Virus record (IMG/VR): IMGVR_UViG_3300042396_000723
Coordinates: 32,185-96,184 of that record
Reading direction: 5' to 3' (one strand)
Length of the DNA stretch: 64,000 nucleotides
Source: a virus
Every line of letters begins with the position of its first letter. The stretch's first letter is position 1. The position numbers were made by a program, and so were the translations under genes. The notes beneath the pieces were generated by a model that made no database searches, was not told the DNA's origin, and worked only from the letters and a program-made list of their open reading frames with translations. Positions 1-64,000 of the stretch are shown one piece after another.

Positions 1-29
1 TAACTCCTATTATAGTACAAATCAAACCC

Positions 30-497
30 TCAATATCTCCGCCTTAAATATTCTGCCAATAATAACGCCTCTGCCCTCCCGTGATGTTTTTCGAGTTTAA
101 GATTGTTAGTTTCACCTGGAAACATCTGCAACGCCATCACCCTTGACGCTTTCTTATCTTTTCCTATTAGGCTGTAGTGCTTTTTCCATGCCTGGGGAGT
201 AACAAACTCCATCGGGATTCCTAGCGTTGCAATAATCCCAAGCCAAATCCCAAAACCCATCCCAAAGTTAAAAGTAGAAGATACCCCTTGCTTGGGCATT
301 GCATGAACATTCTCAATAATTAGGTGAGTATTGATGGTGATCATTTCCTTCAGTCCAGATGCCATTAATGTCGGGTTGGGGCGTATCTTTCCACTAATCT
401 TAATCACTGGACAGTCGAGAAATTTAACCTCACCATTAGAAATCCTACACACTGCCCCCGTCGCTCCGGGGTCAATTCCGATAAATGTTTTAGTCAT
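30..497 (-). CDS. RuvC-like Holliday junction resolvase (phage type)
   Basis: 155 aa ORF with N-terminal FIGIDPGATGA motif typical of RuvC/RNase H-fold resolvases; last gene of the minus-strand early block. Confidence 0.6.
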   Translation of the reverse strand: MTKTFIGIDPGATGAVCRISNGEVKFLDCPVIKISGKIRPNPTLMASGLKEMITINTHLIIENVHAMPKQGVSSTFNFGMGFGIWLGIIATLGIPMEFVTPQAWKKHYSLIGKDKKASRVMALQMFPGETNNLKLEKHHGRAEALLLAEYLRRRY

Positions 498-810
498 TAT
501 CCGTTGTTGTTTGTAAATAGTTGATAACAGATGGGCTATAGTCAGATATTAAAATTCTTTCAATTGCCCAAGAGAAGTTGTATTTATCAATTTTTTCACC
601 AAGTCTTCTGCTTAGAATTTTAAATATTATTCTGATTTTATCGCCAATATAAGCAGATCCATAATTTAGATTTTTGGCAATCTCAGGATAAGTATTGTCG
701 TTTAATATTCCCTCGAGAATCTTTCTAGTCAAGCTATCAAGATGTTTTCCGGTCTCGGAAAATACCAAACTATCAACCAACCAGATATATTCTAACTGTT
801 CCCTAGTCAC
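490..810 (-). CDS. hypothetical protein, possible HTH DNA-binding protein
   Basis: 106 aa ORF in operon context; central segment LTRKILEGILNDNTYPEIAKNL resembles a helix-turn-helix. Assignment by eye only. Confidence 0.35.
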   Translation of the reverse strand: MTREQLEYIWLVDSLVFSETGKHLDSLTRKILEGILNDNTYPEIAKNLNYGSAYIGDKIRIIFKILSRRLGEKIDKYNFSWAIERILISDYSPSVINYLQTTTDND

Positions 811-1135
811 CTATAAAATCTCCCTCCGCATGGTAGATCCCATTATGAATTTTAAAACCTTCAATATTCTCGGTTTCAATATCCGAAAAACTTACCCGTT
901 CACTAACCATCCAGATTAGTAATTTTTCTAAAGTGTCAAAAGCTGGAAGGTGTGGCAGTTCAAGCCTTAATCTATCGGGTGTTCCAAAAGCACCTTTAAA
1001 GTGAGTGCTGAATTTAAAGATAGAATAATGGCGATCGCTTACCCCTCTTGATATTTTTTCCACTTCATCGAGTAGGCATCCTAAGTTTTCCATCCTAAGT
1101 TTTCCATCCTTTCTTAGCACTGTTGGCATCCGCAA
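803..1135 (-). CDS. hypothetical protein
   Basis: 110 aa ORF in co-oriented gene string; true start may be the internal Met near 1093 because the upstream ORF ends at 1095. Confidence 0.3.
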   Translation of the reverse strand: MRMPTVLRKDGKLRMENLGCLLDEVEKISRGVSDRHYSIFKFSTHFKGAFGTPDRLRLELPHLPAFDTLEKLLIWMVSERVSFSDIETENIEGFKIHNGIYHAEGDFIGD

Positions 1136-1370
1136 AAGCTATATGATCTCGCGTTATTTGCCACTCGTAACGAGGTCTTAGTCCCTCTCCAATCCTAACA
1201 CAATCCGAGTCTGTATCAGTCAGAGGAGTCACACCATTCTGATATTTGAACAGGGTCTTAGTCACCCAATTGACATCGGTTAATAATTGATTCCCGCCGC
1301 GTTTTCTGGCAGTGGTAACAACTAACTCGGCAATCTCTGGATAATTTGATTTAACTTTTGACTTTTTCAT
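1095..1370 (-). CDS. hypothetical protein
   Basis: 91 aa ORF tightly packed between neighbours on the same strand. Confidence 0.3.
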   Translation of the reverse strand: MKKSKVKSNYPEIAELVVTTARKRGGNQLLTDVNWVTKTLFKYQNGVTPLTDTDSDCVRIGEGLRPRYEWQITRDHIAFADANSAKKGWKT

Positions 1371-1700
1371 TTAAAATTCTTGATTGTTGTCTATGGTTTT
1401 CTTGAACTCTGAACCAACGGGAGCTAAGTTTTCTCGCCAGCTTAACCATCGGGTTTGTTGGTTTAGTTTGGCGGCGTTATAGTCTTCTAGTGTGATGTTC
1501 CAATCCTCAACAGGAGCAAACTCTAAACCAAGATCAAGAATGGTTTTGACAGCCCCTTCACGGGGGTATTTGGCTTTAGGGTTTGTCGTCCGGTGATAGA
1601 GTGTCATCAAAATAAAGTCTTTGTTTTTGGGGATGGGATTGGGTTCTGGGATTAACAGGATTTGACTGTAGACTGATTCGACTACTTCTGGATATTGCAT
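1371..1700 (-). CDS. hypothetical protein
   Basis: 109 aa ORF abutting the upstream gene start (1370/1371). Confidence 0.35.
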   Translation of the reverse strand: MQYPEVVESVYSQILLIPEPNPIPKNKDFILMTLYHRTTNPKAKYPREGAVKTILDLGLEFAPVEDWNITLEDYNAAKLNQQTRWLSWRENLAPVGSEFKKTIDNNQEF

Positions 1701-1707
1701 GAGGTTA

Positions 1708-2475
1708 TTAAGCTCTTGACGGTATCTTGTTAGTGTTGTCAGATGGAACTATTGAGGTAATACTTGAATCCCCATAATTATTCCACTGAACTATATTTGT
1801 CGCCTGCTTCCAGAGTTGTTGCACTCGGACTTTGTGAGGTAAAAATTCTTCGCTACAAAACTTTCCGAAGTAATCTATATCCCCATCATAACAATCAGTA
1901 ATTAAATCCCTGGGATATTCAAAATCATAAATCCCGTAAATATTGTTAAAGTTTGCATCGGAATGTTTACCAGATCCCTCCCACAAACCAAATTGACCCC
2001 GAAACCACCCTCGACTTATATCTTCTCTCTTTTGGAATTGTTTACGTCTTTGTATCTCGTATTCGTAACCGTCAATCTCGCTACAGTCTTCCTGTTCATC
2101 AGGAGCGTAAAGCATCCCTATTGCTGTTTCCGAGTCAGGATCATAATGTGATGATATCCCGTTATCAAGCAAAGAAATCCCAACTAAAAGAATAAGCCCT
2201 TTGCAATTACAGTTTTCTATATTCTCCTTAATCTTCCGAACAGTTGCATCGTAATCATGGAACGGATAAACGGGTTTAACCTCAACAAATATCAATTCTT
2301 GTCTCCCTACTATCACAAAGTCAGGTATCCATCCATCAAAATCGCAAGGTTCATATTCCCATTTCCAATTAAGTAAATCAAAGAAAGCCGCCCACTTAGC
2401 TTCTAATCTTGACCGGAATTGAATCCCATTATATCGAGTGGGTTTGTTTTTGATGGTGTAGTCAAATCCTTTCAT
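1708..2475 (-). CDS. putative PD-(D/E)XK-like nuclease domain protein
   Basis: 255 aa; N-terminal FRSRLEAKWAAFFD followed by PDFVIVG...ELIFVEVKP, reminiscent of D...E-x-K restriction-endonuclease-fold motifs. Motif-level only. Confidence 0.4.
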   Translation of the reverse strand: MKGFDYTIKNKPTRYNGIQFRSRLEAKWAAFFDLLNWKWEYEPCDFDGWIPDFVIVGRQELIFVEVKPVYPFHDYDATVRKIKENIENCNCKGLILLVGISLLDNGISSHYDPDSETAIGMLYAPDEQEDCSEIDGYEYEIQRRKQFQKREDISRGWFRGQFGLWEGSGKHSDANFNNIYGIYDFEYPRDLITDCYDGDIDYFGKFCSEEFLPHKVRVQQLWKQATNIVQWNNYGDSSITSIVPSDNTNKIPSRA

Positions 2476-2511
2476 GTTTTCCTCTTATTTGCTAATGTTT
2501 GCAATTCAAAA

Positions 2512-3132
2512 TTACCAACTCGGATTACCGCCATTAACGGCATCCGTCATGTATTTAGTTCTACGATGCCAACCCGACTTAAACACGGTTTGAGAAGGTC
2601 TACTGGTATAAATTGAGGTGTAATAACTATCTTGAGACTTGAGATAGTTTAACGCCTGTTCCTGCGGTGTTGACCCTGAGATATCCCACTTTTTACCACT
2701 ATTAACATAACTATTCATAATAGCTAAATTAAGCGGTTTCTGGGCTTTATCTGCACCTGAAGCTATCCAGTAGTCGGTGTGATATATCTTTATTGCTTGG
2801 GGTAAAGTTATTGAGGAAACGTTTAACCCGTGCCGTTTGGCTACACTTTCAATAATACCATACTTGGTTTTCCCACCGCCATCGGCAGGGTGATCCGACC
2901 AACCTCCTTCTACCTTCAAAATGTGACTTATAGCCCATGCAAAACCCTCGTCATTTATACCAGCTTGACTAACAGCTTTCTTAATCTCTTCAGGGGCTTG
3001 TGCTTTGGAAATATCACCGGAAACATTACCCGATGGATTAGCACCCGTTACTGATTGAATTGCGGGGGATTGTAATAAATTGATAAGTGTAAACCCCGTT
3101 ACCCCTAACATCATTAAGTTATTGAAAATCAT
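2512..3132 (-). CDS. GH108-like lysozyme / peptidoglycan hydrolase with N-terminal hydrophobic anchor
   Basis: 206 aa; motif EGGWSDHPADGGGKTKYGI matches the glycoside hydrolase family 108 signature (EGG...D..D.GG.T..GI); hydrophobic N-terminus. Confidence 0.65.
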   Translation of the reverse strand: MIFNNLMMLGVTGFTLINLLQSPAIQSVTGANPSGNVSGDISKAQAPEEIKKAVSQAGINDEGFAWAISHILKVEGGWSDHPADGGGKTKYGIIESVAKRHGLNVSSITLPQAIKIYHTDYWIASGADKAQKPLNLAIMNSYVNSGKKWDISGSTPQEQALNYLKSQDSYYTSIYTSRPSQTVFKSGWHRRTKYMTDAVNGGNPSW

Positions 3133-3725
3133 TTTTTCGGCTCCATTATTGGGATTACTTTTTTAGGGTCAATATATTTCCCGTTGAGTTTTATTCCTAA
3201 GTGCAGGTGATTTCCGGTTGATGTTCCCGTAGTACCAACTAGAGCTATGGGAGTACCTGCTTTGACCGACTGACCCTTTTGAGCTAAAACTTTCGAGGCG
3301 TGGCAGTATTTGGACAGGTAGCCACCTGAGTGATTGATCTCAACTGCATTGCCACAACCGCCCATGTCACCCGCAAAAGACACCTGACCATCGGCAACGG
3401 CTAAGATGTTTGCACCCCCCGGCGCTGCAAAATCAATCCCGTTGTGCATTTTTTGCCCTCCCGTTACAGGATGCTCTCTCATACCAAACCCAGAAGATAT
3501 TGTGTAAGGGGTTGAATGGGGATAGATAAACTTAGGGGCGTTTTTACCTAACGTAATTGTTTCTGATGTTGTTGTTGATTGGGATTGAGGAACTGAGGTA
3601 GAGGGTGATCCAAACTTAAAAATGCTAAAGCCCACAAGCAAAACAGAAACGAAACACCAGAACCAAACATCATCAAGCTGTTCCTCACAATCCCTTATCC
3701 TCTCCTCCAATTTCCGGTTCAACAT
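3129..3725 (-). CDS. M23 family (LytM-like) peptidoglycan endopeptidase
   Basis: 198 aa; HNGIDFAAP and GTTGTSTGNHLHLG motifs (HxxxD and HxH zinc ligands of M23 peptidases); N-terminal TM segment; start overlaps upstream stop. Confidence 0.8.
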   Translation of the reverse strand: MLNRKLEERIRDCEEQLDDVWFWCFVSVLLVGFSIFKFGSPSTSVPQSQSTTTSETITLGKNAPKFIYPHSTPYTISSGFGMREHPVTGGQKMHNGIDFAAPGGANILAVADGQVSFAGDMGGCGNAVEINHSGGYLSKYCHASKVLAQKGQSVKAGTPIALVGTTGTSTGNHLHLGIKLNGKYIDPKKVIPIMEPKK

Positions 3726-3729
3726 TGCC

Positions 3730-4080
3730 TTATTTTCCCCCCATATCTTGCTTGCCTATTTGTTCTGATTTATCGTTTTTGGGAACGTCAAGGTTGTAGC
3801 GCGATCGCAAGCCACCTAATTTAAACTCGCCACTAAATAGGTTTTTAGCTGTCTCTTTCTTTTCGGGTTTAGTGGAATCGGAAGATTTTTTATCATCGGT
3901 TTTGGGTTCTTCTTTAGGTTTTGCCCAGTCCTCCTTGGGTATCTGCCTAGTTATTTCTGGGATGGTTTTTACCGTTTCGGCTACACCCTTTTTAAACCAC
4001 CAAGGGATTGACTGATTCCAACAAAAGTAAATCAGAAATACCCAACCCAGAACAGATCCAAAATAGAATAAAACTCTCAT
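3730..4080 (-). CDS. membrane protein, Lys/Glu-rich tail (possible lysis accessory)
   Basis: 116 aa; N-terminal hydrophobic helix (VLFYFGSVLGWVFLIYF) then charged region; sits between M23 peptidase and another small TM ORF. Confidence 0.4.
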   Translation of the reverse strand: MRVLFYFGSVLGWVFLIYFCWNQSIPWWFKKGVAETVKTIPEITRQIPKEDWAKPKEEPKTDDKKSSDSTKPEKKETAKNLFSGEFKLGGLRSRYNLDVPKNDKSEQIGKQDMGGK

Positions 4081-4316
4081 TATTTAACATCCTCCAGTGA
4101 TTCAATTGGGGTAATGGTTGAATCGGAATCGTCACCTTGACCGGGGGGAAGTTGACGATTATTTGTGGCATTTATAGACCCGCCGAACCAATAGGTTAAA
4201 GTCCCTACACTTTTCTCGAATAATGTCTTGATAGCGGTTTCAACTGTCATCCCTCTGACTCCAAAAAAGACAAGTAAAGTTAGCGCAGAAACGAAAACAA
4301 TTCTTGAGGGTTTCAT
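4080..4316 (-). CDS. small membrane protein (holin-like candidate)
   Basis: 78 aa; single hydrophobic segment IVFVSALTLLVFFGV; start overlaps the downstream gene. Confidence 0.35.
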   Translation of the reverse strand: MKPSRIVFVSALTLLVFFGVRGMTVETAIKTLFEKSVGTLTYWFGGSINATNNRQLPPGQGDDSDSTITPIESLEDVK

Positions 4317-4328
4317 AAGTAAAGGCTC

Positions 4329-5765
4329 CTATTTATTAATTAAGACTTTGGACTGAGAGGACTGAGATAATTGAGACTCCCATGCGGGTTTGAGGTAATT
4401 CGTGTAACGCTTGTTAGTAGAACGCGGCTCTATTCCTAACTCGCTACAAATTTGTTTTAGGGGTGATGGAATCAAACCGTGGGAATATTTAAAAGCCCGA
4501 AGTTCAAGAGAAGATTTAAACAGGGCAGTATTAACCTGCTCCCACCAATCACTATCCGGGTCGGTTGATTTGGCACTGGCAAAGGTAACGTTAAATCCTG
4601 ATAGGTCAGGAATTGAAACTACTCTTGATTGCCCTTTGATTGTGCAGATAGCGGGTCTTTTCCCTTCCTTGAGCAACCTTTCAGCTATCTCTATTAACCC
4701 CGTTTTCTCCCCTGCTAAATACCGTAACTGCGATTCAGGGATTGATGGGTAGCAGATTATTAATTGAGCTAAATTTTCCAGTGTTGCCAAAGTAAAACCA
4801 CCCTCACCGACGGACGCGGATTGACCCACGGGGATTAACTTAATCTTGTAGCCTCTACCCTGCTTAATGATCTCAATTAGCTTATCGAGCCGGGAATTGG
4901 TTTTGTCTGACTTGTATCGTTCCACGATACTGTCAAATTCTTCGCAGATTAGGCAAATCGGAGTCAGGTCAACTTGAATTTCTGATATCTTTTTGGCTCC
5001 GTTTTTGGCTCCGTCAACACAAGCCTTAATCCGTTTATCTAATTGGGCGTGAACGTGATCAATTAGGCTATCAATCTCGTCATCGGGTTGCTTGATCCAT
5101 TCGGTGTCCAACCCAAACCAATTATTAAGATAACCGTCATTATCGGGCTTTCCATAGTTCGGGTCAGCAATAAACAGTTGACCATCGGGGTTATTCTCAA
5201 GCCATTGACTGATTATCAATCCCAGGAGTTTAGATTTTCCCGACCCCGTGCCACCCGTTAGCCTTTGATGTGGCAACGATAGAAATTCGGATACCCAACC
5301 CGAATCATCTTTGATTGATTGAAACTTAGACTTGATTTCCGGTGGGATAGCGCGGATCAACAGTTGAGATGATTTGGCATAACCTTTTTCTCCAAAGTCC
5401 CCTAGACTATCCAAAGCCTGACCAACTCCCCAAACTGTCCAACTAACTGATTTAGCCAAGGTATCGGGGACGGTGCGGGGTAGATCCTCAAGTTTGACCA
5501 TAGACTCATCCCCTAGTATCAACCCCGCTAAAGCACCAAGGCATCCCACGCCCGCTAAATATAGAAGGATTGAATTATTAACGGGTTTACGCTCAATTAC
5601 CAAAACGCTACCCCATTCTCCTTTCTGAGATTGGTGGGGTGAGATACCTTTTAAATCCTCAATCTGAACAGTCGCAGCGCTGAATAAACCAATGGCTGAA
5701 AATCCTAAACTTGCTGCAACGGCAACCCCCCAATTATCCTTAGTGAAGTTATTTGGTCTTGCCAT
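4329..5765 (-). CDS. membrane-anchored FtsK/SpoIIIE-HerA-like P-loop ATPase
   Basis: Walker A GGTGSGKS and Walker B-like ICLICEEFD; two N-terminal hydrophobic segments; first ATG (complement of 5763-5765) is preceded by AGGAGG. The track ORF extends to 5801 on a TTG. Confidence 0.6.
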   Translation of the reverse strand: MARPNNFTKDNWGVAVAASLGFSAIGLFSAATVQIEDLKGISPHQSQKGEWGSVLVIERKPVNNSILLYLAGVGCLGALAGLILGDESMVKLEDLPRTVPDTLAKSVSWTVWGVGQALDSLGDFGEKGYAKSSQLLIRAIPPEIKSKFQSIKDDSGWVSEFLSLPHQRLTGGTGSGKSKLLGLIISQWLENNPDGQLFIADPNYGKPDNDGYLNNWFGLDTEWIKQPDDEIDSLIDHVHAQLDKRIKACVDGAKNGAKKISEIQVDLTPICLICEEFDSIVERYKSDKTNSRLDKLIEIIKQGRGYKIKLIPVGQSASVGEGGFTLATLENLAQLIICYPSIPESQLRYLAGEKTGLIEIAERLLKEGKRPAICTIKGQSRVVSIPDLSGFNVTFASAKSTDPDSDWWEQVNTALFKSSLELRAFKYSHGLIPSPLKQICSELGIEPRSTNKRYTNYLKPAWESQLSQSSQSKVLINK

Positions 5766-6555
5766 CTTTAGCCTCCTTTTCTGCCAATTGTTTAGCCTCA
5801 AGTTCTAATTGCTTTTGAAGGGCCTCAGTCCGCTTCTGCTGCTCGTAGGTTAAAGCTCTAAGTGTCATGGCAACCTCAGAGAACCGACGGACATCACTCG
5901 CCAAAACCGAGACATTAACAGAGGTAAACTTTAATTGAATTTGATCTGCCGATGTAGTTTCCCAATGGCGTTTTAGTGCCAAAAGATTTCCCCAAACCTC
6001 AAACAACAAATCAGCCGCTTGCTTCCGTTCTTTAGGTGAACCGTTAAATTCTCCCTCTAGCGTAGCTTTATCAAGTTTGTTAGCCAGAAAGTTGATTTTC
6101 TTAATCAGAAATAACTCAATAGAAATGGGTTTCTTTTCAATCTCAGAACGAGCTTGCAACAGGAATGTTTCTGCTACCGCTTCACTCAAGTTGTTAACTT
6201 GAAAACCTACCTCGTTTAATGACTTATCTAATAGCTCATTTCGTGCCATTTCTAAGTCAGGGGATGGTTGAAATTCTCCAGAATTATCATTAGCTTCGGT
6301 CGAGGTTTCCCCTGTTGGTTCTACCGTCATTTGCTGAACTTCGGCACTTTCAGCTACGGGAACGTTAGGAGCAAACTTCTTGATAATTCCTGATTTATTC
6401 CCGACTAAGGTAATAAAACTACAAACTGCAATAACTGTTAGTAAAACCGCTACTCGTTTTCGTGTTTTATTAGGCTTTCTAGGTTCCCTCTGAGTGGCTT
6501 CTGAATCCCCACTAAAAGCTGGTAAGTCATCACTAGGCTGTAAACTGTCTAACAT
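5749..6555 (-). CDS. membrane-anchored coiled-coil protein
   Basis: 268 aa; one TM helix (VAVLLTVIAVCSFITLV) followed by a long helical, charged C-terminus (QKQLELEAKQLAEKEAK). Confidence 0.4.
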   Translation of the reverse strand: MLDSLQPSDDLPAFSGDSEATQREPRKPNKTRKRVAVLLTVIAVCSFITLVGNKSGIIKKFAPNVPVAESAEVQQMTVEPTGETSTEANDNSGEFQPSPDLEMARNELLDKSLNEVGFQVNNLSEAVAETFLLQARSEIEKKPISIELFLIKKINFLANKLDKATLEGEFNGSPKERKQAADLLFEVWGNLLALKRHWETTSADQIQLKFTSVNVSVLASDVRRFSEVAMTLRALTYEQQKRTEALQKQLELEAKQLAEKEAKDGKTK

Positions 6556-6560
6556 CTATA

Positions 6561-6986
6561 TCAATCTCCCTGTGCATGGTGTGAGGTTTTGATTTTCTGG
6601 GCGTTGGTGTTTGGAGTGGTGTTTTCGGGCGAAAGTACCTTTCCATAGAGTTCAAGGGCTTCAAAGTATTCAGGACTCCCAGGCTGAAGGCAATTCAGGT
6701 GATTCTCGGTTGCCCTTTGGATCAGTTCACCCAACACAAGGTTAAAGTCTGGTTTTGTGTCTGATCTGTTGGGGCTTGTTTCCTTGTTTGATTGGGTGTT
6801 ATTGCGGGTTGTGATAGCCAAGAGTGCAGTAGTTGTGGAACTAGCTATTAATCCGATAAAACCCCCGTATTGACCCATTCTAACCTCTGATATTTCCGGT
6901 TCTAATGTTAGGGATAACAGGACTGAACTAAGACCACCAATCACAGTTCCAACCATGATCGCCTTAACGGGTTCTGGGATTTTCAT
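6561..6986 (-). CDS. membrane protein
   Basis: 141 aa; two hydrophobic helices near the N-terminus. Confidence 0.4.
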   Translation of the reverse strand: MKIPEPVKAIMVGTVIGGLSSVLLSLTLEPEISEVRMGQYGGFIGLIASSTTTALLAITTRNNTQSNKETSPNRSDTKPDFNLVLGELIQRATENHLNCLQPGSPEYFEALELYGKVLSPENTTPNTNAQKIKTSHHAQGD

Positions 6987-7276
6987 ATTGATAGTTTTGG
7001 GATTGTTCCCTGATTCGACTAAAAACTACTTGATTGCTAAATATTAAAAACCCAATAAAGAATGCTGTTAAATAATAAATAGTATTCATTAGAAACAACC
7101 TCCCATTAAAAAGGGCATTACGTTATGTGAGCAGTAAACTCCAAATAGATTAACCAAGTCGATAACGATTCCCACTTAAAACCCTCCCATTAATAATTCT
7201 AATTGTTGACTGATTTCCTTGGGTTGAGGGATTTTTAGGATAACTTCTATTCTCTCAACCCGTGTTTCTAGTTCGT

Positions 7277-7786
7277 TTATTCTCCGAAAAAACTTCTCAC
7301 AGCTAACTGGGATTTTTTTGACTTTCCCACCGCTTCGTTAAGTTGCTGTTCTAAAGCCTCAATTGAGATTTCTTGATCAAAGTCTAAGAGGTTTCCTAAC
7401 TCATCCCCGGACGCTTGATCAATTGCATTCTTGTACTCAGGAATCCCAACTAATAAAGCCTTGGCGGATTCAATTTCATCGTCTGCAATTTCATTTAAGA
7501 AAGCCAATTGTTTTGCTTTTTTAAATAGTTTAGCATCTTCCCGCCCGGAGTTTTGACCCGCAACAACAACGGCTTTAGTGTTAACAATCGCGTTATCCTT
7601 AGCTTTCTTTTGGGTCTTAACAACTGCATCATTGAGTTGATCTGTTGTACTCCCTTTGGTGATAGCTGATTTAGTCTGCTGTTTCGGCTGTTCCGCCTGG
7701 GTTTGGGGTTTCCGTGAGTTCTGATACAACTCGGTAAGTTCCGGTTGAGTGTTGTTGTCGGTAGCTTGTGATTCTTGATAGGACAT
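7277..7786 (-). CDS. hypothetical protein
   Basis: 169 aa ORF; 5' end overlaps ORF 7671-8144, so one of the two starts is probably downstream of the track value. Confidence 0.3.
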   Translation of the reverse strand: MSYQESQATDNNTQPELTELYQNSRKPQTQAEQPKQQTKSAITKGSTTDQLNDAVVKTQKKAKDNAIVNTKAVVVAGQNSGREDAKLFKKAKQLAFLNEIADDEIESAKALLVGIPEYKNAIDQASGDELGNLLDFDQEISIEALEQQLNEAVGKSKKSQLAVRSFFGE

Positions 7787-8144
7787 CGACTTTAAACTCC
7801 TTAAATAGTTGGGTTGTGTTTAGCATTAACATCTTCTGGAAAACTTCTATCTCGATAGATAAACCGTTGTTTAAACAGTGGTGATAGAGGCTTTGGAACT
7901 GATAGTAGGTATGGTGTGGGTATTTGGAACTAACAAAAATATGCAATAGGTACAAGATGTTTAATTCCGCCCAATCAACAGGTTTTCTTGTTATCCCCAA
8001 AACCCCTTTTCTGTCTGCGATTGTCTGGTGGGAAACCTTGAAAATCAACTGAATCTCTTTTGAGGAAAATGGTTCTAAAGCGTTTTCGTCTCTAAGATCT
8101 ATTGTTTTCCTAATTCCCCCTTGCCTCGATCTAAAATCGCCCAT
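7671..8144 (-). CDS. hypothetical protein
   Basis: 157 aa ORF; overlaps 7277-7786 by about 116 nt at its 3' end. Confidence 0.3.
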   Translation of the reverse strand: MGDFRSRQGGIRKTIDLRDENALEPFSSKEIQLIFKVSHQTIADRKGVLGITRKPVDWAELNILYLLHIFVSSKYPHHTYYQFQSLYHHCLNNGLSIEIEVFQKMLMLNTTQLFKEFKVDVLSRITSYRQQHSTGTYRVVSELTETPNPGGTAETAD

Positions 8145-8267
8145 TCATGGCTTCCTATAGTCCTCCGTTCTGGGTTTACTCAGGCTTGATTTAACCTGAT
8201 GTACCAATAGTAAACCCACCTCTAAGGGTGGGCATAGGGGAAAATACATCTGGGGTGGAATTTGCCA

Positions 8268-8471
8268 CTACTGATTATTCTTTTCCTGCCATTCCATAAC
8301 ATAAAGCGTGTGTTTGCAAAATCGTTTCAATACATCTCGGTCAACCCATAAGTCCACAAAGGTATTATCTTGATTAATCGTTGCAATACAGTATTGACCA
8401 TTAAGGTTTTGCCCTAATTTTATTTCCCCTTTTAGGTGATGGACTTCTTGAGAGTGTGAATAATTGTCCAT
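8268..8471 (-). CDS. hypothetical small protein
   Basis: 67 aa ORF; its stop overlaps the upstream ORF start (8471). Confidence 0.3.
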   Translation of the reverse strand: MDNYSHSQEVHHLKGEIKLGQNLNGQYCIATINQDNTFVDLWVDRDVLKRFCKHTLYVMEWQEKNNQ

Positions 8472-8668
8472 TATATTTTTCCCTCTGATTGTGCTAACAA
8501 ACCTAAGTGGCGACGAAATTGAACGTATTGGGGTTTAGGGTCGTAGCCTTTGCGACGGTGATTTTTTACCGTGTCAGGGTCGGCTCCTGTTAACAATGAA
8601 ATTTGGTTGATGGATTTTCCGGTAAGTAAACGAAATTCATCTACAGATAGTTCTTTTTGTGCAAACAT
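8471..8668 (-). CDS. hypothetical small protein
   Basis: 65 aa ORF at the head of a leftward operon, next to the divergent intergenic region 8669-8793. Confidence 0.3.
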   Translation of the reverse strand: MFAQKELSVDEFRLLTGKSINQISLLTGADPDTVKNHRRKGYDPKPQYVQFRRHLGLLAQSEGKI

Positions 8669-8793
8669 TGTAATAGCCTCAACTGGGTTAAAGAATGGGT
8701 TGGGGTGGGGCTGATCGGCTGATATCCGGTCAGCCCCTTTCAGTATTTGTGTTAATGTTATGCTGATTATATGCTAAACGACATAAAAAAACA

Positions 8794-9045
8794 ATGGACA
8801 AAAGGTATAGAATTACGATTAAGATCCCTGCGTGGCATAATAAGCGATTAAGGGAATGGGCAGCACTCAAGGGTGTAGCACCCACAACCTTGGCGGGTAA
8901 CGTATTGCAAGCTCGAATAGAAGCAAACGACGAACAAATTGTGGCGATGTTAAAGTCTCGGTCTGAGGATGAAGGATTAACTATTGAGGAATTTATTAAA
9001 AAGATTGTCAATGATTCAGATGATCAAGAAAAGCCCACTAGGTAG
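8794..9045 (+). CDS. possible ribbon-helix-helix-like small DNA-binding protein
   Basis: 83 aa; the only plus-strand gene in the minus block; N-terminal beta-strand-like YRITIKIP followed by helices (REWAALKGVAPTTLAGNVLQARIE). Fold assignment speculative. Confidence 0.35.
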   Translation: MDKRYRITIKIPAWHNKRLREWAALKGVAPTTLAGNVLQARIEANDEQIVAMLKSRSEDEGLTIEEFIKKIVNDSDDQEKPTR

Positions 9046-9097
9046 AGTGAGCTTCTTTGGAGTTATCGGGAATAAGGGCAGGAGTTGTAAGATTGTT

Positions 9098-9532
9098 TTA
9101 AATAAGACTGTTCAAACTATTTACAATTTCTTCCTTATTGATTTCATCATCTACAAATCTTTTTGCATTGATTGAATCAATTAAAAATTGAAAAGCTCTT
9201 GATTCAGTAAGATACATTGGGATATTTAAAACGTTGTCAAGTTCACCGTTAAATATTTTATTTGCTATTATCACGGCATCCTCAACATTTAGAACGCCAT
9301 CATGCACCAACAATTCCACAATGCCAATTAATCCCATGTAGAATCCAGCTTTTAATAAATCCGAATAATCGGGTTTTACTATTTTGGCTTTTTCGTTAAT
9401 TTCAACCGTAGATTTATGAGCTAAACTGTATTCTAAACAGTATTTGAAATTATCTGGGTTCAATTGTGAGAGTAAAATAACGCCTTTTTCACTCACAAAC
9501 TTTGAGCCAGAATCTAATTCTTTAATGTCCAT
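9098..9532 (-). CDS. hypothetical protein (AT-rich moron candidate)
   Basis: 144 aa ORF in a visibly AT-rich stretch compared with flanking DNA. Confidence 0.35.
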   Translation of the reverse strand: MDIKELDSGSKFVSEKGVILLSQLNPDNFKYCLEYSLAHKSTVEINEKAKIVKPDYSDLLKAGFYMGLIGIVELLVHDGVLNVEDAVIIANKIFNGELDNVLNIPMYLTESRAFQFLIDSINAKRFVDDEINKEEIVNSLNSLI

Positions 9533-9645
9533 TTTGTCTCCATAATGTTTCCTGTGGGATGCCCCTACTCTGACGGGAATCAGAAATAGGGGCTTTTAAT
9601 TTATTTTATCGCCACCATTGTCCGTCGCTGATGAAGTCTTGATCG

Positions 9646-9975
9646 TTAGATAAACAAACTTAACTGACCCTCACTAGCAACCGCTTTACGTTTTGGATTG
9701 TTCCACGATTCCCCCCGACTGTTGACACGGTTTCGCCAGTGGGGATAGGTTCTGAACGGTTGTTTCAGTGCCACAAATTTAGGAATCAGTTTCAATTCCT
9801 CAAGCCAGATTTTGTAAGGACTGTATTCCCTGGCTCCGAATGGGTAGCGGTCGTTGCAATACTTCCGGGCATCCTTAGAGTTGATCTCTTCGCTCAGACA
9901 AGCGCATTGTGCTTCGTACTCGATCAAAGAGTCTGCAATCTTTGAGATTGAACAATCGCGCCAAGACATTTGCAT
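9646..9975 (-). CDS. hypothetical protein
   Basis: 109 aa ORF, co-oriented with neighbours. Confidence 0.3.
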   Translation of the reverse strand: MQMSWRDCSISKIADSLIEYEAQCACLSEEINSKDARKYCNDRYPFGAREYSPYKIWLEELKLIPKFVALKQPFRTYPHWRNRVNSRGESWNNPKRKAVASEGQLSLFI

Positions 9976-10106
9976 TTCAATTCCCTCCAGAATAATAATT
10001 CAACCAATACCAAAACGTTGTCAGTTGCCACTCGTGGGGTTTTTTACGACTGACAATATTGCGCCATAGTCTGAAGTTGGCTCGAAAGTCACGCAGGCCA
10101 GTCCAA

Positions 10107-10388
10107 TCAATCATGTTTCCTCCTGTGTTTTTTGGGGTTTAGCGATCGCAAATAATCTGCAATCGCTCGGCAATGGTTTGGATCATTAACATCTTCATGA
10201 CACTGAATCCAATGTTTAATCAGTGTCAAATTGTAGCCATACCCCGCCCGATTCCCCCCAGGGCGTTTGTAATAATGAATATTTTCGATCCATTTTTTGT
10301 GAGAGTGTTTAACGGAATCGGGATTTTTTAATCCCAGGAGTTTGACCGCTTCATGTTTGGAGCCAAATTCGTAGGCTGTGGCAATCAT
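10107..10388 (-). CDS. hypothetical protein
   Basis: 93 aa ORF; its start overlaps the stop of the upstream gene (10385-10388). Confidence 0.3.
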   Translation of the reverse strand: MIATAYEFGSKHEAVKLLGLKNPDSVKHSHKKWIENIHYYKRPGGNRAGYGYNLTLIKHWIQCHEDVNDPNHCRAIADYLRSLNPKKHRRKHD

Positions 10389-10774
10389 AAACCTTGAATC
10401 CTTAACTGAATAGGAACCTCGTTAATCTCCAACAATCCTTTTTTAGAAAGTTTTGCCAATTCAACCTGAACATCTTGCACGTCGAATTTAATTTCTTTCT
10501 CCTTCCCCAATGGAGTTACGCCAGAACAGTCAAGTATTGTGATTAGATTTTCTGGTGTAACTTCTAAATCTTTATTGCAGCCATAAAGAAGACGAAGCAT
10601 ATAGAGAATGTAGACAGATTTGTTTATTCCCCCTGCTATTAAATCCGATTGCAAATTATAAACAGATTGGACTAATTTACCCTGTTTATTCATCACTGTC
10701 CCCATATTTTTCTCTGGGGCTTTTAATTGAATGACGTTATCAATTTCAGTGGTTTCAATTTGTTCAACTTGCAT
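10385..10774 (-). CDS. hypothetical protein
   Basis: 129 aa ORF in a tightly packed operon. Confidence 0.35.
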   Translation of the reverse strand: MQVEQIETTEIDNVIQLKAPEKNMGTVMNKQGKLVQSVYNLQSDLIAGGINKSVYILYMLRLLYGCNKDLEVTPENLITILDCSGVTPLGKEKEIKFDVQDVQVELAKLSKKGLLEINEVPIQLRIQGL

Positions 10775-10783
10775 AATCTTCTC

Positions 10784-11077
10784 CTATCTAGTAAAACTGA
10801 TTTGAGCATCCCAGAGGGTTTGAAGCCACTGGTTTTGCGTGGGCATTAAGTGTTGATTTTTTTCTCTTAACGGATGCGGGAACATCCTCCGAGCTAGTTT
10901 AGATGCTGCGATCGCATCTTTTTTAGAATGAAAATACCCAGGGAAACGTCGCCCTGATGCCAAGTGAGTAACCCCCCAGTAATCGTCGTCAATCCGATGT
11001 ACAGCGATCCACTTTCTGATAGTTGCCTTTACTTTCCATCGCCCATAAATAGTATGGGTTACAATCGTTTTTCTCAT
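10784..11077 (-). CDS. hypothetical protein
   Basis: 97 aa ORF; 4-nt overlap with the upstream ORF at 11074-11077. Confidence 0.3.
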   Translation of the reverse strand: MRKTIVTHTIYGRWKVKATIRKWIAVHRIDDDYWGVTHLASGRRFPGYFHSKKDAIAASKLARRMFPHPLREKNQHLMPTQNQWLQTLWDAQISFTR

Positions 11078-11265
11078 GACTCAACCCTTGTTCTTGTGAT
11101 AACTGAAACGGGAACCCCGTCCCAATCTTCCTGGATATAGTATCTGCCAGTGCCAGATTTATTCATTTCCTCGCACTTTTTCCGAGCTTGATTAAATCTC
11201 GGATAAGACGCGATAATAACGCCTTTTCCTAGTTCCCAAATCGCGTAGCCTTTCTGTTTGCTCAT
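11074..11265 (-). CDS. hypothetical small protein
   Basis: 63 aa ORF. Confidence 0.3.
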   Translation of the reverse strand: MSKQKGYAIWELGKGVIIASYPRFNQARKKCEEMNKSGTGRYYIQEDWDGVPVSVITRTRVES

Positions 11266-11357
11266 CTTTCTGTCTTAATGTTAATTTGGCATATTCAATA
11301 GCAAAAAATATGCCCCCTTTATACTGTTTTTCCCTGTATGGATTGGGGGCTTAAACT

Positions 11358-11513
11358 TTAAGCTCGTTTTAATCTCGAACCATATTGAACGTGATGGTAT
11401 AGAGTCTCAACAGTTTTGAACCGATGCCCACAGTCTGGACATTTCCGCTCTCGGTACTCTTTCCTCGTGCCGACTACACAAGTCTTTTCAGCGTTGCATT
11501 TAGGACATTTCAT
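11358..11513 (-). CDS. small zinc-ribbon protein (not in ORF track)
   Basis: My own translation gives 51 aa MKCPKCNAEKTCVVGTRKEYRERKCPDCGHRFKTVETLYHHVQYGSRLKRA with paired CxxC motifs; GGAGGAGG precedes the ATG; its ATG overlaps the stop of a 32-codon upstream ORF (TAATG). Confidence 0.35.
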   Translation of the reverse strand: MKCPKCNAEKTCVVGTRKEYRERKCPDCGHRFKTVETLYHHVQYGSRLKRA

Positions 11514-11714
11514 TACAACACCTCCTCCTTCTTGTTGTAAAAGTCTTTTAGTTCGCTAATGGCTTTAATGAGAAGATCAATTTCTGGAGAATAACGCTTC
11601 GTACTTGACATCTGGTTTCTGGTTAATGGGTTAAAAAAGGGGTGTAGCTAGAGGGCTTTCCACCCCAGGAGATTCTTACTTACACAAACGTTTAAATGAT
11701 TAAACGATTTTTGT

Positions 11715-11870
11715 CTAAACATCACCTCCTTCATCTTCGGCTTCAATATCAATTGAAGCATCCGCTTTTTCTAGCAGCCATTCGATAAATTCTTGGTAGA
11801 TTTCTTCTTTGGTCAAAGAAGGATAATCTATTTCTTCTGTGTCACCACAAGCTCTAAATATTGCTTTCAT
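11715..11870 (-). CDS. small acidic protein (not in ORF track)
   Basis: My own translation gives 51 aa MKAIFRACGDTEEIDYPSLTKEEIYQEFIEWLLEKADASIDIEAEDEGGDV; its ATG overlaps the stop of ORF 11867-12163 (ATGA). Confidence 0.25.
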   Translation of the reverse strand: MKAIFRACGDTEEIDYPSLTKEEIYQEFIEWLLEKADASIDIEAEDEGGDV

Positions 11871-12163
11871 GATTCTCCTTTCTGCTTGATATAATCCCCA
11901 AGCGATAAAACATAAACTTCTGTCCCTTGTTCAATTGTTCCTTCGCTCCATTCAGGCTTGGGGATTCCCTTAGAGATTCCTAACAAAGTAACTGTTACCG
12001 AGGGGACGCTGTTGCCGTATCCGTTGGTAAAGCGGATATGGGTTAGTGGCTTATGAAATCGGGATTGATAGTAAGGTTTAATCTCCCGATATTCCTCTAG
12101 CTTCACGCCGGAGGCTATCATGTCAAACCACTTTTTCTTGATGGCTAGAGTTAAGGTTTTCAT
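11867..12163 (-). CDS. possible ASCH/PUA-like domain protein
   Basis: 98 aa; N-terminus LTLAIKKKWFDMIASGVKLEEYRE resembles ASCH-domain openings. Weak, motif-level. Confidence 0.3.
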   Translation of the reverse strand: MKTLTLAIKKKWFDMIASGVKLEEYREIKPYYQSRFHKPLTHIRFTNGYGNSVPSVTVTLLGISKGIPKPEWSEGTIEQGTEVYVLSLGDYIKQKGES

Positions 12164-12195
12164 AACCCTTTTCCTGCTCTCATAAGTTCATTGAT

Positions 12196-12405
12196 CTAGC
12201 GAGTGCGATCGCGCCCCGCTTGTTGACCATCTTCATAACACCCTTGATCAAGGTGTGCTATTACTTCATCCCCTTTCAGGAGCCACCATTTCCGGTGATA
12301 AGGGACAGAACCCGTAGCGGTTCCCCAGAGTTCAACGCCTTCGGGCATCGCGTAATAATCTTTGTCGTAATTTGAAGCCACCCGTCTAATTTCTGATGCG
12401 TTCAT
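12196..12405 (-). CDS. hypothetical small protein
   Basis: 69 aa ORF. Confidence 0.3.
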   Translation of the reverse strand: MNASEIRRVASNYDKDYYAMPEGVELWGTATGSVPYHRKWWLLKGDEVIAHLDQGCYEDGQQAGRDRTR

Positions 12406-12484
12406 AATTCTCTTATTTATGCTGGGTTTTGAATTGGGGGAATTTCACCCCCGGAGTTAATCAGTCAAGAACCAAGGCAATTAT

Positions 12485-13168
12485 TTAGAAATCGAAATTA
12501 CTTCCAGTGAGAACTTTTACTTCAACAGGTGGCAGCGCCGAGGGGAGTGTGGGAGTTTTGTTCCCAACTAAATAACTCAATTCATCTTGAGCAAGACCAT
12601 CAATGCACTGCATCATCCGAGTCCCTTCCATGTCGGTCATTCGAGACAGATTAGCCGGATCAGCTAAAACCGCCGACGCTTGATCTAACATCGCCCAGTC
12701 GGTGCGCTCCTGCCAAGACCACTTAAGGCTGTAATAATTAACAGGCTTGATAACGTTGTTGGCATCGGGTTTGGAGCTTGACTGTTTGACAAATTCGGGT
12801 ACAAAAATGCCTGTCGCGGGTTCCACACCTCGCGCTTGAACTTCTGTGACGAGGCGGTTAAAATCCCCTAAAGATTGGGTTTTTAAGTACGTCACCATCA
12901 CCACACCTTTAGGCAGTTCCCCCGATTCAGCGACGAACCAAATCTGTCCCCAGGTTGCGCCTTGAGTTTGTCCGAGGTCGCCCCAGAATTTGGAGAATTT
13001 CAGGATTGTCATGGAACATTTAGAGCCATAATCGGTGTCGCCAATTGTCCATTGTCCGGCTTGGCAATTGTTACGAACGGCAATAGGGAAATTGGGAACT
13101 AAGATTGCATCTTTCGGCTTAGCTCCGAAGACGGAAATAGTGGATTTTTCGGCTGCTGTTTTTGTCAT
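12485..13168 (-). CDS. hypothetical protein
   Basis: 227 aa ORF with protein-like composition; no recognisable motif. Confidence 0.4.
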   Translation of the reverse strand: MTKTAAEKSTISVFGAKPKDAILVPNFPIAVRNNCQAGQWTIGDTDYGSKCSMTILKFSKFWGDLGQTQGATWGQIWFVAESGELPKGVVMVTYLKTQSLGDFNRLVTEVQARGVEPATGIFVPEFVKQSSSKPDANNVIKPVNYYSLKWSWQERTDWAMLDQASAVLADPANLSRMTDMEGTRMMQCIDGLAQDELSYLVGNKTPTLPSALPPVEVKVLTGSNFDF

Positions 13169-13261
13169 TTTGTTTTAGCTTGGTTTCTGTTAGTTTAATT
13201 AGGCTTAATCGCACCGCCCCAACGCCTCACAATCGCACTATGAAGCGTAAGGGAAAAACGA

Positions 13262-13498
13262 TTACTGATTACGCTCTTTGTACATATCAAAAGGATAAAA
13301 GTCGTCATCCGGCATTTCGGGAAAGAAGCCGTCGCTACCATCGGCAAATAGAATAATTCCCCCTGAGTTGTTGGGGTTCTTGATAAAAATGTCCCCTTCT
13401 GGATTTGAGAAATAATCCAGACTTAAACTAGATCCACGATCAGATCCGATCTCATAGGCTCTATCTAAATTTTTTCTGTCCATGTTAGTTTTCTCCAA
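13262..13498 (-). CDS. hypothetical small acidic protein
   Basis: 78 aa ORF; overlaps the next ORF start. Confidence 0.3.
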   Translation of the reverse strand: MEKTNMDRKNLDRAYEIGSDRGSSLSLDYFSNPEGDIFIKNPNNSGGIILFADGSDGFFPEMPDDDFYPFDMYKERNQ

Positions 13499-13682
13499 GA
13501 ATTGAATTAATTAATTCGTTAAACTCATTCATTGTTCCCTGTGGAATCTGCTTAATAATTGCAGGGATCAAAACATCGTCAATCTCAATACATCGGTCGT
13601 TATAGGTTTCGTTGAACTCGACAATGAAGTCGCGTTCTTCTATTAATTCGACGAATCTTTCAGCCAACTGCTTAACATCCAT
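13485..13682 (-). CDS. hypothetical small protein
   Basis: 65 aa ORF. Confidence 0.3.
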   Translation of the reverse strand: MDVKQLAERFVELIEERDFIVEFNETYNDRCIEIDDVLIPAIIKQIPQGTMNEFNELINSILGEN

Positions 13683-13912
13683 TACGCCACCTCCTCGTGG
13701 GATTTGTAATATTTCACCGATCCGTTGTCGTAACGATATTCGATCCGATAGACTCGGTTAAATTTATCAGTTTCTTCTTTATTCGGAAATCCTATGATTC
13801 CTTCACATCTGAAGGTGGGATTTTCCCCATTCTCTCCCACCCATTCTTTAAATTCTTGGTAGGTGTCGAAGTTGATGGGTTCGATTCCCAGCGTGATGTA
13901 GTTACTGTTCAT
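13682..13912 (-). CDS. hypothetical small protein
   Basis: 76 aa ORF; 1-nt overlap with the downstream gene. Confidence 0.3.
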   Translation of the reverse strand: MNSNYITLGIEPINFDTYQEFKEWVGENGENPTFRCEGIIGFPNKEETDKFNRVYRIEYRYDNGSVKYYKSHEEVA

Positions 13913-13987
13913 TTTTTTTGCCTTAAATAATTAATGCTTTGTTGAACCTTTTAGGGACTTGTTCAGGTCTCGGTTGTTCTATGGGTA

Positions 13988-14512
13988 TTAATAGCGGTTT
14001 TCCTCCTCAGTCCAACTTTGTTCAACTAAGCAATCAACAGCTAACTGAAACGAACTATGGCGGGACGTACTATACTGAAAACCTTTCCCATGCACCAGCA
14101 TCTCACCGACCGCATAAAACCAGGATTTGTACTGGACTACGAAACCCAACTTACAACCCGTCTCATAAATAACCGTCCCCTGTTGTTTGGCTAAGGAAAC
14201 AATCATTTCTTGAGTTGGTTGATTCGCGTCGATTAATTCCCGTTTTTGGGAACAGATTAGCTCCCAATAGAATGAGAACTGATCCGCACCAATTAGAATT
14301 GCGCCACCATCAGCTAACACAAATTTCAAGATGTCGTGATTGGTAAAGATACCTGTTATCTGTTCGGGCGTGGGATTGATTTGTCCGAATGTGTCCCAAG
14401 CAATGACTTGGGCAGCGATGGTCTTGTCTAGTGCTAACGCCATGATTTCCCCTGAAATCAGAGGGGCGGGCGCTGTCTGAACTTGACTTGTTTGGACGGT
14501 TGTTGCTATCAT
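13988..14512 (-). CDS. hypothetical protein
   Basis: 174 aa ORF downstream of the regulator gene; a palindrome and -10-like element lie upstream at 14590-14620. Confidence 0.35.
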   Translation of the reverse strand: MIATTVQTSQVQTAPAPLISGEIMALALDKTIAAQVIAWDTFGQINPTPEQITGIFTNHDILKFVLADGGAILIGADQFSFYWELICSQKRELIDANQPTQEMIVSLAKQQGTVIYETGCKLGFVVQYKSWFYAVGEMLVHGKGFQYSTSRHSSFQLAVDCLVEQSWTEEENRY

Positions 14513-14731
14513 GGTTTAGTTGGGTTTTGACCCGTAAGGCGGTTGGCACTGATGTTGTAGTCGGGTGCTGACCGCTTTTGGCTTTGTATCTACAATCTTA
14601 TAGTAATCTGATTACTATGTCAAGGGGTTTCGGAAAAATTCTTGTTACTACACAAAAAGAAGTTTAGGTATTGGCGGCAAGGCTTGTACAGAAAGGCATT
14701 TAGCTTATGCGGTTGCAATCGACAATCACTC

Positions 14732-15004
14732 TCATCGCTTCTGACTAAAGGACTTGATTGTCACGGTAGGGAACAGGTCTCGGATATCAGCACCGAGGGT
14801 CTTTAAAACAAAATCCAATCTTTCACGACTAACAGATGCAACTTTTCCCTGTTCCCATTTGAGGATTGTGTCAAAGGAAACCGTTGGCTCCGTAAGGGTT
14901 GCAAGTTTTTTTTGCGATATGTTTTTGGCATTTCTTACATCTTGCAATCTAGTCCCAACGTCCTTATCCCAAGCAATTTGGACAATACAGTTATATGGAA
15001 TCAT
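14732..15004 (-). CDS. XRE-family helix-turn-helix transcriptional regulator (CI/Cro-like)
   Basis: HTH segment ISQKKLATLTEPTVSFDTILKWEQGKVASVS; the internal ATG (complement of 15002-15004) is preceded by AGGAG; first gene of the leftward operon, facing the divergent replication operon. The track ORF extends to 15217. Confidence 0.6.
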   Translation of the reverse strand: MIPYNCIVQIAWDKDVGTRLQDVRNAKNISQKKLATLTEPTVSFDTILKWEQGKVASVSRERLDFVLKTLGADIRDLFPTVTIKSFSQKR

Positions 15005-15446
15005 AATCTCCTCTTCTTGATCTTTCGGTATAGTATTGACATTACTACCTTTTTGTTCTAACATAGCAATATTGTAGGAATCTGGCAAGACCAAATCACC
15101 AGATTCCTGCACCCCCTGAAACAACAAGCCTTGGATCGGCTTTGTAAATCGTAAGGGGAAAAACCCGAAAAGGAAAATGCCTATGGGATGAAACTGAACG
15201 GGCAGATTGTAGAACACCTAAATACCAGAGGGAAGATTCAAGCATTCCCTTTGGTTTCCTAAATAATGAAATGAAAAAAATAGCGATAGCGATTGCGATT
15301 GCGATTTTTGCAGTCATAAATTGTTTATTAATTTTCTGTGATGATTCGCAGAAAATCGGGGAAAATTCCCCGTCGGAAGAGCAACCCAAACGGGGAGATG
15401 GTCGAAGAAGCTGATCATCATTTTCCCTAAAAATTTTGAGGAAAAT
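15005..15446. promoter_or_regulatory. divergent control region between regulator gene and replication operon
   Basis: About 440 bp without a convincing ORF; contains TTGACA at 15044-15049, hexamer repeats GCGATAGCGATTGCGATTGCGATT at 15283-15306 and palindrome CGGGGAAAATTCCCCG at 15357-15372. Confidence 0.4.
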
Positions 15447-15725
15447 ATGAAGATTTCAATTTCAGAAGAATTGGATGACATTGGAATGTCCGCCGAAGCA
15501 TTCCGAGTCTATTTTGCGATCGTTTGCCATATTGCAAATCACGAGACGTTTCCAACGGTTGATCAAATCACGTCAAAATGTTTTTCCAGACGACGCGCGT
15601 CTGGAAAAACGCAGACAAGGCTTGCGTTGCGCGAGCTAATTAAGCTCGGTTTAATTAGCGGTGATATCGAAACGGAAAACTATACCTTAGTTCATCCCAG
15701 TAAGTGGGAAGTGGGGGCTGTATGA
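15447..15725 (+). CDS. winged-helix DNA-binding protein, first gene of replication operon
   Basis: 92 aa; FRVYFAIVCHIANHETFPTVDQITSKC...RLALRELIKLGLI resembles a winged helix; its stop overlaps the next ATG (ATGA at 15722-15725). Confidence 0.45.
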   Translation: MKISISEELDDIGMSAEAFRVYFAIVCHIANHETFPTVDQITSKCFSRRRASGKTQTRLALRELIKLGLISGDIETENYTLVHPSKWEVGAV

Positions 15726-16897
15726 AACCATCTATTCTAGCCGCCTTTGCAGAAGCCGTCCCCTATATCCCCGGACTCAGACAGCAAACAGGGAGCGTAG
15801 TAGCCACGATTCTTATGATGCAACTTGAGTATCGTTTCGCAAAGTATCCAGACGGGTTTTATAAGTTTTTAGAACCCCCTCAAAACGGACATCAGGACTA
15901 CAGGCTTGGGGATAGTTGGGTTGAGGAACTCGCTTTTTCTAAAGAAGAATTTAGGACTGGGTTTGACAAGATTGGAGTCCGTTACAACTCCAAAACCCAG
16001 TATGACGAAGCAAAATCTAGCGGATCGGAATTTGGTTGTAATTACTACTGTTCTTACGTTGACCGGAGGTCGGGGTTAACTTTCTACTTTCGGAATCACA
16101 GCAAGGTAGATGAGCTAATTTCCGATATCGAACCCAGGCAAAAATCAGTGGGTTTTCGCCCACGGAAAACTAGACCCCAAATGGTAGATCCCAATCTACA
16201 GGAAATCGGGAATCCCAATTTACTGAATATGGTAAATCCCAATTTACCATCATCGGGAATCCCAATTTACCAGAGTGGTGAATCCCAATTTCCTATTCCT
16301 TATATAGATATTTCAGAAAAGACTTCAGAAAAGACTCCAGAAAATACCCCCCTTACCCCCCAAGGGGAATCGGAGGAGGGGGGGATTCAGAACGAAGCCG
16401 TTTTGATTTCAAACGAAGACCAGGGGAAAGAGCTTACCGAGGACTCTGCTACACAGCAAAGTCAAAAAGAGAATCACCGACCTGAACAAAATCTTAATCC
16501 GGTGATCAGACATTCCGCCGCCGTCGAGTCCGATCCTCGATTTCTACCAACGGACGCAACAGCAGACAATATGAAAACTTGGAACGCAATTGTGGCGACC
16601 GGAGCCATGAGAGGTGAGCGATCGCCCGACCCTGAGTTTTTGGAATATTACAGGGGGCTATTAAGCAAATGCACTCATTACAGGGGCAAAGACTGTAATT
16701 CAAACCATGCCAAATCTTCCCTTGCTCAGAAATGGAAATCCGAGCCACTAAAAATCCTTGCCGATGCCGAGTCGTGGTTGAAATCAAAAGCCAAGTTTAG
16801 CGGTGGCAAATCAACCCAGACCCGCAATATCAGCGAACTTTCTAGGGATGAACGCCTCGCCATCCTGAGAGCCAAACGCGAACAAAAAGGAGCCTAA
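15722..16897 (+). CDS. putative replication initiation protein with origin repeats embedded in a low-complexity linker
   Basis: Sits directly upstream of the DnaB helicase; the central linker (PNLQEIGNPNLLNMVNPNL...) is encoded by iteron-like direct repeats, the arrangement known for lambda O and its ori. Confidence 0.45.
   Translation: MKPSILAAFAEAVPYIPGLRQQTGSVVATILMMQLEYRFAKYPDGFYKFLEPPQNGHQDYRLGDSWVEELAFSKEEFRTGFDKIGVRYNSKTQYDEAKSSGSEFGCNYYCSYVDRRSGLTFYFRNHSKVDELISDIEPRQKSVGFRPRKTRPQMVDPNLQEIGNPNLLNMVNPNLPSSGIPIYQSGESQFPIPYIDISEKTSEKTPENTPLTPQGESEEGGIQNEAVLISNEDQGKELTEDSATQQSQKENHRPEQNLNPVIRHSAAVESDPRFLPTDATADNMKTWNAIVATGAMRGERSPDPEFLEYYRGLLSKCTHYRGKDCNSNHAKSSLAQKWKSEPLKILADAESWLKSKAKFSGGKSTQTRNISELSRDERLAILRAKREQKGA
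16188..16347. repeat. iteron array plus AT-rich tract and 12-bp tandem repeats (candidate origin of replication)
   Basis: Five direct repeats of (G)AATCCCAATTTAC starting at 16188, 16211, 16235, 16258 and 16281 (23-24 bp spacing), then TTATATAGATA and three copies of TTCAGAAAAGAC-like 12-mers at 16312-16347. Confidence 0.55.
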
Positions 16898-16899
16898 CC

Positions 16900-17487
16900 A
16901 TGACCGAGCTTAACGATGAAATCTTTGATCAGGGAATTGAAAACCTGAAAGAAAATTTTTCCGACGCGATTTTCACCGAACTCAAATATGAAATTTGGTT
17001 CGACAAACTCTCTCAGGAGTTATCAGCTGAAGAATTTGAGACTGCAATCCGTGAGGCAATTTTCAACCTTAGCAAGTGTCCCACGGGAAAAGAGCTTGTA
17101 AGCCTCGTTAAAGAATCCGAACGTGAGTTAGTAAGTAACTGTTGGTCAAGATGCCTAGAATCGCTTGCTAAACGCCTCCCGTTGAATAATTTAGACGATG
17201 CGAGTCAATATGCAATCGTTCAACTCGGAGGGATGTCTCACCTTGGGTCGATTGAAAGTACCCAACTCAACTACCTGAGCAACGATTTCAAGACTCATTG
17301 GCAAGCCTACCGAAAAGCCCCGCGAGAATTTGAGCGTCCCACGCAGGTCATCCCCCGTGAGCAAATCGAGTTCAAGCCCAATGGACTCAAGCCACAGATT
17401 TCAGAGGAACAGAAGTTAAAAAATCAGGAATTTCTAAATAACCTGATCGCCACAAAAATGAATAAAAACTTAAATGGAGCGAAATAA
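16900..17487 (+). CDS. hypothetical protein (position suggests replication-associated, e.g. helicase loader)
   Basis: 195 aa ORF between the initiator-like gene and dnaB; its stop overlaps the dnaB start; no motif recognised. Confidence 0.35.
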   Translation: MTELNDEIFDQGIENLKENFSDAIFTELKYEIWFDKLSQELSAEEFETAIREAIFNLSKCPTGKELVSLVKESERELVSNCWSRCLESLAKRLPLNNLDDASQYAIVQLGGMSHLGSIESTQLNYLSNDFKTHWQAYRKAPREFERPTQVIPREQIEFKPNGLKPQISEEQKLKNQEFLNNLIATKMNKNLNGAK

Positions 17488-18803
17488 TGGAAACAATAAT
17501 CATGCAAAACGTTGAGGCAGAACAAGCCGTTTTGGGAGCGATTCTCTTAGACCCCGAAGCTATGGGGCGAGTTGCGGAAACGCTAACTGCTAAATCTTTT
17601 TCCCTGCGATCGCATCAAACAATCTACAAAGCAGCTTTAGCATTACATTCCGAGGGAATAACCACGGATTTAATGACCGTCACTACCTGGTTATCCGATC
17701 AGAAATTACTTGAAAAAGCCGGGGGACAATTAGGATTAACCCAATTATTAGACCGCACAGTTTCAGCAGTTAACATTGATCAATACGGGCTGTTAATTGC
17801 CGATAAGCAAACTCGAAGAAACCTAATTGAATCTGCCCATAAAATTATTGAATTGGCAGAAGATACCAGTCAACCTTTAGAGACAATTCTCCAAAAGTCA
17901 GAGGAACAAATTGCTAATATTTCCCAATCAAAATCACAACAGGATTTAGTTTCGATTGGTGAAACTTTAATTGATACCTTTCAAGAAATTGAAGACCGGA
18001 GCGAAAGCAAGATTCCCCCCGGTGTCCCCTCTGGATTTTATGACCTCGATGCTATGACTGGAGGATTCCAACACACCGACTTAATTATTGTGGCAGGAAG
18101 ACCTGCAATGGGCAAATCGAGTTTGGCTTTAAATTTTGGATATAACATTGCCAAAAAAGGGCTACCCGTCGCGGTCTTCAGTTTAGAAATGTCTAAAGGT
18201 CAATTAGTCCAAAGACTATTATCGAGCGAAACCAAAATTGAAAGTACCCGCATTCGTTCAGGAAACATTCAGCAAGAGGAATGGGAACCTTTGACAACCG
18301 CAATTAGTTCCTTAGCAGAATTACCGATTTATATTGACGACACCTCGAATATTACCATCACCGAAATGCGTTCTGAAGCTCGAAGATTGCAAGCCGATAA
18401 CGATGGAAAGTTAGGCTTAATTCTAATAGATTATCTGCAATTAATGGACGGAGGAAGTGATAATCGGGTGCAAGAATTGTCAAGAATTACACGGGGATTA
18501 AAGGGAATGGCAAAAGATTTAAACGTTCCTGTAGTTGTCCTGTCTCAGTTGAGTCGTAGCGTCGAACAGCGCACCAATAAACGCCCAATGCTTTCAGACT
18601 TGAGAGAATCGGGCTCAATTGAACAAGACGCGGACTTAGTAATGATGATCTATCGAGATGATTATTATAATCCCAACACTTCGGACGCGGGAATAGCTGA
18701 ATTAATTTTAGCTAAACATCGCAACGGCCCCACCGGAACAGTAAAGCTATTGTTCGATTCTCAATTTACCCAATTTAAAAATTTAGTACGGGGGATGAAC
18801 TAA
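17487..18803 (+). CDS. dnaB: replicative DNA helicase DnaB
   Basis: 438 aa; Walker A GRPAMGKSSLALN, Walker B LILIDYLQLM, and SQLSRSVEQR...SDLRESGSIEQDADLVMMIYRDDYY typical of DnaB-family hexameric helicases. Confidence 0.9.
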   Translation: METIIMQNVEAEQAVLGAILLDPEAMGRVAETLTAKSFSLRSHQTIYKAALALHSEGITTDLMTVTTWLSDQKLLEKAGGQLGLTQLLDRTVSAVNIDQYGLLIADKQTRRNLIESAHKIIELAEDTSQPLETILQKSEEQIANISQSKSQQDLVSIGETLIDTFQEIEDRSESKIPPGVPSGFYDLDAMTGGFQHTDLIIVAGRPAMGKSSLALNFGYNIAKKGLPVAVFSLEMSKGQLVQRLLSSETKIESTRIRSGNIQQEEWEPLTTAISSLAELPIYIDDTSNITITEMRSEARRLQADNDGKLGLILIDYLQLMDGGSDNRVQELSRITRGLKGMAKDLNVPVVVLSQLSRSVEQRTNKRPMLSDLRESGSIEQDADLVMMIYRDDYYNPNTSDAGIAELILAKHRNGPTGTVKLLFDSQFTQFKNLVRGMN

Positions 18804-19232
18804 ATGGACATACTTGGTTGGGAAGACTTAGGAAGTATTATCAATTGGTTTTACGAACAGCAGAGACAAGGCAAAACTTCCTTTAAAGTTCAAGAAATGC
18901 GCGATAAGTTTAATTTGAATATTCCAAATTCAAACACCCGAATAAAACGGTTTCTTAAGTTTGGAATCATTAAACCACTAACTTATGGCAGATACGAAAT
19001 CGAACCACTGTCAGAAGAAAGAATCCAGGAGATTAAAGACAAAATCATCCCCCCTAATCCCATTTTTAAAACCTATTATTTCAGGGGAAGACAACATACC
19101 GTCGAATGGATTTACCAAAACCAAAACCCCCCGATGACCCTCCAATATTTTGCTCAAAGACTTCAACGGGGTTGGTCACTAAAGAAAGCATTAGAAACAC
19201 CGACCCGAAAATACAAAAAAGAGGTTAATTAA
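18804..19232 (+). CDS. hypothetical protein
   Basis: 142 aa ORF starting one base after the dnaB stop. Confidence 0.35.
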   Translation: MDILGWEDLGSIINWFYEQQRQGKTSFKVQEMRDKFNLNIPNSNTRIKRFLKFGIIKPLTYGRYEIEPLSEERIQEIKDKIIPPNPIFKTYYFRGRQHTVEWIYQNQNPPMTLQYFAQRLQRGWSLKKALETPTRKYKKEVN

Positions 19233-19236
19233 CGCC

Positions 19237-19800
19237 ATGACCGCAGCAACCAAGAAGATAATTGAAAGAATCTTAAAAATTGGTGAGTGGGTAGAGATTG
19301 ACCCACATAAACACCGCCCATCTTATCTAATAAGAGGTACAGCATGGCGAGTTGAAAGTTTCAATGTATTAAAACAAACCTGTCAAGTAACTAACGAAAA
19401 AACCAGATCGGAAACCCTAGACTTTGAGGAGGTTTCCGACTCATCCCCATTCAAAAAAACAGATATTGTGCAATTAAAAAAGGATAGCCGTTACATCGGA
19501 CGGGTGATTATGTGCCGGGGGAATAAAATCAAAATTCAGTGGGCGAAAGGATTGGCAGAATCCTTAGACTCGGACAAGATAAAACTATTTATTCAGATGG
19601 TCAAAGGGGAACAAATCCCCCTCGGAAATTACGCTTTCCAGAAAGGCGATCATGTCAAAACTACAGACAAGAATTTTGGCAATGTAATCCTCACTGTAAA
19701 AGAATGCTTACCCTCTGGAATGGTGGTGTTGAGTTCATCAAACGATCCTAATTTATTGCTCCCCGGCTGTGGCTTAACAATTGTTGAGGAGGGTTTCTAA
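19237..19800 (+). CDS. hypothetical protein
   Basis: 187 aa ORF; its stop overlaps the methyltransferase start. Confidence 0.35.
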   Translation: MTAATKKIIERILKIGEWVEIDPHKHRPSYLIRGTAWRVESFNVLKQTCQVTNEKTRSETLDFEEVSDSSPFKKTDIVQLKKDSRYIGRVIMCRGNKIKIQWAKGLAESLDSDKIKLFIQMVKGEQIPLGNYAFQKGDHVKTTDKNFGNVILTVKECLPSGMVVLSSSNDPNLLLPGCGLTIVEEGF

Positions 19801-20831
19801 TGCCAACATTCGCAACATTATTCATGGGCGGAGGCGGTGCAGATTTGGGGTTAGAGGCCGCAGGGTTTAAGTCTTTATGGGGAATTGAAAGAGATCCTAA
19901 AATTGCAGAAGTAGCACGATTAAATTTCCCAAATACCAAAGTATTTAATTCTTGCGCAGGAGACATAAACCCCCGCAGTCTTCCCTATGTTGACCTGCTT
20001 TGGATGAGTCCCCCGTGCCAACAGTATTCAAACGCTAGACGGGGTAATTTAGGCGATCACAAAGACAAGGACGCGGGGCTGTACTGTAGCAGTTATATCG
20101 CAGCGATTGATCCTCGATGGGTAGTTTTAGAAAACGTCCCTGGCTACTCAAAATCACCTGTATTCGAGAAAATCCTACAATCCTTAATTCGCCACGGATA
20201 TCGCTATCATTGGTTAATACTTGACGCGGCGGATCACGGGGTTCCCCAAAACCGGAAACGGTTGATTATGTGGGCAGTTAAAAATGATCAACCTCTCCCC
20301 TATTTCCCCGAATCAAAACCCAAAAAGGGATGGTATCAAGCCATTGCTGACTTAATCCCAGAAATGCAGGACTGTGAGCTTGCAGACTGGCAGATTAAGC
20401 GACTAAATGAATTGGGTTATTTACCAGAAAAAGCCTGGATTGATATTGGGAAACAACTCATTAGACAGGCTACAGTTCGGGAGTCAAACGATCCAAGTTT
20501 TACTATTGTGAGTGGTCATGTTAACTCGCATTCTCCTATCCTGTTAATCCCCCGAGCGGGAGCTTGCATCAAGAATATTCTCCCGACTCCACAGAACAAA
20601 CCCTGCCCAACAATTCGAGCTATGAAGGATGTTTCAACCCATTGGGCGGACATCGTGCAGGGAAGCCAAATTAAACGAATTAGTCAGAAAGCGACGGCAC
20701 GGCTCCAGACTTTCCCCGACTCCTATCAATTCCCAGAATCCAAAACTTTAAGCCAACAAATAATAGGAAACGCCGTGCCTCCGTTATTGGCTAAAGAATT
20801 AGGTCTGGCAATCTTAAAATCAATTAACTAA
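19800..20831 (+). CDS. DNA (cytosine-5)-methyltransferase, orphan
   Basis: 343 aa; motif I FMGGGGADLG, catalytic motif IV SPPCQQYS (PCQ), motif VI LENVPG. No adjacent restriction endonuclease gene recognised. Confidence 0.85.
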   Translation: MPTFATLFMGGGGADLGLEAAGFKSLWGIERDPKIAEVARLNFPNTKVFNSCAGDINPRSLPYVDLLWMSPPCQQYSNARRGNLGDHKDKDAGLYCSSYIAAIDPRWVVLENVPGYSKSPVFEKILQSLIRHGYRYHWLILDAADHGVPQNRKRLIMWAVKNDQPLPYFPESKPKKGWYQAIADLIPEMQDCELADWQIKRLNELGYLPEKAWIDIGKQLIRQATVRESNDPSFTIVSGHVNSHSPILLIPRAGACIKNILPTPQNKPCPTIRAMKDVSTHWADIVQGSQIKRISQKATARLQTFPDSYQFPESKTLSQQIIGNAVPPLLAKELGLAILKSIN

Positions 20832-20833
20832 CC

Positions 20834-21277
20834 ATGAAAACATCAACTAAAGCCAAAACCAAACCCGCTAAAAAAGGATTTCAACCCGCCCCTAAAATTC
20901 ATGACAATGACTTACATATATTTTCTTGTGAGTGCCTTTGGTATGACTCAGAAACCGACGAGGAACTATTGACCGAATTGTGGACAGTCAAACTCGATAA
21001 ACGACGGTTTCGGACTGATGTCAGGCAAGCCATTATTACGGGGTTGATCTATTGCTTTCTTGAAACACCGGAAGCAACGGAACGGCATATTAACAGGGTG
21101 TTTTTTTGGAATAATAAATCCCGTGCCTATGAGCCATTAGGGGCGGTGTCTGACGCGCCGATGGACGGATCTAGTCCGGTTGATTTTGAAGCCGATCCGG
21201 TGGTGGCTTATGAGCGATTAAAAGCCCTTTGTGTCGAGATCGAAGTTATCAAGGTTGACGATTGCTTTTGCTCTTGA
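20834..21277 (+). CDS. hypothetical protein
   Basis: 147 aa ORF immediately after the methyltransferase gene. Confidence 0.35.
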   Translation: MKTSTKAKTKPAKKGFQPAPKIHDNDLHIFSCECLWYDSETDEELLTELWTVKLDKRRFRTDVRQAIITGLIYCFLETPEATERHINRVFFWNNKSRAYEPLGAVSDAPMDGSSPVDFEADPVVAYERLKALCVEIEVIKVDDCFCS

Positions 21278-21288
21278 CCTTTTAAAAA

Positions 21289-21330
21289 TACACAAATAAA
21301 CTTGTTTTTTTTGCGTTATTTGTGTATAAT
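21289..21330 (+). promoter_or_regulatory. 11-bp perfect inverted repeat overlapping a -10-like TATAAT
   Basis: TACACAAATAA (21289-21299), a 16-nt T-rich spacer, then TTATTTGTGTA (21316-21326) running into TGTGTATAAT (TATAAT at 21325-21330). Could act as an operator/promoter or as a terminator hairpin. Confidence 0.3.
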
Positions 21331-21597
21331 GAAAACAGTCAAGAATCAAGGTTTACCAATGTAGTTTGTTGGTAAATAGTTAACCAGTCTAAGCTCTTTA
21401 CTGAGCTACGTTATTGGGAAGTGTTTAAGTTCATACCTTGGGATGCGTTGCCAGTTCCAAGCTCTATAACTAAGTGATTAAACAGATGTACAGCAATTAA
21501 GTCAGCAATACTGCTGATACCCTCTTAATAAGCAGCGATTTCCCACAAATCCCCATAATCTGTTATAACTGGTGAGTAGTTATATGAGGTTGTTTTT

Positions 21598-21798
21598 ATG
21601 GTAAGACCCCACGAACACAGGCAAGAAATCAAAGCCAGACTCAAACCAGAAGATAGGGAGAAGTTGAAAGCCCTCGTCGTTGGCATGGGTTATCGTTATT
21701 GGAGGCAGGAGTCACCGGAACCCGCATGGACTGAGTTTTTGGAGGCGATCGCAACGGGCGATATAATTCTTTACAAAAAAGTCGGGGGAGGGGGTTGA
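21598..21798 (+). CDS. hypothetical small protein
   Basis: 66 aa ORF after a ~320 bp intergenic region. Confidence 0.3.
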   Translation: MVRPHEHRQEIKARLKPEDREKLKALVVGMGYRYWRQESPEPAWTEFLEAIATGDIILYKKVGGGG

Positions 21799-21859
21799 CC
21801 TTTTGGGATAAGTGGGGTACAGTTATAAATGTAGAAGGTTGAAATAAAGGAACAAGACG

Positions 21860-22090
21860 ATGACCACTCAAACCGAGCCAACTAAAATTTACTGCGACCG
21901 GAAATTTTCACTTTACGACGTAACACCCTGGACAGCCGCAAGGCTGACGAATTTCTTTAACTTGGTTGACGATGGTGAAGACGTGAAACGTGCCGTCAAT
22001 GGGTTGAAAACCTGGAAAGGTAGTCAGTCCTACCGCTTGACAATGAGTGACAAAGCTTCGATTGATTACGTTATTGAATGCTACGGTTAA
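21860..22090 (+). CDS. hypothetical small protein
   Basis: 76 aa ORF. Confidence 0.3.
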   Translation: MTTQTEPTKIYCDRKFSLYDVTPWTAARLTNFFNLVDDGEDVKRAVNGLKTWKGSQSYRLTMSDKASIDYVIECYG

Positions 22091-22158
22091 AGATTAATTA
22101 ACCGAGTAAGGTGGCTGCCCTACTCGGTTCGAAGTCAATCATTTAAGAGGAGTATACC

Positions 22159-22668
22159 ATGTCAAGCAAAAAACAGGTCAAGCAATCTTTAGAACTGACA
22201 CTAAGTTTAGCCGAATCACTAGGGCCATTAACACGGTCAGAAGCTAAAGAGTTTTTTGGATTATTGGGAGAACTCAATAAAGTTTTCAGTAAAGTAGTTG
22301 ACCCCGATGCTCACGGCCTAAAACCCGAACCCAGTCCCGAAGTAGTTAAACACCCCATTGATGCCCTACTCAAAAAAGGAAAGGTCGAACTACCAGAGGG
22401 ACGCTACAAACAACTGATTCAGATTCATGACGAGCTTTTAGTCCTCAAGATTAAATTCTTGAGTGCGAAGCAAAATCAGAATGTCACCTGGTTCCCCCTT
22501 GAGTGGAACGGGGATAAGTCAGCCGCGTTGTACTTGTCATCGTCGGAATGGTCTATAGCTCCCATCAAGTACCGAGATGACAACGATTTGACGGGCGAGT
22601 GGGAAGGATTTGATCTTACTGAGTTCATGAGTATGAACTGCCCAGAGTTTGATCAAGACGAATATTGA
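22159..22668 (+). CDS. hypothetical protein
   Basis: 169 aa ORF; AGAGGAG lies upstream of the ATG. Confidence 0.35.
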   Translation: MSSKKQVKQSLELTLSLAESLGPLTRSEAKEFFGLLGELNKVFSKVVDPDAHGLKPEPSPEVVKHPIDALLKKGKVELPEGRYKQLIQIHDELLVLKIKFLSAKQNQNVTWFPLEWNGDKSAALYLSSSEWSIAPIKYRDDNDLTGEWEGFDLTEFMSMNCPEFDQDEY

Positions 22669-22720
22669 TTTCATGGGAGGTCTTACCCTCCCTCCAAGAA
22701 GTAAAGCAGGAGAACAAATT

Positions 22721-22879
22721 ATGCTATATCGCATCACCCGAATCAAAACCGCACCCGACAGAAAAGACCGTCAAGGGTATTATTTAGAAGCCTTGAATGA
22801 GTTAGAGGCTTTGACAAGATTTCATAACCAATTCCCTGAATTTGTAGGGGAAGAATTAGAGTTAGAGGAATGGAATTAA
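22721..22879 (+). CDS. hypothetical small protein
   Basis: 52 aa from the internal ATG at 22721 (preceded by GGAGAA); the track ORF 22649-22879 overlaps the previous gene. Confidence 0.3.
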   Translation: MLYRITRIKTAPDRKDRQGYYLEALNELEALTRFHNQFPEFVGEELELEEWN

Positions 22880-22904
22880 AAGACCTCTAATTCAACTTAA
22901 AACT

Positions 22905-22934
22905 AACCAGGGGTTTATATTCCCTGGTTTTTTG
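22905..22934 (+). terminator. rho-independent terminator candidate
   Basis: Hairpin AACCAGGG / CCCTGGTT with a 9-nt loop followed by TTTTTT, placed between convergent genes (22879 plus, 22939 minus). Confidence 0.5.
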
Positions 22935-22938
22935 CTGT

Positions 22939-23535
22939 TTATCTAATCACAGGGACAGGAATAATCCCCATCAGAATGCCAGATATTTCCTGAAACATTC
23001 GCGTAGTTGTTTGCGTTGCGTCAATTATAATCCAGTTATTTTGCCTAGCCAATTCCAGATATCCGAAGCGAACCCGATCTAAAAAAAGCAAGTCTCGTTC
23101 AACCTTGTCCAGAGGTTTGTCGAGATCGCGGCGCACCGCCACCTCAACAGGACAATCGAACAAAATCACCATATCGGGATCAATTCCCCCCGTCGCCTCG
23201 TGATTTAGCTTCCTTAAATTATCTAAATTAAGCCCGTGCCCATATCCCTGATAGGCAAGTGTTGAATCCGTGTATCGATCACACAATACCAAATCAGAAT
23301 CTTCTAACAAATATCTAATCGTGGGATTGTGTTTAATCCTATCCTTCAGGATTAATTTAAGCTGCTGCTCCGGCGTTAAACACCCATTCTTTAATTCAAA
23401 ACGAACGTCATAATCGCAGGGTTCTCTTGTGATGTAGAACTTTAACTTTAACGCCGTGAAATGGTCGCAAAGTTTTCTAATTTGGGTTGTTTTCCCACTG
23501 CGGTCAATACCTTCAAAAGCAATCAATTTACTCAT
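22939..23535 (-). CDS. tmk: thymidylate kinase (dTMP kinase)
   Basis: P-loop IAFEGIDRSGKTTQ and DRYTDSTLAYQG motifs; first ATG is the complement of 23533-23535. The track ORF extends to 23550 on a TTG. Confidence 0.85.
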   Translation of the reverse strand: MSKLIAFEGIDRSGKTTQIRKLCDHFTALKLKFYITREPCDYDVRFELKNGCLTPEQQLKLILKDRIKHNPTIRYLLEDSDLVLCDRYTDSTLAYQGYGHGLNLDNLRKLNHEATGGIDPDMVILFDCPVEVAVRRDLDKPLDKVERDLLFLDRVRFGYLELARQNNWIIIDATQTTTRMFQEISGILMGIIPVPVIR

Positions 23536-23696
23536 TTCATCCTCATCCAATTTTTAATCAAATCATCTTTAATCATACCTTGCCTTATTAATTCAATTAT
23601 ATATTCTCTAGCTTCCTCCAGTGTCAATATATCCACATTACGTTTAATTATCGCAAGTTTAAATTCTTGCTCCATTGTTAGCTGTGTTGGTTCCAT
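23532..23696 (-). CDS. nblA: NblA-like phycobilisome degradation protein (not in ORF track)
   Basis: My own translation gives 54 aa MEPTQLTMEQEFKLAIIKRNVDILTLEEAREYIIELIRQGMIKDDLIKNWMRMK; its length, predicted two-helix layout, LTxEQEF start and C-terminal KNW fit the NblA pattern (L-[ST]-x-E-Q-[QE]-F ... K-H-Q-W); its stop overlaps the tmk ATG. Confidence 0.5.
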   Translation of the reverse strand: MEPTQLTMEQEFKLAIIKRNVDILTLEEAREYIIELIRQGMIKDDLIKNWMRMK

Positions 23697-23878
23697 TTCC
23701 GTTGTTATAAGAATATCAACACATAGATTATATCAAAAAATATTTTGATTTTTATACCTCTTTAATACAGAATCAAAATATTTTTTTGATTTACCTGTTG
23801 CCAATTGCTCCTGATGATGGATTTAATTTGCCAATGCGTATAGTATAGAAATATATAAATACAGCAGGAGATGGCACA

Positions 23879-24088
23879 ATGCGCGACTATATAAACAGAG
23901 TCCCCGACTATGGGGAAAAGAAAAAGCCTCACAATCTGAGTTTGACCGACACGGCGTGGCAACGGCTTGATAAATTAGCTGCGCTCTTGGGAGTGTCCAG
24001 GAGTGAGTTCGTCGAACGCCTATCCCGTGGAGCGATTGCCCCACAAGACTTACAAGCCTTTTATAAAATTTTTTTAAAAAAAGGTTGA
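23879..24088 (+). CDS. ribbon-helix-helix (CopG/Arc-like) DNA-binding protein
   Basis: 69 aa; LSLTDTAWQRLDKLAALLGVSRSEFVERL is a typical RHH strand-helix-helix signature; the upstream intergenic region carries paired near-palindromes. Confidence 0.5.
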   Translation: MRDYINRVPDYGEKKKPHNLSLTDTAWQRLDKLAALLGVSRSEFVERLSRGAIAPQDLQAFYKIFLKKG

Positions 24089-24114
24089 CAATTTCTAAAG
24101 TATGCGTATATTAT
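24085..24114 (+). promoter_or_regulatory. sigma70-like promoter candidate
   Basis: TTGACA (24085-24090), 18-nt spacer, TATTAT (24109-24114), 30 nt upstream of the ATG at 24144. Confidence 0.4.
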
Positions 24115-24143
24115 AGAATTTGTAAACGCACAGAGGTAACGCC

Positions 24144-24947
24144 ATGACAACCGCAACCACAGCAAAAACCAAAACCGCAGCAAAAACTAAAACCCCTGAG
24201 TGGAAATGGAATAATAATCTGGGGTGTGATGCCCTAAAACTCCCTACAAAGGGATGTCACGTTGACAACAGAGGAAACGTCTGGAAAGACGGCGACTCCA
24301 TTGGTAACGTCACCCCGTTGCCAAATTCAGTTAAGGTGACACCCCTAGAATGGGTTGTCACCCACGAACAAAAACAGGAAGCCGTTTCCTGCGAAAAGCT
24401 ACACGGGAGCTACAAAAAAAACGCGACTCCTGCCCGTCGTAAAGAATCCCCCGATGGGATGCGGGGAGGCAATTCTCAGTGGGGAGAAGTCTCTGGCCCT
24501 AAAGCCCATTTTGTGGCTGATGAGTACGAGGTGATTGTCACCTACACGGCAACTAAAGCCGTCAATCAATTCAGGGAAATTATTGAGGGAAAACCCAAGT
24601 TTCCTTCCCCCACTACCATTGCCTATGAAACGGGCTATGGGAAAGAAACGGAATATACCGTGACCGAGTTGGCCGTCTTAGACTTGCCTACCGAAAAAGT
24701 GGAGAAGGTCTACACAGACCAACGAAAACACCTCTATGGAGAGGCAATCAAGGTTGTCAAAGAATACCTTGACAATTTAGATAAACCCGTTGAAGGGCTG
24801 TTAAAGGTCGGTGACAGCGTGATTCACCCTGTATATGGACAGGGAACTGTCACAAAGGCTTTCGGGACTAAAAACCCCACCTACCAGTCCGTTTGCGCGG
24901 ATTTCCCCTGCGGGAACAAGATGGTAGGAAAATGTGACCTGATATGA
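24144..24947 (+). CDS. hypothetical protein
   Basis: 267 aa ORF with GAGG upstream; N-terminal TTATTAKTKTAAKTKT low-complexity tract. Confidence 0.4.
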   Translation: MTTATTAKTKTAAKTKTPEWKWNNNLGCDALKLPTKGCHVDNRGNVWKDGDSIGNVTPLPNSVKVTPLEWVVTHEQKQEAVSCEKLHGSYKKNATPARRKESPDGMRGGNSQWGEVSGPKAHFVADEYEVIVTYTATKAVNQFREIIEGKPKFPSPTTIAYETGYGKETEYTVTELAVLDLPTEKVEKVYTDQRKHLYGEAIKVVKEYLDNLDKPVEGLLKVGDSVIHPVYGQGTVTKAFGTKNPTYQSVCADFPCGNKMVGKCDLI

Positions 24948-25003
24948 CCTTTTCACTATGATTACCCCACGGAAGCCACAGCTAAAAACAGAGAGGAAAA
25001 ACA

Positions 25004-25501
25004 ATGACAACTTTCACAAAACCAGAAAACCTTTTTGATTCAGTTGATTTTCAAGGATTTGTCGTCGGAGAAGACGACGCGGTAACAACAGTATTGTATC
25101 GGGGTCAAGTCCCCGATTTTAAGCGGAATAAAAAACAGGTCGTAAAGTTTGACTTCGACCTTCACTGCCTAACGGCAAAACACTGGTTTCTAGCTATAGA
25201 GCTATCTACTTCTGACCTTTTGTTTAAGGAGGTAGAAAGTTGTCCTGTTGAACTTCCCAATGAGTTCAAGGATTCAGTTGTCCTGCACCCTGTAAACGGG
25301 AAAGTGGGCGTTTGGGTTGCGCCGATGTCACCCACTGATGTTTCGGGTTGGCAAAAAGCTATGGAAACTACAGCGACAGAGGTAAAAGCCTCTGGTAGTG
25401 TGAAGTTTCGAGGGCTTCACAACCTGTTCAACAGGCTATCCCGCGTTACCCCCAAAACAGGGGTTGTTGGGGGTGCTAAATTCCCGACATGGAGAGACTA
25501 A
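25004..25501 (+). CDS. hypothetical protein
   Basis: 165 aa ORF with GAGAGGAAAAACA before the ATG; lies inside a segment bracketed by direct repeats. Confidence 0.35.
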   Translation: MTTFTKPENLFDSVDFQGFVVGEDDAVTTVLYRGQVPDFKRNKKQVVKFDFDLHCLTAKHWFLAIELSTSDLLFKEVESCPVELPNEFKDSVVLHPVNGKVGVWVAPMSPTDVSGWQKAMETTATEVKASGSVKFRGLHNLFNRLSRVTPKTGVVGGAKFPTWRD

Positions 25502-25506
25502 AAGTA

Positions 25507-25553
25507 GCGATCTCAGGTTAGCTCCTAGCACGGTTCGATTCCGTGCGGTCGCA
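25507..25553 (+). other. tRNA-like 3' fragment (T-arm plus acceptor strand); possible att core or tRNA remnant
   Basis: CACGG-TTCGATT-CCGTG (25529-25545) is a canonical T-stem/loop (GGTTCGATTCC), followed by a 7-nt acceptor-like strand and discriminator A; the element is too short (47 nt) for D and anticodon arms. Confidence 0.4.
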
Positions 25554-25590
25554 TTCCCGAAAGGGATTATTAACTACATAGGCTAAAGCA

Positions 25591-25872
25591 ATGAAGAAAC
25601 ATCAAATCAATGAGCAACTTAGTAAGTTATTGAAACTTACTAACTGCTCTAACCTAGAGGTAACGGTTGACAACAACACCAGGGATTGTATGACCGTCTG
25701 GAAGCTATGGGGTAAAGGTGGGCAAATTGCCCAAGCCGAAGCACGGTTTGGATCGGAATATTCTGATCAACCCGATGGTTTTGCCTTCTATTTAGAAGGC
25801 TACAACTGGACAGATTACTGTCCTACAGTTCAAGATTGTGCCAGCCAACACAAGGAGCGCGCTCTTGTCTAA
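25591..25872 (+). CDS. hypothetical protein
   Basis: 93 aa ORF downstream of the tRNA-like fragment. Confidence 0.3.
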   Translation: MKKHQINEQLSKLLKLTNCSNLEVTVDNNTRDCMTVWKLWGKGGQIAQAEARFGSEYSDQPDGFAFYLEGYNWTDYCPTVQDCASQHKERALV

Positions 25873-25873
25873 T

Positions 25874-26038
25874 ATGACCCATTATTTCGGCTACGAAGTC
25901 GAGATTAAAGATAAATCAGGGAAGTACGCCTGGTTTATCTACCAAGACGGGGTAATCATCTTTTCAAGTGGCTACGATTACCCCACAGAAGCCACAGCCT
26001 ATGACTGCGCTTGCAGTCGCATTGACACATTATTCTAA
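25874..26038 (+). CDS. hypothetical small protein; a decayed partial copy lies at 24945-24982
   Basis: 54 aa from the ATG at 25874; its 5' and 3' segments (ATGACC... and ...GATTACCCCACAGAAGCCACAGC) recur in collapsed form at 24945-24982. Confidence 0.3.
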   Translation: MTHYFGYEVEIKDKSGKYAWFIYQDGVIIFSSGYDYPTEATAYDCACSRIDTLF

Positions 26039-26049
26039 GGAAAAATCAA

Positions 26050-26430
26050 ATGGAAATCATTAACGCTACACCCCATCAAATCGTTATCTGTAGCAACCAA
26101 GGGGTTGTCCAAGATGCAAAGACTAAGCAATTCACAGCTTCGGCTGTTGAGATCCTCCACACCCTGCCACCATCGGGAATCATCCCCCGCGTGGCGATGG
26201 GGAATACCGAATCCGAACCCATTTTAGGTATTCCAGTCCAAAGCGTTCAATATGGCGAGATTGAGGGACTCCCCCCTGCGTCTCCCGATGTTTATTATGT
26301 AGTGTCGGGACTGGTAGCAGCAGCCGCCGTTAAAGTGAACAGGGCTGATTGCCTGGCTCCGGGTGCGCTAGTCCGCAATTCTGCCAACCCATCAGAGGTG
26401 TTAGGCTGTCTTTTTTTGCAAAAGCCCTGA
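26050..26430 (+). CDS. hypothetical protein
   Basis: 126 aa ORF, last intact gene of the plus block. Confidence 0.35.
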   Translation: MEIINATPHQIVICSNQGVVQDAKTKQFTASAVEILHTLPPSGIIPRVAMGNTESEPILGIPVQSVQYGEIEGLPPASPDVYYVVSGLVAAAAVKVNRADCLAPGALVRNSANPSEVLGCLFLQKP

Positions 26431-26432
26431 TT

Positions 26433-26537
26433 GGCGACGGTTGCCCCCGGTGTGGTAGTCATAGGCTGGTTAGATATGGTTACACCGAACACGGTCGCCG
26501 CCGAATGAAATGCAAGGATTGTAATAAATTATTTTAA
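26433..26537 (+). pseudogene. transposase N-terminal zinc-ribbon remnant (IS1/IS1595-like)
   Basis: In-frame GDGCPRCGSHRLVRYGYTEHGRRRMKCKDCNKLF then a stop; the C-x2-C...C-x2-C block matches transposase N-terminal zinc ribbons; no canonical start codon and no catalytic domain follow. Confidence 0.45.
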
Positions 26538-26542
26538 AATCA

Positions 26543-26573
26543 ACCCTCTAAATATTTAGAGGGTTCTTTTTTT
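26543..26573. terminator. bidirectional rho-independent terminator candidate
   Basis: Perfect 10-bp stem ACCCTCTAAA / TTTAGAGGGT with a 2-nt loop, T-run downstream on plus and A/T-rich on minus; sits between convergent gene blocks. Confidence 0.55.
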
Positions 26574-26575
26574 GA

Positions 26576-27265
26576 TTATCTGATAATCGTTAACGTCGTA
26601 GTCTCTGGCAACTTCACCCACGGATAAACGATCCGCCAAACATCGTGACTATAAATATTTTTCGTCATGTACCGGGCGTCGGGAACTTGTTTAATCTCTA
26701 TCCCCATCTTAATACTCATCGCTTTGAGAGGTCGCCAACTGAAGTTAGACTCATGAACTTTATTGAACTTGGCAACCCTGATGATTGACGAATAATCAAA
26801 AAGTTCATCCAAAGCCTCGGACAGTTGATTGTTTTCTTCCTCAAGCAGTGCTTTCTCGGCCTCTAACTTTTCTACCTCTAACGCCAATCGTCCAGCCTCT
26901 AGCAAAGCCTGAGCATAGGTTTGTGGTAACGCAAGCGGGGTCTGAACGTGGTTATTCTTAGCAAGGGAGAAAGCCTCAACTAACCGTTCTTTGCAATCCA
27001 AAACCTGATCACTGTTTCGGGAAAACGTCATCAAAAGTGTTGCTTGTGCTTCATTCAAGAAACAGTAAGAGACTTCGTAAGCCCCACCCTGCGGGCGTCT
27101 CACCACGTCCGTTTTAAACGCGACTGGTGTTTTTCGTTCTAATCGGTCTAAATACTTTGTGATTGTTTGCAGTAAGTTCTTATGTTGAATCCCCAGTTCA
27201 TCAGCAATCAATCGGGAATCGACAACTAAGGTGTCATTCTGTGTGGTAATGTCAAGAATAGCCAT
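26576..27265 (-). CDS. phage regulatory protein, Rha-family N-domain with antirepressor-type C-domain
   Basis: N-terminus LVVDSRLIADELGIQHKNLLQTITKY resembles the Rha family; the C-terminal ~110 aa are about 60% identical to the C-terminus of ORF 49458-50186. Confidence 0.55.
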   Translation of the reverse strand: MAILDITTQNDTLVVDSRLIADELGIQHKNLLQTITKYLDRLERKTPVAFKTDVVRRPQGGAYEVSYCFLNEAQATLLMTFSRNSDQVLDCKERLVEAFSLAKNNHVQTPLALPQTYAQALLEAGRLALEVEKLEAEKALLEEENNQLSEALDELFDYSSIIRVAKFNKVHESNFSWRPLKAMSIKMGIEIKQVPDARYMTKNIYSHDVWRIVYPWVKLPETTTLTIIR

Positions 27266-27420
27266 TGTTTACTCCGTATAAGTAAGTTGTGGTTAGACCC
27301 GTTCAAAAGCCAAAAACTTTTGGCGGGTTGCCTATTTATATTATAATACAAACCCAATATCTTCACCAATAAAAATAACCCAACAATTAATAAATCATCG
27401 GGTGTGTTGTCCAATTTTAA

Positions 27421-27852
27421 TCAGTGTGCATTATTATTATAGCACCCTATTTCATCATCAACCATTGCTGAAACCAAAGGTTTTCTTTCTGGAAATAAAT
27501 CTTTAATTGACCTGACAGCATCAATATAAGACTTACCGAGGTATGTTCCATTCTCTCCAAAACTAACAGGGATATCAGAAACCGCCCACCACCCAGACCG
27601 ACCTCTGAACTCAATATACCAATAACCATAGTTGGTATTTTCTCCCGTTGTTTGGGATATTAAATTATTTAATTGTTCTGTTTTTGTTTGCATTCGCAAC
27701 ATCATTTCCTCTCTAATTTTCCCTTGAAGTTCCCAGATATCTTTTTTTATAATGTCGTTCATCTGATTAGCTAATCTCATCTTGTACCCTGAATCCGTAG
27801 TAGCATTCTCGTACTCGGTTATTAAATTTTTTAATGCTTCCGTATCCATCAT
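27421..27852 (-). CDS. hypothetical protein
   Basis: 143 aa ORF in an AT-rich stretch. Confidence 0.35.
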   Translation of the reverse strand: MMDTEALKNLITEYENATTDSGYKMRLANQMNDIIKKDIWELQGKIREEMMLRMQTKTEQLNNLISQTTGENTNYGYWYIEFRGRSGWWAVSDIPVSFGENGTYLGKSYIDAVRSIKDLFPERKPLVSAMVDDEIGCYNNNAH

Positions 27853-28088
27853 CCCACCTCAAAAGTAACAACATTCCACTTCAATTCTACCTGTAATTCT
27901 ACCTGTAATTTTACCTGTTCTGATATCCATTTATCCATACACGAATTAATAAAAACAGGATAATCATTACGAGATTGTAGCCATTGTTTAGGATACTTAA
28001 CTTTCAATTCCTTAATCGTGAAAGTTTCCTCGGATACGGTAACTTCACGATCCAATGCAATCAGTTTAATTTTAGTTGAATTATTCAT
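27849..28088 (-). CDS. hypothetical small protein
   Basis: 79 aa ORF; 4-nt overlap with the downstream gene. Confidence 0.3.
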   Translation of the reverse strand: MNNSTKIKLIALDREVTVSEETFTIKELKVKYPKQWLQSRNDYPVFINSCMDKWISEQVKLQVELQVELKWNVVTFEVG

Positions 28089-28160
28089 GATAAAAAGGGA
28101 CTGGGTTGTGTTGGTGTTGCATTAAATACAATCTAATGCCCTCCCGTGCAAGAGATTGTC

Positions 28161-28607
28161 TCAGGTTTGATTGCCGTCGTTAGTGTTTGAATTACTTGCA
28201 TTGGTAGATACCCCTTTTAGCTTCTTTATTATTGCAATAGCTTTTTGATGTTCTGAAGCTAAGTGTTGATATTTTTCTTGAATGTTTACTAATTGTTCAG
28301 AAAAATTAGAGTTAGTTTTCTCCTGTAGCGCGGCTATCTTTTCCCTGAGTTCGTTGTTTTCAACCTCAAGCCTGTTTAAATCATTCTCCCTATAATTAGC
28401 CTCCCTCTGAAGGCTTTTAATTTCACTTTGTAATTCAACTATAACCTTGATGTTTTTGGTATCAAAAATTCTATTGATAGCAATACCAATTACACTACTA
28501 CCACCCAACAGAACGGTAATCAAACCAAATACTGATTGAATCGTTTGGTCTGTAGTAGCTGTTGTTGTATTTGATTGGAGAATAACATGAAAAAAAGACA
28601 TCAACAT
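28161..28607 (-). CDS. membrane-anchored coiled-coil protein
   Basis: 148 aa; hydrophobic segment VFGLITVLLGGSSVIGIAI followed by a heptad-like region (LQREANYRENDLNRLEVENNELREKIAALQEK). Confidence 0.35.
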   Translation of the reverse strand: MLMSFFHVILQSNTTTATTDQTIQSVFGLITVLLGGSSVIGIAINRIFDTKNIKVIVELQSEIKSLQREANYRENDLNRLEVENNELREKIAALQEKTNSNFSEQLVNIQEKYQHLASEHQKAIAIIKKLKGVSTNASNSNTNDGNQT

Positions 28608-28624
28608 TTTGATTACGAGGGTAA

Positions 28625-29155
28625 TTAACTTTTGTAGGCATATTTAATTGATAACATAATCTCTGCAAGCATTGAAGAAAACACCCCGCAAGCTAAGGAA
28701 GATATACTGCCATTTTGCTTGATTCCTACAGACAAAAAGAAAACTACTATAAACAATACTGAAAGGATGTGGCAGATATTTAAAAGAATATAGCAAGCAG
28801 TCCAAACAGAGGAGCTAATTTCACTACTAAACTCTTTCTTGAACTTGTAGACGAAACACCAACAAATTATCCCGCCAATCCCCACCCCAAGGGTGATAGC
28901 GTTTAAAAAATCAATACTCTCATTTATCCATCTAATAGATGTTTCTAATGGGGTAAAAATCATTCCAAACAATCCGACCAGAATCATCACCAGGAAATGA
29001 TGATTAAAAAATAATGCCTGAACTATATATTTAATTCTAAAAACAGGGCGTGGCATATTGCAATATTTACCCCCTCTTTCTAAAATCGTAAGACTCACCC
29101 TCTTTTTTTCGCTCTTTGAGTTTTTTGCTACGTTCATAGTGATGCCCCAATACAA
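28625..29155 (-). CDS. multi-pass membrane protein
   Basis: 176 aa with at least four hydrophobic segments; very AT-rich coding sequence. Confidence 0.35.
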   Translation of the reverse strand: MYWGITMNVAKNSKSEKKRVSLTILERGGKYCNMPRPVFRIKYIVQALFFNHHFLVMILVGLFGMIFTPLETSIRWINESIDFLNAITLGVGIGGIICWCFVYKFKKEFSSEISSSVWTACYILLNICHILSVLFIVVFFLSVGIKQNGSISSLACGVFSSMLAEIMLSIKYAYKS

Positions 29156-29426
29156 GGAAAAGCGATAAAAAACTTATAATAATTTGAATTATTAAAGTTG
29201 ATATTTTCATATTATCAAACTTGTCATAACCTATCTTGTTAAAGCTGTCAAACAATAACATCAATCCGTTATTTATCAACAGAGTAGATGACAAGTATTG
29301 ATTCAACTTTCGGTTATCAAATATCAAGGAAAATCCATTAATAATAGAAATCAGTCCGGCAAAGAAAAGCAAGAAGGCATAACCGGACTGGTTGAAAGGG
29401 AGCGAAAAAATTGATATTGATATCAT
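29067..29426 (-). CDS. membrane protein
   Basis: 119 aa with hydrophobic segments; 3' end overlaps ORF 28625-29155, so gene boundaries are uncertain. Confidence 0.3.
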   Translation of the reverse strand: MISISIFSLPFNQSGYAFLLFFAGLISIINGFSLIFDNRKLNQYLSSTLLINNGLMLLFDSFNKIGYDKFDNMKISTLIIQIIISFLSLFLVLGHHYERSKKLKERKKEGESYDFRKRG

Positions 29427-29746
29427 TCTATTGGTGTTAATGGGTTGTTTTTTGACGCTTCAATTGCTGCTTTTCTGGTGGCTATTATTCCCATTGCCTC
29501 TGTAACCAGTGCAATTTTTATCCACTCCATCTTTTCGGAAAATCCTGGATATTTAGTCTCTAATTCATTGGGTGTTCCCAAATTCAAAATACCTTCACCT
29601 GGACTTGTCCCCAAAACTTCTCCAGTCTCAAGATTGACAATCGAATATTGGTGGCACAGTTCAATTACAACATCCAATAAAATCCCACTCACAGGAATCT
29701 GTTGGCTTTGTAATACAAAAAAATGGTCTTTTTTCTCAATAGTCAT
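29423..29746 (-). CDS. hypothetical protein
   Basis: 107 aa ORF directly downstream of the tail-fiber-like gene. Confidence 0.3.
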   Translation of the reverse strand: MTIEKKDHFFVLQSQQIPVSGILLDVVIELCHQYSIVNLETGEVLGTSPGEGILNLGTPNELETKYPGFSEKMEWIKIALVTEAMGIIATRKAAIEASKNNPLTPIE

Positions 29747-29750
29747 GATT

Positions 29751-31874
29751 TTATGCCGTGTAAATTATTGTTATTTTAACTGGTTTTGATAAAATATTTT
29801 CGCTATTTGTTGGATGATTTATTATTTGTATGTCCGCCACTGACACGGACACGGAAAAATGAAGACCAACAAACTGTGTATCATATCCAGACAATACAAA
29901 CGCGTTTGCGCTGAATTCCACTAATACTGTGACGGATACAATTTTTGAAACCGTAACTCCATGAGCTATTAATGCAACCCCCCCTTCAGTTGCAGCCGTA
30001 GTCCCCGTCAAAACTTTAATCTTAATCCCTGGATGATTAGCGTCCCCACCTAAAGAACTGAAACCACCAACATATTGATTTCCTCCAATCCCCTGTCCCC
30101 CAGGAATTACACTAGCTCCCGTGGTGGGAGATGTTGAAGGTGTTGTGGAATTAGTTGATATCACACCTCTTAGGTAGGTATTGGTGATACTTGAATCACC
30201 AATTGTTACGGTGTTTGAGCCGTTACCGGTGGCGTTAAAACAAAATACGTTTTCGTTGGTTGCGTTCTGGGTTCCTTTTGTATTTGCGCCAAAAAAACAA
30301 GAGTTATTTGAGATAGTTAGACCTGTAACGCCGTCAGAAGTGAAGCGTCCTGCACCAACTCCAAAACCTGCCAAATTACTCCCTGTTATATTGCTGAAAA
30401 GCGCACCAACTCCAGAGGCAGTTAAATTATTCCCTGTAGTGTTATTTTCTAAAGCCCCAACGCCAAAAGCAGACGAATTATTCCCTGTAGTATTAGAACG
30501 AAGCGCATTAAGTCCAGCGGCAGTTAAACTACTCCCTGTAATATTGGACAAAAGCGCACTAACTCCAACTGCCGTTGAATAATTCCCTGTGGTGTTATTT
30601 TGTAAAGCCCCAGTTCCAAAACCTGCCAGGCCAATACCTGTGGTATTGGCCTGGAGCACACTAACTCCTGTTATTGTATTTGTGTCTAAACTCCCCCCTC
30701 CTCTCCCAATAGGAATCAAATTATAAGAATTGGCACTAACAGTACCAGCAAAAATAGCACCCGTAACCCCTAAACTAGCGACCCTTAAAGCCCCTGTAGT
30801 TGTTGATGTTGATTGGGTTGATAGGGGAATATGAAATCTCGAACTATCAACAGAGAAATAAGTAGTCGCACCATCTCCCCAGGATTGAATCCCTGTCGAT
30901 ATATCTCTCTCCCACCACGTTCTAGTGGTACTCAGGGGAATGTTAAAGGAAGCATCAACAGCTATCCCGTTATGAAAACTGGTTGTATTCCAGTCTACAC
31001 CATTAGCTTTCCGACAAAGCCAAGTTCTTTCTGTTATTATGTTTCCTGATGCCCCTGTTTTTGAAGATAAAACTTGAAAATCTCCAGATGTACTACCGAG
31101 AGGAGACCCTTGATATAGACTAACTCCTGCACCTAAAGAACCTATTATGTTTCCGTTTACTGCTAGATTCCCCGTGATAGTCCCACCCGCCAATGAAAGA
31201 TAGGAATTAATATCAATTGAATAAGTCCCATCCCCTGTTTTCTTTAGGAATCCTGGGGTGTCGGATAGCGATTGAATAGCAATTAATTCGTTGCCGATAC
31301 TGTTAGTTGAAACCGCAGTTACTTGACCCTTAGCATTGACAGTAATAGCAGGAATTGAACTAGCACTACCGAAAGAACCAGCATTACTATTGACCGTTGC
31401 CAGTGTTATCGCACTTGTAACATTGGCTGAACCATCAAAAGATACTGAATAACTAGCATCCCCCGTTGTTGTAATTGTCCGTGGCGTGGTTAGTTTTAAA
31501 GCCTCTCCCGCAGTAGCAGAACTCGATATCTCAACATAAACAGAACCCGACCATCGGTAAACTTTATTAGTCGTTTCATCAACGTAAATCTTTCCAGTTT
31601 CACCCGTACCTGGGAACCCGGCAAGGTTTGTATAACTCAGGACATCATCAACATAAGACGGTAAAAGCCCAGATGAAATTGTGCCAGACGCGGCGTTTAA
31701 ACTTGTTAAAACTTCGTTACCAGTAGACGCGATCGCACCAACATCAGACGCGGTTAAACTAATCTGAGCTTTAGGAACCTTGGTATTTGAATCCAAGGTA
31801 GCCACACCATTAGCCATTGCTTTCTCTAATTGCAAAACAATCAAAGAATAATCAATATCCGAAAACATTCCCAT
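29751..31874 (-). CDS. tail fiber / receptor-binding protein candidate with tandem Gly/Thr/Asn-rich repeats
   Basis: 707 aa, extremely rich in G/S/T/N/A; contains successive ~19-aa repeats (NTTGNxxTAxGVGALxSNxTGS); typical of phage fibre/spike proteins. Confidence 0.5.
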   Translation of the reverse strand: MGMFSDIDYSLIVLQLEKAMANGVATLDSNTKVPKAQISLTASDVGAIASTGNEVLTSLNAASGTISSGLLPSYVDDVLSYTNLAGFPGTGETGKIYVDETTNKVYRWSGSVYVEISSSATAGEALKLTTPRTITTTGDASYSVSFDGSANVTSAITLATVNSNAGSFGSASSIPAITVNAKGQVTAVSTNSIGNELIAIQSLSDTPGFLKKTGDGTYSIDINSYLSLAGGTITGNLAVNGNIIGSLGAGVSLYQGSPLGSTSGDFQVLSSKTGASGNIITERTWLCRKANGVDWNTTSFHNGIAVDASFNIPLSTTRTWWERDISTGIQSWGDGATTYFSVDSSRFHIPLSTQSTSTTTGALRVASLGVTGAIFAGTVSANSYNLIPIGRGGGSLDTNTITGVSVLQANTTGIGLAGFGTGALQNNTTGNYSTAVGVSALLSNITGSSLTAAGLNALRSNTTGNNSSAFGVGALENNTTGNNLTASGVGALFSNITGSNLAGFGVGAGRFTSDGVTGLTISNNSCFFGANTKGTQNATNENVFCFNATGNGSNTVTIGDSSITNTYLRGVISTNSTTPSTSPTTGASVIPGGQGIGGNQYVGGFSSLGGDANHPGIKIKVLTGTTAATEGGVALIAHGVTVSKIVSVTVLVEFSANAFVLSGYDTQFVGLHFSVSVSVADIQIINHPTNSENILSKPVKITIIYTA
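30300..30660. repeat. in-frame ~57-bp tandem repeats inside the tail-fiber-like gene
   Basis: At least five consecutive degenerate ~57-bp units (e.g. ...GCACCAACTCCAGAGGCAGTTAAATTATTCCCTGTAGTG...) visible on both strands. Confidence 0.5.
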
Positions 31875-31875
31875 G

Positions 31876-32310
31876 TTAATATCCTCTTACTAATCGAACT
31901 GATTTACCACTAGGAATTACCAACTCAATAGCGGGGTATAGAACATTATTAATGGCCTCAAAGTTTAGATTTTCACCGGATGAAAATGTTAATCCATTAA
32001 TAGTTACATCCCCTACGAGTACCTTTAAATAAATGAAATAACTACCAGTTGCAATTGTTGTATTTGTTGTTAGCAATCTACAATCTAACTCGGCGGTTAT
32101 TGTTGGTAAAGAGACTGGGACTCTACCACTTGATAAAGATGGAAGTTTGGCGTTGATCGCACCAAGTGTTGCTTCCGCAGATCCCCCGTCGTTTGAGATA
32201 GCACGATAAATCTCCCAGTAGGGAAGTGTCTGTGCCGGGTTCTCCAGGGCTTCTATTTGCTCTTTAATTAAAGCAGCCGCCTCCGTTTGCTGTGTACTAA
32301 TATCAGGCAT
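31876..32310 (-). CDS. hypothetical protein (tail module)
   Basis: 144 aa ORF between two large structural-type genes. Confidence 0.35.
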   Translation of the reverse strand: MPDISTQQTEAAALIKEQIEALENPAQTLPYWEIYRAISNDGGSAEATLGAINAKLPSLSSGRVPVSLPTITAELDCRLLTTNTTIATGSYFIYLKVLVGDVTINGLTFSSGENLNFEAINNVLYPAIELVIPSGKSVRLVRGY

Positions 32311-32415
32311 CTTTCAAAAATAGAAGGATTTATAATTAATTTTAACCCCTCTTTTATTGATTGCATTTTTAATTTAAGAAAATTCACCCTAGGACTAAAA
32401 GCATAATTTTTAAAA

Positions 32416-34143
32416 TTATCCCAAGACTAAGGCATATTTTTTAGCCGAGTTTTCAATAAAACTCAAAATATCAGAATCCATCTCTAAAATCCCTTGGTGA
32501 GAAATGGCTGTCACAGTGTTTGTGTAGTAATATGCGACTGTGATCAAATAATTCCCACTAGCGAAGCCTGAAGCCCCATTGACGGCAGCTACAGAGTTAA
32601 TTACAGGGCTGTACAATCCCAGTTCCGAATCAGGAACAGTAGTTGCCTCTCCTCCTGATCCAGTTAAGACAATAGTTTGAGTTGCTTCGCCTAGCTGCAC
32701 TGGAGTGCTAAACTTATTTCCCCCTATCCAGATCCATATATCTGTTGCATTGAAATTCCCTTTTGAATTTCCTGCAATAACATCAAGATAGTCGGATCTG
32801 ATATTTGTGGGATGCGTTAGTTTAATCTCTAATTGTTTTGAAGGGCTTAACGTTACACTCCCTGCCACAATTGCTTTTCCACAACCATTTAATGTCCCGA
32901 CTTTAGCCCTCAATACTTGACCTGTTCCTAACCCCGAAACTGCTAAACAAGTCCCATTCCCGTTAATGGCAACGATCTGATTGGCAGTGTTGGCAACTAA
33001 ACCAAATACCCCACGCTCTCCTGCTCCAATAAATGATCGCCCATTGACAATTCCCGATCCCGATAAGGCGATCGCGCTTAAACCCGTATCAGGGACAATT
33101 CGACGTAGATCCAACCCCGCACTAATTAAATTGCCAATGATTGCAGCCACACCCGAATAATAGCCAACACGCTCCCCGATTGATAGACTGACTTCTATCT
33201 GAGCATTCTCGGCTACCCTCCCCCCTAAACTTGCCACGTCAACCTGAATCTCCACAGCAACTAGATAGGCATATCCCGATAGCAAATCTTTTTCTAAAAT
33301 TAATCCCGAATTGTTGTTGGTATAAGTAATTCTTTGATTAATTCCCGTCATCTCCCCACCTCCAGAGGCGGAGGTATCCAGAGATCCATCGGTCAAGTTG
33401 ACGTATCCTAAAAATGTCAAATTGACCGCACCCGCACCAAAAAACAGATCAGTTAAGTCTGTATCCCCCCACGATATCCCTACTGATATGGATCTCCCCG
33501 CAAAATAGGGAGATGTCGTTTCGTTTCTTAGCCAAAATTTGACGGGCTCGGAATAACTTCTGTCAACTGCATAATCGGGACGGATAATAATTTCTTTTTG
33601 CTCATCTGTGAACTCAGAAAGCAACCTATCACAGCCGTTTACCGAACGAGTTGATGTAACTAAGGTTTGGAATTCTTGGGGATAAACCCTCAGCCACTGA
33701 CTGTCTTGCCATTCTCTGATTTCTCCCCATTCGTCAACGTAAACCCGCATCCCGTCGATTTTATTAACAGGGATTTGAGAGGTATTCGCTACGCTTTTTT
33801 GGGTAACGAAGTATTCATTTTTGTTAAGTGTTAGCGTCCCAGGTAAAGTATCTGAAGCTGAGTAAGTGGCTATAACATAAGCAGCTAAATAGGTATTTGT
33901 CGGGGAGAATGACAGCACATAGGAGACTGGATCATACCCCTCACAGTTACAGTTAGGCACAATTACAGTCACACCTTGACCCGTTGTTAAATTGATGGCG
34001 GTTGGAGGGGAATACAGGTTAAATCCTTGGCGGTTCCGCATCTGCCAATACAACGAACCCGAAACCGGAGTTGTTAAACTTCCCGAAATTACTGAGACAA
34101 CCGGAGCAGGAATTTGAGAGGGAATACCAGCGTAAGTCAGCAT
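32416..34143 (-). CDS. tail structural protein candidate
   Basis: 575 aa, rich in G/S/T/N/A; lies in a block of large structural-type genes. Confidence 0.4.
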   Translation of the reverse strand: MLTYAGIPSQIPAPVVSVISGSLTTPVSGSLYWQMRNRQGFNLYSPPTAINLTTGQGVTVIVPNCNCEGYDPVSYVLSFSPTNTYLAAYVIATYSASDTLPGTLTLNKNEYFVTQKSVANTSQIPVNKIDGMRVYVDEWGEIREWQDSQWLRVYPQEFQTLVTSTRSVNGCDRLLSEFTDEQKEIIIRPDYAVDRSYSEPVKFWLRNETTSPYFAGRSISVGISWGDTDLTDLFFGAGAVNLTFLGYVNLTDGSLDTSASGGGEMTGINQRITYTNNNSGLILEKDLLSGYAYLVAVEIQVDVASLGGRVAENAQIEVSLSIGERVGYYSGVAAIIGNLISAGLDLRRIVPDTGLSAIALSGSGIVNGRSFIGAGERGVFGLVANTANQIVAINGNGTCLAVSGLGTGQVLRAKVGTLNGCGKAIVAGSVTLSPSKQLEIKLTHPTNIRSDYLDVIAGNSKGNFNATDIWIWIGGNKFSTPVQLGEATQTIVLTGSGGEATTVPDSELGLYSPVINSVAAVNGASGFASGNYLITVAYYYTNTVTAISHQGILEMDSDILSFIENSAKKYALVLG

Positions 34144-34169
34144 ATTTTATTGTTTACCCTTGTACTCAT

Positions 34170-34376
34170 TTATCCTTGAATTACTTGCCATTTACCATTG
34201 TGTTTAAAGGCGATCGCATTCCCTGTAACCACACCTTTAGCTACAAAACTTTTACCCATCCCAGAGAATACAGATCCACTATTCCCCAGAGGGTAAGCCT
34301 TGCCAATTAACACTGATTTGTTAAGAGCGTTTAATCGACTTAAAGCCTGAGATGCGATTTGATTTACCGTCGCCAT
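34170..34376 (-). CDS. hypothetical small protein
   Basis: 68 aa ORF between two large structural genes. Confidence 0.25.
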   Translation of the reverse strand: MATVNQIASQALSRLNALNKSVLIGKAYPLGNSGSVFSGMGKSFVAKGVVTGNAIAFKHNGKWQVIQG

Positions 34377-34537
34377 GCTACTGATTCCCTTAACGTTCTG
34401 GTTCGGTTTGTTGCTCTTACAGTTTTCCCTCCATATCTGCCCGTGATGGAACTTCCTGAAATATTCCAGGTTGGCTGTCCACTGCTTAATATTCTTAAAA
34501 GTTTGGCTGCTAATTCTCTTTCTTTTGGGGACGACAT

Positions 34538-36904
34538 TTAATTCCTCCGACCGGGGACAGTTGAGGGTAAAACCCCTCCTAAAGTAATTATAGTGGCATT
34601 ATTGTCTACCTTTGGATCTTCCCCTTGGTTATTGTCCGAACCTTCGTTAGATGGAACGATATCTTCTATTGTTTCAATACGAATAGATCGACTGTCCGAC
34701 AATCCTAGTGTTAGCTTTGTGCCGTCCGTTTTACAGATTGGATCTAATCCGTAGGCATTCTGACTTCCATCATATTCAAGGGTATAAGAAGCCGACAAGA
34801 CTCTAAATCTTCCCTGAAACCTGTTTCCACTAAAAGTGCAAAAATCCCCGCCTTCAATATTTGGGAAGTGCCAGCTAACCGTTCGGGTTTCTTGGGTGCT
34901 TTGAAGGGTGTTAATTGTAAGTTGAGTTTCGGCTGCTTTTTTTGCTTGCTCAAGGGTAGAAGCAGCCCCAAAACTTAGACTCTCTCCCCCCTCTGTTGCC
35001 CATTCAGGGATTGAATCAGAGTAGACAAAGTAGCGTTTTCCGACACCTTCTTTTGTCGTTACAACACTTTTTGTATAGGTTTTTTTGGGTTGCTGTTGCT
35101 CCCATGTTGTTTTCCTGTATTGAGCTTCTGGGGGTCTACCCTGAATCTCCCGATATCGAACATTCTCAACCCCATCAACAAACCCTGCTCCCGATGCGGT
35201 TAACTCCACTATTTTCTCGGTTGAATATTCGTCGTTCTTTTTAGTCCAAATTGATTGATAGTAACTTTCCTCTCCTGTAACAAGTGCTGGCAGAGGATCT
35301 TCGCTGGTTGAGTCGGGGTGAGCCATTGTTGCGATAGACGAGGCTTGGCGAGATTCTGTCCAAACCAGCATCGGCTCCACAAAATCCATGTCAGCAGTAA
35401 GCAAGCCCACTTTCAACCTTCGATTAAAGCCCTCTTTTGGGGGTGTAACCTTTGTGAACATCTTTCGCTGCATTTCCTCATCCATTTCATCCCAAAAAAC
35501 CCACTCAATGCTGTAAGGGACTGTATCCTGTCCATAGTCTGCGCGCATTGATTTGATGTAAAAGCTGGTTACATCTTGCCTGTTTATCTTTTTAAAGGTA
35601 ACCACTGGAGCCCAAGGCCCTATGAGATTCCCGTTGTTATCTACCTCCATCTGACTTGTATCAGTATCCCCTCCTGGTTCTTCCTGTTGAAATCGGCTTA
35701 ATTTCCATCCAGACGTGACAATACTTGTCAAGTATTTAGCATTTGAAACCTTAGATTGAAGCCCCTTCAATGAATCACCACGTCCTAAATATTCTTCATA
35801 ATCTGGATGCACAGTTAACTGATATTCTATTTCTTTTGTGTTCTTAGGTGTAGTAAGTGTGTAAGTCGGTGGTTCTACTGCCTGATAATAATAGCGAGTT
35901 TCTTGAAATTCGATTAATTTCCAGAAGTTTACTGGATCGAGAATCATTAATCCATCGGGCGTTTCAATAAAGTCTTTTAAATAATAAGCAAATCCCCAGG
36001 TTTCAATAACCTCTCTGTCTGTTTGCCCGTCAATTGAGTAGGTTGTTCTCCTGACTTTCTTTGGGCCGGATTGGTCTAAGTTGCTATCTAAACTCCTTAA
36101 AATAGCTGTTCCTTTTGGTGGGTTTGTTACATCTTGGTCGTATTCATATTCGGTTTTAAGTTCAGGTTCTTTTTCCTCGAATTCGGGAGGTGAATTTGGG
36201 TCAACTTGCTCTTTATTACTTTCCCTTGGAGTCCATGTCAACGCGGCTCCATTGTAATAGGGTGCGACACCTAACTGGTTAGATCCGTCCGCTATTTGTT
36301 CTCCCCAACTAAAACTATAAGAAGAGCCAGAATTGATATTCTTCAATGCGACAAACTGCCCATAATGGACGTAACAGCCCTCTACTAAGGCATATTCCTC
36401 CAATACATCATCCAGGGAAATCATAGAGTCTTCGCCAACTTCATCAATGAAGATGTCAAACCCACCAGACAAATTGACACCCGCCTTGGATGCCAACCGA
36501 CTCGCCGATAATGTCCCCGTGGCAATATTAACCAAAGGCTTGATTTTCACCGACCGTGAACAATAAACCTTCCACCATCCTTCTAGGTTGATTGAGACAG
36601 TATAAACATTTATTTTTTTGGTTCCTTTATATAAATATCCAGTTCTTTCGTAGCTATAACCGCCATCGGGAGCAACTCTAAATGGAATCCCGTCTATGGT
36701 GATTCTTGTATTCCTTGAAGGATTATAAACCTGCTCGTAACTGCTAATATCTTCTTCTGTAATCCCTTCATAGGTAATTGAGGCACTGGGATGATCTTGG
36801 AAGTTCTTTGTAACAGTTAATGATCCCAGTTTTATCGGAACTGGAAGGCTAGGGGGATTTTTGACAATATTACTTTTAAATAATGGACGGGAAACAATAG
36901 GCAT
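34538..36904 (-). CDS. large virion structural protein candidate (tail or baseplate)
   Basis: 788 aa ORF with uniform coding character; positional inference only. Confidence 0.4.
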   Translation of the reverse strand: MPIVSRPLFKSNIVKNPPSLPVPIKLGSLTVTKNFQDHPSASITYEGITEEDISSYEQVYNPSRNTRITIDGIPFRVAPDGGYSYERTGYLYKGTKKINVYTVSINLEGWWKVYCSRSVKIKPLVNIATGTLSASRLASKAGVNLSGGFDIFIDEVGEDSMISLDDVLEEYALVEGCYVHYGQFVALKNINSGSSYSFSWGEQIADGSNQLGVAPYYNGAALTWTPRESNKEQVDPNSPPEFEEKEPELKTEYEYDQDVTNPPKGTAILRSLDSNLDQSGPKKVRRTTYSIDGQTDREVIETWGFAYYLKDFIETPDGLMILDPVNFWKLIEFQETRYYYQAVEPPTYTLTTPKNTKEIEYQLTVHPDYEEYLGRGDSLKGLQSKVSNAKYLTSIVTSGWKLSRFQQEEPGGDTDTSQMEVDNNGNLIGPWAPVVTFKKINRQDVTSFYIKSMRADYGQDTVPYSIEWVFWDEMDEEMQRKMFTKVTPPKEGFNRRLKVGLLTADMDFVEPMLVWTESRQASSIATMAHPDSTSEDPLPALVTGEESYYQSIWTKKNDEYSTEKIVELTASGAGFVDGVENVRYREIQGRPPEAQYRKTTWEQQQPKKTYTKSVVTTKEGVGKRYFVYSDSIPEWATEGGESLSFGAASTLEQAKKAAETQLTINTLQSTQETRTVSWHFPNIEGGDFCTFSGNRFQGRFRVLSASYTLEYDGSQNAYGLDPICKTDGTKLTLGLSDSRSIRIETIEDIVPSNEGSDNNQGEDPKVDNNATIITLGGVLPSTVPGRRN

Positions 36905-36908
36905 AATA

Positions 36909-37628
36909 TCAAGTGATTAATTTTAAAGATTGAATGGCATCATCCCAGAAAAACTGACCAGGTGTAAATTCTCCCTGTTGCTCAACAAACCGTCTACCCC
37001 TCCATTCTACATAATCAATAAATCCCAAGTTCTCCCCAATATTAAAGACATTGAGTTTACCAATTAGCTCCTGATGTGCGGTATATTGCCCTGTCATCTC
37101 CAAAGTTTCCCCTCCTCTAATCCGACAGCAGGAATTAGAGCAATCAATCACAACTCGCTCCCCTACTTGCCCAAAATTAAGAGGGACACCTCTATTTAAA
37201 ACTTGAGATACAATCATTCCCAACGGAACAGATACTATCAACTCACACATTACCCTGGGGATAGGGGCGTTAAATTCTATGGTTAAATTAATACTATCAG
37301 GAACGGTATTAGTCGCAAAATAGACAGTAGTATTTTGTAAATAGAATCTTTGCCCAGTCAATCTATCTGGGTTTGTGGCTTGAATAAAATTGTTTATCCC
37401 GACCCGTAGAACAGCTAAAAAAGGCAGATTTATTTTATAAAGGGTAAAGACGGCATCAGGGGTTGTTAGCTCTGTTGGGGAAGGGTTAACGCCAGGGTAT
37501 TTGTGAAATGTTTTAGTTTGAAATAAAGGAGCTAATGTCTGATTTCCTTGTGCAGACAAAATAGGAGCCGATAAATTAAATGGACTCAGGATTGTTGCGG
37601 GTAAGTTAGAATTAGAGAGCGTGAACAT
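36909..37628 (-). CDS. virion structural protein candidate
   Basis: 239 aa ORF upstream of the 788-aa gene. Confidence 0.35.
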   Translation of the reverse strand: MFTLSNSNLPATILSPFNLSAPILSAQGNQTLAPLFQTKTFHKYPGVNPSPTELTTPDAVFTLYKINLPFLAVLRVGINNFIQATNPDRLTGQRFYLQNTTVYFATNTVPDSINLTIEFNAPIPRVMCELIVSVPLGMIVSQVLNRGVPLNFGQVGERVVIDCSNSCCRIRGGETLEMTGQYTAHQELIGKLNVFNIGENLGFIDYVEWRGRRFVEQQGEFTPGQFFWDDAIQSLKLIT

Positions 37629-37659
37629 AAAAAATTAATTTAACTACTAATATTATCCC

Positions 37660-38076
37660 GTGAATTATCGCCAAGAATTAAAACAGACCATAGAATTGTT
37701 TGTCCCTCAAGTTGAACAAGCATTTCTCAAAGCATTCTTTCTAAAAGACCTCGATTTTGGGCGGGATTTAATGGTGGGGGAGCGGACGGGTGCGATAGAT
37801 TGGTATACCTCTGACCTGGGATCTCTTGTAGGAAACGTGATGATTTCGATGGGTTGTAGCTCCCGATTAAATGCCGAGATAGAAAAAGCAACCGAGGCGA
37901 TTTATGCCAGACACGGGATATTTTCCATCAACGAGGAGGTTGTTAGAGCCATAGAGCTTTCAACCGCCAAGGTACAGCTAAAAGGGGAAGTGAATGCTAC
38001 AACAGTGCAACAAACTTCTTCTCGGCTCTGGGTAGCAATTTCCACGTTTCAAATTGACTGTTTTATTGGGTTGTGA
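37660..38076 (+). CDS. hypothetical protein (opposite-strand insert between minus-strand genes)
   Basis: 138 aa plus-strand ORF filling the gap between 37628 and 38078. Confidence 0.3.
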   Translation: MNYRQELKQTIELFVPQVEQAFLKAFFLKDLDFGRDLMVGERTGAIDWYTSDLGSLVGNVMISMGCSSRLNAEIEKATEAIYARHGIFSINEEVVRAIELSTAKVQLKGEVNATTVQQTSSRLWVAISTFQIDCFIGL

Positions 38077-38077
38077 T

Positions 38078-39682
38078 CTATTTTTTCATCCAATCAGCCA
38101 GTCCTTCTCGGTAAGTTTTAGCAAACGCATAGCATACCGCATCGGCTAAGTTAGGCGATCGCCCGATAATACGCTTAATATCATCTTTTTTGGTAATCAT
38201 TATTGTTTTCCCAGACTCCCACCACCGGAATGCACAGAGTTCTTCTTTTAATTGATCGTCGGGAGGTAAACAGATCGGGATTTGATTCTTGGGGTCTAAT
38301 AAGTCTCGCAGATTCCAGTACCAATAAGTCCGCATATTAGCAAAAGTCAAGAGTCCGCTTTTGTCTTTCAAATACTCGCCGTTTCCATCCTTCGCGGCTT
38401 CACTTCCTTTCAAGGGAATAACGTGCATTTTCATCCCTCGACAGGTATCGTGAACCGCAGCGCCCACCCCAATTACGTCAATTTGTACCTTTACCCCAAT
38501 GTTCGCCATACAGGAGGCAATCTGCTGCGCGACAATATTGCTGTCTGGGGTCTGGCTTCCATCAAATTCCCTGAGTCTATCAAGCCAGTTGTCCCATCGC
38601 AGAGCCAACACTGTCTTATCTATCCCACCCCGCGCCACATCCACACCAATATGGGACATTTTTAAGGTTTGAGGATAGTCAACCCATCGTTGCATCGCCA
38701 AAGTGACCCAATCCCCAGGAATAACTTGATAGGGGTCTGATTCTGGCTCGATGGTCATGTCGCCATAGAGAAGCTGCGATCGCAAAGGTTCAGGGAGAGA
38801 TTGCAGCACCCCTCTATATCCTGAATCTTTCAGGAAAGGATTGTCGTCTAGTGTCGCTCGAATAAATGTGCGGGATCGGGGTTCTAAGTCTTCGTCTCCA
38901 ATTCTGATCTTTTTAGGCTTGGGATAATAGAGTTTTCCCTCAACCTTTACAGGATCAAGAGAAGAAACCTCGTGGATTTCCTTGCCAATCGTGAGATAAA
39001 AGCTATCAACATCTACTTCTTGGTCTTTCCCGTTCACCCCCACAAACCAACGCAACTCACCTGGTTCGGCAAGGTGTCTTCCTGTCTGAGATTCATATTT
39101 TGGATCAAGCCAGGGAGCCAGGTAGCCGATAATCCATCGCCCACTTACTTGACTGGGAGGATTAAACGTAAAGATTACTCGGCATTTTTGATGGGGATCG
39201 GGACTTCTGCACCAACCTGTTAAAAAGAGGAATTGCTCAAGGGAGAACTCTGTCACCTCGTCTACTGCCTTGAGATCGTGTTCAATCCCTCGCCAGTTTT
39301 CAATATCACTTTCATGTTGCGCCGCACCAAACTTTAGAGTTCTCCCTCCGGGTATTTTCCTCCATAGCTTTTCGTTACTATTGTAAGTCGCCCCACTCCC
39401 CCGTAATAATAGCCGCGATTTTTCAATAATATCTAGCAGCCGAGGATACTCTCGCCGGAAAACAATTGATTTCCGGTGTTGTGTCACCGCCATAATCTGA
39501 ATGATTGCGGTTTTCCCCCCTCCAGCACTCCCCCCAAACCCAATAATGTCAGCATGGGAAGACAAAGCCATTCTTTGTGGTTCACTTTTGGGTTCCCAAG
39601 GGTTCCAGTTTGCAATACTCTGTCCAGTAAATCCTAATTTGTCTAATACAGAAGGGTAGCCACTATGTCTTTGTTTTGTCAC
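38078..39682 (-). CDS. terminase large subunit
   Basis: 534 aa; N-terminal Walker A-like GFGGSAGGGKT (ATPase) and an acidic-residue-rich C-terminal half consistent with an RNase H-like nuclease; size and position fit TerL. Confidence 0.75.
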   Translation of the reverse strand: MTKQRHSGYPSVLDKLGFTGQSIANWNPWEPKSEPQRMALSSHADIIGFGGSAGGGKTAIIQIMAVTQHRKSIVFRREYPRLLDIIEKSRLLLRGSGATYNSNEKLWRKIPGGRTLKFGAAQHESDIENWRGIEHDLKAVDEVTEFSLEQFLFLTGWCRSPDPHQKCRVIFTFNPPSQVSGRWIIGYLAPWLDPKYESQTGRHLAEPGELRWFVGVNGKDQEVDVDSFYLTIGKEIHEVSSLDPVKVEGKLYYPKPKKIRIGDEDLEPRSRTFIRATLDDNPFLKDSGYRGVLQSLPEPLRSQLLYGDMTIEPESDPYQVIPGDWVTLAMQRWVDYPQTLKMSHIGVDVARGGIDKTVLALRWDNWLDRLREFDGSQTPDSNIVAQQIASCMANIGVKVQIDVIGVGAAVHDTCRGMKMHVIPLKGSEAAKDGNGEYLKDKSGLLTFANMRTYWYWNLRDLLDPKNQIPICLPPDDQLKEELCAFRWWESGKTIMITKKDDIKRIIGRSPNLADAVCYAFAKTYREGLADWMKK

Positions 39683-39774
39683 CTATCTTCCCCGTATAAC
39701 CAATTGTGATTTTAATTTTTATCCTTCCCTTTGAAGATGGTCTAGTTGCTCTATTTAGAACAATTCTTTCCATA

Positions 39775-40434
39775 TTAAAACTCCGTAGGAACACTTACCC
39801 CAAAATTAATTAACCAGTTATATAACCTAGACCTATCCTTAACAAAATCATCGTCCAATGGTTCGTTTTCTAAGTTTTCATCCCCACCTGTTGTTTCCCC
39901 TTTGGCTAACTCCTCCGCCTGTTTTAGTCTATCATTTGCTTGTTTACATAGCTTTGCCAAATCATCTAAAGAGTAATGATTTTCAAGTCCTCCCACCTTA
40001 AATATTAAGATAGCATCCGCTATAATATCAAGGGCTAAATCTCCCGTTGTAATAAGCTCCTGGGGAAGTAATTTAGAGTCTGTCCCATCTTCGGGATACT
40101 TGTAACCCAATAATTGTTCTAGTAAACTCAATCCTGGGATTAGCTGCTCTCGATAGGTGATCGGCTCCGTTGCTATAAAAAAATGATGGCGTGATTCTTG
40201 AGTTAATTGGTCAGGATCAAACTCAAAAAAATGAGCTATTTTTAAATAATGACAACGAAACCGAGGGAAAAGGTAATCATCCATTTTCTCTGGGTAAATG
40301 TGAAGCCCTGCAATGGACTTCTTTAAATCCAAAAGATATGCAGATAGTTTCCTAGACTCTCTAATAGCCACAGGGAAAACCAAGATAAAATTCCCAGTCT
40401 GATAATTTAATCGGAAGTGCAACATTAAAGCCAC
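39775..40434 (-). CDS. hypothetical protein (possible terminase small subunit, by position only)
   Basis: 219 aa ORF immediately upstream of the large terminase; acidic C-terminus. Confidence 0.3.
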   Translation of the reverse strand: MALMLHFRLNYQTGNFILVFPVAIRESRKLSAYLLDLKKSIAGLHIYPEKMDDYLFPRFRCHYLKIAHFFEFDPDQLTQESRHHFFIATEPITYREQLIPGLSLLEQLLGYKYPEDGTDSKLLPQELITTGDLALDIIADAILIFKVGGLENHYSLDDLAKLCKQANDRLKQAEELAKGETTGGDENLENEPLDDDFVKDRSRLYNWLINFGVSVPTEF

Positions 40435-41066
40435 TCCTCCTGACTATCTTGCCAATTAACTAACTTGATTCTATTGCCAAATAATGGCTCGAATTCGCAT
40501 TGTTTTAATTCCAAATATCGCCACCTTCGATTTAGGGATTCCCCTTCCTTGAAGACAAGATGGGCATCTAGTTTTTCTATGGGTTCCTGTAGCTCTTGGG
40601 TCGCTTCACGGTAAATCACCTGCGTCCTAATTTTTACCGTTTGCCCAGAAAGATTGGGAGAAGCATAGATTTTCCCGCCTTCTTCAACCACGATTTGAGA
40701 TTGACCTGTAATCCTATCTACTAATTCTACTGTTAGAGGCGATTTATTATCGGCATTTGGGAAGTAATAAGCGATCGCCTCGCTATCTGGTTTAGGGATT
40801 TTAATATCATATTTTGAAGCATTGCCAGAGAGGGATAATTGCCCACCATTCCCCGATAACCTCGCCTCTAAGAGCGTAAAGTCCAGAAATTCAGGGGTAA
40901 CAGCCCATCGTTTTTTCCTGCGCAATGCTGCGACTAATGGATGACCAGCTAACTTTAACTCGATTTTATCTTCGTCAACCTTGACAGAAGAAGGCAACAC
41001 CAAATCAGGAGGGGTGTACAACTCGCCTCCTGACTCCTTTACCCAAGCTCGGCAAACTTTACGCAT
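40425..41066 (-). CDS. hypothetical protein
   Basis: ORF with a likely start at the internal ATG (complement near 41066); the track ORF extends to 41198 and overlaps the upstream gene. Confidence 0.35.
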   Translation of the reverse strand: MRKVCRAWVKESGGELYTPPDLVLPSSVKVDEDKIELKLAGHPLVAALRRKKRWAVTPEFLDFTLLEARLSGNGGQLSLSGNASKYDIKIPKPDSEAIAYYFPNADNKSPLTVELVDRITGQSQIVVEEGGKIYASPNLSGQTVKIRTQVIYREATQELQEPIEKLDAHLVFKEGESLNRRWRYLELKQCEFEPLFGNRIKLVNWQDSQEEWL

Positions 41067-41742
41067 TAACAGAAGCGGAGATCGCCTCCATGCTTGTAGG
41101 GTGATTTGCGAGGGTTTCAGTGCCTGTCCGTGAAACAGTAGGAGGGTTTCCCCCGTCATAAAAAACGGCTTGTGAAACCCCTGCAATATTCCGCCCACCA
41201 GAGGGGAGAATGAAGTACGTTTTTATCTCTCCTATTTTTCGCATTTTTGCGGTTCCCGATGCAGCAGTGGTTTGGGCGACAACAATATTACTAGGCGTGG
41301 TAGACCCACCTACATCGTAAGTAATTGTTACCCCAGGCAAGTCAGAAGTAAGGGTTAAAACATTGGTCGCTGCCGTTCCTGAAACCAAAGCAGATGCAGA
41401 AGGAACTCCATTAATCTCCTCTAAAAGTCTTGTTGCAATTGTGGTCGCAGTATCACCTGACCTTTGGGTGTGGGAGACAATAGCCGAGTTACCCCCGGCA
41501 GTGATTCCTATTAGGTAGTCATCCCCTGTACTCCCTGCTGTGATGGTCATGGTATTCACTTGAGACACCGCGCCACCAAAATCTGCCCAGGCTTCTAACA
41601 CATCCTTTACCACCCCCCCTTCAGTAATTTGTGTCCGTACCCTTTTAAAAGGGATTGTTACCGTCAGGTCGGGTTGGGATGCAGGATAACTAATTGAGCC
41701 AATTGAAGAAGTCATTTGTTTTGAGTAATAACTTATTAACAA
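41059..41742 (-). CDS. hypothetical protein, Thr/Ser/Gly-rich
   Basis: 227 aa ORF, first gene of the leftward late operon. Confidence 0.35.
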   Translation of the reverse strand: MLISYYSKQMTSSIGSISYPASQPDLTVTIPFKRVRTQITEGGVVKDVLEAWADFGGAVSQVNTMTITAGSTGDDYLIGITAGGNSAIVSHTQRSGDTATTIATRLLEEINGVPSASALVSGTAATNVLTLTSDLPGVTITYDVGGSTTPSNIVVAQTTAASGTAKMRKIGEIKTYFILPSGGRNIAGVSQAVFYDGGNPPTVSRTGTETLANHPTSMEAISASVNA

Positions 41743-41813
41743 TATTATAATTATAATTATGCCTTAAACTCAAAGATAATTCCGCAAAAAAATACCAATA
41801 ACTTTATATAAAA

Positions 41814-43802
41814 ATGACCGCCCAATCATCCGAGACAACAAAAAAAGAAACCACCACAGAGATTGTGAATCGTTATAGAGAAGACTCTCGCGTCATGATG
41901 CAAGCGTTAGCGGAGAGTGCCGACGCAAGTTCGATGCGAAATCCTCTCCCTGTAACGGGAAGAATCCAGCCTTTCTCTCAACAGCAAGTAGAAAACTGTT
42001 TAGCAGACGCGATCTTAAAACGAATTGCATGGAGCCTTCCATCTTCGTCAACCCAAAAGATGTGGCAGTTATCCTTGGGGGATGACTTCTCTAGTAAGAC
42101 GGGTTCTAAATTAGTCCGAGATTATTATGCCTATCACGAAAGATTGAAAACCATATCACAATTTAGAAAAGCATTGCAGTTCTCTCGCTCTCATGGTGGG
42201 ACAGTTATTATTCTCAAGATTAACGATGGAAGACATTATTCCGAACCTGTTGATGAAGGCAAGATTAAATCAATCTCTGGGTTAATCGTTCGTCACCGAT
42301 GGCAAGTTGCTCCTTCGGTGAGAACGGCTGCTAGTATATTTGACCTTGATGACATTGAACATTATGAAATCCTAACAATTGACCAACAAATAAAACAAAA
42401 ATTACTATTTAACGGAACAAATTCCAAGCAGGATGATCGCCTGATTCATCGGTCAAGAATCCTCCGGTTTAATGGGGCATTAATGCCTGATGATTGGATG
42501 ATTTCCTATAACAATGGATGGGGATTGAGTGTCTTTGACGAGGTTTGGAAATATTATAAAAACTATACGAATGGACTCAATGCAGTAGGCGAATTAATTA
42601 AAACCCAATCAGTTCTACAGCATTCTTTTGAAGGACTGCGGGAACTGATGATGGCATCTGATGAAGAAAGTATCGCAGCTATTAAGCAAACCATGAAATC
42701 AATCCGACTAATGTTTGATCTATATGGCATGGTTCTCCACGACTCCCGTGAACAATTCAACTGGAATGCCCGCCCCGTCGTCGGGATGGATTCACTCGTG
42801 CAAGTACAGAAGGATGGGGTAACAGGAGCCTCTGGGATGCCTCACACGATAGTTTGGGGAGAAAGCCCTGGGGGTTTGGGGCGTGATGGCAAGGAGACCC
42901 AAATCAACTATGCTAACTCGGTGGCAGAGTACCAAGGAGAGAGCTTAGATCCTAGCGCAGCTATTCTTGATCGTTATATCTTCTTGGCTAAAGACGGCCC
43001 CACAAAAGGCAAAATCCCCGACAACTACCAGAGGCAGTACCCTTCTATCTTGAGGATGACCATCGAGGATCTCCGCTCTGGACGCTCATCTGATATTCAG
43101 GCATTGGCTTCAGGTATTCAAGCCGGATTCATCACGACAGATGAAGCTCGGACAGTGCCTTCTAACTCCGGTTGGTGGCCAGAGCTTAATCTTGATCAAA
43201 AAGCATGGGAAGAAGCCAGGAAAAAAGCAGAAGAACAAGCAAACTCCCTTGGTGGTTTTGATATGGGAGCATTAGGAGGAGAGGAAGTTGCCCCACCCAC
43301 TGAAGAACCCGTCGAAGAAGAATCTATAACTCAAATGGACAGTGCTGTTTACACCCCAATAAAGCGGGTTCTTAATTGGCACGGGCTATCAATTGGGGTC
43401 ACTCACGATAAAGGGGATCTTCGCTATAACAAAACGATGAAGGTAGGGTATGGGCATATTAGACGCAGCTATGGACACGCGGAGGACGCAAAAGCAATCG
43501 ACGTTTATATCAAAAATCCAAACTCACCTAGTCTCTGGAAGGTTCGGCAACTCAACACAACAACAGGGGAGATTGACGAAACAAAGTATTTCTTGGGTTT
43601 TGATTCCCCCAAAGAAGTGCGCGATTGCTATTACTATCATGCCGGATTAGATCGTTTTGGAGGAGTGGAGAAGTGCGATCCTACGGAATTAAACCAATAT
43701 CGCCAAGATGCAGAAGAATTGGAGGGAGTTAATGAAGTTTATCAAAATAAGATATTAACAGATGTAGCAAATAGAATCAATCAACAAACTCAATTAGATT
43801 AA
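41814..43802 (+). CDS. portal protein candidate
   Basis: 662 aa, first gene of the rightward head operon, divergent from the terminase operon; size and position fit a portal. No motif confirmed. Confidence 0.4.
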   Translation: MTAQSSETTKKETTTEIVNRYREDSRVMMQALAESADASSMRNPLPVTGRIQPFSQQQVENCLADAILKRIAWSLPSSSTQKMWQLSLGDDFSSKTGSKLVRDYYAYHERLKTISQFRKALQFSRSHGGTVIILKINDGRHYSEPVDEGKIKSISGLIVRHRWQVAPSVRTAASIFDLDDIEHYEILTIDQQIKQKLLFNGTNSKQDDRLIHRSRILRFNGALMPDDWMISYNNGWGLSVFDEVWKYYKNYTNGLNAVGELIKTQSVLQHSFEGLRELMMASDEESIAAIKQTMKSIRLMFDLYGMVLHDSREQFNWNARPVVGMDSLVQVQKDGVTGASGMPHTIVWGESPGGLGRDGKETQINYANSVAEYQGESLDPSAAILDRYIFLAKDGPTKGKIPDNYQRQYPSILRMTIEDLRSGRSSDIQALASGIQAGFITTDEARTVPSNSGWWPELNLDQKAWEEARKKAEEQANSLGGFDMGALGGEEVAPPTEEPVEEESITQMDSAVYTPIKRVLNWHGLSIGVTHDKGDLRYNKTMKVGYGHIRRSYGHAEDAKAIDVYIKNPNSPSLWKVRQLNTTTGEIDETKYFLGFDSPKEVRDCYYYHAGLDRFGGVEKCDPTELNQYRQDAEELEGVNEVYQNKILTDVANRINQQTQLD

Positions 43803-44047
43803 TTTTAAATTAATTGGTTTTTGAATGCAACTTAGTCAGCCCATTTTATTTCACTAGGGTTGGCTAAGTTGTCTAAACTGTTACATCAAATCTTTGTCAG
43901 TTCCTGATTTACGGGCTACGTAAATCTATGTATAGGTTAAGGTAGTTTGGCAACAATTGGCACTTCGGACAGTAAGGACACCCCAGACCCACTGCAACGG
44001 TCTGTCTCCCGCCTATTCACCAAGAAATCAATACAATAAAAAAGGTG

Positions 44048-44072
44048 TGATTTTCTTATATAGAAATTATTT
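44048..44072 (+). promoter_or_regulatory. conserved 25-bp element GATTTTCTTATATAGAAATTATTTT, copy 1
   Basis: Exact 25-bp identity with 51066-51090; lies 75 bp upstream of the ATG at 44147; contains a TATATAG core. Confidence 0.4.
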
Positions 44073-44146
44073 TATAAAGTCCCGTTGATCTATAAGAATT
44101 TAACCTTAAAATTATAGTAATAACTTCTGATCAGAAGGGTTTTATC

Positions 44147-44539
44147 ATGCCAATTCCTGTTAGTTTTTTCAAGATTACAAGAGCCGGAAAGGATTACGCC
44201 TTCAAGCCCGAAGACATCTCGTTTGGGGACGACGACACTCTTGAGGTTAAATTAAATCAAGGGGGAGATATAGCGGTCATCCCTCTTGTAAAAAAATCCG
44301 TGACATTAACAATTCAGGGTGCTGTTGACACTGATCTTGATACGTTTGAAACCGAGAGAACCCAAAATGTCCAAAACTTAATTGACAATCAGCCGGTTGG
44401 CGCAAACATGGCTTTTGCAAACTATATTATTTACAGTGCTTACTTGCGAAAAGTAACCCCCACTGCCCCAATTACCGTGTCAGGGAAGACCTTGTTTGAC
44501 ACAATTGAGTTAGAGTTTGCCTCTCGCGTTTACGTTTAA
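44147..44539 (+). CDS. hypothetical protein
   Basis: 130 aa ORF downstream of the conserved 25-bp element. Confidence 0.35.
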   Translation: MPIPVSFFKITRAGKDYAFKPEDISFGDDDTLEVKLNQGGDIAVIPLVKKSVTLTIQGAVDTDLDTFETERTQNVQNLIDNQPVGANMAFANYIIYSAYLRKVTPTAPITVSGKTLFDTIELEFASRVYV

Positions 44540-44589
44540 ATTTATACTGCCTAAGCCAATCAAGGTTTAGGTAGTAGCCCCTAAAATCT

Positions 44590-45555
44590 ATGTATAAAAA
44601 GATGACACCAACAGAAACTTCAGTAAAATTAGCGATTGCACAAGTCTTGTCAATGCCTTCTGTTTTTAACGCACCTCTTTACGTCTTGGATTTTAACATT
44701 GACGAAAAAGGGACGGTATCAGGAAGGTTTAGAGATGCTGCTAGACCCCGTGTATTTAGCTATGAGATTGCAGACGATGGAATAACCTTTAGTCCCTTTG
44801 TCCCTGGAAGAATGGATAGCAGTGACTGGAAAGTAGAAGACTGGGAGAAGTTTTCAGATGGCTATTCGTTTAGGATTGACGCAGGGATGCAAAAACGAAC
44901 CGACAAGCCAAAATGTAATCCGGCTGTTTCTTTTTCTTGTGGAAAGGCTTGTGTTAGTTTAAAAAAGAAATGCAAAACAGATCCTCAAGATCCGACTTCT
45001 GTAGCCAAGAAAGAAAAATTAAAAGCTGTTATTAAAGAGGTTACAGTTACCGACAAGACGAGCAAAATTAAAGTCAGTAAGGATAAATCTAGTAAGCCCA
45101 AAGCCAATAAATTGATCAATGACCTAGAACCCTTAGAGCCATTAAACACCTCTCGGACACCCACTGAAACCGTGTTACCTGAGCTAAGTTCTAACAATGT
45201 TGTTAAGGGTCTTGGTGGTAAAGTGGGCAGAGGAAAATATTCAGGCGATGCGGGTAGGGATTTTGAAGATACTGGCAAGATGATGAACTACCCACTAAAA
45301 AGCGTTGTAGCCACAAAGGACATGAAAGGGAAGGAAAAAGAAGTGGCAGACGTAGCAAAAATGTTGAAAGAATCCGAGAGAAATTGGCTCCCTGTTTATG
45401 TCAAAGAAGTTAGACCTTACGAGTATGAAGTTGTCGGAAATCATTTGACCCATGCAGCAGCAATAAAAGCAGGGTTTGAGAGGATTTGGACTATTCCGGT
45501 TGATTCAGATCCGGCTACTCTCAAACAGATTCAAATGTTAACAAACGGTAATTAA
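44590..45555 (+). CDS. modular family member A: conserved N-domain, 4-Cys linker, ParB/Srx-like C-terminus (tentative)
   Basis: N-domain (KLAIAQVLSMP...GRFRDAARPRVFSYEI...GYSFRIDA) and KPKCNPAVSFSCGKACVSLKKKCKTDPQD shared with the paralogs; C-terminus LPVYVKEV...YEVVGNHLTHAAAIKAGFERIWTIPV resembles ParB-like domains. Confidence 0.5.
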   Translation: MYKKMTPTETSVKLAIAQVLSMPSVFNAPLYVLDFNIDEKGTVSGRFRDAARPRVFSYEIADDGITFSPFVPGRMDSSDWKVEDWEKFSDGYSFRIDAGMQKRTDKPKCNPAVSFSCGKACVSLKKKCKTDPQDPTSVAKKEKLKAVIKEVTVTDKTSKIKVSKDKSSKPKANKLINDLEPLEPLNTSRTPTETVLPELSSNNVVKGLGGKVGRGKYSGDAGRDFEDTGKMMNYPLKSVVATKDMKGKEKEVADVAKMLKESERNWLPVYVKEVRPYEYEVVGNHLTHAAAIKAGFERIWTIPVDSDPATLKQIQMLTNGN

Positions 45556-45596
45556 TTCCTGTGTTTATTTTACAATCTTATAAATTAAGATTTGAT

Positions 45597-45672
45597 GCTC
45601 CGCCAACAGAAATCCAGGCGAAATTAGCGATCGCCAAAGTACATCTCAATATTGGTAGAAGTGAACTTAATT
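45597..45672 (+). pseudogene. decayed remnant of the family N-domain start
   Basis: One frame reads APPTEIQAKLAIAKVHLNIGRSELN then stop, matching the paralog N-domain opening (APTExQMKLxIAQxLSM...) but truncated. Confidence 0.35.
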
Positions 45673-45723
45673 AAGCAAAAACAAAGTACAATAGACTCAT
45701 CGCATTAAAAAGGAAAATCAATC

Positions 45724-45948
45724 ATGAAAGCTAAAAAAACTGCTGTTGAAGGACAGAAGAAAATTAAAACCGTTCCCCCTGCTGTTGTAGATGAAGATGA
45801 GGATGTTTTAGGGGAAGGGGAGACATTGCAGGAATTTGACAAGAGAATGGAGAAAAAATATCCGAAAAGAAGTTATGACGATTTGACAGAAGAAGAAAAA
45901 CGCGAACGTGCCAAACGTTTTGTAGCTCAAGGGCCGGAAGACTGGTAA
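45724..45948 (+). CDS. hypothetical small charged protein
   Basis: 74 aa, Lys/Glu-rich, between family members A and B. Confidence 0.3.
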   Translation: MKAKKTAVEGQKKIKTVPPAVVDEDEDVLGEGETLQEFDKRMEKKYPKRSYDDLTEEEKRERAKRFVAQGPEDW

Positions 45949-45997
45949 ACTCCCCAGCCCGCACCCGTACAAAAAAATTTAGTTTATCTCAAAAACA

Positions 45998-48900
45998 ATG
46001 GTCACAACCTTAAACCGTCAAAATCCCCGTCGCCTTGATGCTGCTCCTACGGAAGTGCAGATGAAACTTGGTATTTCTCAAGTTTTGTCGATGCCATTTG
46101 CCTACAACTCTCCGGTTATCGTTCTGGATTTTGAAGTAGGCAATAAAAACATCATCAAGGGACGGTTTAAGGATGCCATTAGATCCCGTGTTTTTGAGTT
46201 TGAGATTGGGGATTCTATCACGTTCAAGCCGTTCACCTGGAGGCGAACGGATAGCGACGTTGACCCGATGGCATGGGAAGACTTCTCTAAAGGGTATTGC
46301 TACCGATTCGATGCAGTCAAGACCGTCAGAAAGGAAAAACCTAAGTGTGGCAATACTTCTTATAACTGCGGTAAAGCCTGCATTGGCTTAAACAAGAATT
46401 GCAAATCAGATCCCCCCGATAAACCGTCCCAGGAGAAAGTTGATAAACTCAGAGCCGCGGCAGGGGAGTTTAAAGCTGTTCAGGGCGATCCAACCAAGAA
46501 GCAAGAGGATAATAAGTTAACGCCAAAACCACAGGAAGTTAAGGAAGTCGCGCCCACCCCCTCTCCCGATAAAGCAGAAGTCCCTGTCACCGACCTTGCT
46601 AAACAGCCACCTGTTGCCTTAAAAATTGGTAAAAAATCAGTCAACCTAAAAGACGACCTTGATTCCTACAAAGATTTAAGAATAACCGCCGATCCCGTTT
46701 TAGGTTGGCAAGTTATCAATAAGAATGGGAACGTACTGAGAGAACCGCCCAAGGGCAACACGGCTCCAAGTCATAGATTCAAGAAAAGAGAGCAGGCTGA
46801 AAAGTTTGCTAACGATGTGATGACACGGGTTGAGAAGTTGCAGAAGGCTCAACCAAAACCGGATGCTGATGTAAGTGACTCTGATAAAAGGTCATTTGAA
46901 AGTCTTTACACCACAAAATTATCATCCGCCCAACAGTTGCTTAACTTAGAAAAAAACGCAAAAATAGCGCGAATATCTCCCAGTGAAGATCAAAAAAATT
47001 ATGACAAAAAACAACCCGACCTCAATATTGATTCGGGGCCAGGAATAATGGAAGGTTGGAGGACTGCGAAACCAGACGGATCTGTCCAGGGAATCCCTTG
47101 GTCTGTCAAGGCGGAGGGTCAAGAAAAGTCACGGGCTATCGTGGGTGCTAGATTAACGGATCATCCAGCCAGCCCTAATTTAAAAAGACTCAGGTTATAC
47201 GACGCAGACGGACGTAATGAGACAATTGACTTCAAAAAGGGTGATAGAAACGCATCTCTTAGGGCTAGAAGACTTGTTAGAGAAATCGCACAAGGAAAGT
47301 CTCAAGAGATGGAATCTGGCGACATAAAAGCGTTGATTGAGGGAGGTAAAGAGGGTTTAGCTAAAAGAAAAGTGGAAAAGGCAAGATTAGCTGCTGAAGA
47401 CAAGCAATTTAAAGCAGCCTTAGATGATTATTTAAAATCAAAAAACCTAACAAGAGAAAGCATTAAAGGTTTGACCGATATCGGAATGGACGATCTTATC
47501 GAAAAAGTTGAGAAATACCAGAAATCACGATCTCAAACCCCCAATTCAGCAGGGGATAAGGGTGCGGGGGGTAAAACGTTTGACCTAAATGATTTATGGC
47601 GACAAACCGCCGACGCTGCTTATTCTAAAAACAAAGATGGTGTCTCAAAAAATCTTGAGCAATGGAAGGAAGTTGTAAAAAAATTAGAGTCAGGAGAAGG
47701 GATCTCTAAAGACGTTAACTTAAACGAATACGAAAAGTTAATGGATAATTTAGAAAAAAAATTAGTCCTCGATCCCAAAGATCCGTCTAATGTTGAATTT
47801 AAAAAGATTACGGGATCTATTTCTAAGATTCTTAGTAAAGCAGGCAGTCTCAACCCGTTAACACAAGAAGACCTAGAAAAAGCTCACCCTAACTTTAGAC
47901 CAATCATGCAACGAATTAATAAAACCGTTGCTAAGGATTATGAATTATTTGACAAAAAAGAGCGAGTTCAAAAAGAGTTAAATAGCCTAAAACAAGAAAA
48001 ATCTTATAACGAGGCTGTGATATTAAATAATTCAAAACGATTCCGAGAAATAGGTATTAATAATAACGAGGTAGAAATTCAAAGACTTTCCAAGAAAAAA
48101 CCGAGCGATTCAGTTGAGGTTAGAAATCCTGTCTCAAATTTACCAGAAAGGACTATTTCGGCATCCAAACGGATTAAGGAACTTCAAGATGAAATTGGGG
48201 AATTGAATAATAGTGAAAAAGCTAAAATAGAAGAAGACAGGGCTAGAAAAGAAATAGCCCGATTGCAAAGCCCAATGAAGGATGCAGAGAGTAGAATAAA
48301 CGCCATTTTAGACGAGAAGAAAAAATTAAGGGAATCTCGCGGCGGATCTAGTTCACAATCAGAACCCAAGCAAACCCCAAATTCAGTAGGGGTTGATGGT
48401 GCGGGGGGTAAATCAGTTGATCAACAATATAAGGATATAATTGCTAAGTCGAAAGATCCAAAGGGAACAGAGGAAGTTTTATCGTCAGCATTAAGAGGTG
48501 GGTTTGGTGACTTTGAAAGAAAAAATTATAACGAATATTCAACCGCTATAAAATCTGGGACTGTTCCAAAAGGAATGGGGAACTATTATCAAAAACAAGT
48601 CGACAAATATAAACCCATTATTGAGGCGGAAGATTTTATTAACGAAAGGAAGAAAAAAGCAATTAGTGGAGACTATGAAACAGAACAAGAAGCTGGGGTT
48701 TATGTTCTTAATAAATTAAAGCAAAAAGGCTACAAAGAACACGAATATTATGACAGTCCAGACTATGAAAAAGATTATGGAAAATTGGTGGGGGTAATGA
48801 AATCTGTTAAACTTCCTCCGCCGTTGTCTGGTATCGTCCCCGGTAAAGAATTAAAACAGACATTAACTCCGGGTGACAAACTACTTGTTAAAGAGGATAC

Positions 48901-49282
48901 TTATTCGTTAATGAGTAGTGGAAATACCCCTACTGGCTATCGAATAGTTGATGGTGGCGAAGTTTTAAAGGTTAATGTCAAGAATGTTAAAACCCGCGTT
49001 AGAGGCGAATACATGGGGAAACCCTACGAGAACGAGCCGTCTCTCGCTCTTGATAAAGTTACCCACGTCATCCGAGATGGTAAACGTTACAAGGTAGATG
49101 ATTCTGATAGATCCCCCAATGACTTAAAGTCGGAATCCTCCAAATCCCAGAAAGCAGTAAAACAAAAGGCAGTAAAACAGAAAGCAATAAAAGTTCAAGG
49201 GGAGCGATCGCAAAAACAAGAATCCCCTCTAATTCCGAAAGAGGAAATAGTTAAAGATGCTCCAATACTGATGTTAAGGTAA
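45998..49282 (+). CDS. modular family member B: N-domain, 4-Cys linker, long Lys/Glu-rich helical C-terminal region
   Basis: 1094 aa; N-domain and KPKCGNTSYNCGKACIGLNKNCKSDPPD shared with paralogs; C-terminal region has internal repeats (SAGDKGAGGKTFD / SVGVDGAGGKSVD; QKAVKQKAVKQKAIK). Confidence 0.5.
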   Translation: MVTTLNRQNPRRLDAAPTEVQMKLGISQVLSMPFAYNSPVIVLDFEVGNKNIIKGRFKDAIRSRVFEFEIGDSITFKPFTWRRTDSDVDPMAWEDFSKGYCYRFDAVKTVRKEKPKCGNTSYNCGKACIGLNKNCKSDPPDKPSQEKVDKLRAAAGEFKAVQGDPTKKQEDNKLTPKPQEVKEVAPTPSPDKAEVPVTDLAKQPPVALKIGKKSVNLKDDLDSYKDLRITADPVLGWQVINKNGNVLREPPKGNTAPSHRFKKREQAEKFANDVMTRVEKLQKAQPKPDADVSDSDKRSFESLYTTKLSSAQQLLNLEKNAKIARISPSEDQKNYDKKQPDLNIDSGPGIMEGWRTAKPDGSVQGIPWSVKAEGQEKSRAIVGARLTDHPASPNLKRLRLYDADGRNETIDFKKGDRNASLRARRLVREIAQGKSQEMESGDIKALIEGGKEGLAKRKVEKARLAAEDKQFKAALDDYLKSKNLTRESIKGLTDIGMDDLIEKVEKYQKSRSQTPNSAGDKGAGGKTFDLNDLWRQTADAAYSKNKDGVSKNLEQWKEVVKKLESGEGISKDVNLNEYEKLMDNLEKKLVLDPKDPSNVEFKKITGSISKILSKAGSLNPLTQEDLEKAHPNFRPIMQRINKTVAKDYELFDKKERVQKELNSLKQEKSYNEAVILNNSKRFREIGINNNEVEIQRLSKKKPSDSVEVRNPVSNLPERTISASKRIKELQDEIGELNNSEKAKIEEDRARKEIARLQSPMKDAESRINAILDEKKKLRESRGGSSSQSEPKQTPNSVGVDGAGGKSVDQQYKDIIAKSKDPKGTEEVLSSALRGGFGDFERKNYNEYSTAIKSGTVPKGMGNYYQKQVDKYKPIIEAEDFINERKKKAISGDYETEQEAGVYVLNKLKQKGYKEHEYYDSPDYEKDYGKLVGVMKSVKLPPPLSGIVPGKELKQTLTPGDKLLVKEDTYSLMSSGNTPTGYRIVDGGEVLKVNVKNVKTRVRGEYMGKPYENEPSLALDKVTHVIRDGKRYKVDDSDRSPNDLKSESSKSQKAVKQKAVKQKAIKVQGERSQKQESPLIPKEEIVKDAPILMLR

Positions 49283-49457
49283 CAGATAGAGATGGAATTA
49301 TTCTTGTGGAAGCCGAAGAAGTATAGAAAATTAACAATAAATTAGTGGTTTTGCTTCTGTTTTGCCCAAAATAAAACTGTTATAATTAATAATAACAAAC
49401 GCCTCTCGCGGTGCGCTAACACCCAGAGGCAGTAGATCCTATCCAAGAGGAACCACA

Positions 49458-50186
49458 ATGACTAATTTATCATTATTACCTGACGATATTCGTTCTGAAT
49501 TTTCCGTTAACGATCAAGGTCAGGCTTTTGCGAGTAGACGGGCGATCGCACGGTTGGCAGGCGTTTCTCATGTGTCCATCGGGAATCTATTGGATAAAAT
49601 CGCTGTTAACCTAGACCTCCCCGAAAGCATTGAAATCCTTGGAGGGCAGGACTTTGAGGGTGTTAACCTGATCCCTGATACCGTTGCCTCCCGGATTATT
49701 GAGTATTACGCTTTTGATGCTAAACGTTATTGCACAGAACAAGCCAAGCGAGTTTATAAAGCATTCGGGGCTATCGGGTTTCGGTCGTGGGTACAAACTG
49801 AATTAGGTTGGCAATATTCACAACCTAAGTTACCTCAGACTTATGCTGAGGCATTACTGGAGGCGGGACGGTTAGCGTTAGAAGTGGAGAAGTTGGAAGC
49901 CGAGAAAACATTGCTTGAGCAAGAGAATGGCGAACTCTCCAAAAATTTAGATGAGTTATTTGATTATTCCTCTATTGTTCGGATTGCCAAGTTTAACCAA
50001 ATCTCAGAGAAAATCTTTAACTGGCGGTTACTCAAGGCATTGAGTCTTAAAATGGGGTTAGAAATTAAAAAAGTCCCGTGTCCCAGGTTTGAGACAAAAA
50101 GCCTATATTCTCACGATGTCTGGCGTGTTGCTTATCCTGAAATGAAGCTACCAGAAACGACAACGCTAGTTATTAACAGAGGATAA
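49458..50186 (+). CDS. antirepressor-like protein, paralogous in its C-domain to the Rha-family gene at 26576-27265
   Basis: C-terminus PQTYAEALLEAGRLALEVEKLEAEK...YSHDVWRVAYPEMKLPETTTL is near-identical in pattern to 26576-27265; the N-terminal domain is different. Confidence 0.5.
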   Translation: MTNLSLLPDDIRSEFSVNDQGQAFASRRAIARLAGVSHVSIGNLLDKIAVNLDLPESIEILGGQDFEGVNLIPDTVASRIIEYYAFDAKRYCTEQAKRVYKAFGAIGFRSWVQTELGWQYSQPKLPQTYAEALLEAGRLALEVEKLEAEKTLLEQENGELSKNLDELFDYSSIVRIAKFNQISEKIFNWRLLKALSLKMGLEIKKVPCPRFETKSLYSHDVWRVAYPEMKLPETTTLVINRG

Positions 50187-50262
50187 CCAAAACAGTAGGA
50201 GGGATGCGTTAAAACATCCTTTCTCTGTACTAAGATCGGGGTATATCCTACTTTTTAACCCC

Positions 50263-50682
50263 ATGCTATCCCTAAGATTTAACGCCAATCAAGTCCGAAA
50301 TTATCTAAATAAATTAATTAAAAAGTTTCAGAATCTTAACCCCGAACTGCATAAAGTTGGGCAGTTTATGGTGGCATCAACCGATGAGAACTTCCAAAAG
50401 GAACAGAGTCCTTATGGGGAGAAATGGGAACACTTAGCACCATCAACCCTCAAATACAAGGCAAGTCGGGGTTTTATTATGCAAATATTACAACGCCAAG
50501 GATTGTTGCGATCTTCTATTCGGTATCGGATTGAAAAAGGAAGGGTTGAGGTAGGGAGTCCATTGCCCTATGCCTCCTATTTACAAGAAGGCACTAAGAA
50601 AATGCCTAAACGTCAATTTTTAGGAGTAAGTCAACGCGATCGCAGGGAGATTATCGCTATTCTAAAGGATTCTCTTCGTTGA
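50263..50682 (+). CDS. virion morphogenesis protein candidate (Mu G-like)
   Basis: 139 aa; C-terminal LPYASYLQEGTKKMPKRQFLG resembles the Mu gpG-type signature; located in the head module. Confidence 0.4.
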   Translation: MLSLRFNANQVRNYLNKLIKKFQNLNPELHKVGQFMVASTDENFQKEQSPYGEKWEHLAPSTLKYKASRGFIMQILQRQGLLRSSIRYRIEKGRVEVGSPLPYASYLQEGTKKMPKRQFLGVSQRDRREIIAILKDSLR

Positions 50683-51031
50683 TCTCGACGAGTTTATCAA
50701 TAAGACCTGGGTTGATTTCTTGAGGGATTTCTTGCTCAATAATCTTTAAAGTTTCCTTAGTCCAAGCAAGGATCAATCGTTCTGCCTCCGATTGATCCTC
50801 AGAAATTAACGAAGCGATAATCAATAGTTCTACGAAATCCGTCCGTCGCTCCCCCATTAAAATCCGTCGAATTGTCTGCCAATCCCATCCACTTTTTTCA
50901 CTAAATTCCATCATCCCAAAATTTGCATTTATAAGATCCCGTCGAATTGACCGACCAAGAGCGCGATAGGGAGCCAACGCACCAGATCCTAGTGTCTTCT
51001 TAGAAGGATACTCTCTTTTGATAGTAGTCAT
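50657..51031 (-). CDS. HTH-containing small protein, antisense insert in the head module
   Basis: 124 aa minus-strand ORF converging on the previous gene; segment FSEKSGWDWQTIRRILMGERRTD resembles an HTH. Confidence 0.35.
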   Translation of the reverse strand: MTTIKREYPSKKTLGSGALAPYRALGRSIRRDLINANFGMMEFSEKSGWDWQTIRRILMGERRTDFVELLIIASLISEDQSEAERLILAWTKETLKIIEQEIPQEINPGLIDKLVEINEENPLE

Positions 51032-51065
51032 TATTTATATCTAAATCATTGGTTTAATTTTAGTC

Positions 51066-51090
51066 GATTTTCTTATATAGAAATTATTTT
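51066..51090 (+). promoter_or_regulatory. conserved 25-bp element GATTTTCTTATATAGAAATTATTTT, copy 2
   Basis: Exact repeat of 44048-44072; lies 71 bp upstream of the ATG at 51161. Confidence 0.4.
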
Positions 51091-51160
51091 TTTACACCAT
51101 CTTTAAATGACTGATAAGGTGCGTTATTCTTTAACAAGAATTATTTTTTTGTATTGAGAA

Positions 51161-52675
51161 ATGGTTGAAATCAGGCTTGATGCTCCAGCTAAATTTAGGG
51201 TAATCAGAACTGATGATGGTCGCCTCCATTGTGAGGGGTCTTTTTGTCGTGATGGGGTGTTGGAATATCGTCAGCCTGATGGCTCCATAGTCCACGAACT
51301 CAGGAGACCGGAAACCAATGCAGAACTAGCCACAGTGGAGAGTTTTAAGCTCCTCCCCCTGGTAATTGAACATCCCCATGTTGGGCTTCTTAATAGCGAA
51401 AGTTATAAGGATTACGCAGTCGGGATGACTGATTCTTCTGCTTATTACAACAAGGCTGAAGGGGTGATCGAAGGCTTGGTGTCGTTTTTTGATGCTAAAG
51501 CGATCGCCCTAATTGATTCAAGGGAAAAGGAACAGTTGTCTGCGGGATATACCTGCGATATCAAACAAGGGGCAGGGGTATGGAATGGTCAACACTACGA
51601 CAGAGAACAGATTAATGTTCGTGCTAACCATTTGGCTTTAACGAGCCGAGGAAGGGCAGGAGAAGATGCCCGTCTCCGATTAGATAGTGCTGCGGGGATT
51701 GGGCAAGCTGTTGCAGGGCAAGCTGTTGAAAACCCTAGTAACCCCAACAAAACCAAAGATAATGGAGATAATGAACAGCGCATGGCAATAATTAGATGCG
51801 ATGGAGTCGAATATTCAGGAATCCCTGAAGTTTTCGCTTCTATTAGTGGTACTCGATTCCGTGAATTAAAAGAATTAAAGGAACGCCACGATTCGCTTGT
51901 TACACGGTTTGACGCTACGATTCGGGAGAATCGGAAGCTAGAAGCCGCACAAGAGAACTACCAGTTTCGGTTGGATAACCTGGAAATCATTGTGGACAAT
52001 GCTGACAATGTCCTTGGTGAATTAGGTTATTACCGGAACGACATGGGGCAATACGTCCGTGTTGATGGGGGCAAAAAGAAAATGATGTCTCTTGTTCCCG
52101 AAGATGAAGAAATGATGGAAGATGAGGACAATGAAGATGAAGAAATGATGGAAGATGAGGTTATGGAAGAAAAAGAAACCATGACTTCCAGAAAGAAAAA
52201 AAAGTCCAAACCTCGTGCTGATGGCGACGATGAAGGCGAGAGTGATTACCGGGGTGATTCAATCGGGGATCTGTTGGCGATTTGGAAGGAAGCCGACAGT
52301 TTGTTACCAGGGTTCTCTGACACTCGGTTTGATAGTGGCTTCTCCACTAGCGATATCAAGCGCACTTTGTTGGCTGAAATCGAACCCAATATGGATTTGA
52401 CGTTCCGATCCGATTCTTATGTAGACGGGGTTTTTGCCTACATTCAGGAGAATTATGATTCCTCCCCCACCGATCCAGGTGACGAAGAAGAAGGGGATGA
52501 CGAGGAGGAAGACGATGGAGACTCGGAGGAGTTTTCCCATCGCCTTGATTCGGTACTCAAAAGACCTGCTCAATCTACCTACGGAGATGAACTCACCGAA
52601 TGGGAAAGACGACGGGTAGATGCCTATAAGCAGCCTTTAACGATAGGAAAAACACGCACGGGGTTTACTAGATAA
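51161..52675 (+). CDS. capsid scaffolding / head maturation protein candidate
   Basis: 504 aa; acidic low-complexity C-terminal half (MMEDEDNEDEEMMEDEVMEE, DEEEGDDEEEDDGD) typical of scaffolding proteins; lies immediately upstream of capsid-like genes. Confidence 0.4.
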   Translation: MVEIRLDAPAKFRVIRTDDGRLHCEGSFCRDGVLEYRQPDGSIVHELRRPETNAELATVESFKLLPLVIEHPHVGLLNSESYKDYAVGMTDSSAYYNKAEGVIEGLVSFFDAKAIALIDSREKEQLSAGYTCDIKQGAGVWNGQHYDREQINVRANHLALTSRGRAGEDARLRLDSAAGIGQAVAGQAVENPSNPNKTKDNGDNEQRMAIIRCDGVEYSGIPEVFASISGTRFRELKELKERHDSLVTRFDATIRENRKLEAAQENYQFRLDNLEIIVDNADNVLGELGYYRNDMGQYVRVDGGKKKMMSLVPEDEEMMEDEDNEDEEMMEDEVMEEKETMTSRKKKKSKPRADGDDEGESDYRGDSIGDLLAIWKEADSLLPGFSDTRFDSGFSTSDIKRTLLAEIEPNMDLTFRSDSYVDGVFAYIQENYDSSPTDPGDEEEGDDEEEDDGDSEEFSHRLDSVLKRPAQSTYGDELTEWERRRVDAYKQPLTIGKTRTGFTR

Positions 52676-53505
52676 TGCGGTACAATTACAATCTTCAATT
52701 TGATCGGGCGACTCCTGGCATGGGCGAGGGATCTATTAATTTTCCGAGGGTCAAAGCCCTTGTTTCTGTCAAGAATGCTGTTAAAGAGGTCTGGACTCTG
52801 GCGGTTCCTGCCTCCCCCACTTCTAGCACTACATATACCGTCAAATTAAACAACGGACTAGGTACGGCACGTTTTACAACCGACGCTAGTGCCACTCAAG
52901 CGGAACTGCAAGCTGGTTTATTGAATGCAATCCGAATAAACCCTGCTTTTGGGCGACGAGGGATTGCTGCTGTTAGTGGGAATAATGTGTTGTTTACAGC
53001 ACTGGAATATGGTATCGAAAATATCCTAACAGTTACTGGTGCTAGTTTAACAGCAACTAAAACTACGGCGATGACCATACCTCTTCCTGTCCCCTTCGGT
53101 CGGTTTGTCGCCAGAGCAAACACTGAAACCGATCCCAAAGTTGCAGGGCTTCCTACTGCTATTACTGACGTAATCCTGGGCATTACTCGAATCGTCAAAG
53201 ATATCGAAATGCAGCCTTTGATAAATCAAGGTGCAAGCTATGGTGGAACGACTTACCCATATCAAGATGTGATGGACGTGGTTGACCGGACAGGAGAATC
53301 GTCAGGGATCTGGGTTGAATGTGTCGAGACGGATATCACAATTAATGATGCCGTCTATGTCTCTATTGCTGCGGGACACGAGGGGAAAGCAACAAAGGTG
53401 ACAAGTGGCACGATTAATATCTCCACGAAGGCTGAGTTCAAGTGTTCCCCCGTAGTCACTAGCACTGGTGCGGTGTGCGTTTTGATCGGCTTCAATGTTC
53501 CCTAA
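52675..53505 (+). CDS. head structural protein candidate
   Basis: 276 aa, Thr/Ala/Gly-rich; start overlaps the scaffold-like gene stop. Confidence 0.35.
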   Translation: MRYNYNLQFDRATPGMGEGSINFPRVKALVSVKNAVKEVWTLAVPASPTSSTTYTVKLNNGLGTARFTTDASATQAELQAGLLNAIRINPAFGRRGIAAVSGNNVLFTALEYGIENILTVTGASLTATKTTAMTIPLPVPFGRFVARANTETDPKVAGLPTAITDVILGITRIVKDIEMQPLINQGASYGGTTYPYQDVMDVVDRTGESSGIWVECVETDITINDAVYVSIAAGHEGKATKVTSGTINISTKAEFKCSPVVTSTGAVCVLIGFNVP

Positions 53506-53530
53506 TTTGTATAGAAAGAATTTATAAACT

Positions 53531-54484
53531 ATGATGAACTTTTCTGGGACTACAAGGTTAGATGCTGATGAAATCGGCACGTTCTTTGGCTCTCTGATGG
53601 ATTTAGAGGCTCAGATAGATAAGGAATTTGACCTTGCGGACTATCCTTTCGCTGCTGGAGTCATTTGCCCTCTGAATATCCAAAACAAGCCCTGGGCAAA
53701 AACCTGGGGGTATCGGTGGCTCCGCCACGTTGGGCAGTTCAAGTTAATCCGAAACTACACCACAGACCTTCCCGAAGTGGAACTGGTCTATGGCGAGATG
53801 AAGATGCCGATTCATAAATGGGGACAAGGCTATAGCGTCTCTGAGGATGATATCGCGGCTGTTAGTCGGATGGGCGAGAGTATTGAAGAAGACAAAATCT
53901 GGACAATTCAAGAAGCCGCACAACAAAAAATCAATCAGTTGGTGGCAAACGGGGATTTAGAAACAGGAATGCCCGGTTTCTTGAATCATCCCCAAGCACT
54001 GCGGTCTTATGCTCCCTTCCCTTTGAACGGGTCAGCAACATCACAGCAAAAACTGAGTGTATTGAATGATTGTGTTAATGCTCCGACTCGGCTGACCAAT
54101 AACCGAGAGAAGCCGGACACATTGTTGATGGATTCGGAAACTTACGAACACCTCTCCTCGGATATTATTCAAATCGGCACATCCGCATTGGATCGTACGG
54201 TGTTAGAGCATTTCTTAAAAGTCAACCCTAATATCAAAGAAGTCGGCGTTGTGTCCGAGATGGCTCCTGACTATTTAGAGTCGATTGGTTTAGCTCCCAC
54301 CCGCTTTATTCAGGCTTTCCGTCGAGATCCCAAAAAAGTCTCTGCTAAGATTTATCAACCGTTAAAGTGGACTGATACTCGCCCCATTGGTGTTGATTCT
54401 TTCTGGCGTGGTGCCAAGTTTAAGTTTGGGGGAATTGATCTCAAACGCCCATTCTCCATGCACGTTGTAGTATTACCTGAATAA
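53531..54484 (+). CDS. major capsid protein candidate
   Basis: 317 aa ORF downstream of the scaffold-like gene, with a strong RBS context; assignment by position and size. Confidence 0.4.
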   Translation: MMNFSGTTRLDADEIGTFFGSLMDLEAQIDKEFDLADYPFAAGVICPLNIQNKPWAKTWGYRWLRHVGQFKLIRNYTTDLPEVELVYGEMKMPIHKWGQGYSVSEDDIAAVSRMGESIEEDKIWTIQEAAQQKINQLVANGDLETGMPGFLNHPQALRSYAPFPLNGSATSQQKLSVLNDCVNAPTRLTNNREKPDTLLMDSETYEHLSSDIIQIGTSALDRTVLEHFLKVNPNIKEVGVVSEMAPDYLESIGLAPTRFIQAFRRDPKKVSAKIYQPLKWTDTRPIGVDSFWRGAKFKFGGIDLKRPFSMHVVVLPE

Positions 54485-54486
54485 AA

Positions 54487-54966
54487 ATGTCTAAAACTAT
54501 CATCTTTGACCCCAAACTAAATCCTCACAATCCACGCATTCCCTATGGAATATCAGTGGAGGCTATCACTTCGCCGATTCGTTTTTCCCGTCCCATTAAT
54601 CGTGGGGGAACCAAGAAAACTTCCTTAGATGCGGTAGAAACACGGGGGAGTTGGATTCTTCCTGGGACTAATTTAGAACTTCCCGACGAGGACTATGAGT
54701 ATATTACTCGGCATCCTCTCGGATTACAACTTATTAATTGCGGAGCATTCAGAATCATCTCTCCCACACTAGAGGAAGGGAAGTTTCCCACTGAAACAAC
54801 CCTTGATTATATTGAAAAAGATGCCCTCGATCTGATTCGCAATTCTAGCGATATTGATTGGTTAGAACGATCCGAGAAAAGAGAAGGTCGTCCCGCTATT
54901 TCTAGGGCAATAGCAGAGCAAATCAAGAATATCAAGTCAGTCAATACTATGAACATCCGGGGGTAG
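54487..54966 (+). CDS. head-associated protein candidate
   Basis: 159 aa ORF following the capsid-like gene. Confidence 0.35.
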   Translation: MSKTIIFDPKLNPHNPRIPYGISVEAITSPIRFSRPINRGGTKKTSLDAVETRGSWILPGTNLELPDEDYEYITRHPLGLQLINCGAFRIISPTLEEGKFPTETTLDYIEKDALDLIRNSSDIDWLERSEKREGRPAISRAIAEQIKNIKSVNTMNIRG

Positions 54967-54969
54967 TAA

Positions 54970-55305
54970 ATGGTTCTCCCTTCCGAATTTTTAGCGGTTT
55001 ATCCTCAGTTCGCTGTGGTCGAATCTTCTGTGATTCAATACAGTTTAAACTTTGCCGAGAATAATTACTGCGCTGGTTGGGCAGATCCCAAGAGAACGGA
55101 TGGAATTATGTTGATTGCTGCCCATCGAATCAGCGTTGATTGGTTCCAACAGGCGGATATTGCCTCTAGTGTTACGGGAATCGCATCGGGGTCAGGGAGT
55201 TCCACCCCTTCTGGCTCCGAGAATGATTGGTCTTTAACGACTTACGGGAGGCAATATATCCACCTCCGCAATACTATCTTCACTCCCCCTATTTTGGTCT
55301 TATGA
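54970..55305 (+). CDS. hypothetical protein (head completion region)
   Basis: 111 aa ORF. Confidence 0.3.
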   Translation: MVLPSEFLAVYPQFAVVESSVIQYSLNFAENNYCAGWADPKRTDGIMLIAAHRISVDWFQQADIASSVTGIASGSGSSTPSGSENDWSLTTYGRQYIHLRNTIFTPPILVL

Positions 55306-55487
55306 AAGTACAGTTCCCTGATTTCTCAGTTGATAATGGTCGAGTTACTTCTGCCGGGATGGTAACTCCTGCTTCCCCAGAATTGCAAGCTATGGCAGCG
55401 ATTTATGTGGTGTTACAAGAAATTAACGAGAAGTTAGACAAATCAGACCACGCCCCGGTTTCTCATACTCCTAAAGAGAAGAAATGA
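55302..55487 (+). CDS. hypothetical small protein
   Basis: From the internal ATG at 55302, which overlaps the upstream stop (ATGA); the track ORF starts at 55227. Confidence 0.3.
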   Translation: MKVQFPDFSVDNGRVTSAGMVTPASPELQAMAAIYVVLQEINEKLDKSDHAPVSHTPKEKK

Positions 55488-55903
55488 GTCAATCTTTCGT
55501 TGAGCAAATGATAGCCCTAAGAGACCGAATCTCTCCCCTTGCGGGGGGATTTGGCAATCCCAACATTCAAAACCTCGTCGTTCGCACAAGAGTGGGCGAT
55601 GGGTACGAATATTTGGAGATTTCCCCAACTCCGGTTATCCAAAAACAATTCCCAAACAAGGAGGGGATTGAAAACCTAAGCTCAGTGGAGGGGATAACTA
55701 GATCCTATTCAGTTAAAGGGATTTCACGGCGTTATTTAGAGGTGCAATTGAAAGGGGAGGGGGTTGACTATCTAGTCGGAGCCGATACTACTTATTACCC
55801 TCCTGATGGCGTTGTTTGTAACTTAGTCTCACTAACAGAAAATGTTGTGACGTGGGACATGGAGTTAGTTGAGAAGATTAGCTCACAAGGTTTTTATTTG
55901 TGA
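55484..55903 (+). CDS. hypothetical protein
   Basis: 139 aa ORF; start overlaps the previous stop. Confidence 0.35.
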   Translation: MSQSFVEQMIALRDRISPLAGGFGNPNIQNLVVRTRVGDGYEYLEISPTPVIQKQFPNKEGIENLSSVEGITRSYSVKGISRRYLEVQLKGEGVDYLVGADTTYYPPDGVVCNLVSLTENVVTWDMELVEKISSQGFYL

Positions 55904-55940
55904 TTAACTCACAAGGTTTCTATTTATAAAAGGTAAAATC

Positions 55941-57365
55941 ATGCTGAAATCAAAACCAAGTTCTTTGTATCGGGTTGATGAAGATGAAGTAGCAATGGGA
56001 AGTGGTGGGAGAGGAACTGCACCAACCGAAGCCCAAATGAAGCTATTTATTGCCCAAACTTTGTCAATGAACTTCGCCTATAACGCCCCAGTTGTTGTGC
56101 TTAAATTTGATGTTGCCGAGAATGGGAATATTGCCGGATTATTTAAAGATGCGGCACGTCCACGGATGTTTTCCTTTACCTTAGACGGGGAGTCCGTAAC
56201 TTATAAGCCTTACAAACCTGGTAAAATGGACAGCTTGGAATCAGACGAGGATGTCCAAGAATGGGAGGCATTTTCAGAGGGGTACGGGTTCCGCGTAGAT
56301 GCGGGGGTAGGGGGCAAAAAAAAGCCTCAATGCGTTAAGCCCACCGCTTACAATTGTGGGAGTGCCTGTATTAATGTGATGAAGGACTGTAAGACTAACG
56401 CCAAAGATGCAGTTTCTAAGGATAGGCTTAAAAAGTTGAAAGGTGTGGCGATGTCTTATTACAAGGAATTTGAGAAACTTGATAAGACAGAAAGAGGCAG
56501 TGACAAACAGAAGGGATTTGGCGACAAATCAAATCAAGCTAGTCGGAAAAGAGTTGAATTGATGGAGCAATCCAAAAGCAAAAAGGGGGTAAAGTCGGAC
56601 GAACCCCAGATCAAGCCCAAGGCAGAAAGTAAAAAGCCTTCTACTCAAAAATTATCAACACAGAAAACGGTAGAACCCGAAGTTAAAACCAAGCCAAACG
56701 TAGAACCTAAAAAGACGGAATCCAAGCCAAAGTCCAAAGCCAATCCCTTTTATAGTGACGAACCAATTAAGGATTATGAGACTTTTAAAAAGGAAATACC
56801 AAAAGAACTGGCTAGGTTTAATTTTGAATACAATATGGACGGGTTGATCCCTATTCCAAGAATGAGAGAGGAATTAAAAGGGAGAGTAAAAGCAGAGGAC
56901 TTTGATAAGTGGATGCTACAGTCTCAAGCCGATAATGATAATATTCGACTTAGTGAAGGGCAAAAGAAAATGCCAGGGGGGATAAAAACCGAACTAGGAA
57001 ACCACAGGGATAACATTCGATTTTTTGACAAAGAGGCTATGGAAAAAGCTAGGACTGAAACGAAAAGAAAACCCGGTCAAATAATAGATCCAAAAGAATT
57101 TGAAGACGTGGCAATGAAGTCCTTAACCGATCTTGATAAGGACGGGAAATATGGCAATCTCATCCCTATTCATGAACTCAGAAAAACCCTTGGCGACAAA
57201 GTAAGTCGAGGGGATTTCAATAATTTATTGATGGAAATGCAGGCAAATGACAAGGTTCAATTAATTGGGGGTCAAATGACAGATGCCACCCCAAAAAAAG
57301 TGGAGGACTCTGTTGTATCAGAGCTGGGGGCATATCGTTATTACGTTAAAATCCTCAAGGATTAA
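55941..57365 (+). CDS. modular family member C: N-domain, 4-Cys linker, duplicated C-terminal domain
   Basis: 474 aa; KPQCVKPTAYNCGSACINVMKDCKTNAKD; the C-terminus carries two related ~45-aa units (GLIPIPRMREELKGRVKAEDFDKWMLQSQADNDNIRL / GNLIPIHELRKTLGDKVSRGDFNNLLMEMQANDKVQL). Confidence 0.5.
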   Translation: MLKSKPSSLYRVDEDEVAMGSGGRGTAPTEAQMKLFIAQTLSMNFAYNAPVVVLKFDVAENGNIAGLFKDAARPRMFSFTLDGESVTYKPYKPGKMDSLESDEDVQEWEAFSEGYGFRVDAGVGGKKKPQCVKPTAYNCGSACINVMKDCKTNAKDAVSKDRLKKLKGVAMSYYKEFEKLDKTERGSDKQKGFGDKSNQASRKRVELMEQSKSKKGVKSDEPQIKPKAESKKPSTQKLSTQKTVEPEVKTKPNVEPKKTESKPKSKANPFYSDEPIKDYETFKKEIPKELARFNFEYNMDGLIPIPRMREELKGRVKAEDFDKWMLQSQADNDNIRLSEGQKKMPGGIKTELGNHRDNIRFFDKEAMEKARTETKRKPGQIIDPKEFEDVAMKSLTDLDKDGKYGNLIPIHELRKTLGDKVSRGDFNNLLMEMQANDKVQLIGGQMTDATPKKVEDSVVSELGAYRYYVKILKD

Positions 57366-57466
57366 ACAAGATCAAATAGCTACAAGCCGAAAGTGTTAAA
57401 AGAAATAGCAGTAGGAACATATAGAAATCCTTAATTAAGTTACAGGCAAAAGGAATATCAAAAAAC

Positions 57467-59332
57467 ATGATCATAGAGACTAAATCAGCCCCAACAAAAG
57501 CTCAAATGCAAGCAGCGATCGCCCAGACTCTTGCTCTTCCTTTTGCCTATAACTCCCCAGTGGATGTGATGGACTTTAAGGTAGATGGCACGGGTAAAAT
57601 ATCAGGGCGATTCAAGGATTCTGCCCGTCCAAGGGTGTTTGATTTTGAGTTAGATGGAAATACCGTCAACTTCAAACCTTACACGACAGGACGTATGGAT
57701 TCGGACGATGCAGTGGAACAATGGGAGGAGTTCTCGTCAGGGTATTCCTATCGTTTTGATGCTAAGGCAAAAGCCAAGGCGAAAAGCAAGACAGGAGACT
57801 CCAAGAAACCCCAATGCGTTAAACCCACAGCATATAATTGCGGAAAAGCCTGTATAAATATTAATAATAATTGTAAATCCAACCCCGACGATGCTAACTC
57901 AAAGGATCGTTTAGAAAAACTGAAAGCTGCTGGTATTGATTACGCTAAAGAAACTAAGAAATCCACTCCTAAATCTACCGCAAAAACCAAGAAAGAGGTA
58001 GAAAAACCACCGGAAATAGATAAAACCCCTAAAATAGATAAAACCCCTGAAAAGATAGAGGGAAAGGCTACCGAGTCCAAATCCCTTAATTTAGTAGGAA
58101 AAGGGGATCACGAGTCCGTCCCCAAAGATGCGAATGAATACTATGAAGCAATGAAAACATCGGGCAATCCTATCTCTTATGACGATGCCATAAAGATTAC
58201 CGGAGCCGTTAGAGAGTGGACGGAGGATGCTTCTTATATTAGGGAATCTCAAAAAGCAGGGAAATACAGCATTATTGCCGACCGGATTAATGATTACGTT
58301 AAAAGTTCAACGCCATTCAAGGGCGAAATTTATCGAGGCATCTCCTTCGGATCAACAGATGAGGCTTTGAGTTGGGCTAAGGGAGATAGTGATGGGATAT
58401 TAGATAATCAGAATGCCCATGCTTCTTGGACTTCTAACTGGGATAAAGCCAGAAAGTTTGCTGGTAACAATTCGGTAAACGACTTTACATCGCAACCTGT
58501 CATTATCAAAACAAATAATAAGTCGGGTGCCTCCATCAAAAACCTAAGCAACATTGGCACAGAAGATGAGGTAGTGGTTGTCAAAGACACTCGCCATCGG
58601 GTTAAGAATGTTGTATACGAAGATGGTGTTTTGATCGTTGAGACAGAAGAAGTTTCTCCAGATGAGGGAAAGAAAGCGCCTGAACCATCACCAGAAATAA
58701 CTAAACCCCAAAAAGAATCCGAGGAAAAGGCAGTTAAACAACCCGAAAATAAACCCAAAAACCTTAATTTAGTGGGCAAAGGCGATCATGAATCCATGCC
58801 ATCAAGCCACAAAGAGTATTATAAAGCACTGAAAAAAGCAGGGGTCAATATTTCTGAGAAGGAGGCAGCAGCCACCACTACAGCCATCTATAAATGGACG
58901 AGGAATGCTAACGACATCCGAGCCGATCAAAAGGCAGGAGAGGAGAACGAAGATGCAAATCGAATCTCTAATTATGTCAGGAACTCAACCCCATACAAAG
59001 GCGAAGTTTACCGAGGGATTCACTTTGAAACCAAAGAGGAGGCTTTAAACTGGACTAAAGGCGACAAGGATGGAGTGCTAGATAATCAAGGTGCTCACGC
59101 CTCTTGGTCATCTAGCCTTAAAACAGCAGAAGAATTTTCAGACGATTTCTTTATTGAGGAAAAAAGATATCCTGTTGTCATTAAATCAATCAACAAATCA
59201 GGTGCTTCTATTAAGAATTTAAGCAACATCAAAGAAGAAGACGAGGTTATGGTTTTAAAGGATACTCGCCATCGGGTTAAAAGTGTCAGGGAAGAAAACG
59301 GACGGATTATTGTTGAAGCTGAGGAAGTATAG
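57467..59332 (+). CDS. modular family member D: N-domain, 4-Cys linker, two tandem ADP-ribosyltransferase-like domains
   Basis: 621 aa; each duplicated C-terminal unit has INDYV / ISNYV, YRG (KGEIYRGISF / KGEVYRGIHF), an STS-like HASWTS / HASWSS, and ExE followed by hydrophobics (TEDEVVVV / EEDEVMVL), matching the R-S-E ART motif order. Confidence 0.55.
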   Translation: MIIETKSAPTKAQMQAAIAQTLALPFAYNSPVDVMDFKVDGTGKISGRFKDSARPRVFDFELDGNTVNFKPYTTGRMDSDDAVEQWEEFSSGYSYRFDAKAKAKAKSKTGDSKKPQCVKPTAYNCGKACININNNCKSNPDDANSKDRLEKLKAAGIDYAKETKKSTPKSTAKTKKEVEKPPEIDKTPKIDKTPEKIEGKATESKSLNLVGKGDHESVPKDANEYYEAMKTSGNPISYDDAIKITGAVREWTEDASYIRESQKAGKYSIIADRINDYVKSSTPFKGEIYRGISFGSTDEALSWAKGDSDGILDNQNAHASWTSNWDKARKFAGNNSVNDFTSQPVIIKTNNKSGASIKNLSNIGTEDEVVVVKDTRHRVKNVVYEDGVLIVETEEVSPDEGKKAPEPSPEITKPQKESEEKAVKQPENKPKNLNLVGKGDHESMPSSHKEYYKALKKAGVNISEKEAAATTTAIYKWTRNANDIRADQKAGEENEDANRISNYVRNSTPYKGEVYRGIHFETKEEALNWTKGDKDGVLDNQGAHASWSSSLKTAEEFSDDFFIEEKRYPVVIKSINKSGASIKNLSNIKEEDEVMVLKDTRHRVKSVREENGRIIVEAEEV

Positions 59333-59343
59333 GAGATTTAACT

Positions 59344-59436
59344 ATGAGTTTAACGACTAGAAAAGATGCCATGCTAACGGAATCTCAGATGAAGTTGGCG
59401 ATCGCCCAGACTCTTGCCCTTCCTTTTATGTTCTGA
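59344..59436 (+). pseudogene. truncated N-domain remnant upstream of family member E
   Basis: Reads MSLTTRKDAMLTESQMKLAIAQTLALPFMF then stop; identical in pattern to the opening of members D and G but ends after ~30 codons, indicating a deletion of the rest of the N-domain. Confidence 0.4.
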
Positions 59437-59437
59437 A

Positions 59438-60532
59438 ATGAAAAAACCCCAATGCGTAAAGCCAACATCATATAACTGCGGAGCGGCTTGTATCAACGTT
59501 TCCAAATCTTGCCAACAAGTCCCTTCTGAATCTTTTGGGCGATCGCGTCTTCAGAAGTTAAAACAAATTGCTTCTATTTATGCGAAGCAAAACACAGCAA
59601 AATCTCAAAGACAAGGGGCTACGGCTAACAAGATCATAGGATCAATTGAAGAAAAAAGGAAAACTGAAGCGACATCTTTGGCACAAGACAGAAAAGTTAT
59701 TAACCAAGACCGTAGAAAAGCTAGGTTAAAAGCCGAAGCAAAAGCCAAGAGAGAGCAACTATTAAAGATGTATGAAGATGTTAGTAAAACGTCAACATCA
59801 AAAGGCAATGTCCCCAAACTTTTGAATACAGAAGCTCCTGACAGGGAGCTAACAAGGTTAAAAAATAAGTACGAAAAGCAATCGGTTGAAACGGCAAAGA
59901 CCAACCTACAAAAAGCCGAGAGAGCGCTAAGTAGTGCGCTTAAAACTATAGGGGAGATGAAACAGGAGTCTGATAAATTCCTAGAAGAAACCCGAAAACT
60001 GGTACAGGTAGACAAACCTACTAAATTAAACTCATCGGTCAAAACCGGAACCCCTAACGCCCATAAAAAAGGTGTTGAGGCGTTCCAAAAAATGATCTCA
60101 ATTCCAGGCTTGGACACTCCAGTTAGTATTGTGGAAACCCCTCCAGAAAGGAAGGGGAGAAGTTGCTACAAACCCAAGACAAATAATGTATTCATGGGTA
60201 ATTCCGACCCTGCCGTTGTAGTTCATGAGATGAGTCACTGGCTAGAGGAGAAAGTACCAGGAATCAGAGAGGAAGTTCAGGAGTTTTATAATAAGAGAAC
60301 CCAAGGCGAGAAAAATATTAAACTAAGTGAAGTTACTGGCAATAAAAACTATGGGGATAGAGAGGTTACAAAGGTTGATAAATGGTTAAATCCTTACATG
60401 GGCAAGGAATACAAAAACGCCTCTGAAATCCTTTCTATGGGAATGGAAATAATGTACCGCAACCCTGCTTATTTAGCCAAGAATGACCCCGAAATGTTCG
60501 ACTTTATTTATAGTGTTGTGAGGAGAGGATGA
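59438..60532 (+). CDS. modular family member E: 4-Cys linker plus HExxH domain, N-domain deleted
   Basis: Starts at ATG 59438 (MKKPQCVKPTSYNCGAACINVSKSC...); C-terminal VVVHEMSHWLE ... SMGMEIMYRNPAYLAKNDPEMFDFIYSVVRRG shared with F and G. Confidence 0.5.
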   Translation: MKKPQCVKPTSYNCGAACINVSKSCQQVPSESFGRSRLQKLKQIASIYAKQNTAKSQRQGATANKIIGSIEEKRKTEATSLAQDRKVINQDRRKARLKAEAKAKREQLLKMYEDVSKTSTSKGNVPKLLNTEAPDRELTRLKNKYEKQSVETAKTNLQKAERALSSALKTIGEMKQESDKFLEETRKLVQVDKPTKLNSSVKTGTPNAHKKGVEAFQKMISIPGLDTPVSIVETPPERKGRSCYKPKTNNVFMGNSDPAVVVHEMSHWLEEKVPGIREEVQEFYNKRTQGEKNIKLSEVTGNKNYGDREVTKVDKWLNPYMGKEYKNASEILSMGMEIMYRNPAYLAKNDPEMFDFIYSVVRRG

Positions 60533-61668
60533 TTAAATACAGAGAAGACAAGAGGGAAAAGAAAGCTCAATGCGTGAAGACTACTTCCTATAATTGCGGT
60601 CTATCTTGCATTAATGTTAAGAAAAATTGCAGGATAGTCCCGAATGATTCAAGGTCAAAGGATAGGCTTGAAAAGCTGAAAACAATGGGGATTGATTACG
60701 CTAAAATTAGACCCTCAAAGTCTAAAGTTAAGCCGACACCAACCCCTATTCCGGTCATTCCCGCGCCAGTGATACCCGCGCCAGTCGTAATGCCAGAACC
60801 CGAAGTTAAAGAGACTCCAGAGCAAAGGAAAGCGAGGTTACAAATAGAATCAAGAGTTGTTCGGCAACGACTCGTGGGGATGTATGATGATCTTGAGCAT
60901 GAAGAGAAAAGAAATCCAATCAAAGCCAATCAAAATGCCATAATAGCAATTAACGAAGAAAACCCCAAAAAGTTTTTAACTAGCAGGATAAAATTCTCTA
61001 ATTCAAGAGCGAAGGATTATATTAAAACAAATCCAGAAAAAGCTCAGACATATGTGGATGCTGCCAAAATCGACCTAGAACCTGCACTAGCTAAAGTTAA
61101 CGATCTTTTGGGTGAAGCCAGAAAATTAGTTGAAGTAAAGAATCCGTCATCATTTAATATAAAACAAAAAGGGGATAATATAATCCTTTACAAACACTTG
61201 TTAGATAAAGGAATTGACGCTTTTCAGAGGTTGGTCGATGTACCAAAATTGAGAAGTCCTGTCTCCATCGTAGTAACAGAACCATTGGGAAGCAGAAGCT
61301 CTTATTCTGACGCTGCAAAGAAAATCACACTAGGAACTGATGACCCGTCTGCCATTGTCCATGAGTTAGCGCATTGGTTGGATTTGTCTGACAATGGGGT
61401 CAAAAAAGAAGTTTTAGAATTTTACAATAAAAGAACGGAGGGAGAAAAAACGGTAAAGTTAAGTGATGTTAGCAAAAACCCATATAGTAATGATGAAGTA
61501 ACTAAAGTTGATAAGTGGTTAAATCTTTATATGGGAAAAGTTTATCCTGACAAGTCAACGGAAATCCTCTCAATGGGTTTAGAATTAATGTATAAGAACC
61601 CAGTATATCTAGCAAAAAAAGACCCCGAAATGTTTGACTTTATTTACTCAGTAGTTAGGAGAGGTTAG
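60529..61668 (+). CDS. modular family member F: 4-Cys linker plus HExxH domain, no N-domain
   Basis: 379 aa; AQCVKTTSYNCGLSCINVKKNCRIVPND; Pro-rich PVIPAPVIPAPVV tract; C-terminal IVHELAHWLD ... SMGLELMYKNPVYLAKKDPEMFDFIYSVVRRG; its ATG overlaps the E stop. Confidence 0.5.
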   Translation: MIKYREDKREKKAQCVKTTSYNCGLSCINVKKNCRIVPNDSRSKDRLEKLKTMGIDYAKIRPSKSKVKPTPTPIPVIPAPVIPAPVVMPEPEVKETPEQRKARLQIESRVVRQRLVGMYDDLEHEEKRNPIKANQNAIIAINEENPKKFLTSRIKFSNSRAKDYIKTNPEKAQTYVDAAKIDLEPALAKVNDLLGEARKLVEVKNPSSFNIKQKGDNIILYKHLLDKGIDAFQRLVDVPKLRSPVSIVVTEPLGSRSSYSDAAKKITLGTDDPSAIVHELAHWLDLSDNGVKKEVLEFYNKRTEGEKTVKLSDVSKNPYSNDEVTKVDKWLNLYMGKVYPDKSTEILSMGLELMYKNPVYLAKKDPEMFDFIYSVVRRG

Positions 61669-61669
61669 C

Positions 61670-61945
61670 ATGGCTTATCGCGTTAAAATCAATGGTGTAG
61701 TGGCAATTGTTGAAAATGGCGTTTGGTCATCCTCAACACCCCATTATGCCGAAATTCTAAATAACGTCTTGGCAATGGAGAAATTGGCAGCCATAGACCC
61801 TGATTCGCCTTTTTTCTGGCTTAATTCCCCTGCAACACCCGACCCAGATTGGTTAATTGCCACCGAAATAGCCAAAACCTTTGAGGGGACGGTGATGGAT
61901 CAACCGATTACTCCTCTGACAACAGACGAAGATATTATTTATTAA
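61670..61945 (+). CDS. hypothetical small protein following an HExxH-domain gene
   Basis: 91 aa ORF starting 2 nt after the F stop; possible accessory or immunity-type partner (speculative). Confidence 0.3.
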   Translation: MAYRVKINGVVAIVENGVWSSSTPHYAEILNNVLAMEKLAAIDPDSPFFWLNSPATPDPDWLIATEIAKTFEGTVMDQPITPLTTDEDIIY

Positions 61946-61949
61946 TGCG

Positions 61950-63401
61950 ATGAAGTTCAATCCAAATGCTACGGTTTCCGAGACTCAAATGAAGTTAGCG
62001 ATCGCTCAAACGTTATCGCTCCCATTTGCCTATAATTCGCCCGTGATGGTGTTGGATTTTGATTTAGGGGATAAGGATAGTAACAAGATAACAGGGCGAT
62101 TCAAAGACTTATCCCGTCCCCGCGTGTTCAGTTTTGAGATAACCAAGAAGTCAGTTGTCTATAAACCCTTCGTGGCTCGAACTGATAGCACGGAATTGGA
62201 TGCTAAATCGTGGGAAGATTTCTCGAAAGGTTACTCTTATCGAGTTGATAGTCAAGGCTTGAGAAAGGAAAAAGCTCAATGTGTCAAGCCGACTTCTTAT
62301 AACTGTGGGAGTATTTGTATTAATATTAAGAAAAACTGTAAGGCTAATGCTGATGATGACTTTTCGGAAGAACGGATTGACAAGCTATTTAAGTTAAGAA
62401 GATATTATACAGACAAATTATTGGAAATAAATCCAAGTACACAAAGAGAAGAAGAGACTCTCCTTGAAGAAAAAGTCCGAGAAGTCTCTCGACTACTTAA
62501 ACCATACAATGATCGTCAAAAAGAGCTAGAGAAACAAAAACAGGAGCAAATCAAAGAACAAAGAAGCCGTCAAATAGAAGTATTGAAGTCCGAAGCTCAA
62601 TCGAAAAGAACGCAATTAATGGCATTGTCAAATGAATTAGATAGCAATCAAAAAATATCTTCTGATGCAAGAATTAAGGCATCAGTTCACCTTGAATTCG
62701 ATGATCCAGAAAGCGGAATAAAAAGGGATCTTAAATTTGCTGAAAGTGTTGCTCTAAAACTGAATAAAAATGGACAAAAAGAAGCCGAGATATTCTCCCA
62801 AAATGAGTTAAAAATTGCCATAGAAGCAAAAAAAGAAATTGATAATATTTTAGACAAAGCTCGTGAGTTGATAAAGGTTGAGAAACCAGTTGATATTGGT
62901 GTAGCGTTTGATTCTAAGAATGTAAGAAAACCAGATGAATATAAGAAAGGGCTTGAGATGTTTTCTGAAATGATTTCGGTTCCCAATTTAAAAGAAACAT
63001 TAGAAGTTAAAGAGACAGATTCGGGAAGAAGTTATTACAAACAGGGAGCTATACACATGGCAAATCCAGATCCGGCGACAATCATCCACGAATCAGGGCA
63101 TTGGCTAGAGGCTCGGAATATTCAGGTAAGGAGAGAAGTTAAAGAATTTTATAATAAAAGGACAGAAGGAGAGCCTATTGTCAAATTGAGCGAATCAACG
63201 GGTGATCTCTATGAAGACTATGAAGTTACCAAGGTCGATAAATGGCTTCATCATTACATAGGGAAGTTTTATGGAAACCAGCCTAGTTCCGAGGTTCTGT
63301 CAATGGGATTAGAGATGATGTATAAAAACCCCATTTACTTAGCCAAAAACGATCCCGAAATGTTTGATTTTATCTATTCTGTAGTTAGGCAAGGGAATTG
63401 A
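61950..63401 (+). CDS. modular family member G: N-domain, 4-Cys linker, coiled-coil, HExxH domain
   Basis: 483 aa; KLAIAQTLSLPFAYNSPVMVLDF...GRFKDLSRPRVFSFEI; AQCVKPTSYNCGSICINIKKNCKANADD; C-terminal IIHESGHWLE ... SMGLEMMYKNPIYLAKNDPEMFDFIYSVVRQG. Confidence 0.5.
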   Translation: MKFNPNATVSETQMKLAIAQTLSLPFAYNSPVMVLDFDLGDKDSNKITGRFKDLSRPRVFSFEITKKSVVYKPFVARTDSTELDAKSWEDFSKGYSYRVDSQGLRKEKAQCVKPTSYNCGSICINIKKNCKANADDDFSEERIDKLFKLRRYYTDKLLEINPSTQREEETLLEEKVREVSRLLKPYNDRQKELEKQKQEQIKEQRSRQIEVLKSEAQSKRTQLMALSNELDSNQKISSDARIKASVHLEFDDPESGIKRDLKFAESVALKLNKNGQKEAEIFSQNELKIAIEAKKEIDNILDKARELIKVEKPVDIGVAFDSKNVRKPDEYKKGLEMFSEMISVPNLKETLEVKETDSGRSYYKQGAIHMANPDPATIIHESGHWLEARNIQVRREVKEFYNKRTEGEPIVKLSESTGDLYEDYEVTKVDKWLHHYIGKFYGNQPSSEVLSMGLEMMYKNPIYLAKNDPEMFDFIYSVVRQGN

Positions 63402-63474
63402 AGTTAATGGGTCAATCAAAGCAACAAAGCAAACGCTAAAATGTCTTCCTTGGAGAAAATATAGGAGGGTGGGA

Positions 63475-64000
63475 ATGCTAATAGATAAATCAACTGAAGA
63501 AGACTATCTCAATGGTCGTACTTTTGCTCAGGGTTATTTTTTGCGGATTGACGCAGCTAGAGCCGACGCAGCTAGAGCCACCCCAAAATGCAAGAATGGG
63601 GTTTCTTATAGCTGTGGGAAGTCCTGTATTAGCCTTAAGAAAAATTGCAAGTCAGAACCGCAAGATGAAAAAGGGAAACAAATTCTTAAGGCAGTAAAAT
63701 CCAAGGCTTCTGAGTTTGCTAAAACAAAAGCAAAAACACCCAAAGCTACTCCAGTTAAGCCTACTGAAATTAAGCCAGATGTAGAAGCTCCTCCCCCTCC
63801 CCAAGGTGATATAAAGGTTAAGGCATCTAAATCAAAAACCAAGGTATCAAAACCCGTCGCAGTGGAAGCAGAGAAAAAAGCGACTCCTGCCAAAACCAAA
63901 AAAGCAAAACCCTCAACAAAGCTTAGTGAAGTTAGCAAAGAGCAGAAGAAAGTGGAGGCGATCGCAAAACCATCCAAAACAATAGGAGATGGAACTCATG
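63475..64000 (+). CDS. modular family member H (partial, runs off window): truncated N-domain, 4-Cys linker, Lys-rich region
   Basis: ATG at 63475 preceded by AGGAGG; FAQGYFLRIDAARADAARATPKCKNGVSYSCGKSCISLKKNCKSEPQD; contains a 15-bp tandem duplication (GACGCAGCTAGAGCC x2); no stop before the window end. Confidence 0.45.
   Translation, partial: MLIDKSTEEDYLNGRTFAQGYFLRIDAARADAARATPKCKNGVSYSCGKSCISLKKNCKSEPQDEKGKQILKAVKSKASEFAKTKAKTPKATPVKPTEIKPDVEAPPPPQGDIKVKASKSKTKVSKPVAVEAEKKATPAKTKKAKPSTKLSEVSKEQKKVEAIAKPSKTIGDGTH

What the first reader, a model, noticed from the sequence alone, without database searches (positions are those of the whole stretch)
45597..59436. Decayed remnants and deletion derivatives show rapid turnover of the paralog array
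Three pieces of evidence: (1) 45597-45672 encodes a frame-truncated N-domain opening (APPTEIQAKLAIAKV...). (2) 59344-59436 encodes the first 30 codons of the N-domain and then stops, with member E restarting at 59438 directly at the Cys motif, consistent with a ~270-bp deletion relative to D and G. (3) Member H keeps only the last ~15 residues of the N-domain and carries a 15-bp tandem duplication (63555-63584). Together these indicate recombination among paralogs, typical of polymorphic or diversifying loci.
Basis: seen in the sequence. Interest (0 to 1): 0.6.

Follow-up and report, generated by a model that had tools for sequence, protein, structure and literature searches.

The report
Gene stumps in a cyanophage effector array
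The two short "remnant" reading frames are leftover front ends of deleted genes, sitting in a fast-rearranging set of related head-module genes of a Planktothrix cyanophage; this is ordinary gene decay, but the gene family it affects has not been described.

Summary
All three features are in the sequence. The window is the head module of a phage about 96% identical to Planktothrix phage PaV-LD. It carries eight paralogs (A-H). Each has a roughly 105-aa N-domain, a four-Cys knuckle and a variable C-terminus.

Remnant 2 (59344-59436) is not what is left of a 270-bp deletion inside E. It is the first 28 codons of a separate gene, X, which is intact (471-941 aa) at the same position in relatives. 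About 1.4 kb was lost, joining the stump to E's own 5'UTR.

E and F lack the N-domain in every relative, and E is under purifying selection (omega 0.10). H is the same truncated form in PaV-LD. These are stable short forms, not decay.

Remnant 1 (45561-45674) is an old stump shared by 12 loci. Eight of them have no in-frame start codon before the N-domain opening, so it is not a conserved leader peptide. It marks the boundary of the A presence/absence difference, and in one contig it has recombined with B.

The 15-bp duplication is at 63550-63579 and is single-copy in PaV-LD.

The window and PaV-LD differ by at least 7 structural changes in these arrays, at a core-gene dS of 0.01-0.19. Turnover is therefore real, but the stumps come mostly from non-homologous deletions.

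Relatives fuse the shared module to InPase, ParB, ART, GNAT and LPD1 domains, which suggests virion-delivered effectors.

The parts
41814..43802 (+). Portal protein with a C-terminal InPase domain; marks the start of the head module
   Evidence: Pfam Phage_portal_3 2.4e-44 and InPase 5.2e-26
44590..45555 (+). Member A (321 aa): N-domain, Cys knuckle and a C-terminus that Pfam does not recognise. Present or absent between genomes.
   Evidence: HMM 2e-52. Absent from PaV-LD and 8 contigs; present in L002 (98.5% nt) and as a 74%-identical allele in L003, L004 and L006.
45561..45674 (+). Remnant 1: 5' stump of an N-domain gene. Homology covers 45585-45641; the HIP1 octamer is at 45627-45634. The tail AHLNIGRS.LN* is unrelated to the family.
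   Evidence: The same stump is PaV-LD ORF059R. Eight loci have no in-frame start before the opening. In L003 its leader is fused to B.
45724..45948 (+). Small conserved gene (PaV-LD ORF060R homolog) between remnant 1 and B
45998..49282 (+). Member B (1094 aa). Intragenic direct repeats at 47534-47583 and 48371-48420 flank an 837-bp segment that PaV-LD lacks.
   Evidence: the single PaV-LD copy is a left/right hybrid
55941..57365 (+). Member C (474 aa). Its C-terminal ~520 bp has no DNA similarity to the PaV-LD ORF078R allele.
57467..59332 (+). Member D (621 aa): N-domain, Cys knuckle and a duplicated C-terminal region; the second copy matches ADP-ribosyltransferase models. HIP1 at 57515-57522.
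   Evidence: Pfam ART 1.2e-5 at residues 512-617; internal repeat 58307-58611 / 58985-59286
59344..59436 (+). Remnant 2: first 28 codons of the deleted gene X (59344-59427) joined to E's native 5'UTR (59428-59437). HIP1 at 59398-59405. From HIP1 onward the sequence looks like D rather than X.
59438..60532 (+). Member E (364 aa). Starts at the Cys knuckle; has a long helical region and an alpha/beta domain with an invariant HExxH motif. It lacks the N-domain by long-standing design, not by recent loss.
60529..61668 (+). Member F (379 aa). Starts MIKYREDKREKKAQC, keeping only the last few N-domain residues. Its ATG overlaps E's stop. The PaV-LD ortholog is annotated 'virion structural protein'.
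61950..63401 (+). Member G (483 aa), full-length with an E/F-type HExxH C-terminus. PaV-LD keeps only a 103-aa stump of it (ORF083R). HIP1 at 61998-62005.
63475..64000 (+). Member H (runs off the window). Keeps about 25 residues of the N-domain tail plus the Cys knuckle.
   Evidence: the PaV-LD ortholog ORF085R is annotated 'minor virion protein'
63550..63579 (+). In-frame 15-bp tandem duplication (DAARA x2) in the linker of H
   Evidence: TRF: 2.0 copies, 100%; single copy in PaV-LD

Best explanation
The window holds two arrays of paralogous genes inside the head-morphogenesis module of a PaV-LD-like Planktothrix phage. One array lies between the portal and ORF069 (A, B). The other lies between ORF077 and the tape-measure gene (C-H).

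Members share an adaptor made of a small alpha/beta N-domain, a disordered linker, a four-Cys knuckle and a helix. Downstream of it they carry different enzyme-like C-termini. They are most likely virion-associated effectors delivered with the DNA; this step is inferred, not shown.

The two 'remnants' are non-functional 5' stumps. In each case a deletion began 25-28 codons into an N-domain gene and ended just upstream of the next retained gene. This left the old ribosome-binding site and start codon plus a short, meaningless reading frame. Remnant 2 is the stump of gene X, with about 1.44 kb lost relative to L005. Remnant 1 is an older stump that the whole phage group inherited.

E, F and H are not decay products. 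They are long-lived versions cut at three different points in the disordered linker, and they are kept by selection. The 15-bp duplication in H is a recent slippage event in that same linker.

Shown: the homologies, the breakpoints, the intact counterparts, the population polymorphism, and the selection on E. Inferred: virion packaging, effector function, and neutrality of the stumps.
For: The window is 96% identical to PaV-LD.

Remnant 2:
- Window 59300-59414 is 92% identical to the 5' end of intact X, directly downstream of D, in L005, L007, L009, L010, L011, L023, L028, L037 and L045.
- In those contigs E begins with the same 5'UTR and start (ATGTTCTGAAATGAAG) and has no N-domain opening upstream of it.
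- The window junction is CCTTTT|ATGTTCTGAA.

E and F:
- E homologs are 359-366 aa down to 57% identity.
- E omega is 0.10 with dS 2.2, against core-gene dS 0.39.

Remnant 1:
- The same peptide tail and stop codon occur in 12 loci.
- The start codon varies: GTG, ATG, or none in 8 loci.
- The flanking non-coding DNA is just as conserved as the stump.
- L003 fuses the remnant's leader to B, with the crossover in an 11-nt identity.

The same kind of stump recurs elsewhere: PaV-LD ORF083R (G codons 1 to about 98 joined to ORF084R's 5'UTR); a 152-aa X stump in L023; a 46-aa F tail in L009; and decayed E-like stumps between C and D in L005, L008 and L009.

Family function:
- A profile of the module finds 201 cluster representatives.
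- Among 75 of them Pfam finds InPase (9), ParB_N (3), ART-type (3-4), GNAT (2-3), esterase (2), LPD1, a kinase and pentapeptide repeats.
- The window's portal carries InPase.
- The GenBank depositors called the F and H orthologs virion proteins.
- This domain set and the packaging logic match polyvalent proteins (PMC5512222) and the T4 internal proteins (PMC3012670).
Against: No direct evidence that any member is in the virion was available. The PaV-LD genome paper is not held, so only GenBank product names could be used.

Remnant 2's stop lies 1 nt before E's ATG, and the stump keeps a GGAG ribosome-binding site. A role in translational coupling therefore cannot be excluded.

Remnant 1 gives omega 0.19-0.53 over only 28 codons, which is uninformative.

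The direction of the A indel (loss or gain) is not resolved, because the junction shows no microhomology.

Three of the four 5' stumps break within the first ~30 codons. Purely random deletion would not predict that.

Metagenomic contigs may contain assembly errors; the frameshifts in the A gene of L004 and L006 are a possible example.
Confidence: 0.8

Rival explanations
1. The stumps are kept on purpose as short upstream reading frames. Ribosomes would load at the old ribosome-binding site, translate 30 codons, terminate 1 nt before E's ATG (TGAAATG) and re-initiate. E's expression would then be coupled to the stump.
For: A GGAG sits 8 nt upstream of the ATG at 59344, and the stop/start spacing is 1 nt. 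The 151-nt region is 100% identical in the window, PaV-LD and L032. E has no obvious Shine-Dalgarno sequence of its own.
Against: Relatives express the same E from the same 5'UTR without any stump. The 100% identity is not unusual, since neighbouring 100-nt bins show 0-5 mismatches. Remnant 1 has no in-frame start before the opening in 8 of 12 loci. Neither region shows RNA structure (z = 0.0 and 0.8) or an Rfam match.
Confidence: 0.12
2. One reading: E is a D/G-like gene that lost about 270 bp of its N-domain by an internal deletion, so remnant 2 and E are two halves of one former gene.
For: The stump is followed directly by a gene that starts at the Cys motif. A +1 shift would join the two frames.
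Against: E-like genes without an N-domain occur throughout the group, and the relatives examined at DNA level share the same UTR and start. The stump is orthologous to the first 28 codons of X, a separate 471-941-aa gene with its own Cys knuckle and C-terminus, located between D and E in relatives. The missing segment is about 1437 bp relative to L005.
Confidence: 0.04
3. Programmed +1 frameshifting or stop-codon read-through fuses the stump to E, making a minor isoform that carries an N-domain helix.
For: The E frame is open from 59414 and overlaps the stump frame by 23 nt.
Against: The overlap (TTGCCCTTCCTTTTATGTTCTGA) has no known +1 slippery motif (judged by reading the sequence against motifs known to me). 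A tRNA-Phe slip from UUC to UCU cannot re-pair. No stimulatory RNA structure is present. The arrangement is absent from most relatives.
Confidence: 0.02
4. The remnants are sequencing or assembly artefacts, that is, frameshift errors in otherwise intact genes.
For: PaV-LD's D gene has a single extra C that splits its N-domain. The A gene is frameshifted in L004 and L006. So single-base problems do occur in this data set.
Against: Both stumps lack hundreds to thousands of bases, not one base. They are identical or near-identical in an isolate genome and in independent metagenome assemblies.
Confidence: 0.02

Closest known systems
T4 internal proteins (IPI-III) and Alt, targeted to the head by a capsid targeting sequence
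   Same: A diverse set of injected proteins shares only a conserved N-terminal targeting element. They include an ADP-ribosyltransferase (Alt), and the set differs between related phages (PMC3012670; PMC5512222). The window shows the same layout: a shared N-terminal module, a variable payload that includes ART, and differences between close relatives.
   Different: The T4 targeting sequence is a short peptide, about 10 residues by my recollection, removed by the prohead protease. Here the shared part is a folded domain of about 100 aa plus a four-Cys knuckle. Three members lack the N-domain. Neither packaging nor cleavage has been shown. No T4 internal-protein or Alt family was among the Pfam or PHROG matches.
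Polyvalent proteins of phages and conjugative elements (Iyer et al. 2017, PMC5512222)
   Same: The domain toolkit matches: InPase (also fused to the portal here), ParB, ART, GNAT, a zincin-like HExxH domain and LPD1. The genes sit in the virion module of a phage with a portal-terminase packaging system.
MuF polymorphic toxins of temperate phages (Jamet et al. 2017, PMC5576092)
   Same: A conserved N-terminal head-associated domain is joined to a variable C-terminal toxin or effector domain, encoded next to the portal.
   Different: Pfam finds no MuF domain in any member. No obvious immunity gene follows the members. The phage is not known to be temperate.
Rhs/CDI polymorphic toxin loci with displaced 'orphan' cassettes (from my own knowledge)
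   Same: A conserved junction motif precedes variable C-termini. Arrays hold truncated copies, and recombination at the conserved part swaps payloads. E, F and H start at or near the conserved Cys motif, much as orphan cassettes start near VENN or PxxxxDPxGL.
   Different: Orphan cassettes are 5'-truncated and silent. Here the debris consists of 5' stumps (3'-truncated), while E, F and H have their own start codons and E is under purifying selection.
Ordinary gene remnants in variable regions of phage genomes
   Same: Short ORFs homologous to the start of an intact gene at the same position in relatives, with variable start codons.
   Different: Nothing essential. This is what the two remnants themselves are.

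Membership tests
Gene remnant / pseudogene stump | Significant homology to part of an intact gene | tested here: met
   Remnant 2: HMM E=4.6e-6 and 92% nt identity over 115 nt to intact X. Remnant 1: HMM E=0.6 alone, but its leader heads a full-length gene in L003.
Gene remnant / pseudogene stump | An intact ortholog at the same position in relatives | tested here: met
   X lies between D and E in relatives (intact in L005, L007, L009, L010, L011 and L045). G is intact in the window but a stump in PaV-LD.
Gene remnant / pseudogene stump | No constraint on the reading frame | tested here: inconclusive
   The start codon of remnant 1 is not conserved and is absent in 8 loci. Omega of 0.19-0.53 over 28 codons is not informative. 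Remnant 2 is identical in all three carriers.
Conserved leader peptide / upstream ORF | A translatable ORF conserved wherever the downstream gene occurs | tested here: not met
   E occurs without the stump in L005, L007, L008, L010, L011 and L045. Remnant 1 has no in-frame start before the opening in 8 of 12 loci.
Programmed ribosomal frameshift site | A slippery motif plus a stimulatory element in the overlap | tested here: not met
   No known motif seen on reading 59414-59436. RNA fold z = 0.76. No Rfam match.
Polymorphic toxin system (MuF / Rhs / CDI type) | A shared N-terminal trafficking domain with variable C-terminal domains | tested here: met
   N-domain HMM E<1e-48 in A, B, C, D and G; the Cys motif is in all eight. 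C-termini differ: an ART-type domain, an HExxH domain, and several unrecognised.
Polymorphic toxin system (MuF / Rhs / CDI type) | The family's own N-terminal domain (MuF PF04233, Rhs repeats, or a two-partner-secretion domain) | tested here: not met
   The Pfam scan of all members shows none of these.
Polymorphic toxin system (MuF / Rhs / CDI type) | A cognate immunity gene directly downstream of each toxin | tested here: inconclusive
   Most members abut the next member with no small ORF in between. Only the ORF060 and ORF082 homologs are candidates, and their function is unknown.
Polyvalent proteins (Iyer et al. 2017) | Several effector domains in one polypeptide | tested here: not met
   Window members carry one recognisable payload each; D's is duplicated. 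Some distant relatives are 1200-1975 aa with 2-3 matched stretches of the module, and one has LPD1.
Polyvalent proteins (Iyer et al. 2017) | The typical domain repertoire, encoded among virion genes | tested here: met
   InPase, ParB_N, ART, GNAT and LPD1 in family members. The genes lie between the portal and the tape-measure gene.
T4-type capsid-targeted internal proteins | Presence in the virion and removal of the targeting element by the prohead protease | not testable with these tools
   Only GenBank product names are available ('virion structural protein' for ORF081R, 'minor virion protein' for ORF085R). The primary paper is not held.
Zincin metallopeptidase (E, F, G C-terminus) | HExxH on a helix after a mixed beta-sheet, plus a match to a known zincin family | tested here: inconclusive
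   H263, E264 and H267 are invariant. The motif lies on helix 258-272, after strands 229-253. Pfam gives only E of about 0.1 to M90 and Zincin_1, and Foldseek finds no PDB match.

The most novel reading that the evidence does not exclude
The N-domain opening is a built-in recombination site. It encodes K-L-A-I-A-Q and, in D, G and both stumps, contains the cyanobacterial HIP1 octamer GCGATCGC. PaV-LD-like phages would use this site to delete, fuse and exchange capsid-delivered anti-host effector cassettes, and the 5' stumps would be its footprints. This would make the arrays a phage counterpart of polymorphic-toxin loci, built on a previously undescribed adaptor (N-domain plus Zn knuckle) that also occurs inside giant polyvalent proteins.
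Probability: 0.2. Interest if true: 0.7.

Novelty: new variant of a known kind. Interest (0 to 1): 0.45.

Why it matters
The stumps themselves are ordinary. What they reveal is more useful. A bloom-forming cyanobacterium's phage carries two arrays of genes built on one shared adaptor module with many different enzyme payloads. These arrays change by whole-gene gain, loss and replacement between genomes whose capsid genes are 98-100% identical.

If the proteins are injected effectors, the arrays record the phage-host arms race in Planktothrix blooms. The many public contigs from lake metagenomes would allow cassette turnover to be followed over time. The adaptor module is a candidate targeting tag for putting proteins into cyanophage heads.

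The work also corrects the annotation. PaV-LD ORF059R and ORF083R are stumps, and the annotated start of ORF079R is displaced by a frameshift.

Tried and rejected
- RNA element at the stumps: no Rfam match at E<=1 over 43.8-64 kb. Fold energies are no better than shuffles.
- Promoter or terminator scan around remnant 1: nothing above the shuffled expectation.
- Programmed frameshift: no motif found.
- E's C-terminal domain: good model (pLDDT 86) but no Foldseek PDB match and no PDB sequence match.
- A's C-terminus looked ParB-like by eye (VVGNHLTHAAAIKAG). Neither Pfam nor PDB sequence search confirmed this. ParB_N is found only in 3 other family members.
- The word-indexed protein search with the N-domain found only 4 proteins. 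The exhaustive profile search was needed.
- tblastn against isolated phages finds the module only in PaV-LD.
- The PaV-LD genome paper could not be read, and other papers gave no virion proteomics for these ORFs.
- Polarising the A indel from junction sequences failed, because there is no microhomology.
- HIP1 enrichment in stumps (10 of 11 against 25 of 48 full genes) was not used as statistical evidence, because the stumps represent only 2-3 independent events.
- P0128, a 5-stretch hit, matches bacterial Ig, polysaccharide-deacetylase and other Pfam domains and was treated as a probable false positive.
Full report
**Context.** Window 41.8-64 kb is the head-morphogenesis module of a phage closely related to Planktothrix phage PaV-LD. 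Megablast gives 95.9% identity over 80% of 44-64 kb. Gene order runs from the portal, through the prohead protease and major head protein, to the tape-measure gene. Within this module there are eight paralogs:
- A, 44590-45555
- B, 45998-49282
- C, 55941-57365
- D, 57467-59332
- E, 59438-60532
- F, 60529-61668
- G, 61950-63401
- H, 63475 to the window end

A, B, C, D and G have an N-domain of about 105 aa (HMM E<1e-48). All eight have the motif C-x7/8-C-G-x2-C-x6-C followed by a conserved helix. An AlphaFold model of D residues 1-164 (pLDDT 69) shows four parts: a helix plus four-stranded sheet (residues 10-71); a low-confidence linker (75-115, containing one short predicted helix); two small hairpins that carry the four cysteines; and a long helix.

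**The observation.** All three items are present.
- Remnant 1 is the ORF 45561-45674, with APPTE... starting at 45597.
- Remnant 2 is the ORF 59344-59436. Its TGA lies one base before E's ATG at 59438.
- H starts at 63475 with about 25 residues that align to the end of the N-domain. It carries a perfect 15-bp x 2 repeat at 63550-63579, 5 bp left of the stated position.

Statistically, remnant 2 stands on its own (HMM E=4.6e-6). Remnant 1 does not (E=0.6), and needs the comparative evidence below.

**Remnant 2 is the stump of a separate gene, not the lost front of E.**
- The 151 nt at 59300-59450 are identical in PaV-LD and in contig L032.
- In nine other contigs, window 59300-59414 matches at 92% the ribosome-binding site and first codons of a gene I call X. 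X is 471 aa in L005 and up to 941 aa in others. It sits directly after D and has its own N-domain, Cys knuckle and C-terminus.
- In L005, L007, L008, L010, L011 and L045, E follows further downstream. It begins MKKP[KQ]CEKP and has the same upstream sequence, ATGTTCTGAAATG, as in the window. No N-domain opening lies in front of it.
- The window junction is therefore CCTTTT|ATGTTCTGAA: X codon 28 joined to position -10 of E. Relative to L005, 1437 bp are missing.
- The last two codons and the stop of the stump (MF*) come from E's own 5'UTR.
- From the HIP1 octamer at 59398 onward, the stump matches D (29 of 30 nt with 57515-57544) better than X. This points to an earlier exchange between paralogs.

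**E, F and H are stable short forms.**
- E-like proteins found in the large protein collection are 359-366 aa down to 57% identity.
- Window E against L005 E gives dN/dS 0.10 with dS about 2.2. Core genes of the same two genomes have dS 0.39. So E is selected, and its alleles are much older than the genome backbone.
- F (MIKYREDKREKKAQC...) has the same start in every relative that carries it, with its ATG overlapping E's stop.
- H has the same truncated start in PaV-LD.
- The three short forms begin at three different points inside the predicted disordered linker. That is what domain-boundary variants look like, not random decay.

**Remnant 1 is an old, shared stump that still takes part in rearrangements.**
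- The peptide ...R[FL]DA[PA]PTE[IV]Q.KLAIA[QK][AV]H[LF][ND]I[GS][RK]S[KE]LN*, with the same stop codon, occurs in 12 loci. It always lies about 400 bp upstream of B, with the small ORF060 gene in between.
- It is PaV-LD's annotated ORF059R.
- Its start codon is GTG in the window and ATG in PaV-LD. In L004 and L006 it is ATG behind a different leader. In eight loci there is no start codon before the opening.
- The non-coding DNA that follows is as conserved as the stump itself. So nothing points to a conserved peptide.
- The A gene lies immediately upstream in the window, L002, L003, L004 and L006. It is missing from PaV-LD and eight contigs, and the indel ends exactly at the start of the remnant ORF. 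Two A alleles only 74% identical occupy this site, so A is probably old and its absence a loss. The junction, however, gives no proof.
- In L003 the remnant's leader (MQNLKFHSNRLDAAPTEVQMKL) runs straight into B, and ORF060 is gone. This is a deletion by crossover in an 11-nt identity between the remnant's opening and B's opening.

**Turnover is real.** Window and PaV-LD core genes differ by dS 0.01-0.19, with the major head protein identical in amino acids. Yet the arrays differ in at least seven ways:
1. The A indel.
2. An 837-bp indel in B, flanked by 50-bp direct repeats, where PaV-LD's single copy is a hybrid of the two.
3. Replacement of the ORF062-064 region.
4. Absence of ORF065-068 (3.7 kb), which includes another family member and a stand-alone ART-like gene.
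5. A swapped C-terminus in C.
6. G intact here but reduced in PaV-LD to ORF083R. That stump is G codons 1 to about 98 joined to the 5'UTR of ORF084R, with 1.44 kb missing relative to L008.
7. The 15-bp duplication in H.

Other contigs add a 152-aa X stump followed by a 101-aa G tail (L023), a 46-aa F tail (L009), and decayed E-like 5' stumps between C and D (L005, L008, L009). The window's own nucleotide dot-plot shows paralogs only 68-80% identical, apart from the 30-nt D/stump patch. Homologous exchange between paralogs inside one genome is therefore limited. Most stumps come from non-homologous deletions that end just before the next gene's translation signals.

**What the family probably does.**
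- A profile of the N-domain plus Cys module finds 201 cluster representatives (E<=1e-3) among 1.84 billion proteins. The module is usually at the N-terminus, sometimes internal, and some proteins of up to 1975 aa show several matched stretches.
- Among 75 of the representatives, Pfam finds InPase (9), ParB_N (3), ADP-ribosyltransferase families (3-4), GNAT (2-3), esterase (2), LPD1, a protein kinase and pentapeptide repeats.
- In the window, D's C-terminal copy matches ART models. E, F and G share a domain with an invariant HExxH. The portal itself ends in an InPase domain.
- This is the repertoire of the 'polyvalent proteins' that phages are thought to package and inject (PMC5512222).
- The layout of a shared N-terminal element with diverse payloads mirrors the T4 internal proteins and Alt (PMC3012670).
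- The PaV-LD depositors labelled the F and H orthologs as virion proteins. I could not read the primary data.

I therefore infer, at roughly 55-60% confidence, that A-H are head-associated effectors delivered with the DNA.

**Rivals.**
- Translational coupling through the stump is possible for E but unnecessary, because relatives manage without it.
- A programmed frameshift has no motif or RNA structure to support it.
- Artefact is excluded by independent assemblies.

**A lead that is not established.** The HIP1 octamer GCGATCGC occurs 24 times in the window against 0.26 expected. It lies in the A-I-A codons of the N-domain opening in D, G and both stumps. Three junctions fall within about 25 nt of it: the end of remnant 1's homology, the L003 crossover, and the X-to-D switch in remnant 2. 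With only 2-3 independent events, and with this also being the best-conserved stretch among the paralogs, no conclusion is possible.

**Verdict.** The remnants are ordinary 5' gene stumps. The gene family they belong to is an undescribed variant of the capsid-targeted or polyvalent effector theme.

Noticed in passing
window, 24 sites including 45627, 57515, 59398, 61998: The cyanobacterial HIP1 octamer GCGATCGC occurs 24 times against 0.26 expected. Four copies sit at the same codons (A-I-A) of N-domain openings, close to three recombination junctions.
   Followed up: partly
window 44049-44073 and 51066-51090: A perfect 25-bp repeat, GATTTTCTTATATAGAAATTATTTT, lies about 75-100 nt upstream of the ORF058 homolog and of the prohead protease gene. 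It is present at both sites in PaV-LD as well. It may be a late promoter or operator.
   Followed up: partly
window 41814-43802: The portal protein carries a C-terminal InPase domain (residues 507-630), a fusion described for polyvalent-type phage proteins.
   Followed up: partly
L001 19250-19280 (PaV-LD ORF079R): PaV-LD's D ortholog has one extra C 14 nt after HIP1. This splits the N-domain across two frames, so the GenBank start is internal. It is either a real frameshift or a sequencing error.
   Followed up: partly
L001 23706-24017 (PaV-LD ORF083R): This annotated 103-aa gene is a stump of G (codons 1 to about 98) joined to the 5'UTR of ORF084R. G is intact in the window and in L008.
   Followed up: yes
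window 47534-47583 / 48371-48420: 50-bp direct repeats (84% identical) inside B flank an 837-bp segment that PaV-LD lacks. PaV-LD's single copy is a hybrid of the two, the signature of unequal crossover.
   Followed up: yes
window ~60700-60800 (F): A 15-bp copy-number difference in the PVIPA repeat of F relative to PaV-LD. This is a second in-frame 15-bp length variant besides the one in H.
   Followed up: no
L005 7939-8001, L008 9912-9974, L009 8614-8655: Decayed E-like 5' stumps (E's UTR plus MKKPKCEK...) lie between C and D in relatives. They are not recognisable in the window.
   Followed up: partly
window 49458-50186: In this KilA-like protein the C-terminal 124 aa are 97% identical to PaV-LD ORF064R, while the N-terminal half is unrelated: a domain swap at the edge of array 1.
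   Followed up: no
L004 7056-7950, L006 5127-6021: The A-like gene is split into two overlapping ORFs in these contigs but is intact in L003. This is either a frameshifted pseudogene or an assembly error.
   Followed up: no
proteins P0073, P0079, P0082, P0098, P0107: Distant relatives of 1200-1975 aa each show three matched stretches of the N-domain/Cys module, and P0082 ends in LPD1. The module may separate payloads within polyproteins.
   Followed up: partly

Follow-up and report, generated by a model that had tools for sequence, protein, structure and literature searches.

The C-terminal two-thirds of ORF 57467-59332 in this phage DNA raise the question of whether the phage carries into its host an enzyme that modifies the cell it infects. 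The window, the whole 64,000-nucleotide stretch analyzed here, shares 96% identity with Planktothrix phage PaV-LD, in which the orthologue of this ORF (ORF079R, 91% identical) is annotated "hypothetical." A preliminary description had read two homologous units here as ADP-ribosyltransferase (ART)-like domains of the R-S-E class within a head-module protein. Our analysis indicates that the ORF encodes tandem ARTs, predicted to be active, on disordered linkers.

Gene architecture and an old duplication

The ORF has an AAGGAA ribosome-binding-like site 12 nt 5' of its ATG, and its product divides as follows.

57467-59332, + strand: whole gene (ORF), 621 aa; N-domain, Cys4 motif, linker, ART unit 1, linker, ART unit 2
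57467-57781, + strand: N-terminal domain, aa 1-105; one helix and a four-stranded sheet, common to four other window genes
57782-57961, + strand: four-cysteine module, aa 106-165; C117-x7-C125-G-x2-C129-x6-C136, then a long helix; in all eight window paralogues
57962-58081, + strand: linker 1, aa 166-205; Lys/Pro/Thr/Glu-rich, low complexity, outside all profile matches
58082-58654, + strand: ART unit 1, aa 206-396; from profile boundaries and motif columns
58655-58759, + strand: linker 2, aa 397-431; Pro/Glu/Lys-rich, about 35 aa, between both profile matches
58760-59329, + strand: ART unit 2, aa 432-621; from PF01129, AlphaFold model, Foldseek and the profile comparison with Vis

Residues 206-396 and 432-621 are homologous, with 57% identity over 192 aa (E = 2e-75). 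The two C-terminal units described earlier are thus borne out, at about 190 aa each, and the start proposed for them, 58079, agrees with the start of unit 1 at 58082 to within one codon. At the DNA level the sole remnant of the repeat is 46 nt long (58077-58122 and 58755-58800, 80% identical), and the two units have reached saturation at synonymous sites (pS 0.78), indicating that the duplication is old. The number of ART units in relatives is one, two or three.

ART fold and catalytic residues

A word-indexed homologue search yielded 2 proteins, and an alignment query combined with an exhaustive search was required to reach the wider family; the exhaustive HMMER search recovered 774 relatives of the ART unit. 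A single-sequence search of solved structures with the ART protein gave no match, and NCBIfam returned nothing beyond a far sub-threshold match to XopAI. In Pfam, PF01129 matched unit 2 at 25.2 bits against a curated cut-off of 22.3, and PF03496 reached 17.1 bits, under its cut-off of 23.4; among 69 distant relatives, 47 match PF03496 and 41 match PF01129. When the family profile was compared with the sequences of solved chains, it reached Vis (E = 1.4e-12) and Tre1 (E = 1e-5) and no other chain, and in this alignment the YRG, S-x-S and ExE of the units match the YRG, STS and EAE of both proteins.

The AlphaFold model of unit 2 (pLDDT 93.8, pTM 0.88) agrees with the ART fold, which is defined by a split beta-sandwich core and an N-terminal helical region. 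All of its best 50 Foldseek matches among solved structures were R-S-E ARTs, with TM-scores of 0.5-0.64; Vis was the best (E = 3e-10), and Tre1, HopU1, ExoS, ART2.2 and C3 were also included. The motif residues lie in the expected strands of the model (unit-2 numbering), with Arg in strand 82-89, Ser in strand 114-117 and the last Glu starting strand 162-165. The closest viral structural matches were ARTs fused to portal, minor-capsid or head-morphogenesis domains, together with T4-type Alt. Taken together, the above-threshold Pfam match, the model and the profile alignment support assignment of the units to the R-S-E class, as had been proposed. The two checks set out in the preliminary description, on the predicted fold and on the placement of the motif residues, both came out in favor of its reading. 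Vis (Vibrio splendidus, 4xzj/4xzk) and Tre1 (Serratia proteamaculans, 6drh) are the closest solved structures and align at the catalytic motifs, whereas they are single-domain bacterial secreted or type VI effectors with 18-19% identity and another delivery system.

The motif columns place the predicted catalytic residues as follows.

58334-58336 (R290), 58424-58426 (S320), S323, and 58562-58570 (E366 and E368), + strand: predicted catalytic residues of unit 1
59012-59014 (R516), 59102-59104 (S546), S549, and 59237-59245 (E591 and E593), + strand: predicted catalytic residues of unit 2

YRG, S-W-T-S or S-W-S-S, and E-D-E are present in both units in the order first described; the serine motif, S-W-(S/T)-S rather than S-T-S, fits the R-S-E pattern. 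Alignment of the two units showed that neither has lost catalytic residues, each keeping the R-S-ExE set, and the ARTT loop is 89% identical between them. R, S and ExE occupy exactly the same columns in 168 of 197 domain instances from 178 relatives, and the alignment of the 69 distant relatives leaves just three columns invariant, an R, an S and an E. The motifs are therefore no accident of sequence. The dN/dS ratio against PaV-LD was 0.275 for the whole gene, 0.27 for unit 1 and 0.19 for unit 2; both units are under purifying selection. From this selection and the retention of R-S-ExE, we infer that both units are likely to be catalytically competent. ExE ARTs such as Bxa target arginine (PMC11699363), and by analogy arginine specificity is predicted for both units from their ExE. 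Units of some relatives have QxE or MxE in place of ExE, which suggests diversified specificities.

The shared handle, its paralogues and the virion-assembly block

The Cys4 motif is common to eight window genes whose C termini differ, being ART, zincin-like HExxH, ParB-like or of no assigned family. Besides the ART gene, these are as follows.

44590-45555, + strand: 321 aa; N-domain, Cys4, ParB-like C terminus (a close homologue, P0188, has PF02195)
45998-49282, + strand: 1094 aa; N-domain, Cys4, long C terminus without family match or ART unit
55941-57365, + strand: 474 aa; N-domain, Cys4, C-terminal tandem repeat of about 95 aa (29% identical, E = 2e-9)
59414-60532, + strand: 372 aa; Cys4 without N-domain, HExxH (zincin-like) C-terminal domain, HEMSH; phrog_33618, E = 1.7e-208
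60529-61668, + strand: 379 aa; Cys4 and HExxH; orthologue of PaV-LD ORF081R (depositors: "virion structural protein")
61950-63401, + strand: 483 aa; N-domain, Cys4, HExxH domain
63475-64000, + strand: start only, at the window end; remnant N-domain, Cys4, linker, and IGDGTH, the first residues of a third ART unit

The last of these matches the type of P0002 and of PaV-LD ORF085R, whose one ART unit shares 44% identity with unit 2, and in other phages the 1094-aa type carries one to three terminal ART units. Orthologues pair an ART with GNAT, or a long region of no known family with an ART, and such combinations would count as polyvalent proteins, which are phage or conjugative-element polypeptides with at least two disparate biochemical activities; ORF 57467-59332 repeats one activity, the ART, twice. 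A sequence search of solved structures with the HExxH paralogue gave no relative. In the predicted model the Cys4 module has a pLDDT of 84-89, and in the corresponding alignment (A4) the only invariant columns are the four Cys, one Gly and Met1. Neither the N-domain nor the Cys4 module matched a Pfam family or resembled any solved structure recognisably, so that the packaging role proposed below for this handle is drawn from its context. When species-representative bacterial genomes were scanned with a single protein, the handle was found only on two misbinned phage contigs; all its other occurrences found were on phage contigs.

The ART gene lies in the virion-assembly block, downstream of the following genes.

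41814-43802: portal
51161-52675: protease
53531-54484: major capsid
54970-55305: DUF4054 neck gene

In PaV-LD the tape-measure gene is downstream of the ART orthologue, and a relative of about 100 kb (L003) shows the same synteny as the window. The head-module location given in the preliminary description therefore stands as regards the virion-assembly block, but the gene sits between the neck and tape-measure genes and not strictly among head genes. Because of this position between neck and tail genes, the tail lumen is as likely a location for the ART protein as the head.

Homologues of both parts of the protein are linked to virion proteins. Among the 69 distant relatives of the ART unit, 8 carry a Mu F and 9 a portal fusion, and in one relative (P0034) the unit is fused to an XkdF-type prohead protease. 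The handle's Cys4 motif occurs four times, at aa 18, 627, 957 and 1291, in cyanophage CL131 ORF048 (1811 aa); the N-domain match of this protein is modest (21.4 bits, i-E 1.8e-5 among 2001 sequences) and concerns the handle, not the ART. Among the CL131 virion proteins, LC-MS/MS gave ORF048 the highest score, on 105 peptides that cover 54.6% of it (PMC6293099, Table S5). The depositors of PaV-LD label the paralogues ORF081R and ORF085R as virion proteins, and about 44% of phage ARTs are in head-packaging contexts and predicted to be injected (PMC9503650). Gene position, the fusions in relatives and the virion proteomics of this distant carrier-module homologue suggest delivery of the ART protein in the particle.

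Proposed function and alternative readings

We favor the reading, with a probability of roughly 0.6, that ORF 57467-59332 encodes a modular phage-particle accessory protein in which an N-domain and Cys4 handle carries two competent arginine-type mono-ARTs that are injected to modify the host. The handle would recruit the protein into the assembling particle, with two independently folded R-S-ExE mono-ARTs (arginine-specific, Alt/VIP2/C3-like) behind it on flexible linkers. At infection the protein would pass into the Planktothrix cell together with the DNA, and the units would spend host NAD+ to ADP-ribosylate arginines of host proteins, as T4 Alt does, so that the host may be redirected or disarmed at the earliest stage.

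This proposal shares its logic with the head-associated Alt/VIP2-family ARTs that occur as fusions with Mu F, portal or prohead-protease domains (PMC5512222, PMC9503650; Bxa, PMC11699363). These have a C-terminal R-S-ExE ART in a virion-assembly gene, their predicted course is packaging followed by DNA-accompanied injection, and distant relatives of our unit carry the same fusions. They differ in that the carrier here is an uncharacterised domain with Cys4 rather than Mu F, portal or protease, that two predicted-active units stand in tandem in one of eight paralogous carrier-effector genes in a single phage, and that no immunity gene is adjacent. In T4 Alt a single ART domain is accompanied by an N-terminal capsid-targeting sequence, which the prohead protease cuts. 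Alt is packaged in the head, injected, and ADP-ribosylates host RNA polymerase on arginine (PMC9503650). T4-like Alt proteins are phage ART-fold enzymes found among the structural matches (E about 1e-7 to 1e-8), but the resemblance is at the level of the fold only, with 13-15% identity. Phage polyvalent proteins (Iyer et al. 2017) and CL131 ORF048 likewise string together effector domains that are delivered in the particle, whereas ORF048 has lipase/esterase-like motifs rather than ARTs, and here the modules are mostly in separate genes, each with its own handle.

For the handle itself, our reading is tentative and falls somewhat short of even odds: it may be a virion-targeting or processing module not described before, specific to phages of filamentous cyanobacteria and loading at least eight interchangeable effectors. 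By the same tentative reading, these effectors would comprise ARTs in one to three copies, zincin-like peptidases, ParB-like and GNAT domains and several domains of no known family. The arsenal would then be split into separate genes in PaV-LD-like phages and fused as one 1811-aa polyprotein in CL131, again a possibility that we hold with less than even confidence.

The position of the gene could instead reflect timing only, with an unpackaged ART made late in the already infected cell, in the manner of T4 ModA/ModB, and acting there on host or phage proteins. Scanning for promoters and terminators at the ART gene returned background levels, which makes co-transcription with the late genes probable, and T4 also has unpackaged ARTs (PMC9503650). 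However, eight genes place one non-enzymatic handle before unrelated effectors, a pattern not easily accounted for unless they share some role in trafficking or assembly; this handle recurs four times in the MS-confirmed CL131 protein, and relatives of the ART unit are joined to portal, Mu F and prohead-protease domains. We consider a late, unpackaged enzyme unlikely. A constant N terminus with a swappable C-terminal effector is also the signature of polymorphic toxins of the Mu F/Bxa kind, which a phage or lysogen would release against competing bacteria or other cells and which have an adjacent immunity protein; arginine-specific, antibacterial Mu F-fused ARTs have been described (PMC11699363; PMC5576092). 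The ART protein, however, has no Mu F domain (no PF04233 match), the 81-nt gap to the next paralogue holds no small ORF, and the handle was found solely on phage contigs, with none in species-representative bacterial genomes save the two misbinned contigs. A scan of the larger ORFs of the window, 41 from positions 1-42000 together with those of the rest, detected no ADP-ribosylhydrolase (ARH), Macro or NADAR domain. A released toxin is thus quite improbable.

Two further readings concern what the units do. They might hydrolyze NAD+, depleting it or countering NAD-based defence, or act on a small-molecule or nucleic-acid target. Vis, the best match, was crystallised with agmatine, a small guanidino compound; ART-fold NADase effectors are on record; and the QxE and MxE units of relatives point in the same direction. 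The full R-S-ExE set argues for protein modification, and Tre1, HopU1, ExoS, ART2.2, Alt and Bxa are protein ARTs, mostly arginine-specific, so that a non-protein target appears improbable. Finally, the units could be inactive and serve a structural or adaptor role. In the Vip2, iota and C2I binary toxins, to which the locus had initially been likened, the N-terminal ART-fold domain is a catalytically dead adaptor that docks to a separate pore-forming component. The likeness lies in two R-S-E-class ART-fold domains on one polypeptide. It is misleading, since here both copies keep R-S-ExE, the two are separated by a disordered linker of about 35 aa, orthologues have one to three units, and no Pfam family naming a binding or translocation component was found among the window's proteins. 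The catalytic residues in both units and the lack of such a component in this search led us to reject the binary-toxin reading; with every motif retained in each unit and purifying selection acting on both, neither unit fits the part of the dead adaptor domain in a Vip2/iota-style pair. That the units are inactive is scarcely credible, given that R, S and ExE are kept in both and across the family, that dN/dS is about 0.2-0.27 and that the ARTT loops are so alike.

On balance, the ART protein is probably an enzyme that travels in the phage particle and modifies the host, a strategy already known from phages but arranged here in a new way. Injected phage ARTs are already well established, and the advance is therefore incremental unless the function of the handle is demonstrated. 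If the reading of the handle is true, its arsenal would be an independent, Mu F-free counterpart to the systems of polymorphic toxins and polyvalent proteins. The host, Planktothrix agardhii, is a toxic bloom-former of fresh waters whose sole well-characterised phage, to our knowledge, is PaV-LD. Two predicted-active ARTs, together with another ART gene and three genes for metallopeptidase-like proteins that share the carrier, provide testable host-takeover candidates for PaV-LD. At this locus effector cassettes are exchanged behind a constant handle that is related to neither Mu F nor portal, and this would widen the repertoire by which phages load enzymes into their particles.

Two ADP-ribosyltransferase units encoded by ORF 57467-59332

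Bases 50000-64000 of the window showed 96% DNA identity to Planktothrix phage PaV-LD (NC_016564/HQ683709), and the 621-aa product of ORF 57467-59332 was 91% identical to PaV-LD ORF079R, a "hypothetical protein" in both records. The first 170 residues of this protein were matched at 100% by IMG/VR contig L006. The same phage gene was found on L053 and L054, contigs assigned to MAGs labelled Gammaproteobacteria and Acetobacteraceae; both contigs almost certainly come from PaV-LD-like phages and were misbinned.

The preliminary description had proposed tandem ADP-ribosyltransferase (ART) domains in the C-terminus of this protein. Residues 206-396 (unit 1) and 432-621 (unit 2) were indeed homologous, with 57% identity over 192 residues (E 2e-75), and the motifs listed for them were complete and in the order described in both units. 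The predicted catalytic residues are R290, S320, S323, E366 and E368 in unit 1 and R516, S546, S549, E591 and E593 in unit 2; none had been lost from either unit.

The identification of both units as ADP-ribosyltransferases is supported by four independent lines of sequence- and model-based evidence (family models, structure, motif alignment and family-wide conservation), and the proposed ART reading was upheld. The Pfam NAD:arginine ART model PF01129 reached 25.2 bits, above its curated cut-off of 22.3, and PF03496 matched below threshold. Unit 2 was modelled with AlphaFold2 on a 36-sequence alignment (pLDDT 93.8, pTM 0.88), and the 50 best Foldseek matches of this model among solved structures were without exception R-S-E ARTs, including Vis, Tre1, HopU1, XopAI, ExoS/ExoT, ART2.2, C3 and Plx2A (E down to 3e-10, TM ~0.5-0.64). 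By sequence alone, the family profile matched Vis (E 1.4e-12) and Tre1 (E 1e-5), its columns YRG, aSWtS and eEeEV aligning with YRG, TSTST/MSTSA and KEAEV/NEAEV, respectively. On the unit 2 model, strand 82-89 holds the Arg and strand 114-117 the Ser, and strand 162-165 begins with the last Glu; these predicted positions are canonical for the R-S-E class. An exhaustive HMMER search gave 774 relatives at E <= 1e-3. Invariant columns in an alignment of 69 distant relatives, 47 of which matched PF03496, were limited to a single R, a single S and a single E. Among 197 ART domain instances, R-S-ExE predominated (168), with R-S-QxE in 8 and MxE in 7.

Divergence and copy number of the ART units

In the DNA, the repeat was detectable only as a 46-nt remnant. 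Synonymous sites between the units were saturated (pS 0.78), indicating that the duplication is old and has been maintained; comparison with PaV-LD gave dN/dS values of 0.27 (unit 1) and 0.19 (unit 2). A Pro/Glu/Lys-rich linker of 35 residues separates the units, and identity between them was 89% in the ARTT loop, 43% in the N-terminal helices and 12% in the helix after the Ser motif. This pattern is compatible with either a higher enzyme dose or partly different substrates.

Two or three ART units were present in 13 of 178 family proteins; the catalytic Arg was present in every unit of these, and a single unit lacked the (E/Q)-x-E pair, several proteins combining ExE and QxE units. Copy number differed between orthologues of the target. 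At the syntenic position of a ~100-kb relative, P0014 has a single unit followed by a GNAT gene; among the other orthologues, P0025 is an ART-GNAT fusion and P0036 carries three ART units. In P0016, an ART unit is joined to the N-domain of the neighbouring paralogue type.

An eight-gene array sharing a cysteine motif

The target begins with a handle composed of an N-terminal domain (aa 1-105) and a four-cysteine motif (aa 106-165). The cysteine motif occurred in eight genes of the window, five of which also had the N-domain.

Genes of the window carrying the cysteine motif
44590-45555, +, paralogue with ParB-like C-terminus
45998-49282, +, paralogue of 1094 aa, C-terminus without assigned family
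55941-57365, +, paralogue with tandem ~95-aa repeat as C-terminus
57467-59332, +, target, two ART units as C-terminus
59414-60532, +, paralogue with HExxH C-terminus
60529-61668, +, paralogue with HExxH C-terminus
61950-63401, +, paralogue with HExxH C-terminus
63475 to window end (64000), +, paralogue with third ART unit, PaV-LD ORF085R type

Across 47 IMG/VR loci, the handle preceded ART, ART-ART, ART-ART-ART, ART-GNAT, GNAT, HExxH or ParB-like C-termini, a long region ending in one to three ARTs, and several unassigned regions. Such variety is characteristic of a polymorphic effector family in which cassettes have been shuffled behind a constant N-terminal module.

The smallest member, 44590-45555, resembles a ParB/sulfiredoxin-like nuclease domain at its C-terminus; a Pfam scan of it gave no match, and PF02195 was found on its close homologue P0188. 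The repeat in 55941-57365 (aa ~275-474; 29% identity, E 2e-9) had no match in a family search. The three consecutive HExxH paralogues (HEMSH/HELAH/HESGH, zincin-like, C-terminal to the Cys4 motif, phrog_33618) had neither a Pfam match above threshold nor a sequence relative among solved structures; a 91-aa ORF (61670-61945) lies between the second and third. The ORF085R-type gene is interrupted by the window end. In this unit of PaV-LD and P0007-P0010, T/M-M/E-E replaces E-x-E, which suggests a different specificity.

ORF066R of PaV-LD is a further ART unit, with no counterpart in the window. In that phage (ORF065R/066R, L001 1-2388) and on several IMG/VR contigs, the long paralogue has one to three ART units at its end, whereas 45998-49282 has none; this second locus, too, has therefore gained or lost ART cassettes.

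Proposed virion association and comparison with known phage ARTs

Several observations point indirectly to the virion. Portal, prohead protease (DUF2213), major capsid and DUF4054 neck genes lie upstream of the target, and in PaV-LD a tape-measure gene lies downstream of its orthologue; one relative keeps the structural gene order. The PaV-LD depositors labelled two target paralogues "virion structural protein" and "minor virion protein". Cyanophage CL131 shares the structural module with PaV-LD and has at the same position ORF048 (1811 aa), which carries four copies of the cysteine motif (residues 18, 627, 957 and 1291). It also gave an N-domain match of 21.4 bits (i-E 1.8e-5) in a search of 2001 sequences that reported none of 2000 control shuffles. 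ORF048 has esterase/lipase-like motifs and no ARTs, and was the top-scoring protein of purified virions by LC-MS/MS (105 peptides, 54.6% coverage; PMC6293099 Table S5). Fusions to Mu F, portal or XkdF-protease domains occur in distant relatives of the ART unit, and the nearest viral structure matches outside PaV-LD were portal-, minor-capsid- and head-morphogenesis-fused ARTs, then Alt of T4-like phages. Delivery of the target into the host is plausible.

The four near-identical CKVGKxCGDxCIPKxxxC motifs of ORF048 (L005 6706-12141) appear to delimit the modules of a polyprotein that contains several alpha/beta-hydrolase (lipase/esterase) motifs. An InPase domain (PF18823, E 5e-26) forms the C-terminus of the window portal (41814-43802, +; PF06381, E 2.4e-44). 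This type of fusion has been reported for polyvalent or head-delivered proteins (PMC5512222), and the portal is another injected-enzyme candidate of this phage. An Ant/KilA-like anti-repressor-type gene (49458-50186, +; phrog_63, E 7.6e-7) lies within the structural block, adjoining a Phage_tail_S (Mu G-like) gene (50263-50682).

In Vip2/iota-type enzymes the N-terminal ART fold is an inactive adaptor, whereas both target units have the full catalytic set; a binary-toxin reading of the target was rejected. Injected phage ARTs are well described, including T4 Alt, Mu F- or portal-fused Alt/VIP2-family ARTs and polyvalent proteins (PMC5512222, PMC9503650), and the arginine-specific Mu F-ART Bxa is accompanied by immunity proteins (PMC11699363). 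Unlike Mu F toxins, the target has no Mu F domain and no adjacent immunity gene, and no ADP-ribosylhydrolase was found among the scanned ORFs; its membership of that group was rejected on these findings. Functionally, the target fits the injected phage ARTs, but it is distinct from known examples in its carrier, its tandem, predicted active units and its place in an eight-gene array. The shared handle, a putative virion-targeting module, is the more novel element of this locus.

Follow-up and report, generated by a model that had tools for sequence, protein, structure and literature searches.

The DNA analysed here (hereafter the window, 64,000 nt of IMG/VR record IMGVR_UViG_3300042396_000723) belongs to a close relative of Planktothrix phage PaV-LD. 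Three of its genes, E, F and G, lie inside the virion-structural block. Genes for a head protease, a minor capsid protein and the major capsid protein lie on one side of them and, in PaV-LD, the tape-measure gene on the other, and the portal gene product is fused with InPase, a polyvalent-protein domain. The depositors of PaV-LD named ORF081R (the counterpart of F) 'virion structural protein' and ORF085R (the counterpart of H) 'minor virion protein'. The setting is a phage virion-gene block and not one of cyanobacterial housekeeping. PADLOC returned no match to a defence or anti-defence family, only a coiled-coil artefact, and the supplements of the CL131 paper and of Jamet et al. contain nothing on these ORFs or on metallopeptidases. 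The features of the locus are as follows.

44590..45555, + strand: paralog A (321 aa); leader, four-Cys motif and C-terminal domain
45998..49282, + strand: paralog B (1094 aa); leader, four-Cys motif and long body
51161-52675: dedicated head-maturation protease (DUF2213)
55941..57365, + strand: paralog C (474 aa); leader, four-Cys motif and internally repeated C-terminal region
57467..59332, + strand: paralog D (621 aa); leader, four-Cys motif and two ADP-ribosyltransferase-like repeats
59438..60532, + strand: gene E (364 aa), ortholog of PaV-LD ORF080R (97.5% identical)
59453..59512, + strand: four-Cys motif of E (CVKPTSYNCGAACINVSKSC)
60002..60529, + strand: zincin module of E
60224-60238, + strand: HExxH of E (VVVHEMSHWLE)
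60395-60412, + strand: Y-M-G-K-x-Y of E
60425-60427, + strand: predicted third-ligand Glu of E
60446-60448, + strand: Glu of S-M-G-M-E in E (motif starts at 60434)
60485: start of the C-terminal tail DPEMFDFIYSVVR in E
60529..61668, + strand: gene F (379 aa), ortholog of PaV-LD ORF081R (98.2% identical)
60571-60630, + strand: four-Cys motif equivalent of F
61129..61665, + strand: zincin module of F (the copy modelled)
61360-61374, + strand: HExxH of F (IVHELAHWLD)
61561-61563, + strand: predicted third-ligand Glu of F
61582-61584, + strand: Glu of S-M-G-L-E in F (motif starts at 61570)
61621: start of the same tail in F
61670..61945, + strand: partner gene (91 aa, ending ...DIIY), PaV-LD ORF082R; starts 1 nt past the F stop
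61950..63401, + strand: gene G (483 aa); full leader, long helices and zincin module
62226..63430, + strand: swappable cassette; covers the G body, beginning shortly behind the adaptor and ending shortly beyond the G stop
62280-62339, + strand: four-Cys motif equivalent of G
62871..63398, + strand: zincin module of G
63087-63101, + strand: HExxH of G (IIHESGHWLE)
63291-63293, + strand: predicted third-ligand Glu of G
63312-63314, + strand: Glu of S-M-G-L-E in G (motif starts at 63300)
63351: start of the same tail in G
63469..64000, + strand: paralog H, truncated at the window end; leader end and four-Cys motif

The initial annotation had proposed that E, F and G are three paralogs sharing a C-terminal HExxH module. 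The motifs are present within 1-2 nt of the positions it gave, and both S-M-G-[ML]-E and the shared tail follow HExxH in all three proteins; the module itself, put at ~150 aa, is longer, at about 165-180 aa (~175). The three modules are 55-57% identical to each other over 149-174 aligned residues, whereas the parts upstream share only 29-34% identity, and a family HMM run against the six-frame translation of the window recovered exactly three copies (E = 1e-59 to 1e-64). These observations establish homology and not chance resemblance. In E the module follows a four-Cys motif and a helical linker; the start of gene E is most likely the ATG at 59438, as in PaV-LD ORF080R, and not the alternative TTG at 59414, and its stop overlaps the start of F (ATGA). 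G is built of an adaptor (aa 11-73), the four-Cys motif (aa 111-130), long helices (aa 137-307) and then the module. In a model of full-length G (pLDDT 83) the four-Cys motif forms three short strands.

The AF2 model of the F module (pLDDT 95.3, pTM 0.90) has a zincin-like fold, with a mixed beta-sheet, an N-terminal helix, an active-site helix and a further helix, and places HExxH on helix 73-87. The closest folds are those of M34 (anthrax lethal factor and Pro-Pro endopeptidases) and M90 (MtfA), and the best matches are active peptidases. PDB sequence searches with the module, as a single sequence and as two profiles, gave coiled-coil noise or nothing. Two outcomes had been set beforehand as refuting the proposal, a structure prediction lacking a zincin-like fold and poor conservation of HExxH in homologs, and neither occurred. 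H, E and H of the motif are invariant in 57 homologs, and they do not vary among 86 cluster representatives (50% identity) either. In module numbering H78, E79, H82, E145, Y134, R102, D128, G136, G150, D165 and F169 are the same in 86/86 representatives; the residue three positions past HExxH is acidic throughout (HExxHxxE/D; E in 84, D in 2), and the conserved residue ahead of the active-site helix is an Arg (R56).

A conserved downstream Glu does exist, as the initial annotation had it, but the one to which it pointed, in S-M-G-[ML]-E (E152), is the less likely gluzincin Glu. This residue is E in 73 representatives, Q in 12 and D in 1, whereas the Glu seven residues before it, E145 of [ST]-E-[IV]-L-S-M-G, is E in 86/86 and lies at the N-terminus of helix 146-156. 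Judged from the alignment, E145 is thus most likely the third zinc ligand. In F numbering, zinc would be held by H278, H282 and E345, with E279 as the putative general base; Y334 and Y339, two tyrosines that precede E345 and vary little or not at all, would then take the places that tyrosines have in lethal factor, PPEP and MtfA. The predicted fold and the conserved catalytic residues support the gluzincin-type metallopeptidase layout that had been suggested, and the module is probably an intact zinc endopeptidase of this type.

The module is by no means confined to this phage. A word-indexed protein search gave 6 matches and a profile search 96; an exhaustive search of clusters at 50% identity gave 6,280 representatives at E <= 1e-3, of which 3,920 remained at E <= 1e-10. 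A pattern scan of genome contigs found 5 close relatives only; since this pattern was over-specific, the taxonomic breadth rests on the profile, exhaustive and further homolog searches. Neither Pfam nor NCBIfam has a model naming the family. With the module, a very large set of head-associated phage proteins now listed as 'hypothetical', at least 6,000 clusters at 50% identity, gains a name and a testable predicted active site. One homolog, P0081, is archaeal. Among the 86 representatives the module is fused to Phage_Mu_F (PF04233) in 30, to a portal domain in 5, to ART-PolyVal in 2 and to Phage_min_cap2 in 1. It is usually the sole extra domain on the MuF protein, and in most of the 75 loci compared it ends 0-8 aa from the C-terminus. 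It terminates a MuF protein, encoded adjacent to the portal gene, in both Flavobacterium phage pippi8-1 and Bacillus phage vB_BboS-125, and the proteins it matches in BFVD are labelled 'phage head morphogenesis domain'. Relatives also occur within giant multi-domain proteins of 1,877-4,676 aa.

A small gene accompanies the module. Directly downstream of it in most related loci lies a member of the partner family, 51 of 63 small downstream ORFs being homologous to the 91-aa ORF of the window, and [VI]-[VI]-Tyr-COOH forms the C-terminus in about 70% of the distinct partner sequences. Pfam, PHROGs, NCBIfam and PDB contain nothing that matches the partner. Look-ups that started from it reached only contigs already in the IMG/VR set, and are therefore not independent evidence. 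The small downstream ORFs of S. pyogenes phage 315.3 (...AIY) and pippi8-1 (...EIY) were excluded from the family because the partner HMM does not detect them. The partner would most likely be a cognate inhibitor, immunity protein or chaperone. Among E, F and G it follows F only, which is awkward if each module copy requires its own inhibitor.

Eight paralogs, A to H, have in common the four-Cys motif, which together with an adaptor of ~75 aa makes up the leader; E and F keep the motif and lack the adaptor half. The cargo consists of three zincin modules, ADP-ribosyltransferase-like cargo in two paralogs (D matches Pfam ART at E = 1.2e-5, and the H ortholog PaV-LD ORF085R has a C-terminal ART-like domain) and others; at least six cargo types occur on one leader. 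The cassette that contains the body of G is flanked by sequence 92-93% identical to PaV-LD, which carries the end of ORF083R and an unrelated ORF084R in its place. In a near-identical phage (IMGVR_UViG_3300042346_001065) the third slot is occupied by the leader and a GNAT domain. The cargo can be exchanged by recombination at the leader. Triplication of the module had been read as dosage-important or diversifying. The three copies are 43-45% diverged from each other, whereas the PaV-LD orthologs of E and F are 97-98% identical to them, which leaves dosage unsupported; with two copies in PaV-LD, three in the present phage and GNAT in the third slot of its near-identical relative, diversification and cassette turnover are supported.

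The module belongs to a known class, the zincin domains that occur in MuF toxins and in phage polyvalent proteins. No other domain is as common in the latter as zincin MPTases, which have been linked to lethal factor by HHpred (PMC5512222). The present module resembles them in its HExxH helix and downstream Glu helix, its lethal-factor-related fold, the acidic residue three after HExxH, the company of ART, ParB, InPase, MuF and portal domains in virion-gene contexts (such a context is also that of E, F and G) and its occasional presence in several copies per giant protein. It differs in having R56 ahead of the active-site helix where the widespread phage-type variant of Iyer et al. has His, and E, F and G carry one cargo domain each, whereas polyvalent proteins have 2-15 unrelated effector domains per polypeptide and are encoded alongside virion or conjugation genes (PMC5512222). 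With MPTase-PolyVal (PF18818), E, F and G give no match up to E = 10, and one of the 86 homologs gives one, at 1e-4. Polymorphic MuF toxins share with E, F and G a constant N-terminal carrier, a variable C-terminal enzyme and a small ORF directly downstream, and in temperate phages they carry a metallopeptidase in about 20% of cases (PMC5576092). Many module homologs are likewise MuF fusions. However, E, F and G have no Pfam MuF match (PF04233, PF06152) and their leader is unlike MuF; the carrier in the present lineage is a private, lineage-specific N-terminal leader. A diverged MuF was considered for it and rejected (hhalign probability 0.14% against a MuF alignment). MuF toxins are also known from temperate phages of human-associated bacteria, whereas PaV-LD has been described as a lytic cyanophage. 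A zinc protease in the virion is a known kind of phage weapon, and the finding is therefore real but not very surprising.

The relation to M34 (lethal factor, PPEP-1, PPEP-2 and PPEP-3) is one of structural resemblance only, at 10-18% sequence identity. The M34 active site is laid out as HExxH, Glu and Tyr. Pfam ATLF matches neither E, F and G nor the 57 and 86 homologs, and there is no PDB sequence match to lethal factor or PPEP. The enzymes of M34 are toxins that bacteria secrete or proteases that release adhesins, and not domains tied to phage heads. Peptidase_M90 (PF06167) is the only Pfam family with a repeatable, sub-threshold sequence signal for the module: E and F score 13.3 and 13.4 bits (E = 0.06) against a gathering score of 26.2 bits, G scores nothing, and one of the 86 homologs matches at E = 4.6e-4. 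MtfA itself is a cytoplasmic bacterial peptidase that binds a regulator and has no link to phages or virions.

Head-associated proteins (MuF/SPP1-gp7, portal) are where the module normally sits, as their final domain, and from this we infer capsid loading. We hypothesise, with reasonable though incomplete confidence, that E, F and G are late proteins of the virion module that bring a zinc endopeptidase into the capsid on an exchangeable leader, release it in the host and are restrained by the partner. The module would enter the host together with the DNA and, early in infection, cut either a protein of the host or phage proteins packaged alongside it, and the 91-aa partner would hold the protease in check before delivery. 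The adaptor-less E and F might stay unpackaged, should the adaptor serve as packaging signal. Were such proteases injected, they would be first-minute infection effectors in many phage lineages, including phages of a bloom-forming toxic cyanobacterium. A more specific form of the hypothesis is possible, but we hold it only tentatively: zincin module and ~80-aa partner would be a widespread, head-carried protease-inhibitor pair, in which the partner tail plugs the active site until ejection and the freed protease cuts a specific host target at the start of infection, the PaV-LD lineage having moved the pair onto a new leader that loads at least six kinds of enzyme as cassettes.

It is also conceivable, if rather unlikely, that the modules cut phage proteins and not those of the host, removing the shared leader or four-Cys motif or trimming cargo in the capsid or after ejection. 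Autoproteolytic processing by polyvalent-protein MPTases has been argued for by Iyer et al., who cite P1 DdrB (PMC5512222); the modules are encoded amid the eight-paralog family, whose strongly conserved leader could contain a common cleavage site. Yet the phage already encodes a separate head-maturation protease (DUF2213, 51161-52675), little is left to process where a MuF protein carries nothing extra but the module, as is usual across the family, and one conserved site does not need three diverged copies. That the zincin fold serves without proteolysis, as a nuclease like YbeY or as a structural or scaffolding head protein, appears very unlikely, since the full set of HExxH, Glu and Tyr is invariant in 86 diverged representatives, unlike the degenerate domains of the lethal-factor-N type, and the best fold matches are active peptidases.

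Still more improbable is a role in envelope penetration, in which the ejected metallopeptidase would cut peptidoglycan stems or an envelope protein so that DNA crosses the thick Planktothrix wall. M34 and M90 folds differ from the familiar peptidoglycan peptidase folds. These nearest relatives in structure are endopeptidases acting on proteins, and E, F and G showed neither a transmembrane segment nor a domain for binding the cell wall. An endopeptidase and a holin of PaV-LD that have been studied for lysis are other genes, ORF123 and ORF124 (PMC9096620), although a study of the phi24B virion speculates that the metallopeptidase of a packaged polyvalent protein degrades peptidoglycan (bioRxiv 10.64898/2026.04.10.717836). 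We give the least credence to an MtfA-like regulatory protease of host origin, an auxiliary gene expressed in the infected cell and left unpackaged: the Peptidase_M90 matches that hint at it are far under the Pfam cut-off, and the great majority of homologs are fusions with head proteins within phage structural modules and do not lie in bacterial regulatory contexts.

For the capsid-loaded effector that we favour, the partner and the exchangeable leader-cargo cassettes offer a simple genetic handle, with the protease present with or without its partner and the cargo swappable. The leader is also a possible tag to load foreign proteins in cyanophage capsids. A shared N-terminal leader on several unrelated head-locus enzymes, ADP-ribosyltransferases like T4 Alt among them, recalls the capsid-packaged, injected phage enzymes with a targeting leader, namely T4 Alt and the internal proteins and the P1 Dar proteins (PMC5512222); this likeness is one of analogy, no sequence relationship having been seen, and packaging and leader cleavage are putative in the present phage.

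Each of the neighbouring + strand genes E, F and G was found to end in the same HExxH module, as the initial annotation had claimed:

59438-60532, + strand: gene E; HExxH at 60224-60238, S-M-G-x-E from 60434, tail DPEMFDFIYSVVR from 60485
60529-61668, + strand: gene F; HExxH at 61360-61374, S-M-G-x-E from 61570, tail DPEMFDFIYSVVR from 61621
61950-63401, + strand: gene G; HExxH at 63087-63101, S-M-G-x-E from 63300, tail DPEMFDFIYSVVR from 63351

The last ~175 residues of the three proteins share 55-57% pairwise identity, and the parts upstream share 29-34%. The family HMM detected exactly three copies when run on the window translated in six frames (E = 1e-59 to 1e-64), which confirms the shared module.

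Sequence searches of Pfam, NCBIfam and PDB returned nothing significant for the module. The strongest Pfam signal was to Peptidase_M90 (E = 0.06), and Foldseek by itself was too insensitive. An AlphaFold2 model of the F module, with 57 homologs as input, was very confident (pLDDT 95.3, pTM 0.90) and has a zincin-like fold. In an alignment of 86 relatives, residues H78, E79, H82, R102, D128, Y134, G136, E145, G150, D165 and F169 (module numbering) are invariant. Since the model has a zincin-like fold and the HExxH residues H78, E79 and H82 are invariant, neither of the two findings that would speak against a gluzincin, a different fold or a poorly conserved motif, was obtained. The gluzincin-type reading was therefore judged to be correct, all three modules having a zincin fold and an intact, conserved catalytic set.

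A conserved Glu does follow the HExxH motif, but the ligand candidate is not the Glu of S-M-G-[ML]-E that had been singled out earlier. This residue, E152, is Glu in 73 of the 86 relatives, Gln in 12 and Asp in one, whereas E145, the Glu of [ST]-E-[IV]-L-S-M-G seven residues before it, is invariant (86/86) and lies in the F-module model at the start of the helix that follows the active-site helices. We therefore moved the assignment and, from conservation, predict that zinc has E145 (nt 60425-60427, 61561-61563 and 63291-63293) as its third ligand, with E152 in the second shell. The conserved Tyr residues just upstream of E145 (Y-M-G-K-x-Y) presumably fit the HExxH + Tyr + Glu layout of lethal factor, PPEP and MtfA.

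When 1.84 billion cluster representatives were searched exhaustively with the module profile, 6,280 relatives were obtained at E <= 1e-3, and 3,920 at the stricter cutoff of E <= 1e-10. In 86 representatives, the domains found alongside it were Phage_Mu_F (30), portal (5), ART-PolyVal (2) and Phage_min_cap2 (1); one representative each matched MPTase-PolyVal and Peptidase_M90. Giant relatives of 1,877-4,676 aa contain two to four matched stretches each, with ART domains in one of them and a MuF domain in another. Among isolated phages, the module forms the end of a MuF or 'head morphogenesis' protein adjoining the portal gene in pippi8-1 (Flavobacterium) and vB_BboS-125 (Bacillus), and in Xanthomonas phage Rb1 it is flanked by an internal head protein and an SNF2 ATPase. 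It is also present in S. pyogenes prophages, and its structural matches in BFVD are 'phage head morphogenesis domain' proteins. The module is thus C-terminal on head-associated carriers, in a virion-gene context. In phage polyvalent proteins, no domain is commoner than the zincin-like MPTases, which have been tied to lethal factor via HHpred (Iyer et al. 2017, PMC5512222); a metallopeptidase is present in 20% of MuF toxins (Jamet et al. 2017, PMC5576092), and virion proteomics of phi24B detected a polyvalent protein that is packaged and has a metallopeptidase domain (bioRxiv 10.64898/2026.04.10.717836). The module is a new and unnamed member of this known class of zincin effector domains, which are found in polyvalent and MuF-type head proteins of phages. 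Unlike the MuF toxins, E, F and G lack a MuF domain.

Window positions 55900-63500 align with the Planktothrix phage PaV-LD over 76% of their length, at 95% identity. The head genes in the surroundings are:

41814-43802, + strand: portal, Phage_portal_3 type, carrying a C-terminal InPase domain fusion (PF18823)
51161-52675: DUF2213 head protease
52675-53505: XM1-gp53-type minor capsid protein
53531-54484: major capsid protein

Since these genes lie around E, F and G, and the structural block continues in PaV-LD with the tape-measure gene, E-G are placed within the virion-structural gene module of a cyanophage resembling PaV-LD. InPase is a polyvalent-protein domain, so here an enzyme is borne by the portal itself. 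The block also contains an Ant-like anti-repressor ORF (phrog_63, E = 7.6e-7) at 49458-50186 (+), between paralog B, a leader-bearing gene, and the Neck1/tail-completion gene.

We propose that the module would act by zinc-dependent proteolysis, and that E, F and G may be packaged into the capsid and delivered with the DNA, their putative targets being host proteins or co-packaged proteins. Packaging would be supported by the depositors' labels in PaV-LD, where ORF081R (= F) is a 'virion structural protein' and ORF085R (= paralog H) a 'minor virion protein'. The main alternative would be a part in the processing of phage proteins, which we consider improbable; less likely again are action on the cell wall, a function other than proteolysis, and regulation in the manner of MtfA.

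Eight paralogs in the window (A-H) have in common an N-terminal leader, composed of an adaptor of ~75 aa, a disordered stretch and a four-Cys motif that is invariant (K-P-Q/K-C-x6-7-Y/F-N/S-C-G-x2-C-x6-C). In E and F, only the Cys motif is left. Besides E, F and G, the paralogs are:

44590-45555, + strand: paralog A
45998-49282, + strand: paralog B
55941-57365, + strand: paralog C
57467-59332, + strand: paralog D, with two tandem ADP-ribosyltransferase (ART)-like repeats
63469 to the window end (64000), where it is cut, + strand: paralog H, whose PaV-LD ortholog has a C-terminal ART-like domain

In a full-length model of G (pLDDT 83), the adaptor is a helix with four strands and the Cys motif three short strands, followed by ~170 residues of long helices and then the zincin module. 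A relationship of the leader to MuF was not detectable (hhalign probability 0.14%). Among isolated phages the leader was found in PaV-LD only; over 44 IMG/VR loci, its cargo comprises B-like bodies, ART, C-like and A-like domains, zincin, GNAT acetyltransferase (Acetyltransf_10, E = 3.2e-5) and domains without assignment. Of the two repeats of paralog D, the second is matched by Pfam ART (E = 1.2e-5) and the first can be recognised in the alignment. On visual inspection, the C-terminal end of paralog A (45190-45552, +) and the cargo of one compared locus (L131; motif V-N-G-H-N-R-L) look ParB/Srx-like, with no significant Pfam match. The C-terminal region of paralog C (56800-57365, +) contains two similar ~55-aa segments (...IPI..[ML]R..L...V...DF...L...QA.D...L..GQ), and a 349-aa leader-bearing protein from six IMG/VR loci (L097) has an internal duplication as well; the region and this protein are without assignment.

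On comparison with PaV-LD, window positions 61600-62225 and 63431-63998 are 92-93% identical, and the 1.2 kb in between (62226-63430, +) encodes G from its Cys motif onward, up to the stop codon. Its counterpart in PaV-LD is 0.65 kb (12336-12985), the end of ORF083R plus the unrelated ORF084R; with the interior of the slot replaced, PaV-LD has two zincin modules and the window phage three. In IMGVR_UViG_3300042346_001065, a near-identical phage from the environment, the G slot holds leader plus GNAT, and the F module is 99% identical to that of the window. The body of G is thus a swappable cassette between conserved flanks. E and F are 97-98% identical to their PaV-LD orthologs whereas the paralogs differ by about 45%, and slot contents vary; the triplication is therefore an old one whose copies have diversified, and the slot is subject to turnover. 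Of the two roles first suggested for the triplication, this bears out a diversifying one, and 'dosage' is unsupported.

Directly after F lies a small partner gene:

61670-61945, + strand: partner ORF, 91 aa

Across 75 IMG/VR loci retrieved with the module, the module mostly ends 0-8 residues short of the stop codon, and 63 of the 75 have an ORF of <=110 aa just past the stop, mostly overlapping or a few nucleotides away. Homologs of the 91-aa ORF account for 51 of the 63 (43 unique sequences). Members of the family are ~75-100 aa long, are called 'hypothetical' in every source naming one, and have no relative in Pfam, PHROG, NCBIfam or PDB. A C-terminal Tyr, mostly after Val or Ile ([VI]-[VI]-Tyr), is present in 30 of the 43 unique sequences. 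For MuF toxins, the small ORFs that follow have been read as immunity genes (Jamet et al. 2017, PMC5576092). We propose as a hypothesis that the partner is a candidate inhibitor, immunity protein or chaperone; it would inhibit the module, possibly through its C-terminal tail. Of all these findings, the conserved partner gene and the leader-cassette system most deserve further work. The window holds one partner, after F, and a search of it gave none after E or G. The order E-F-partner-G was found again in a Lake Mendota contig. The arrangement of the window is that of JBIPLY010000606.1, a 49-kb contig binned as Acetobacteraceae, which is probably a mis-binned PaV-LD-like phage contig.
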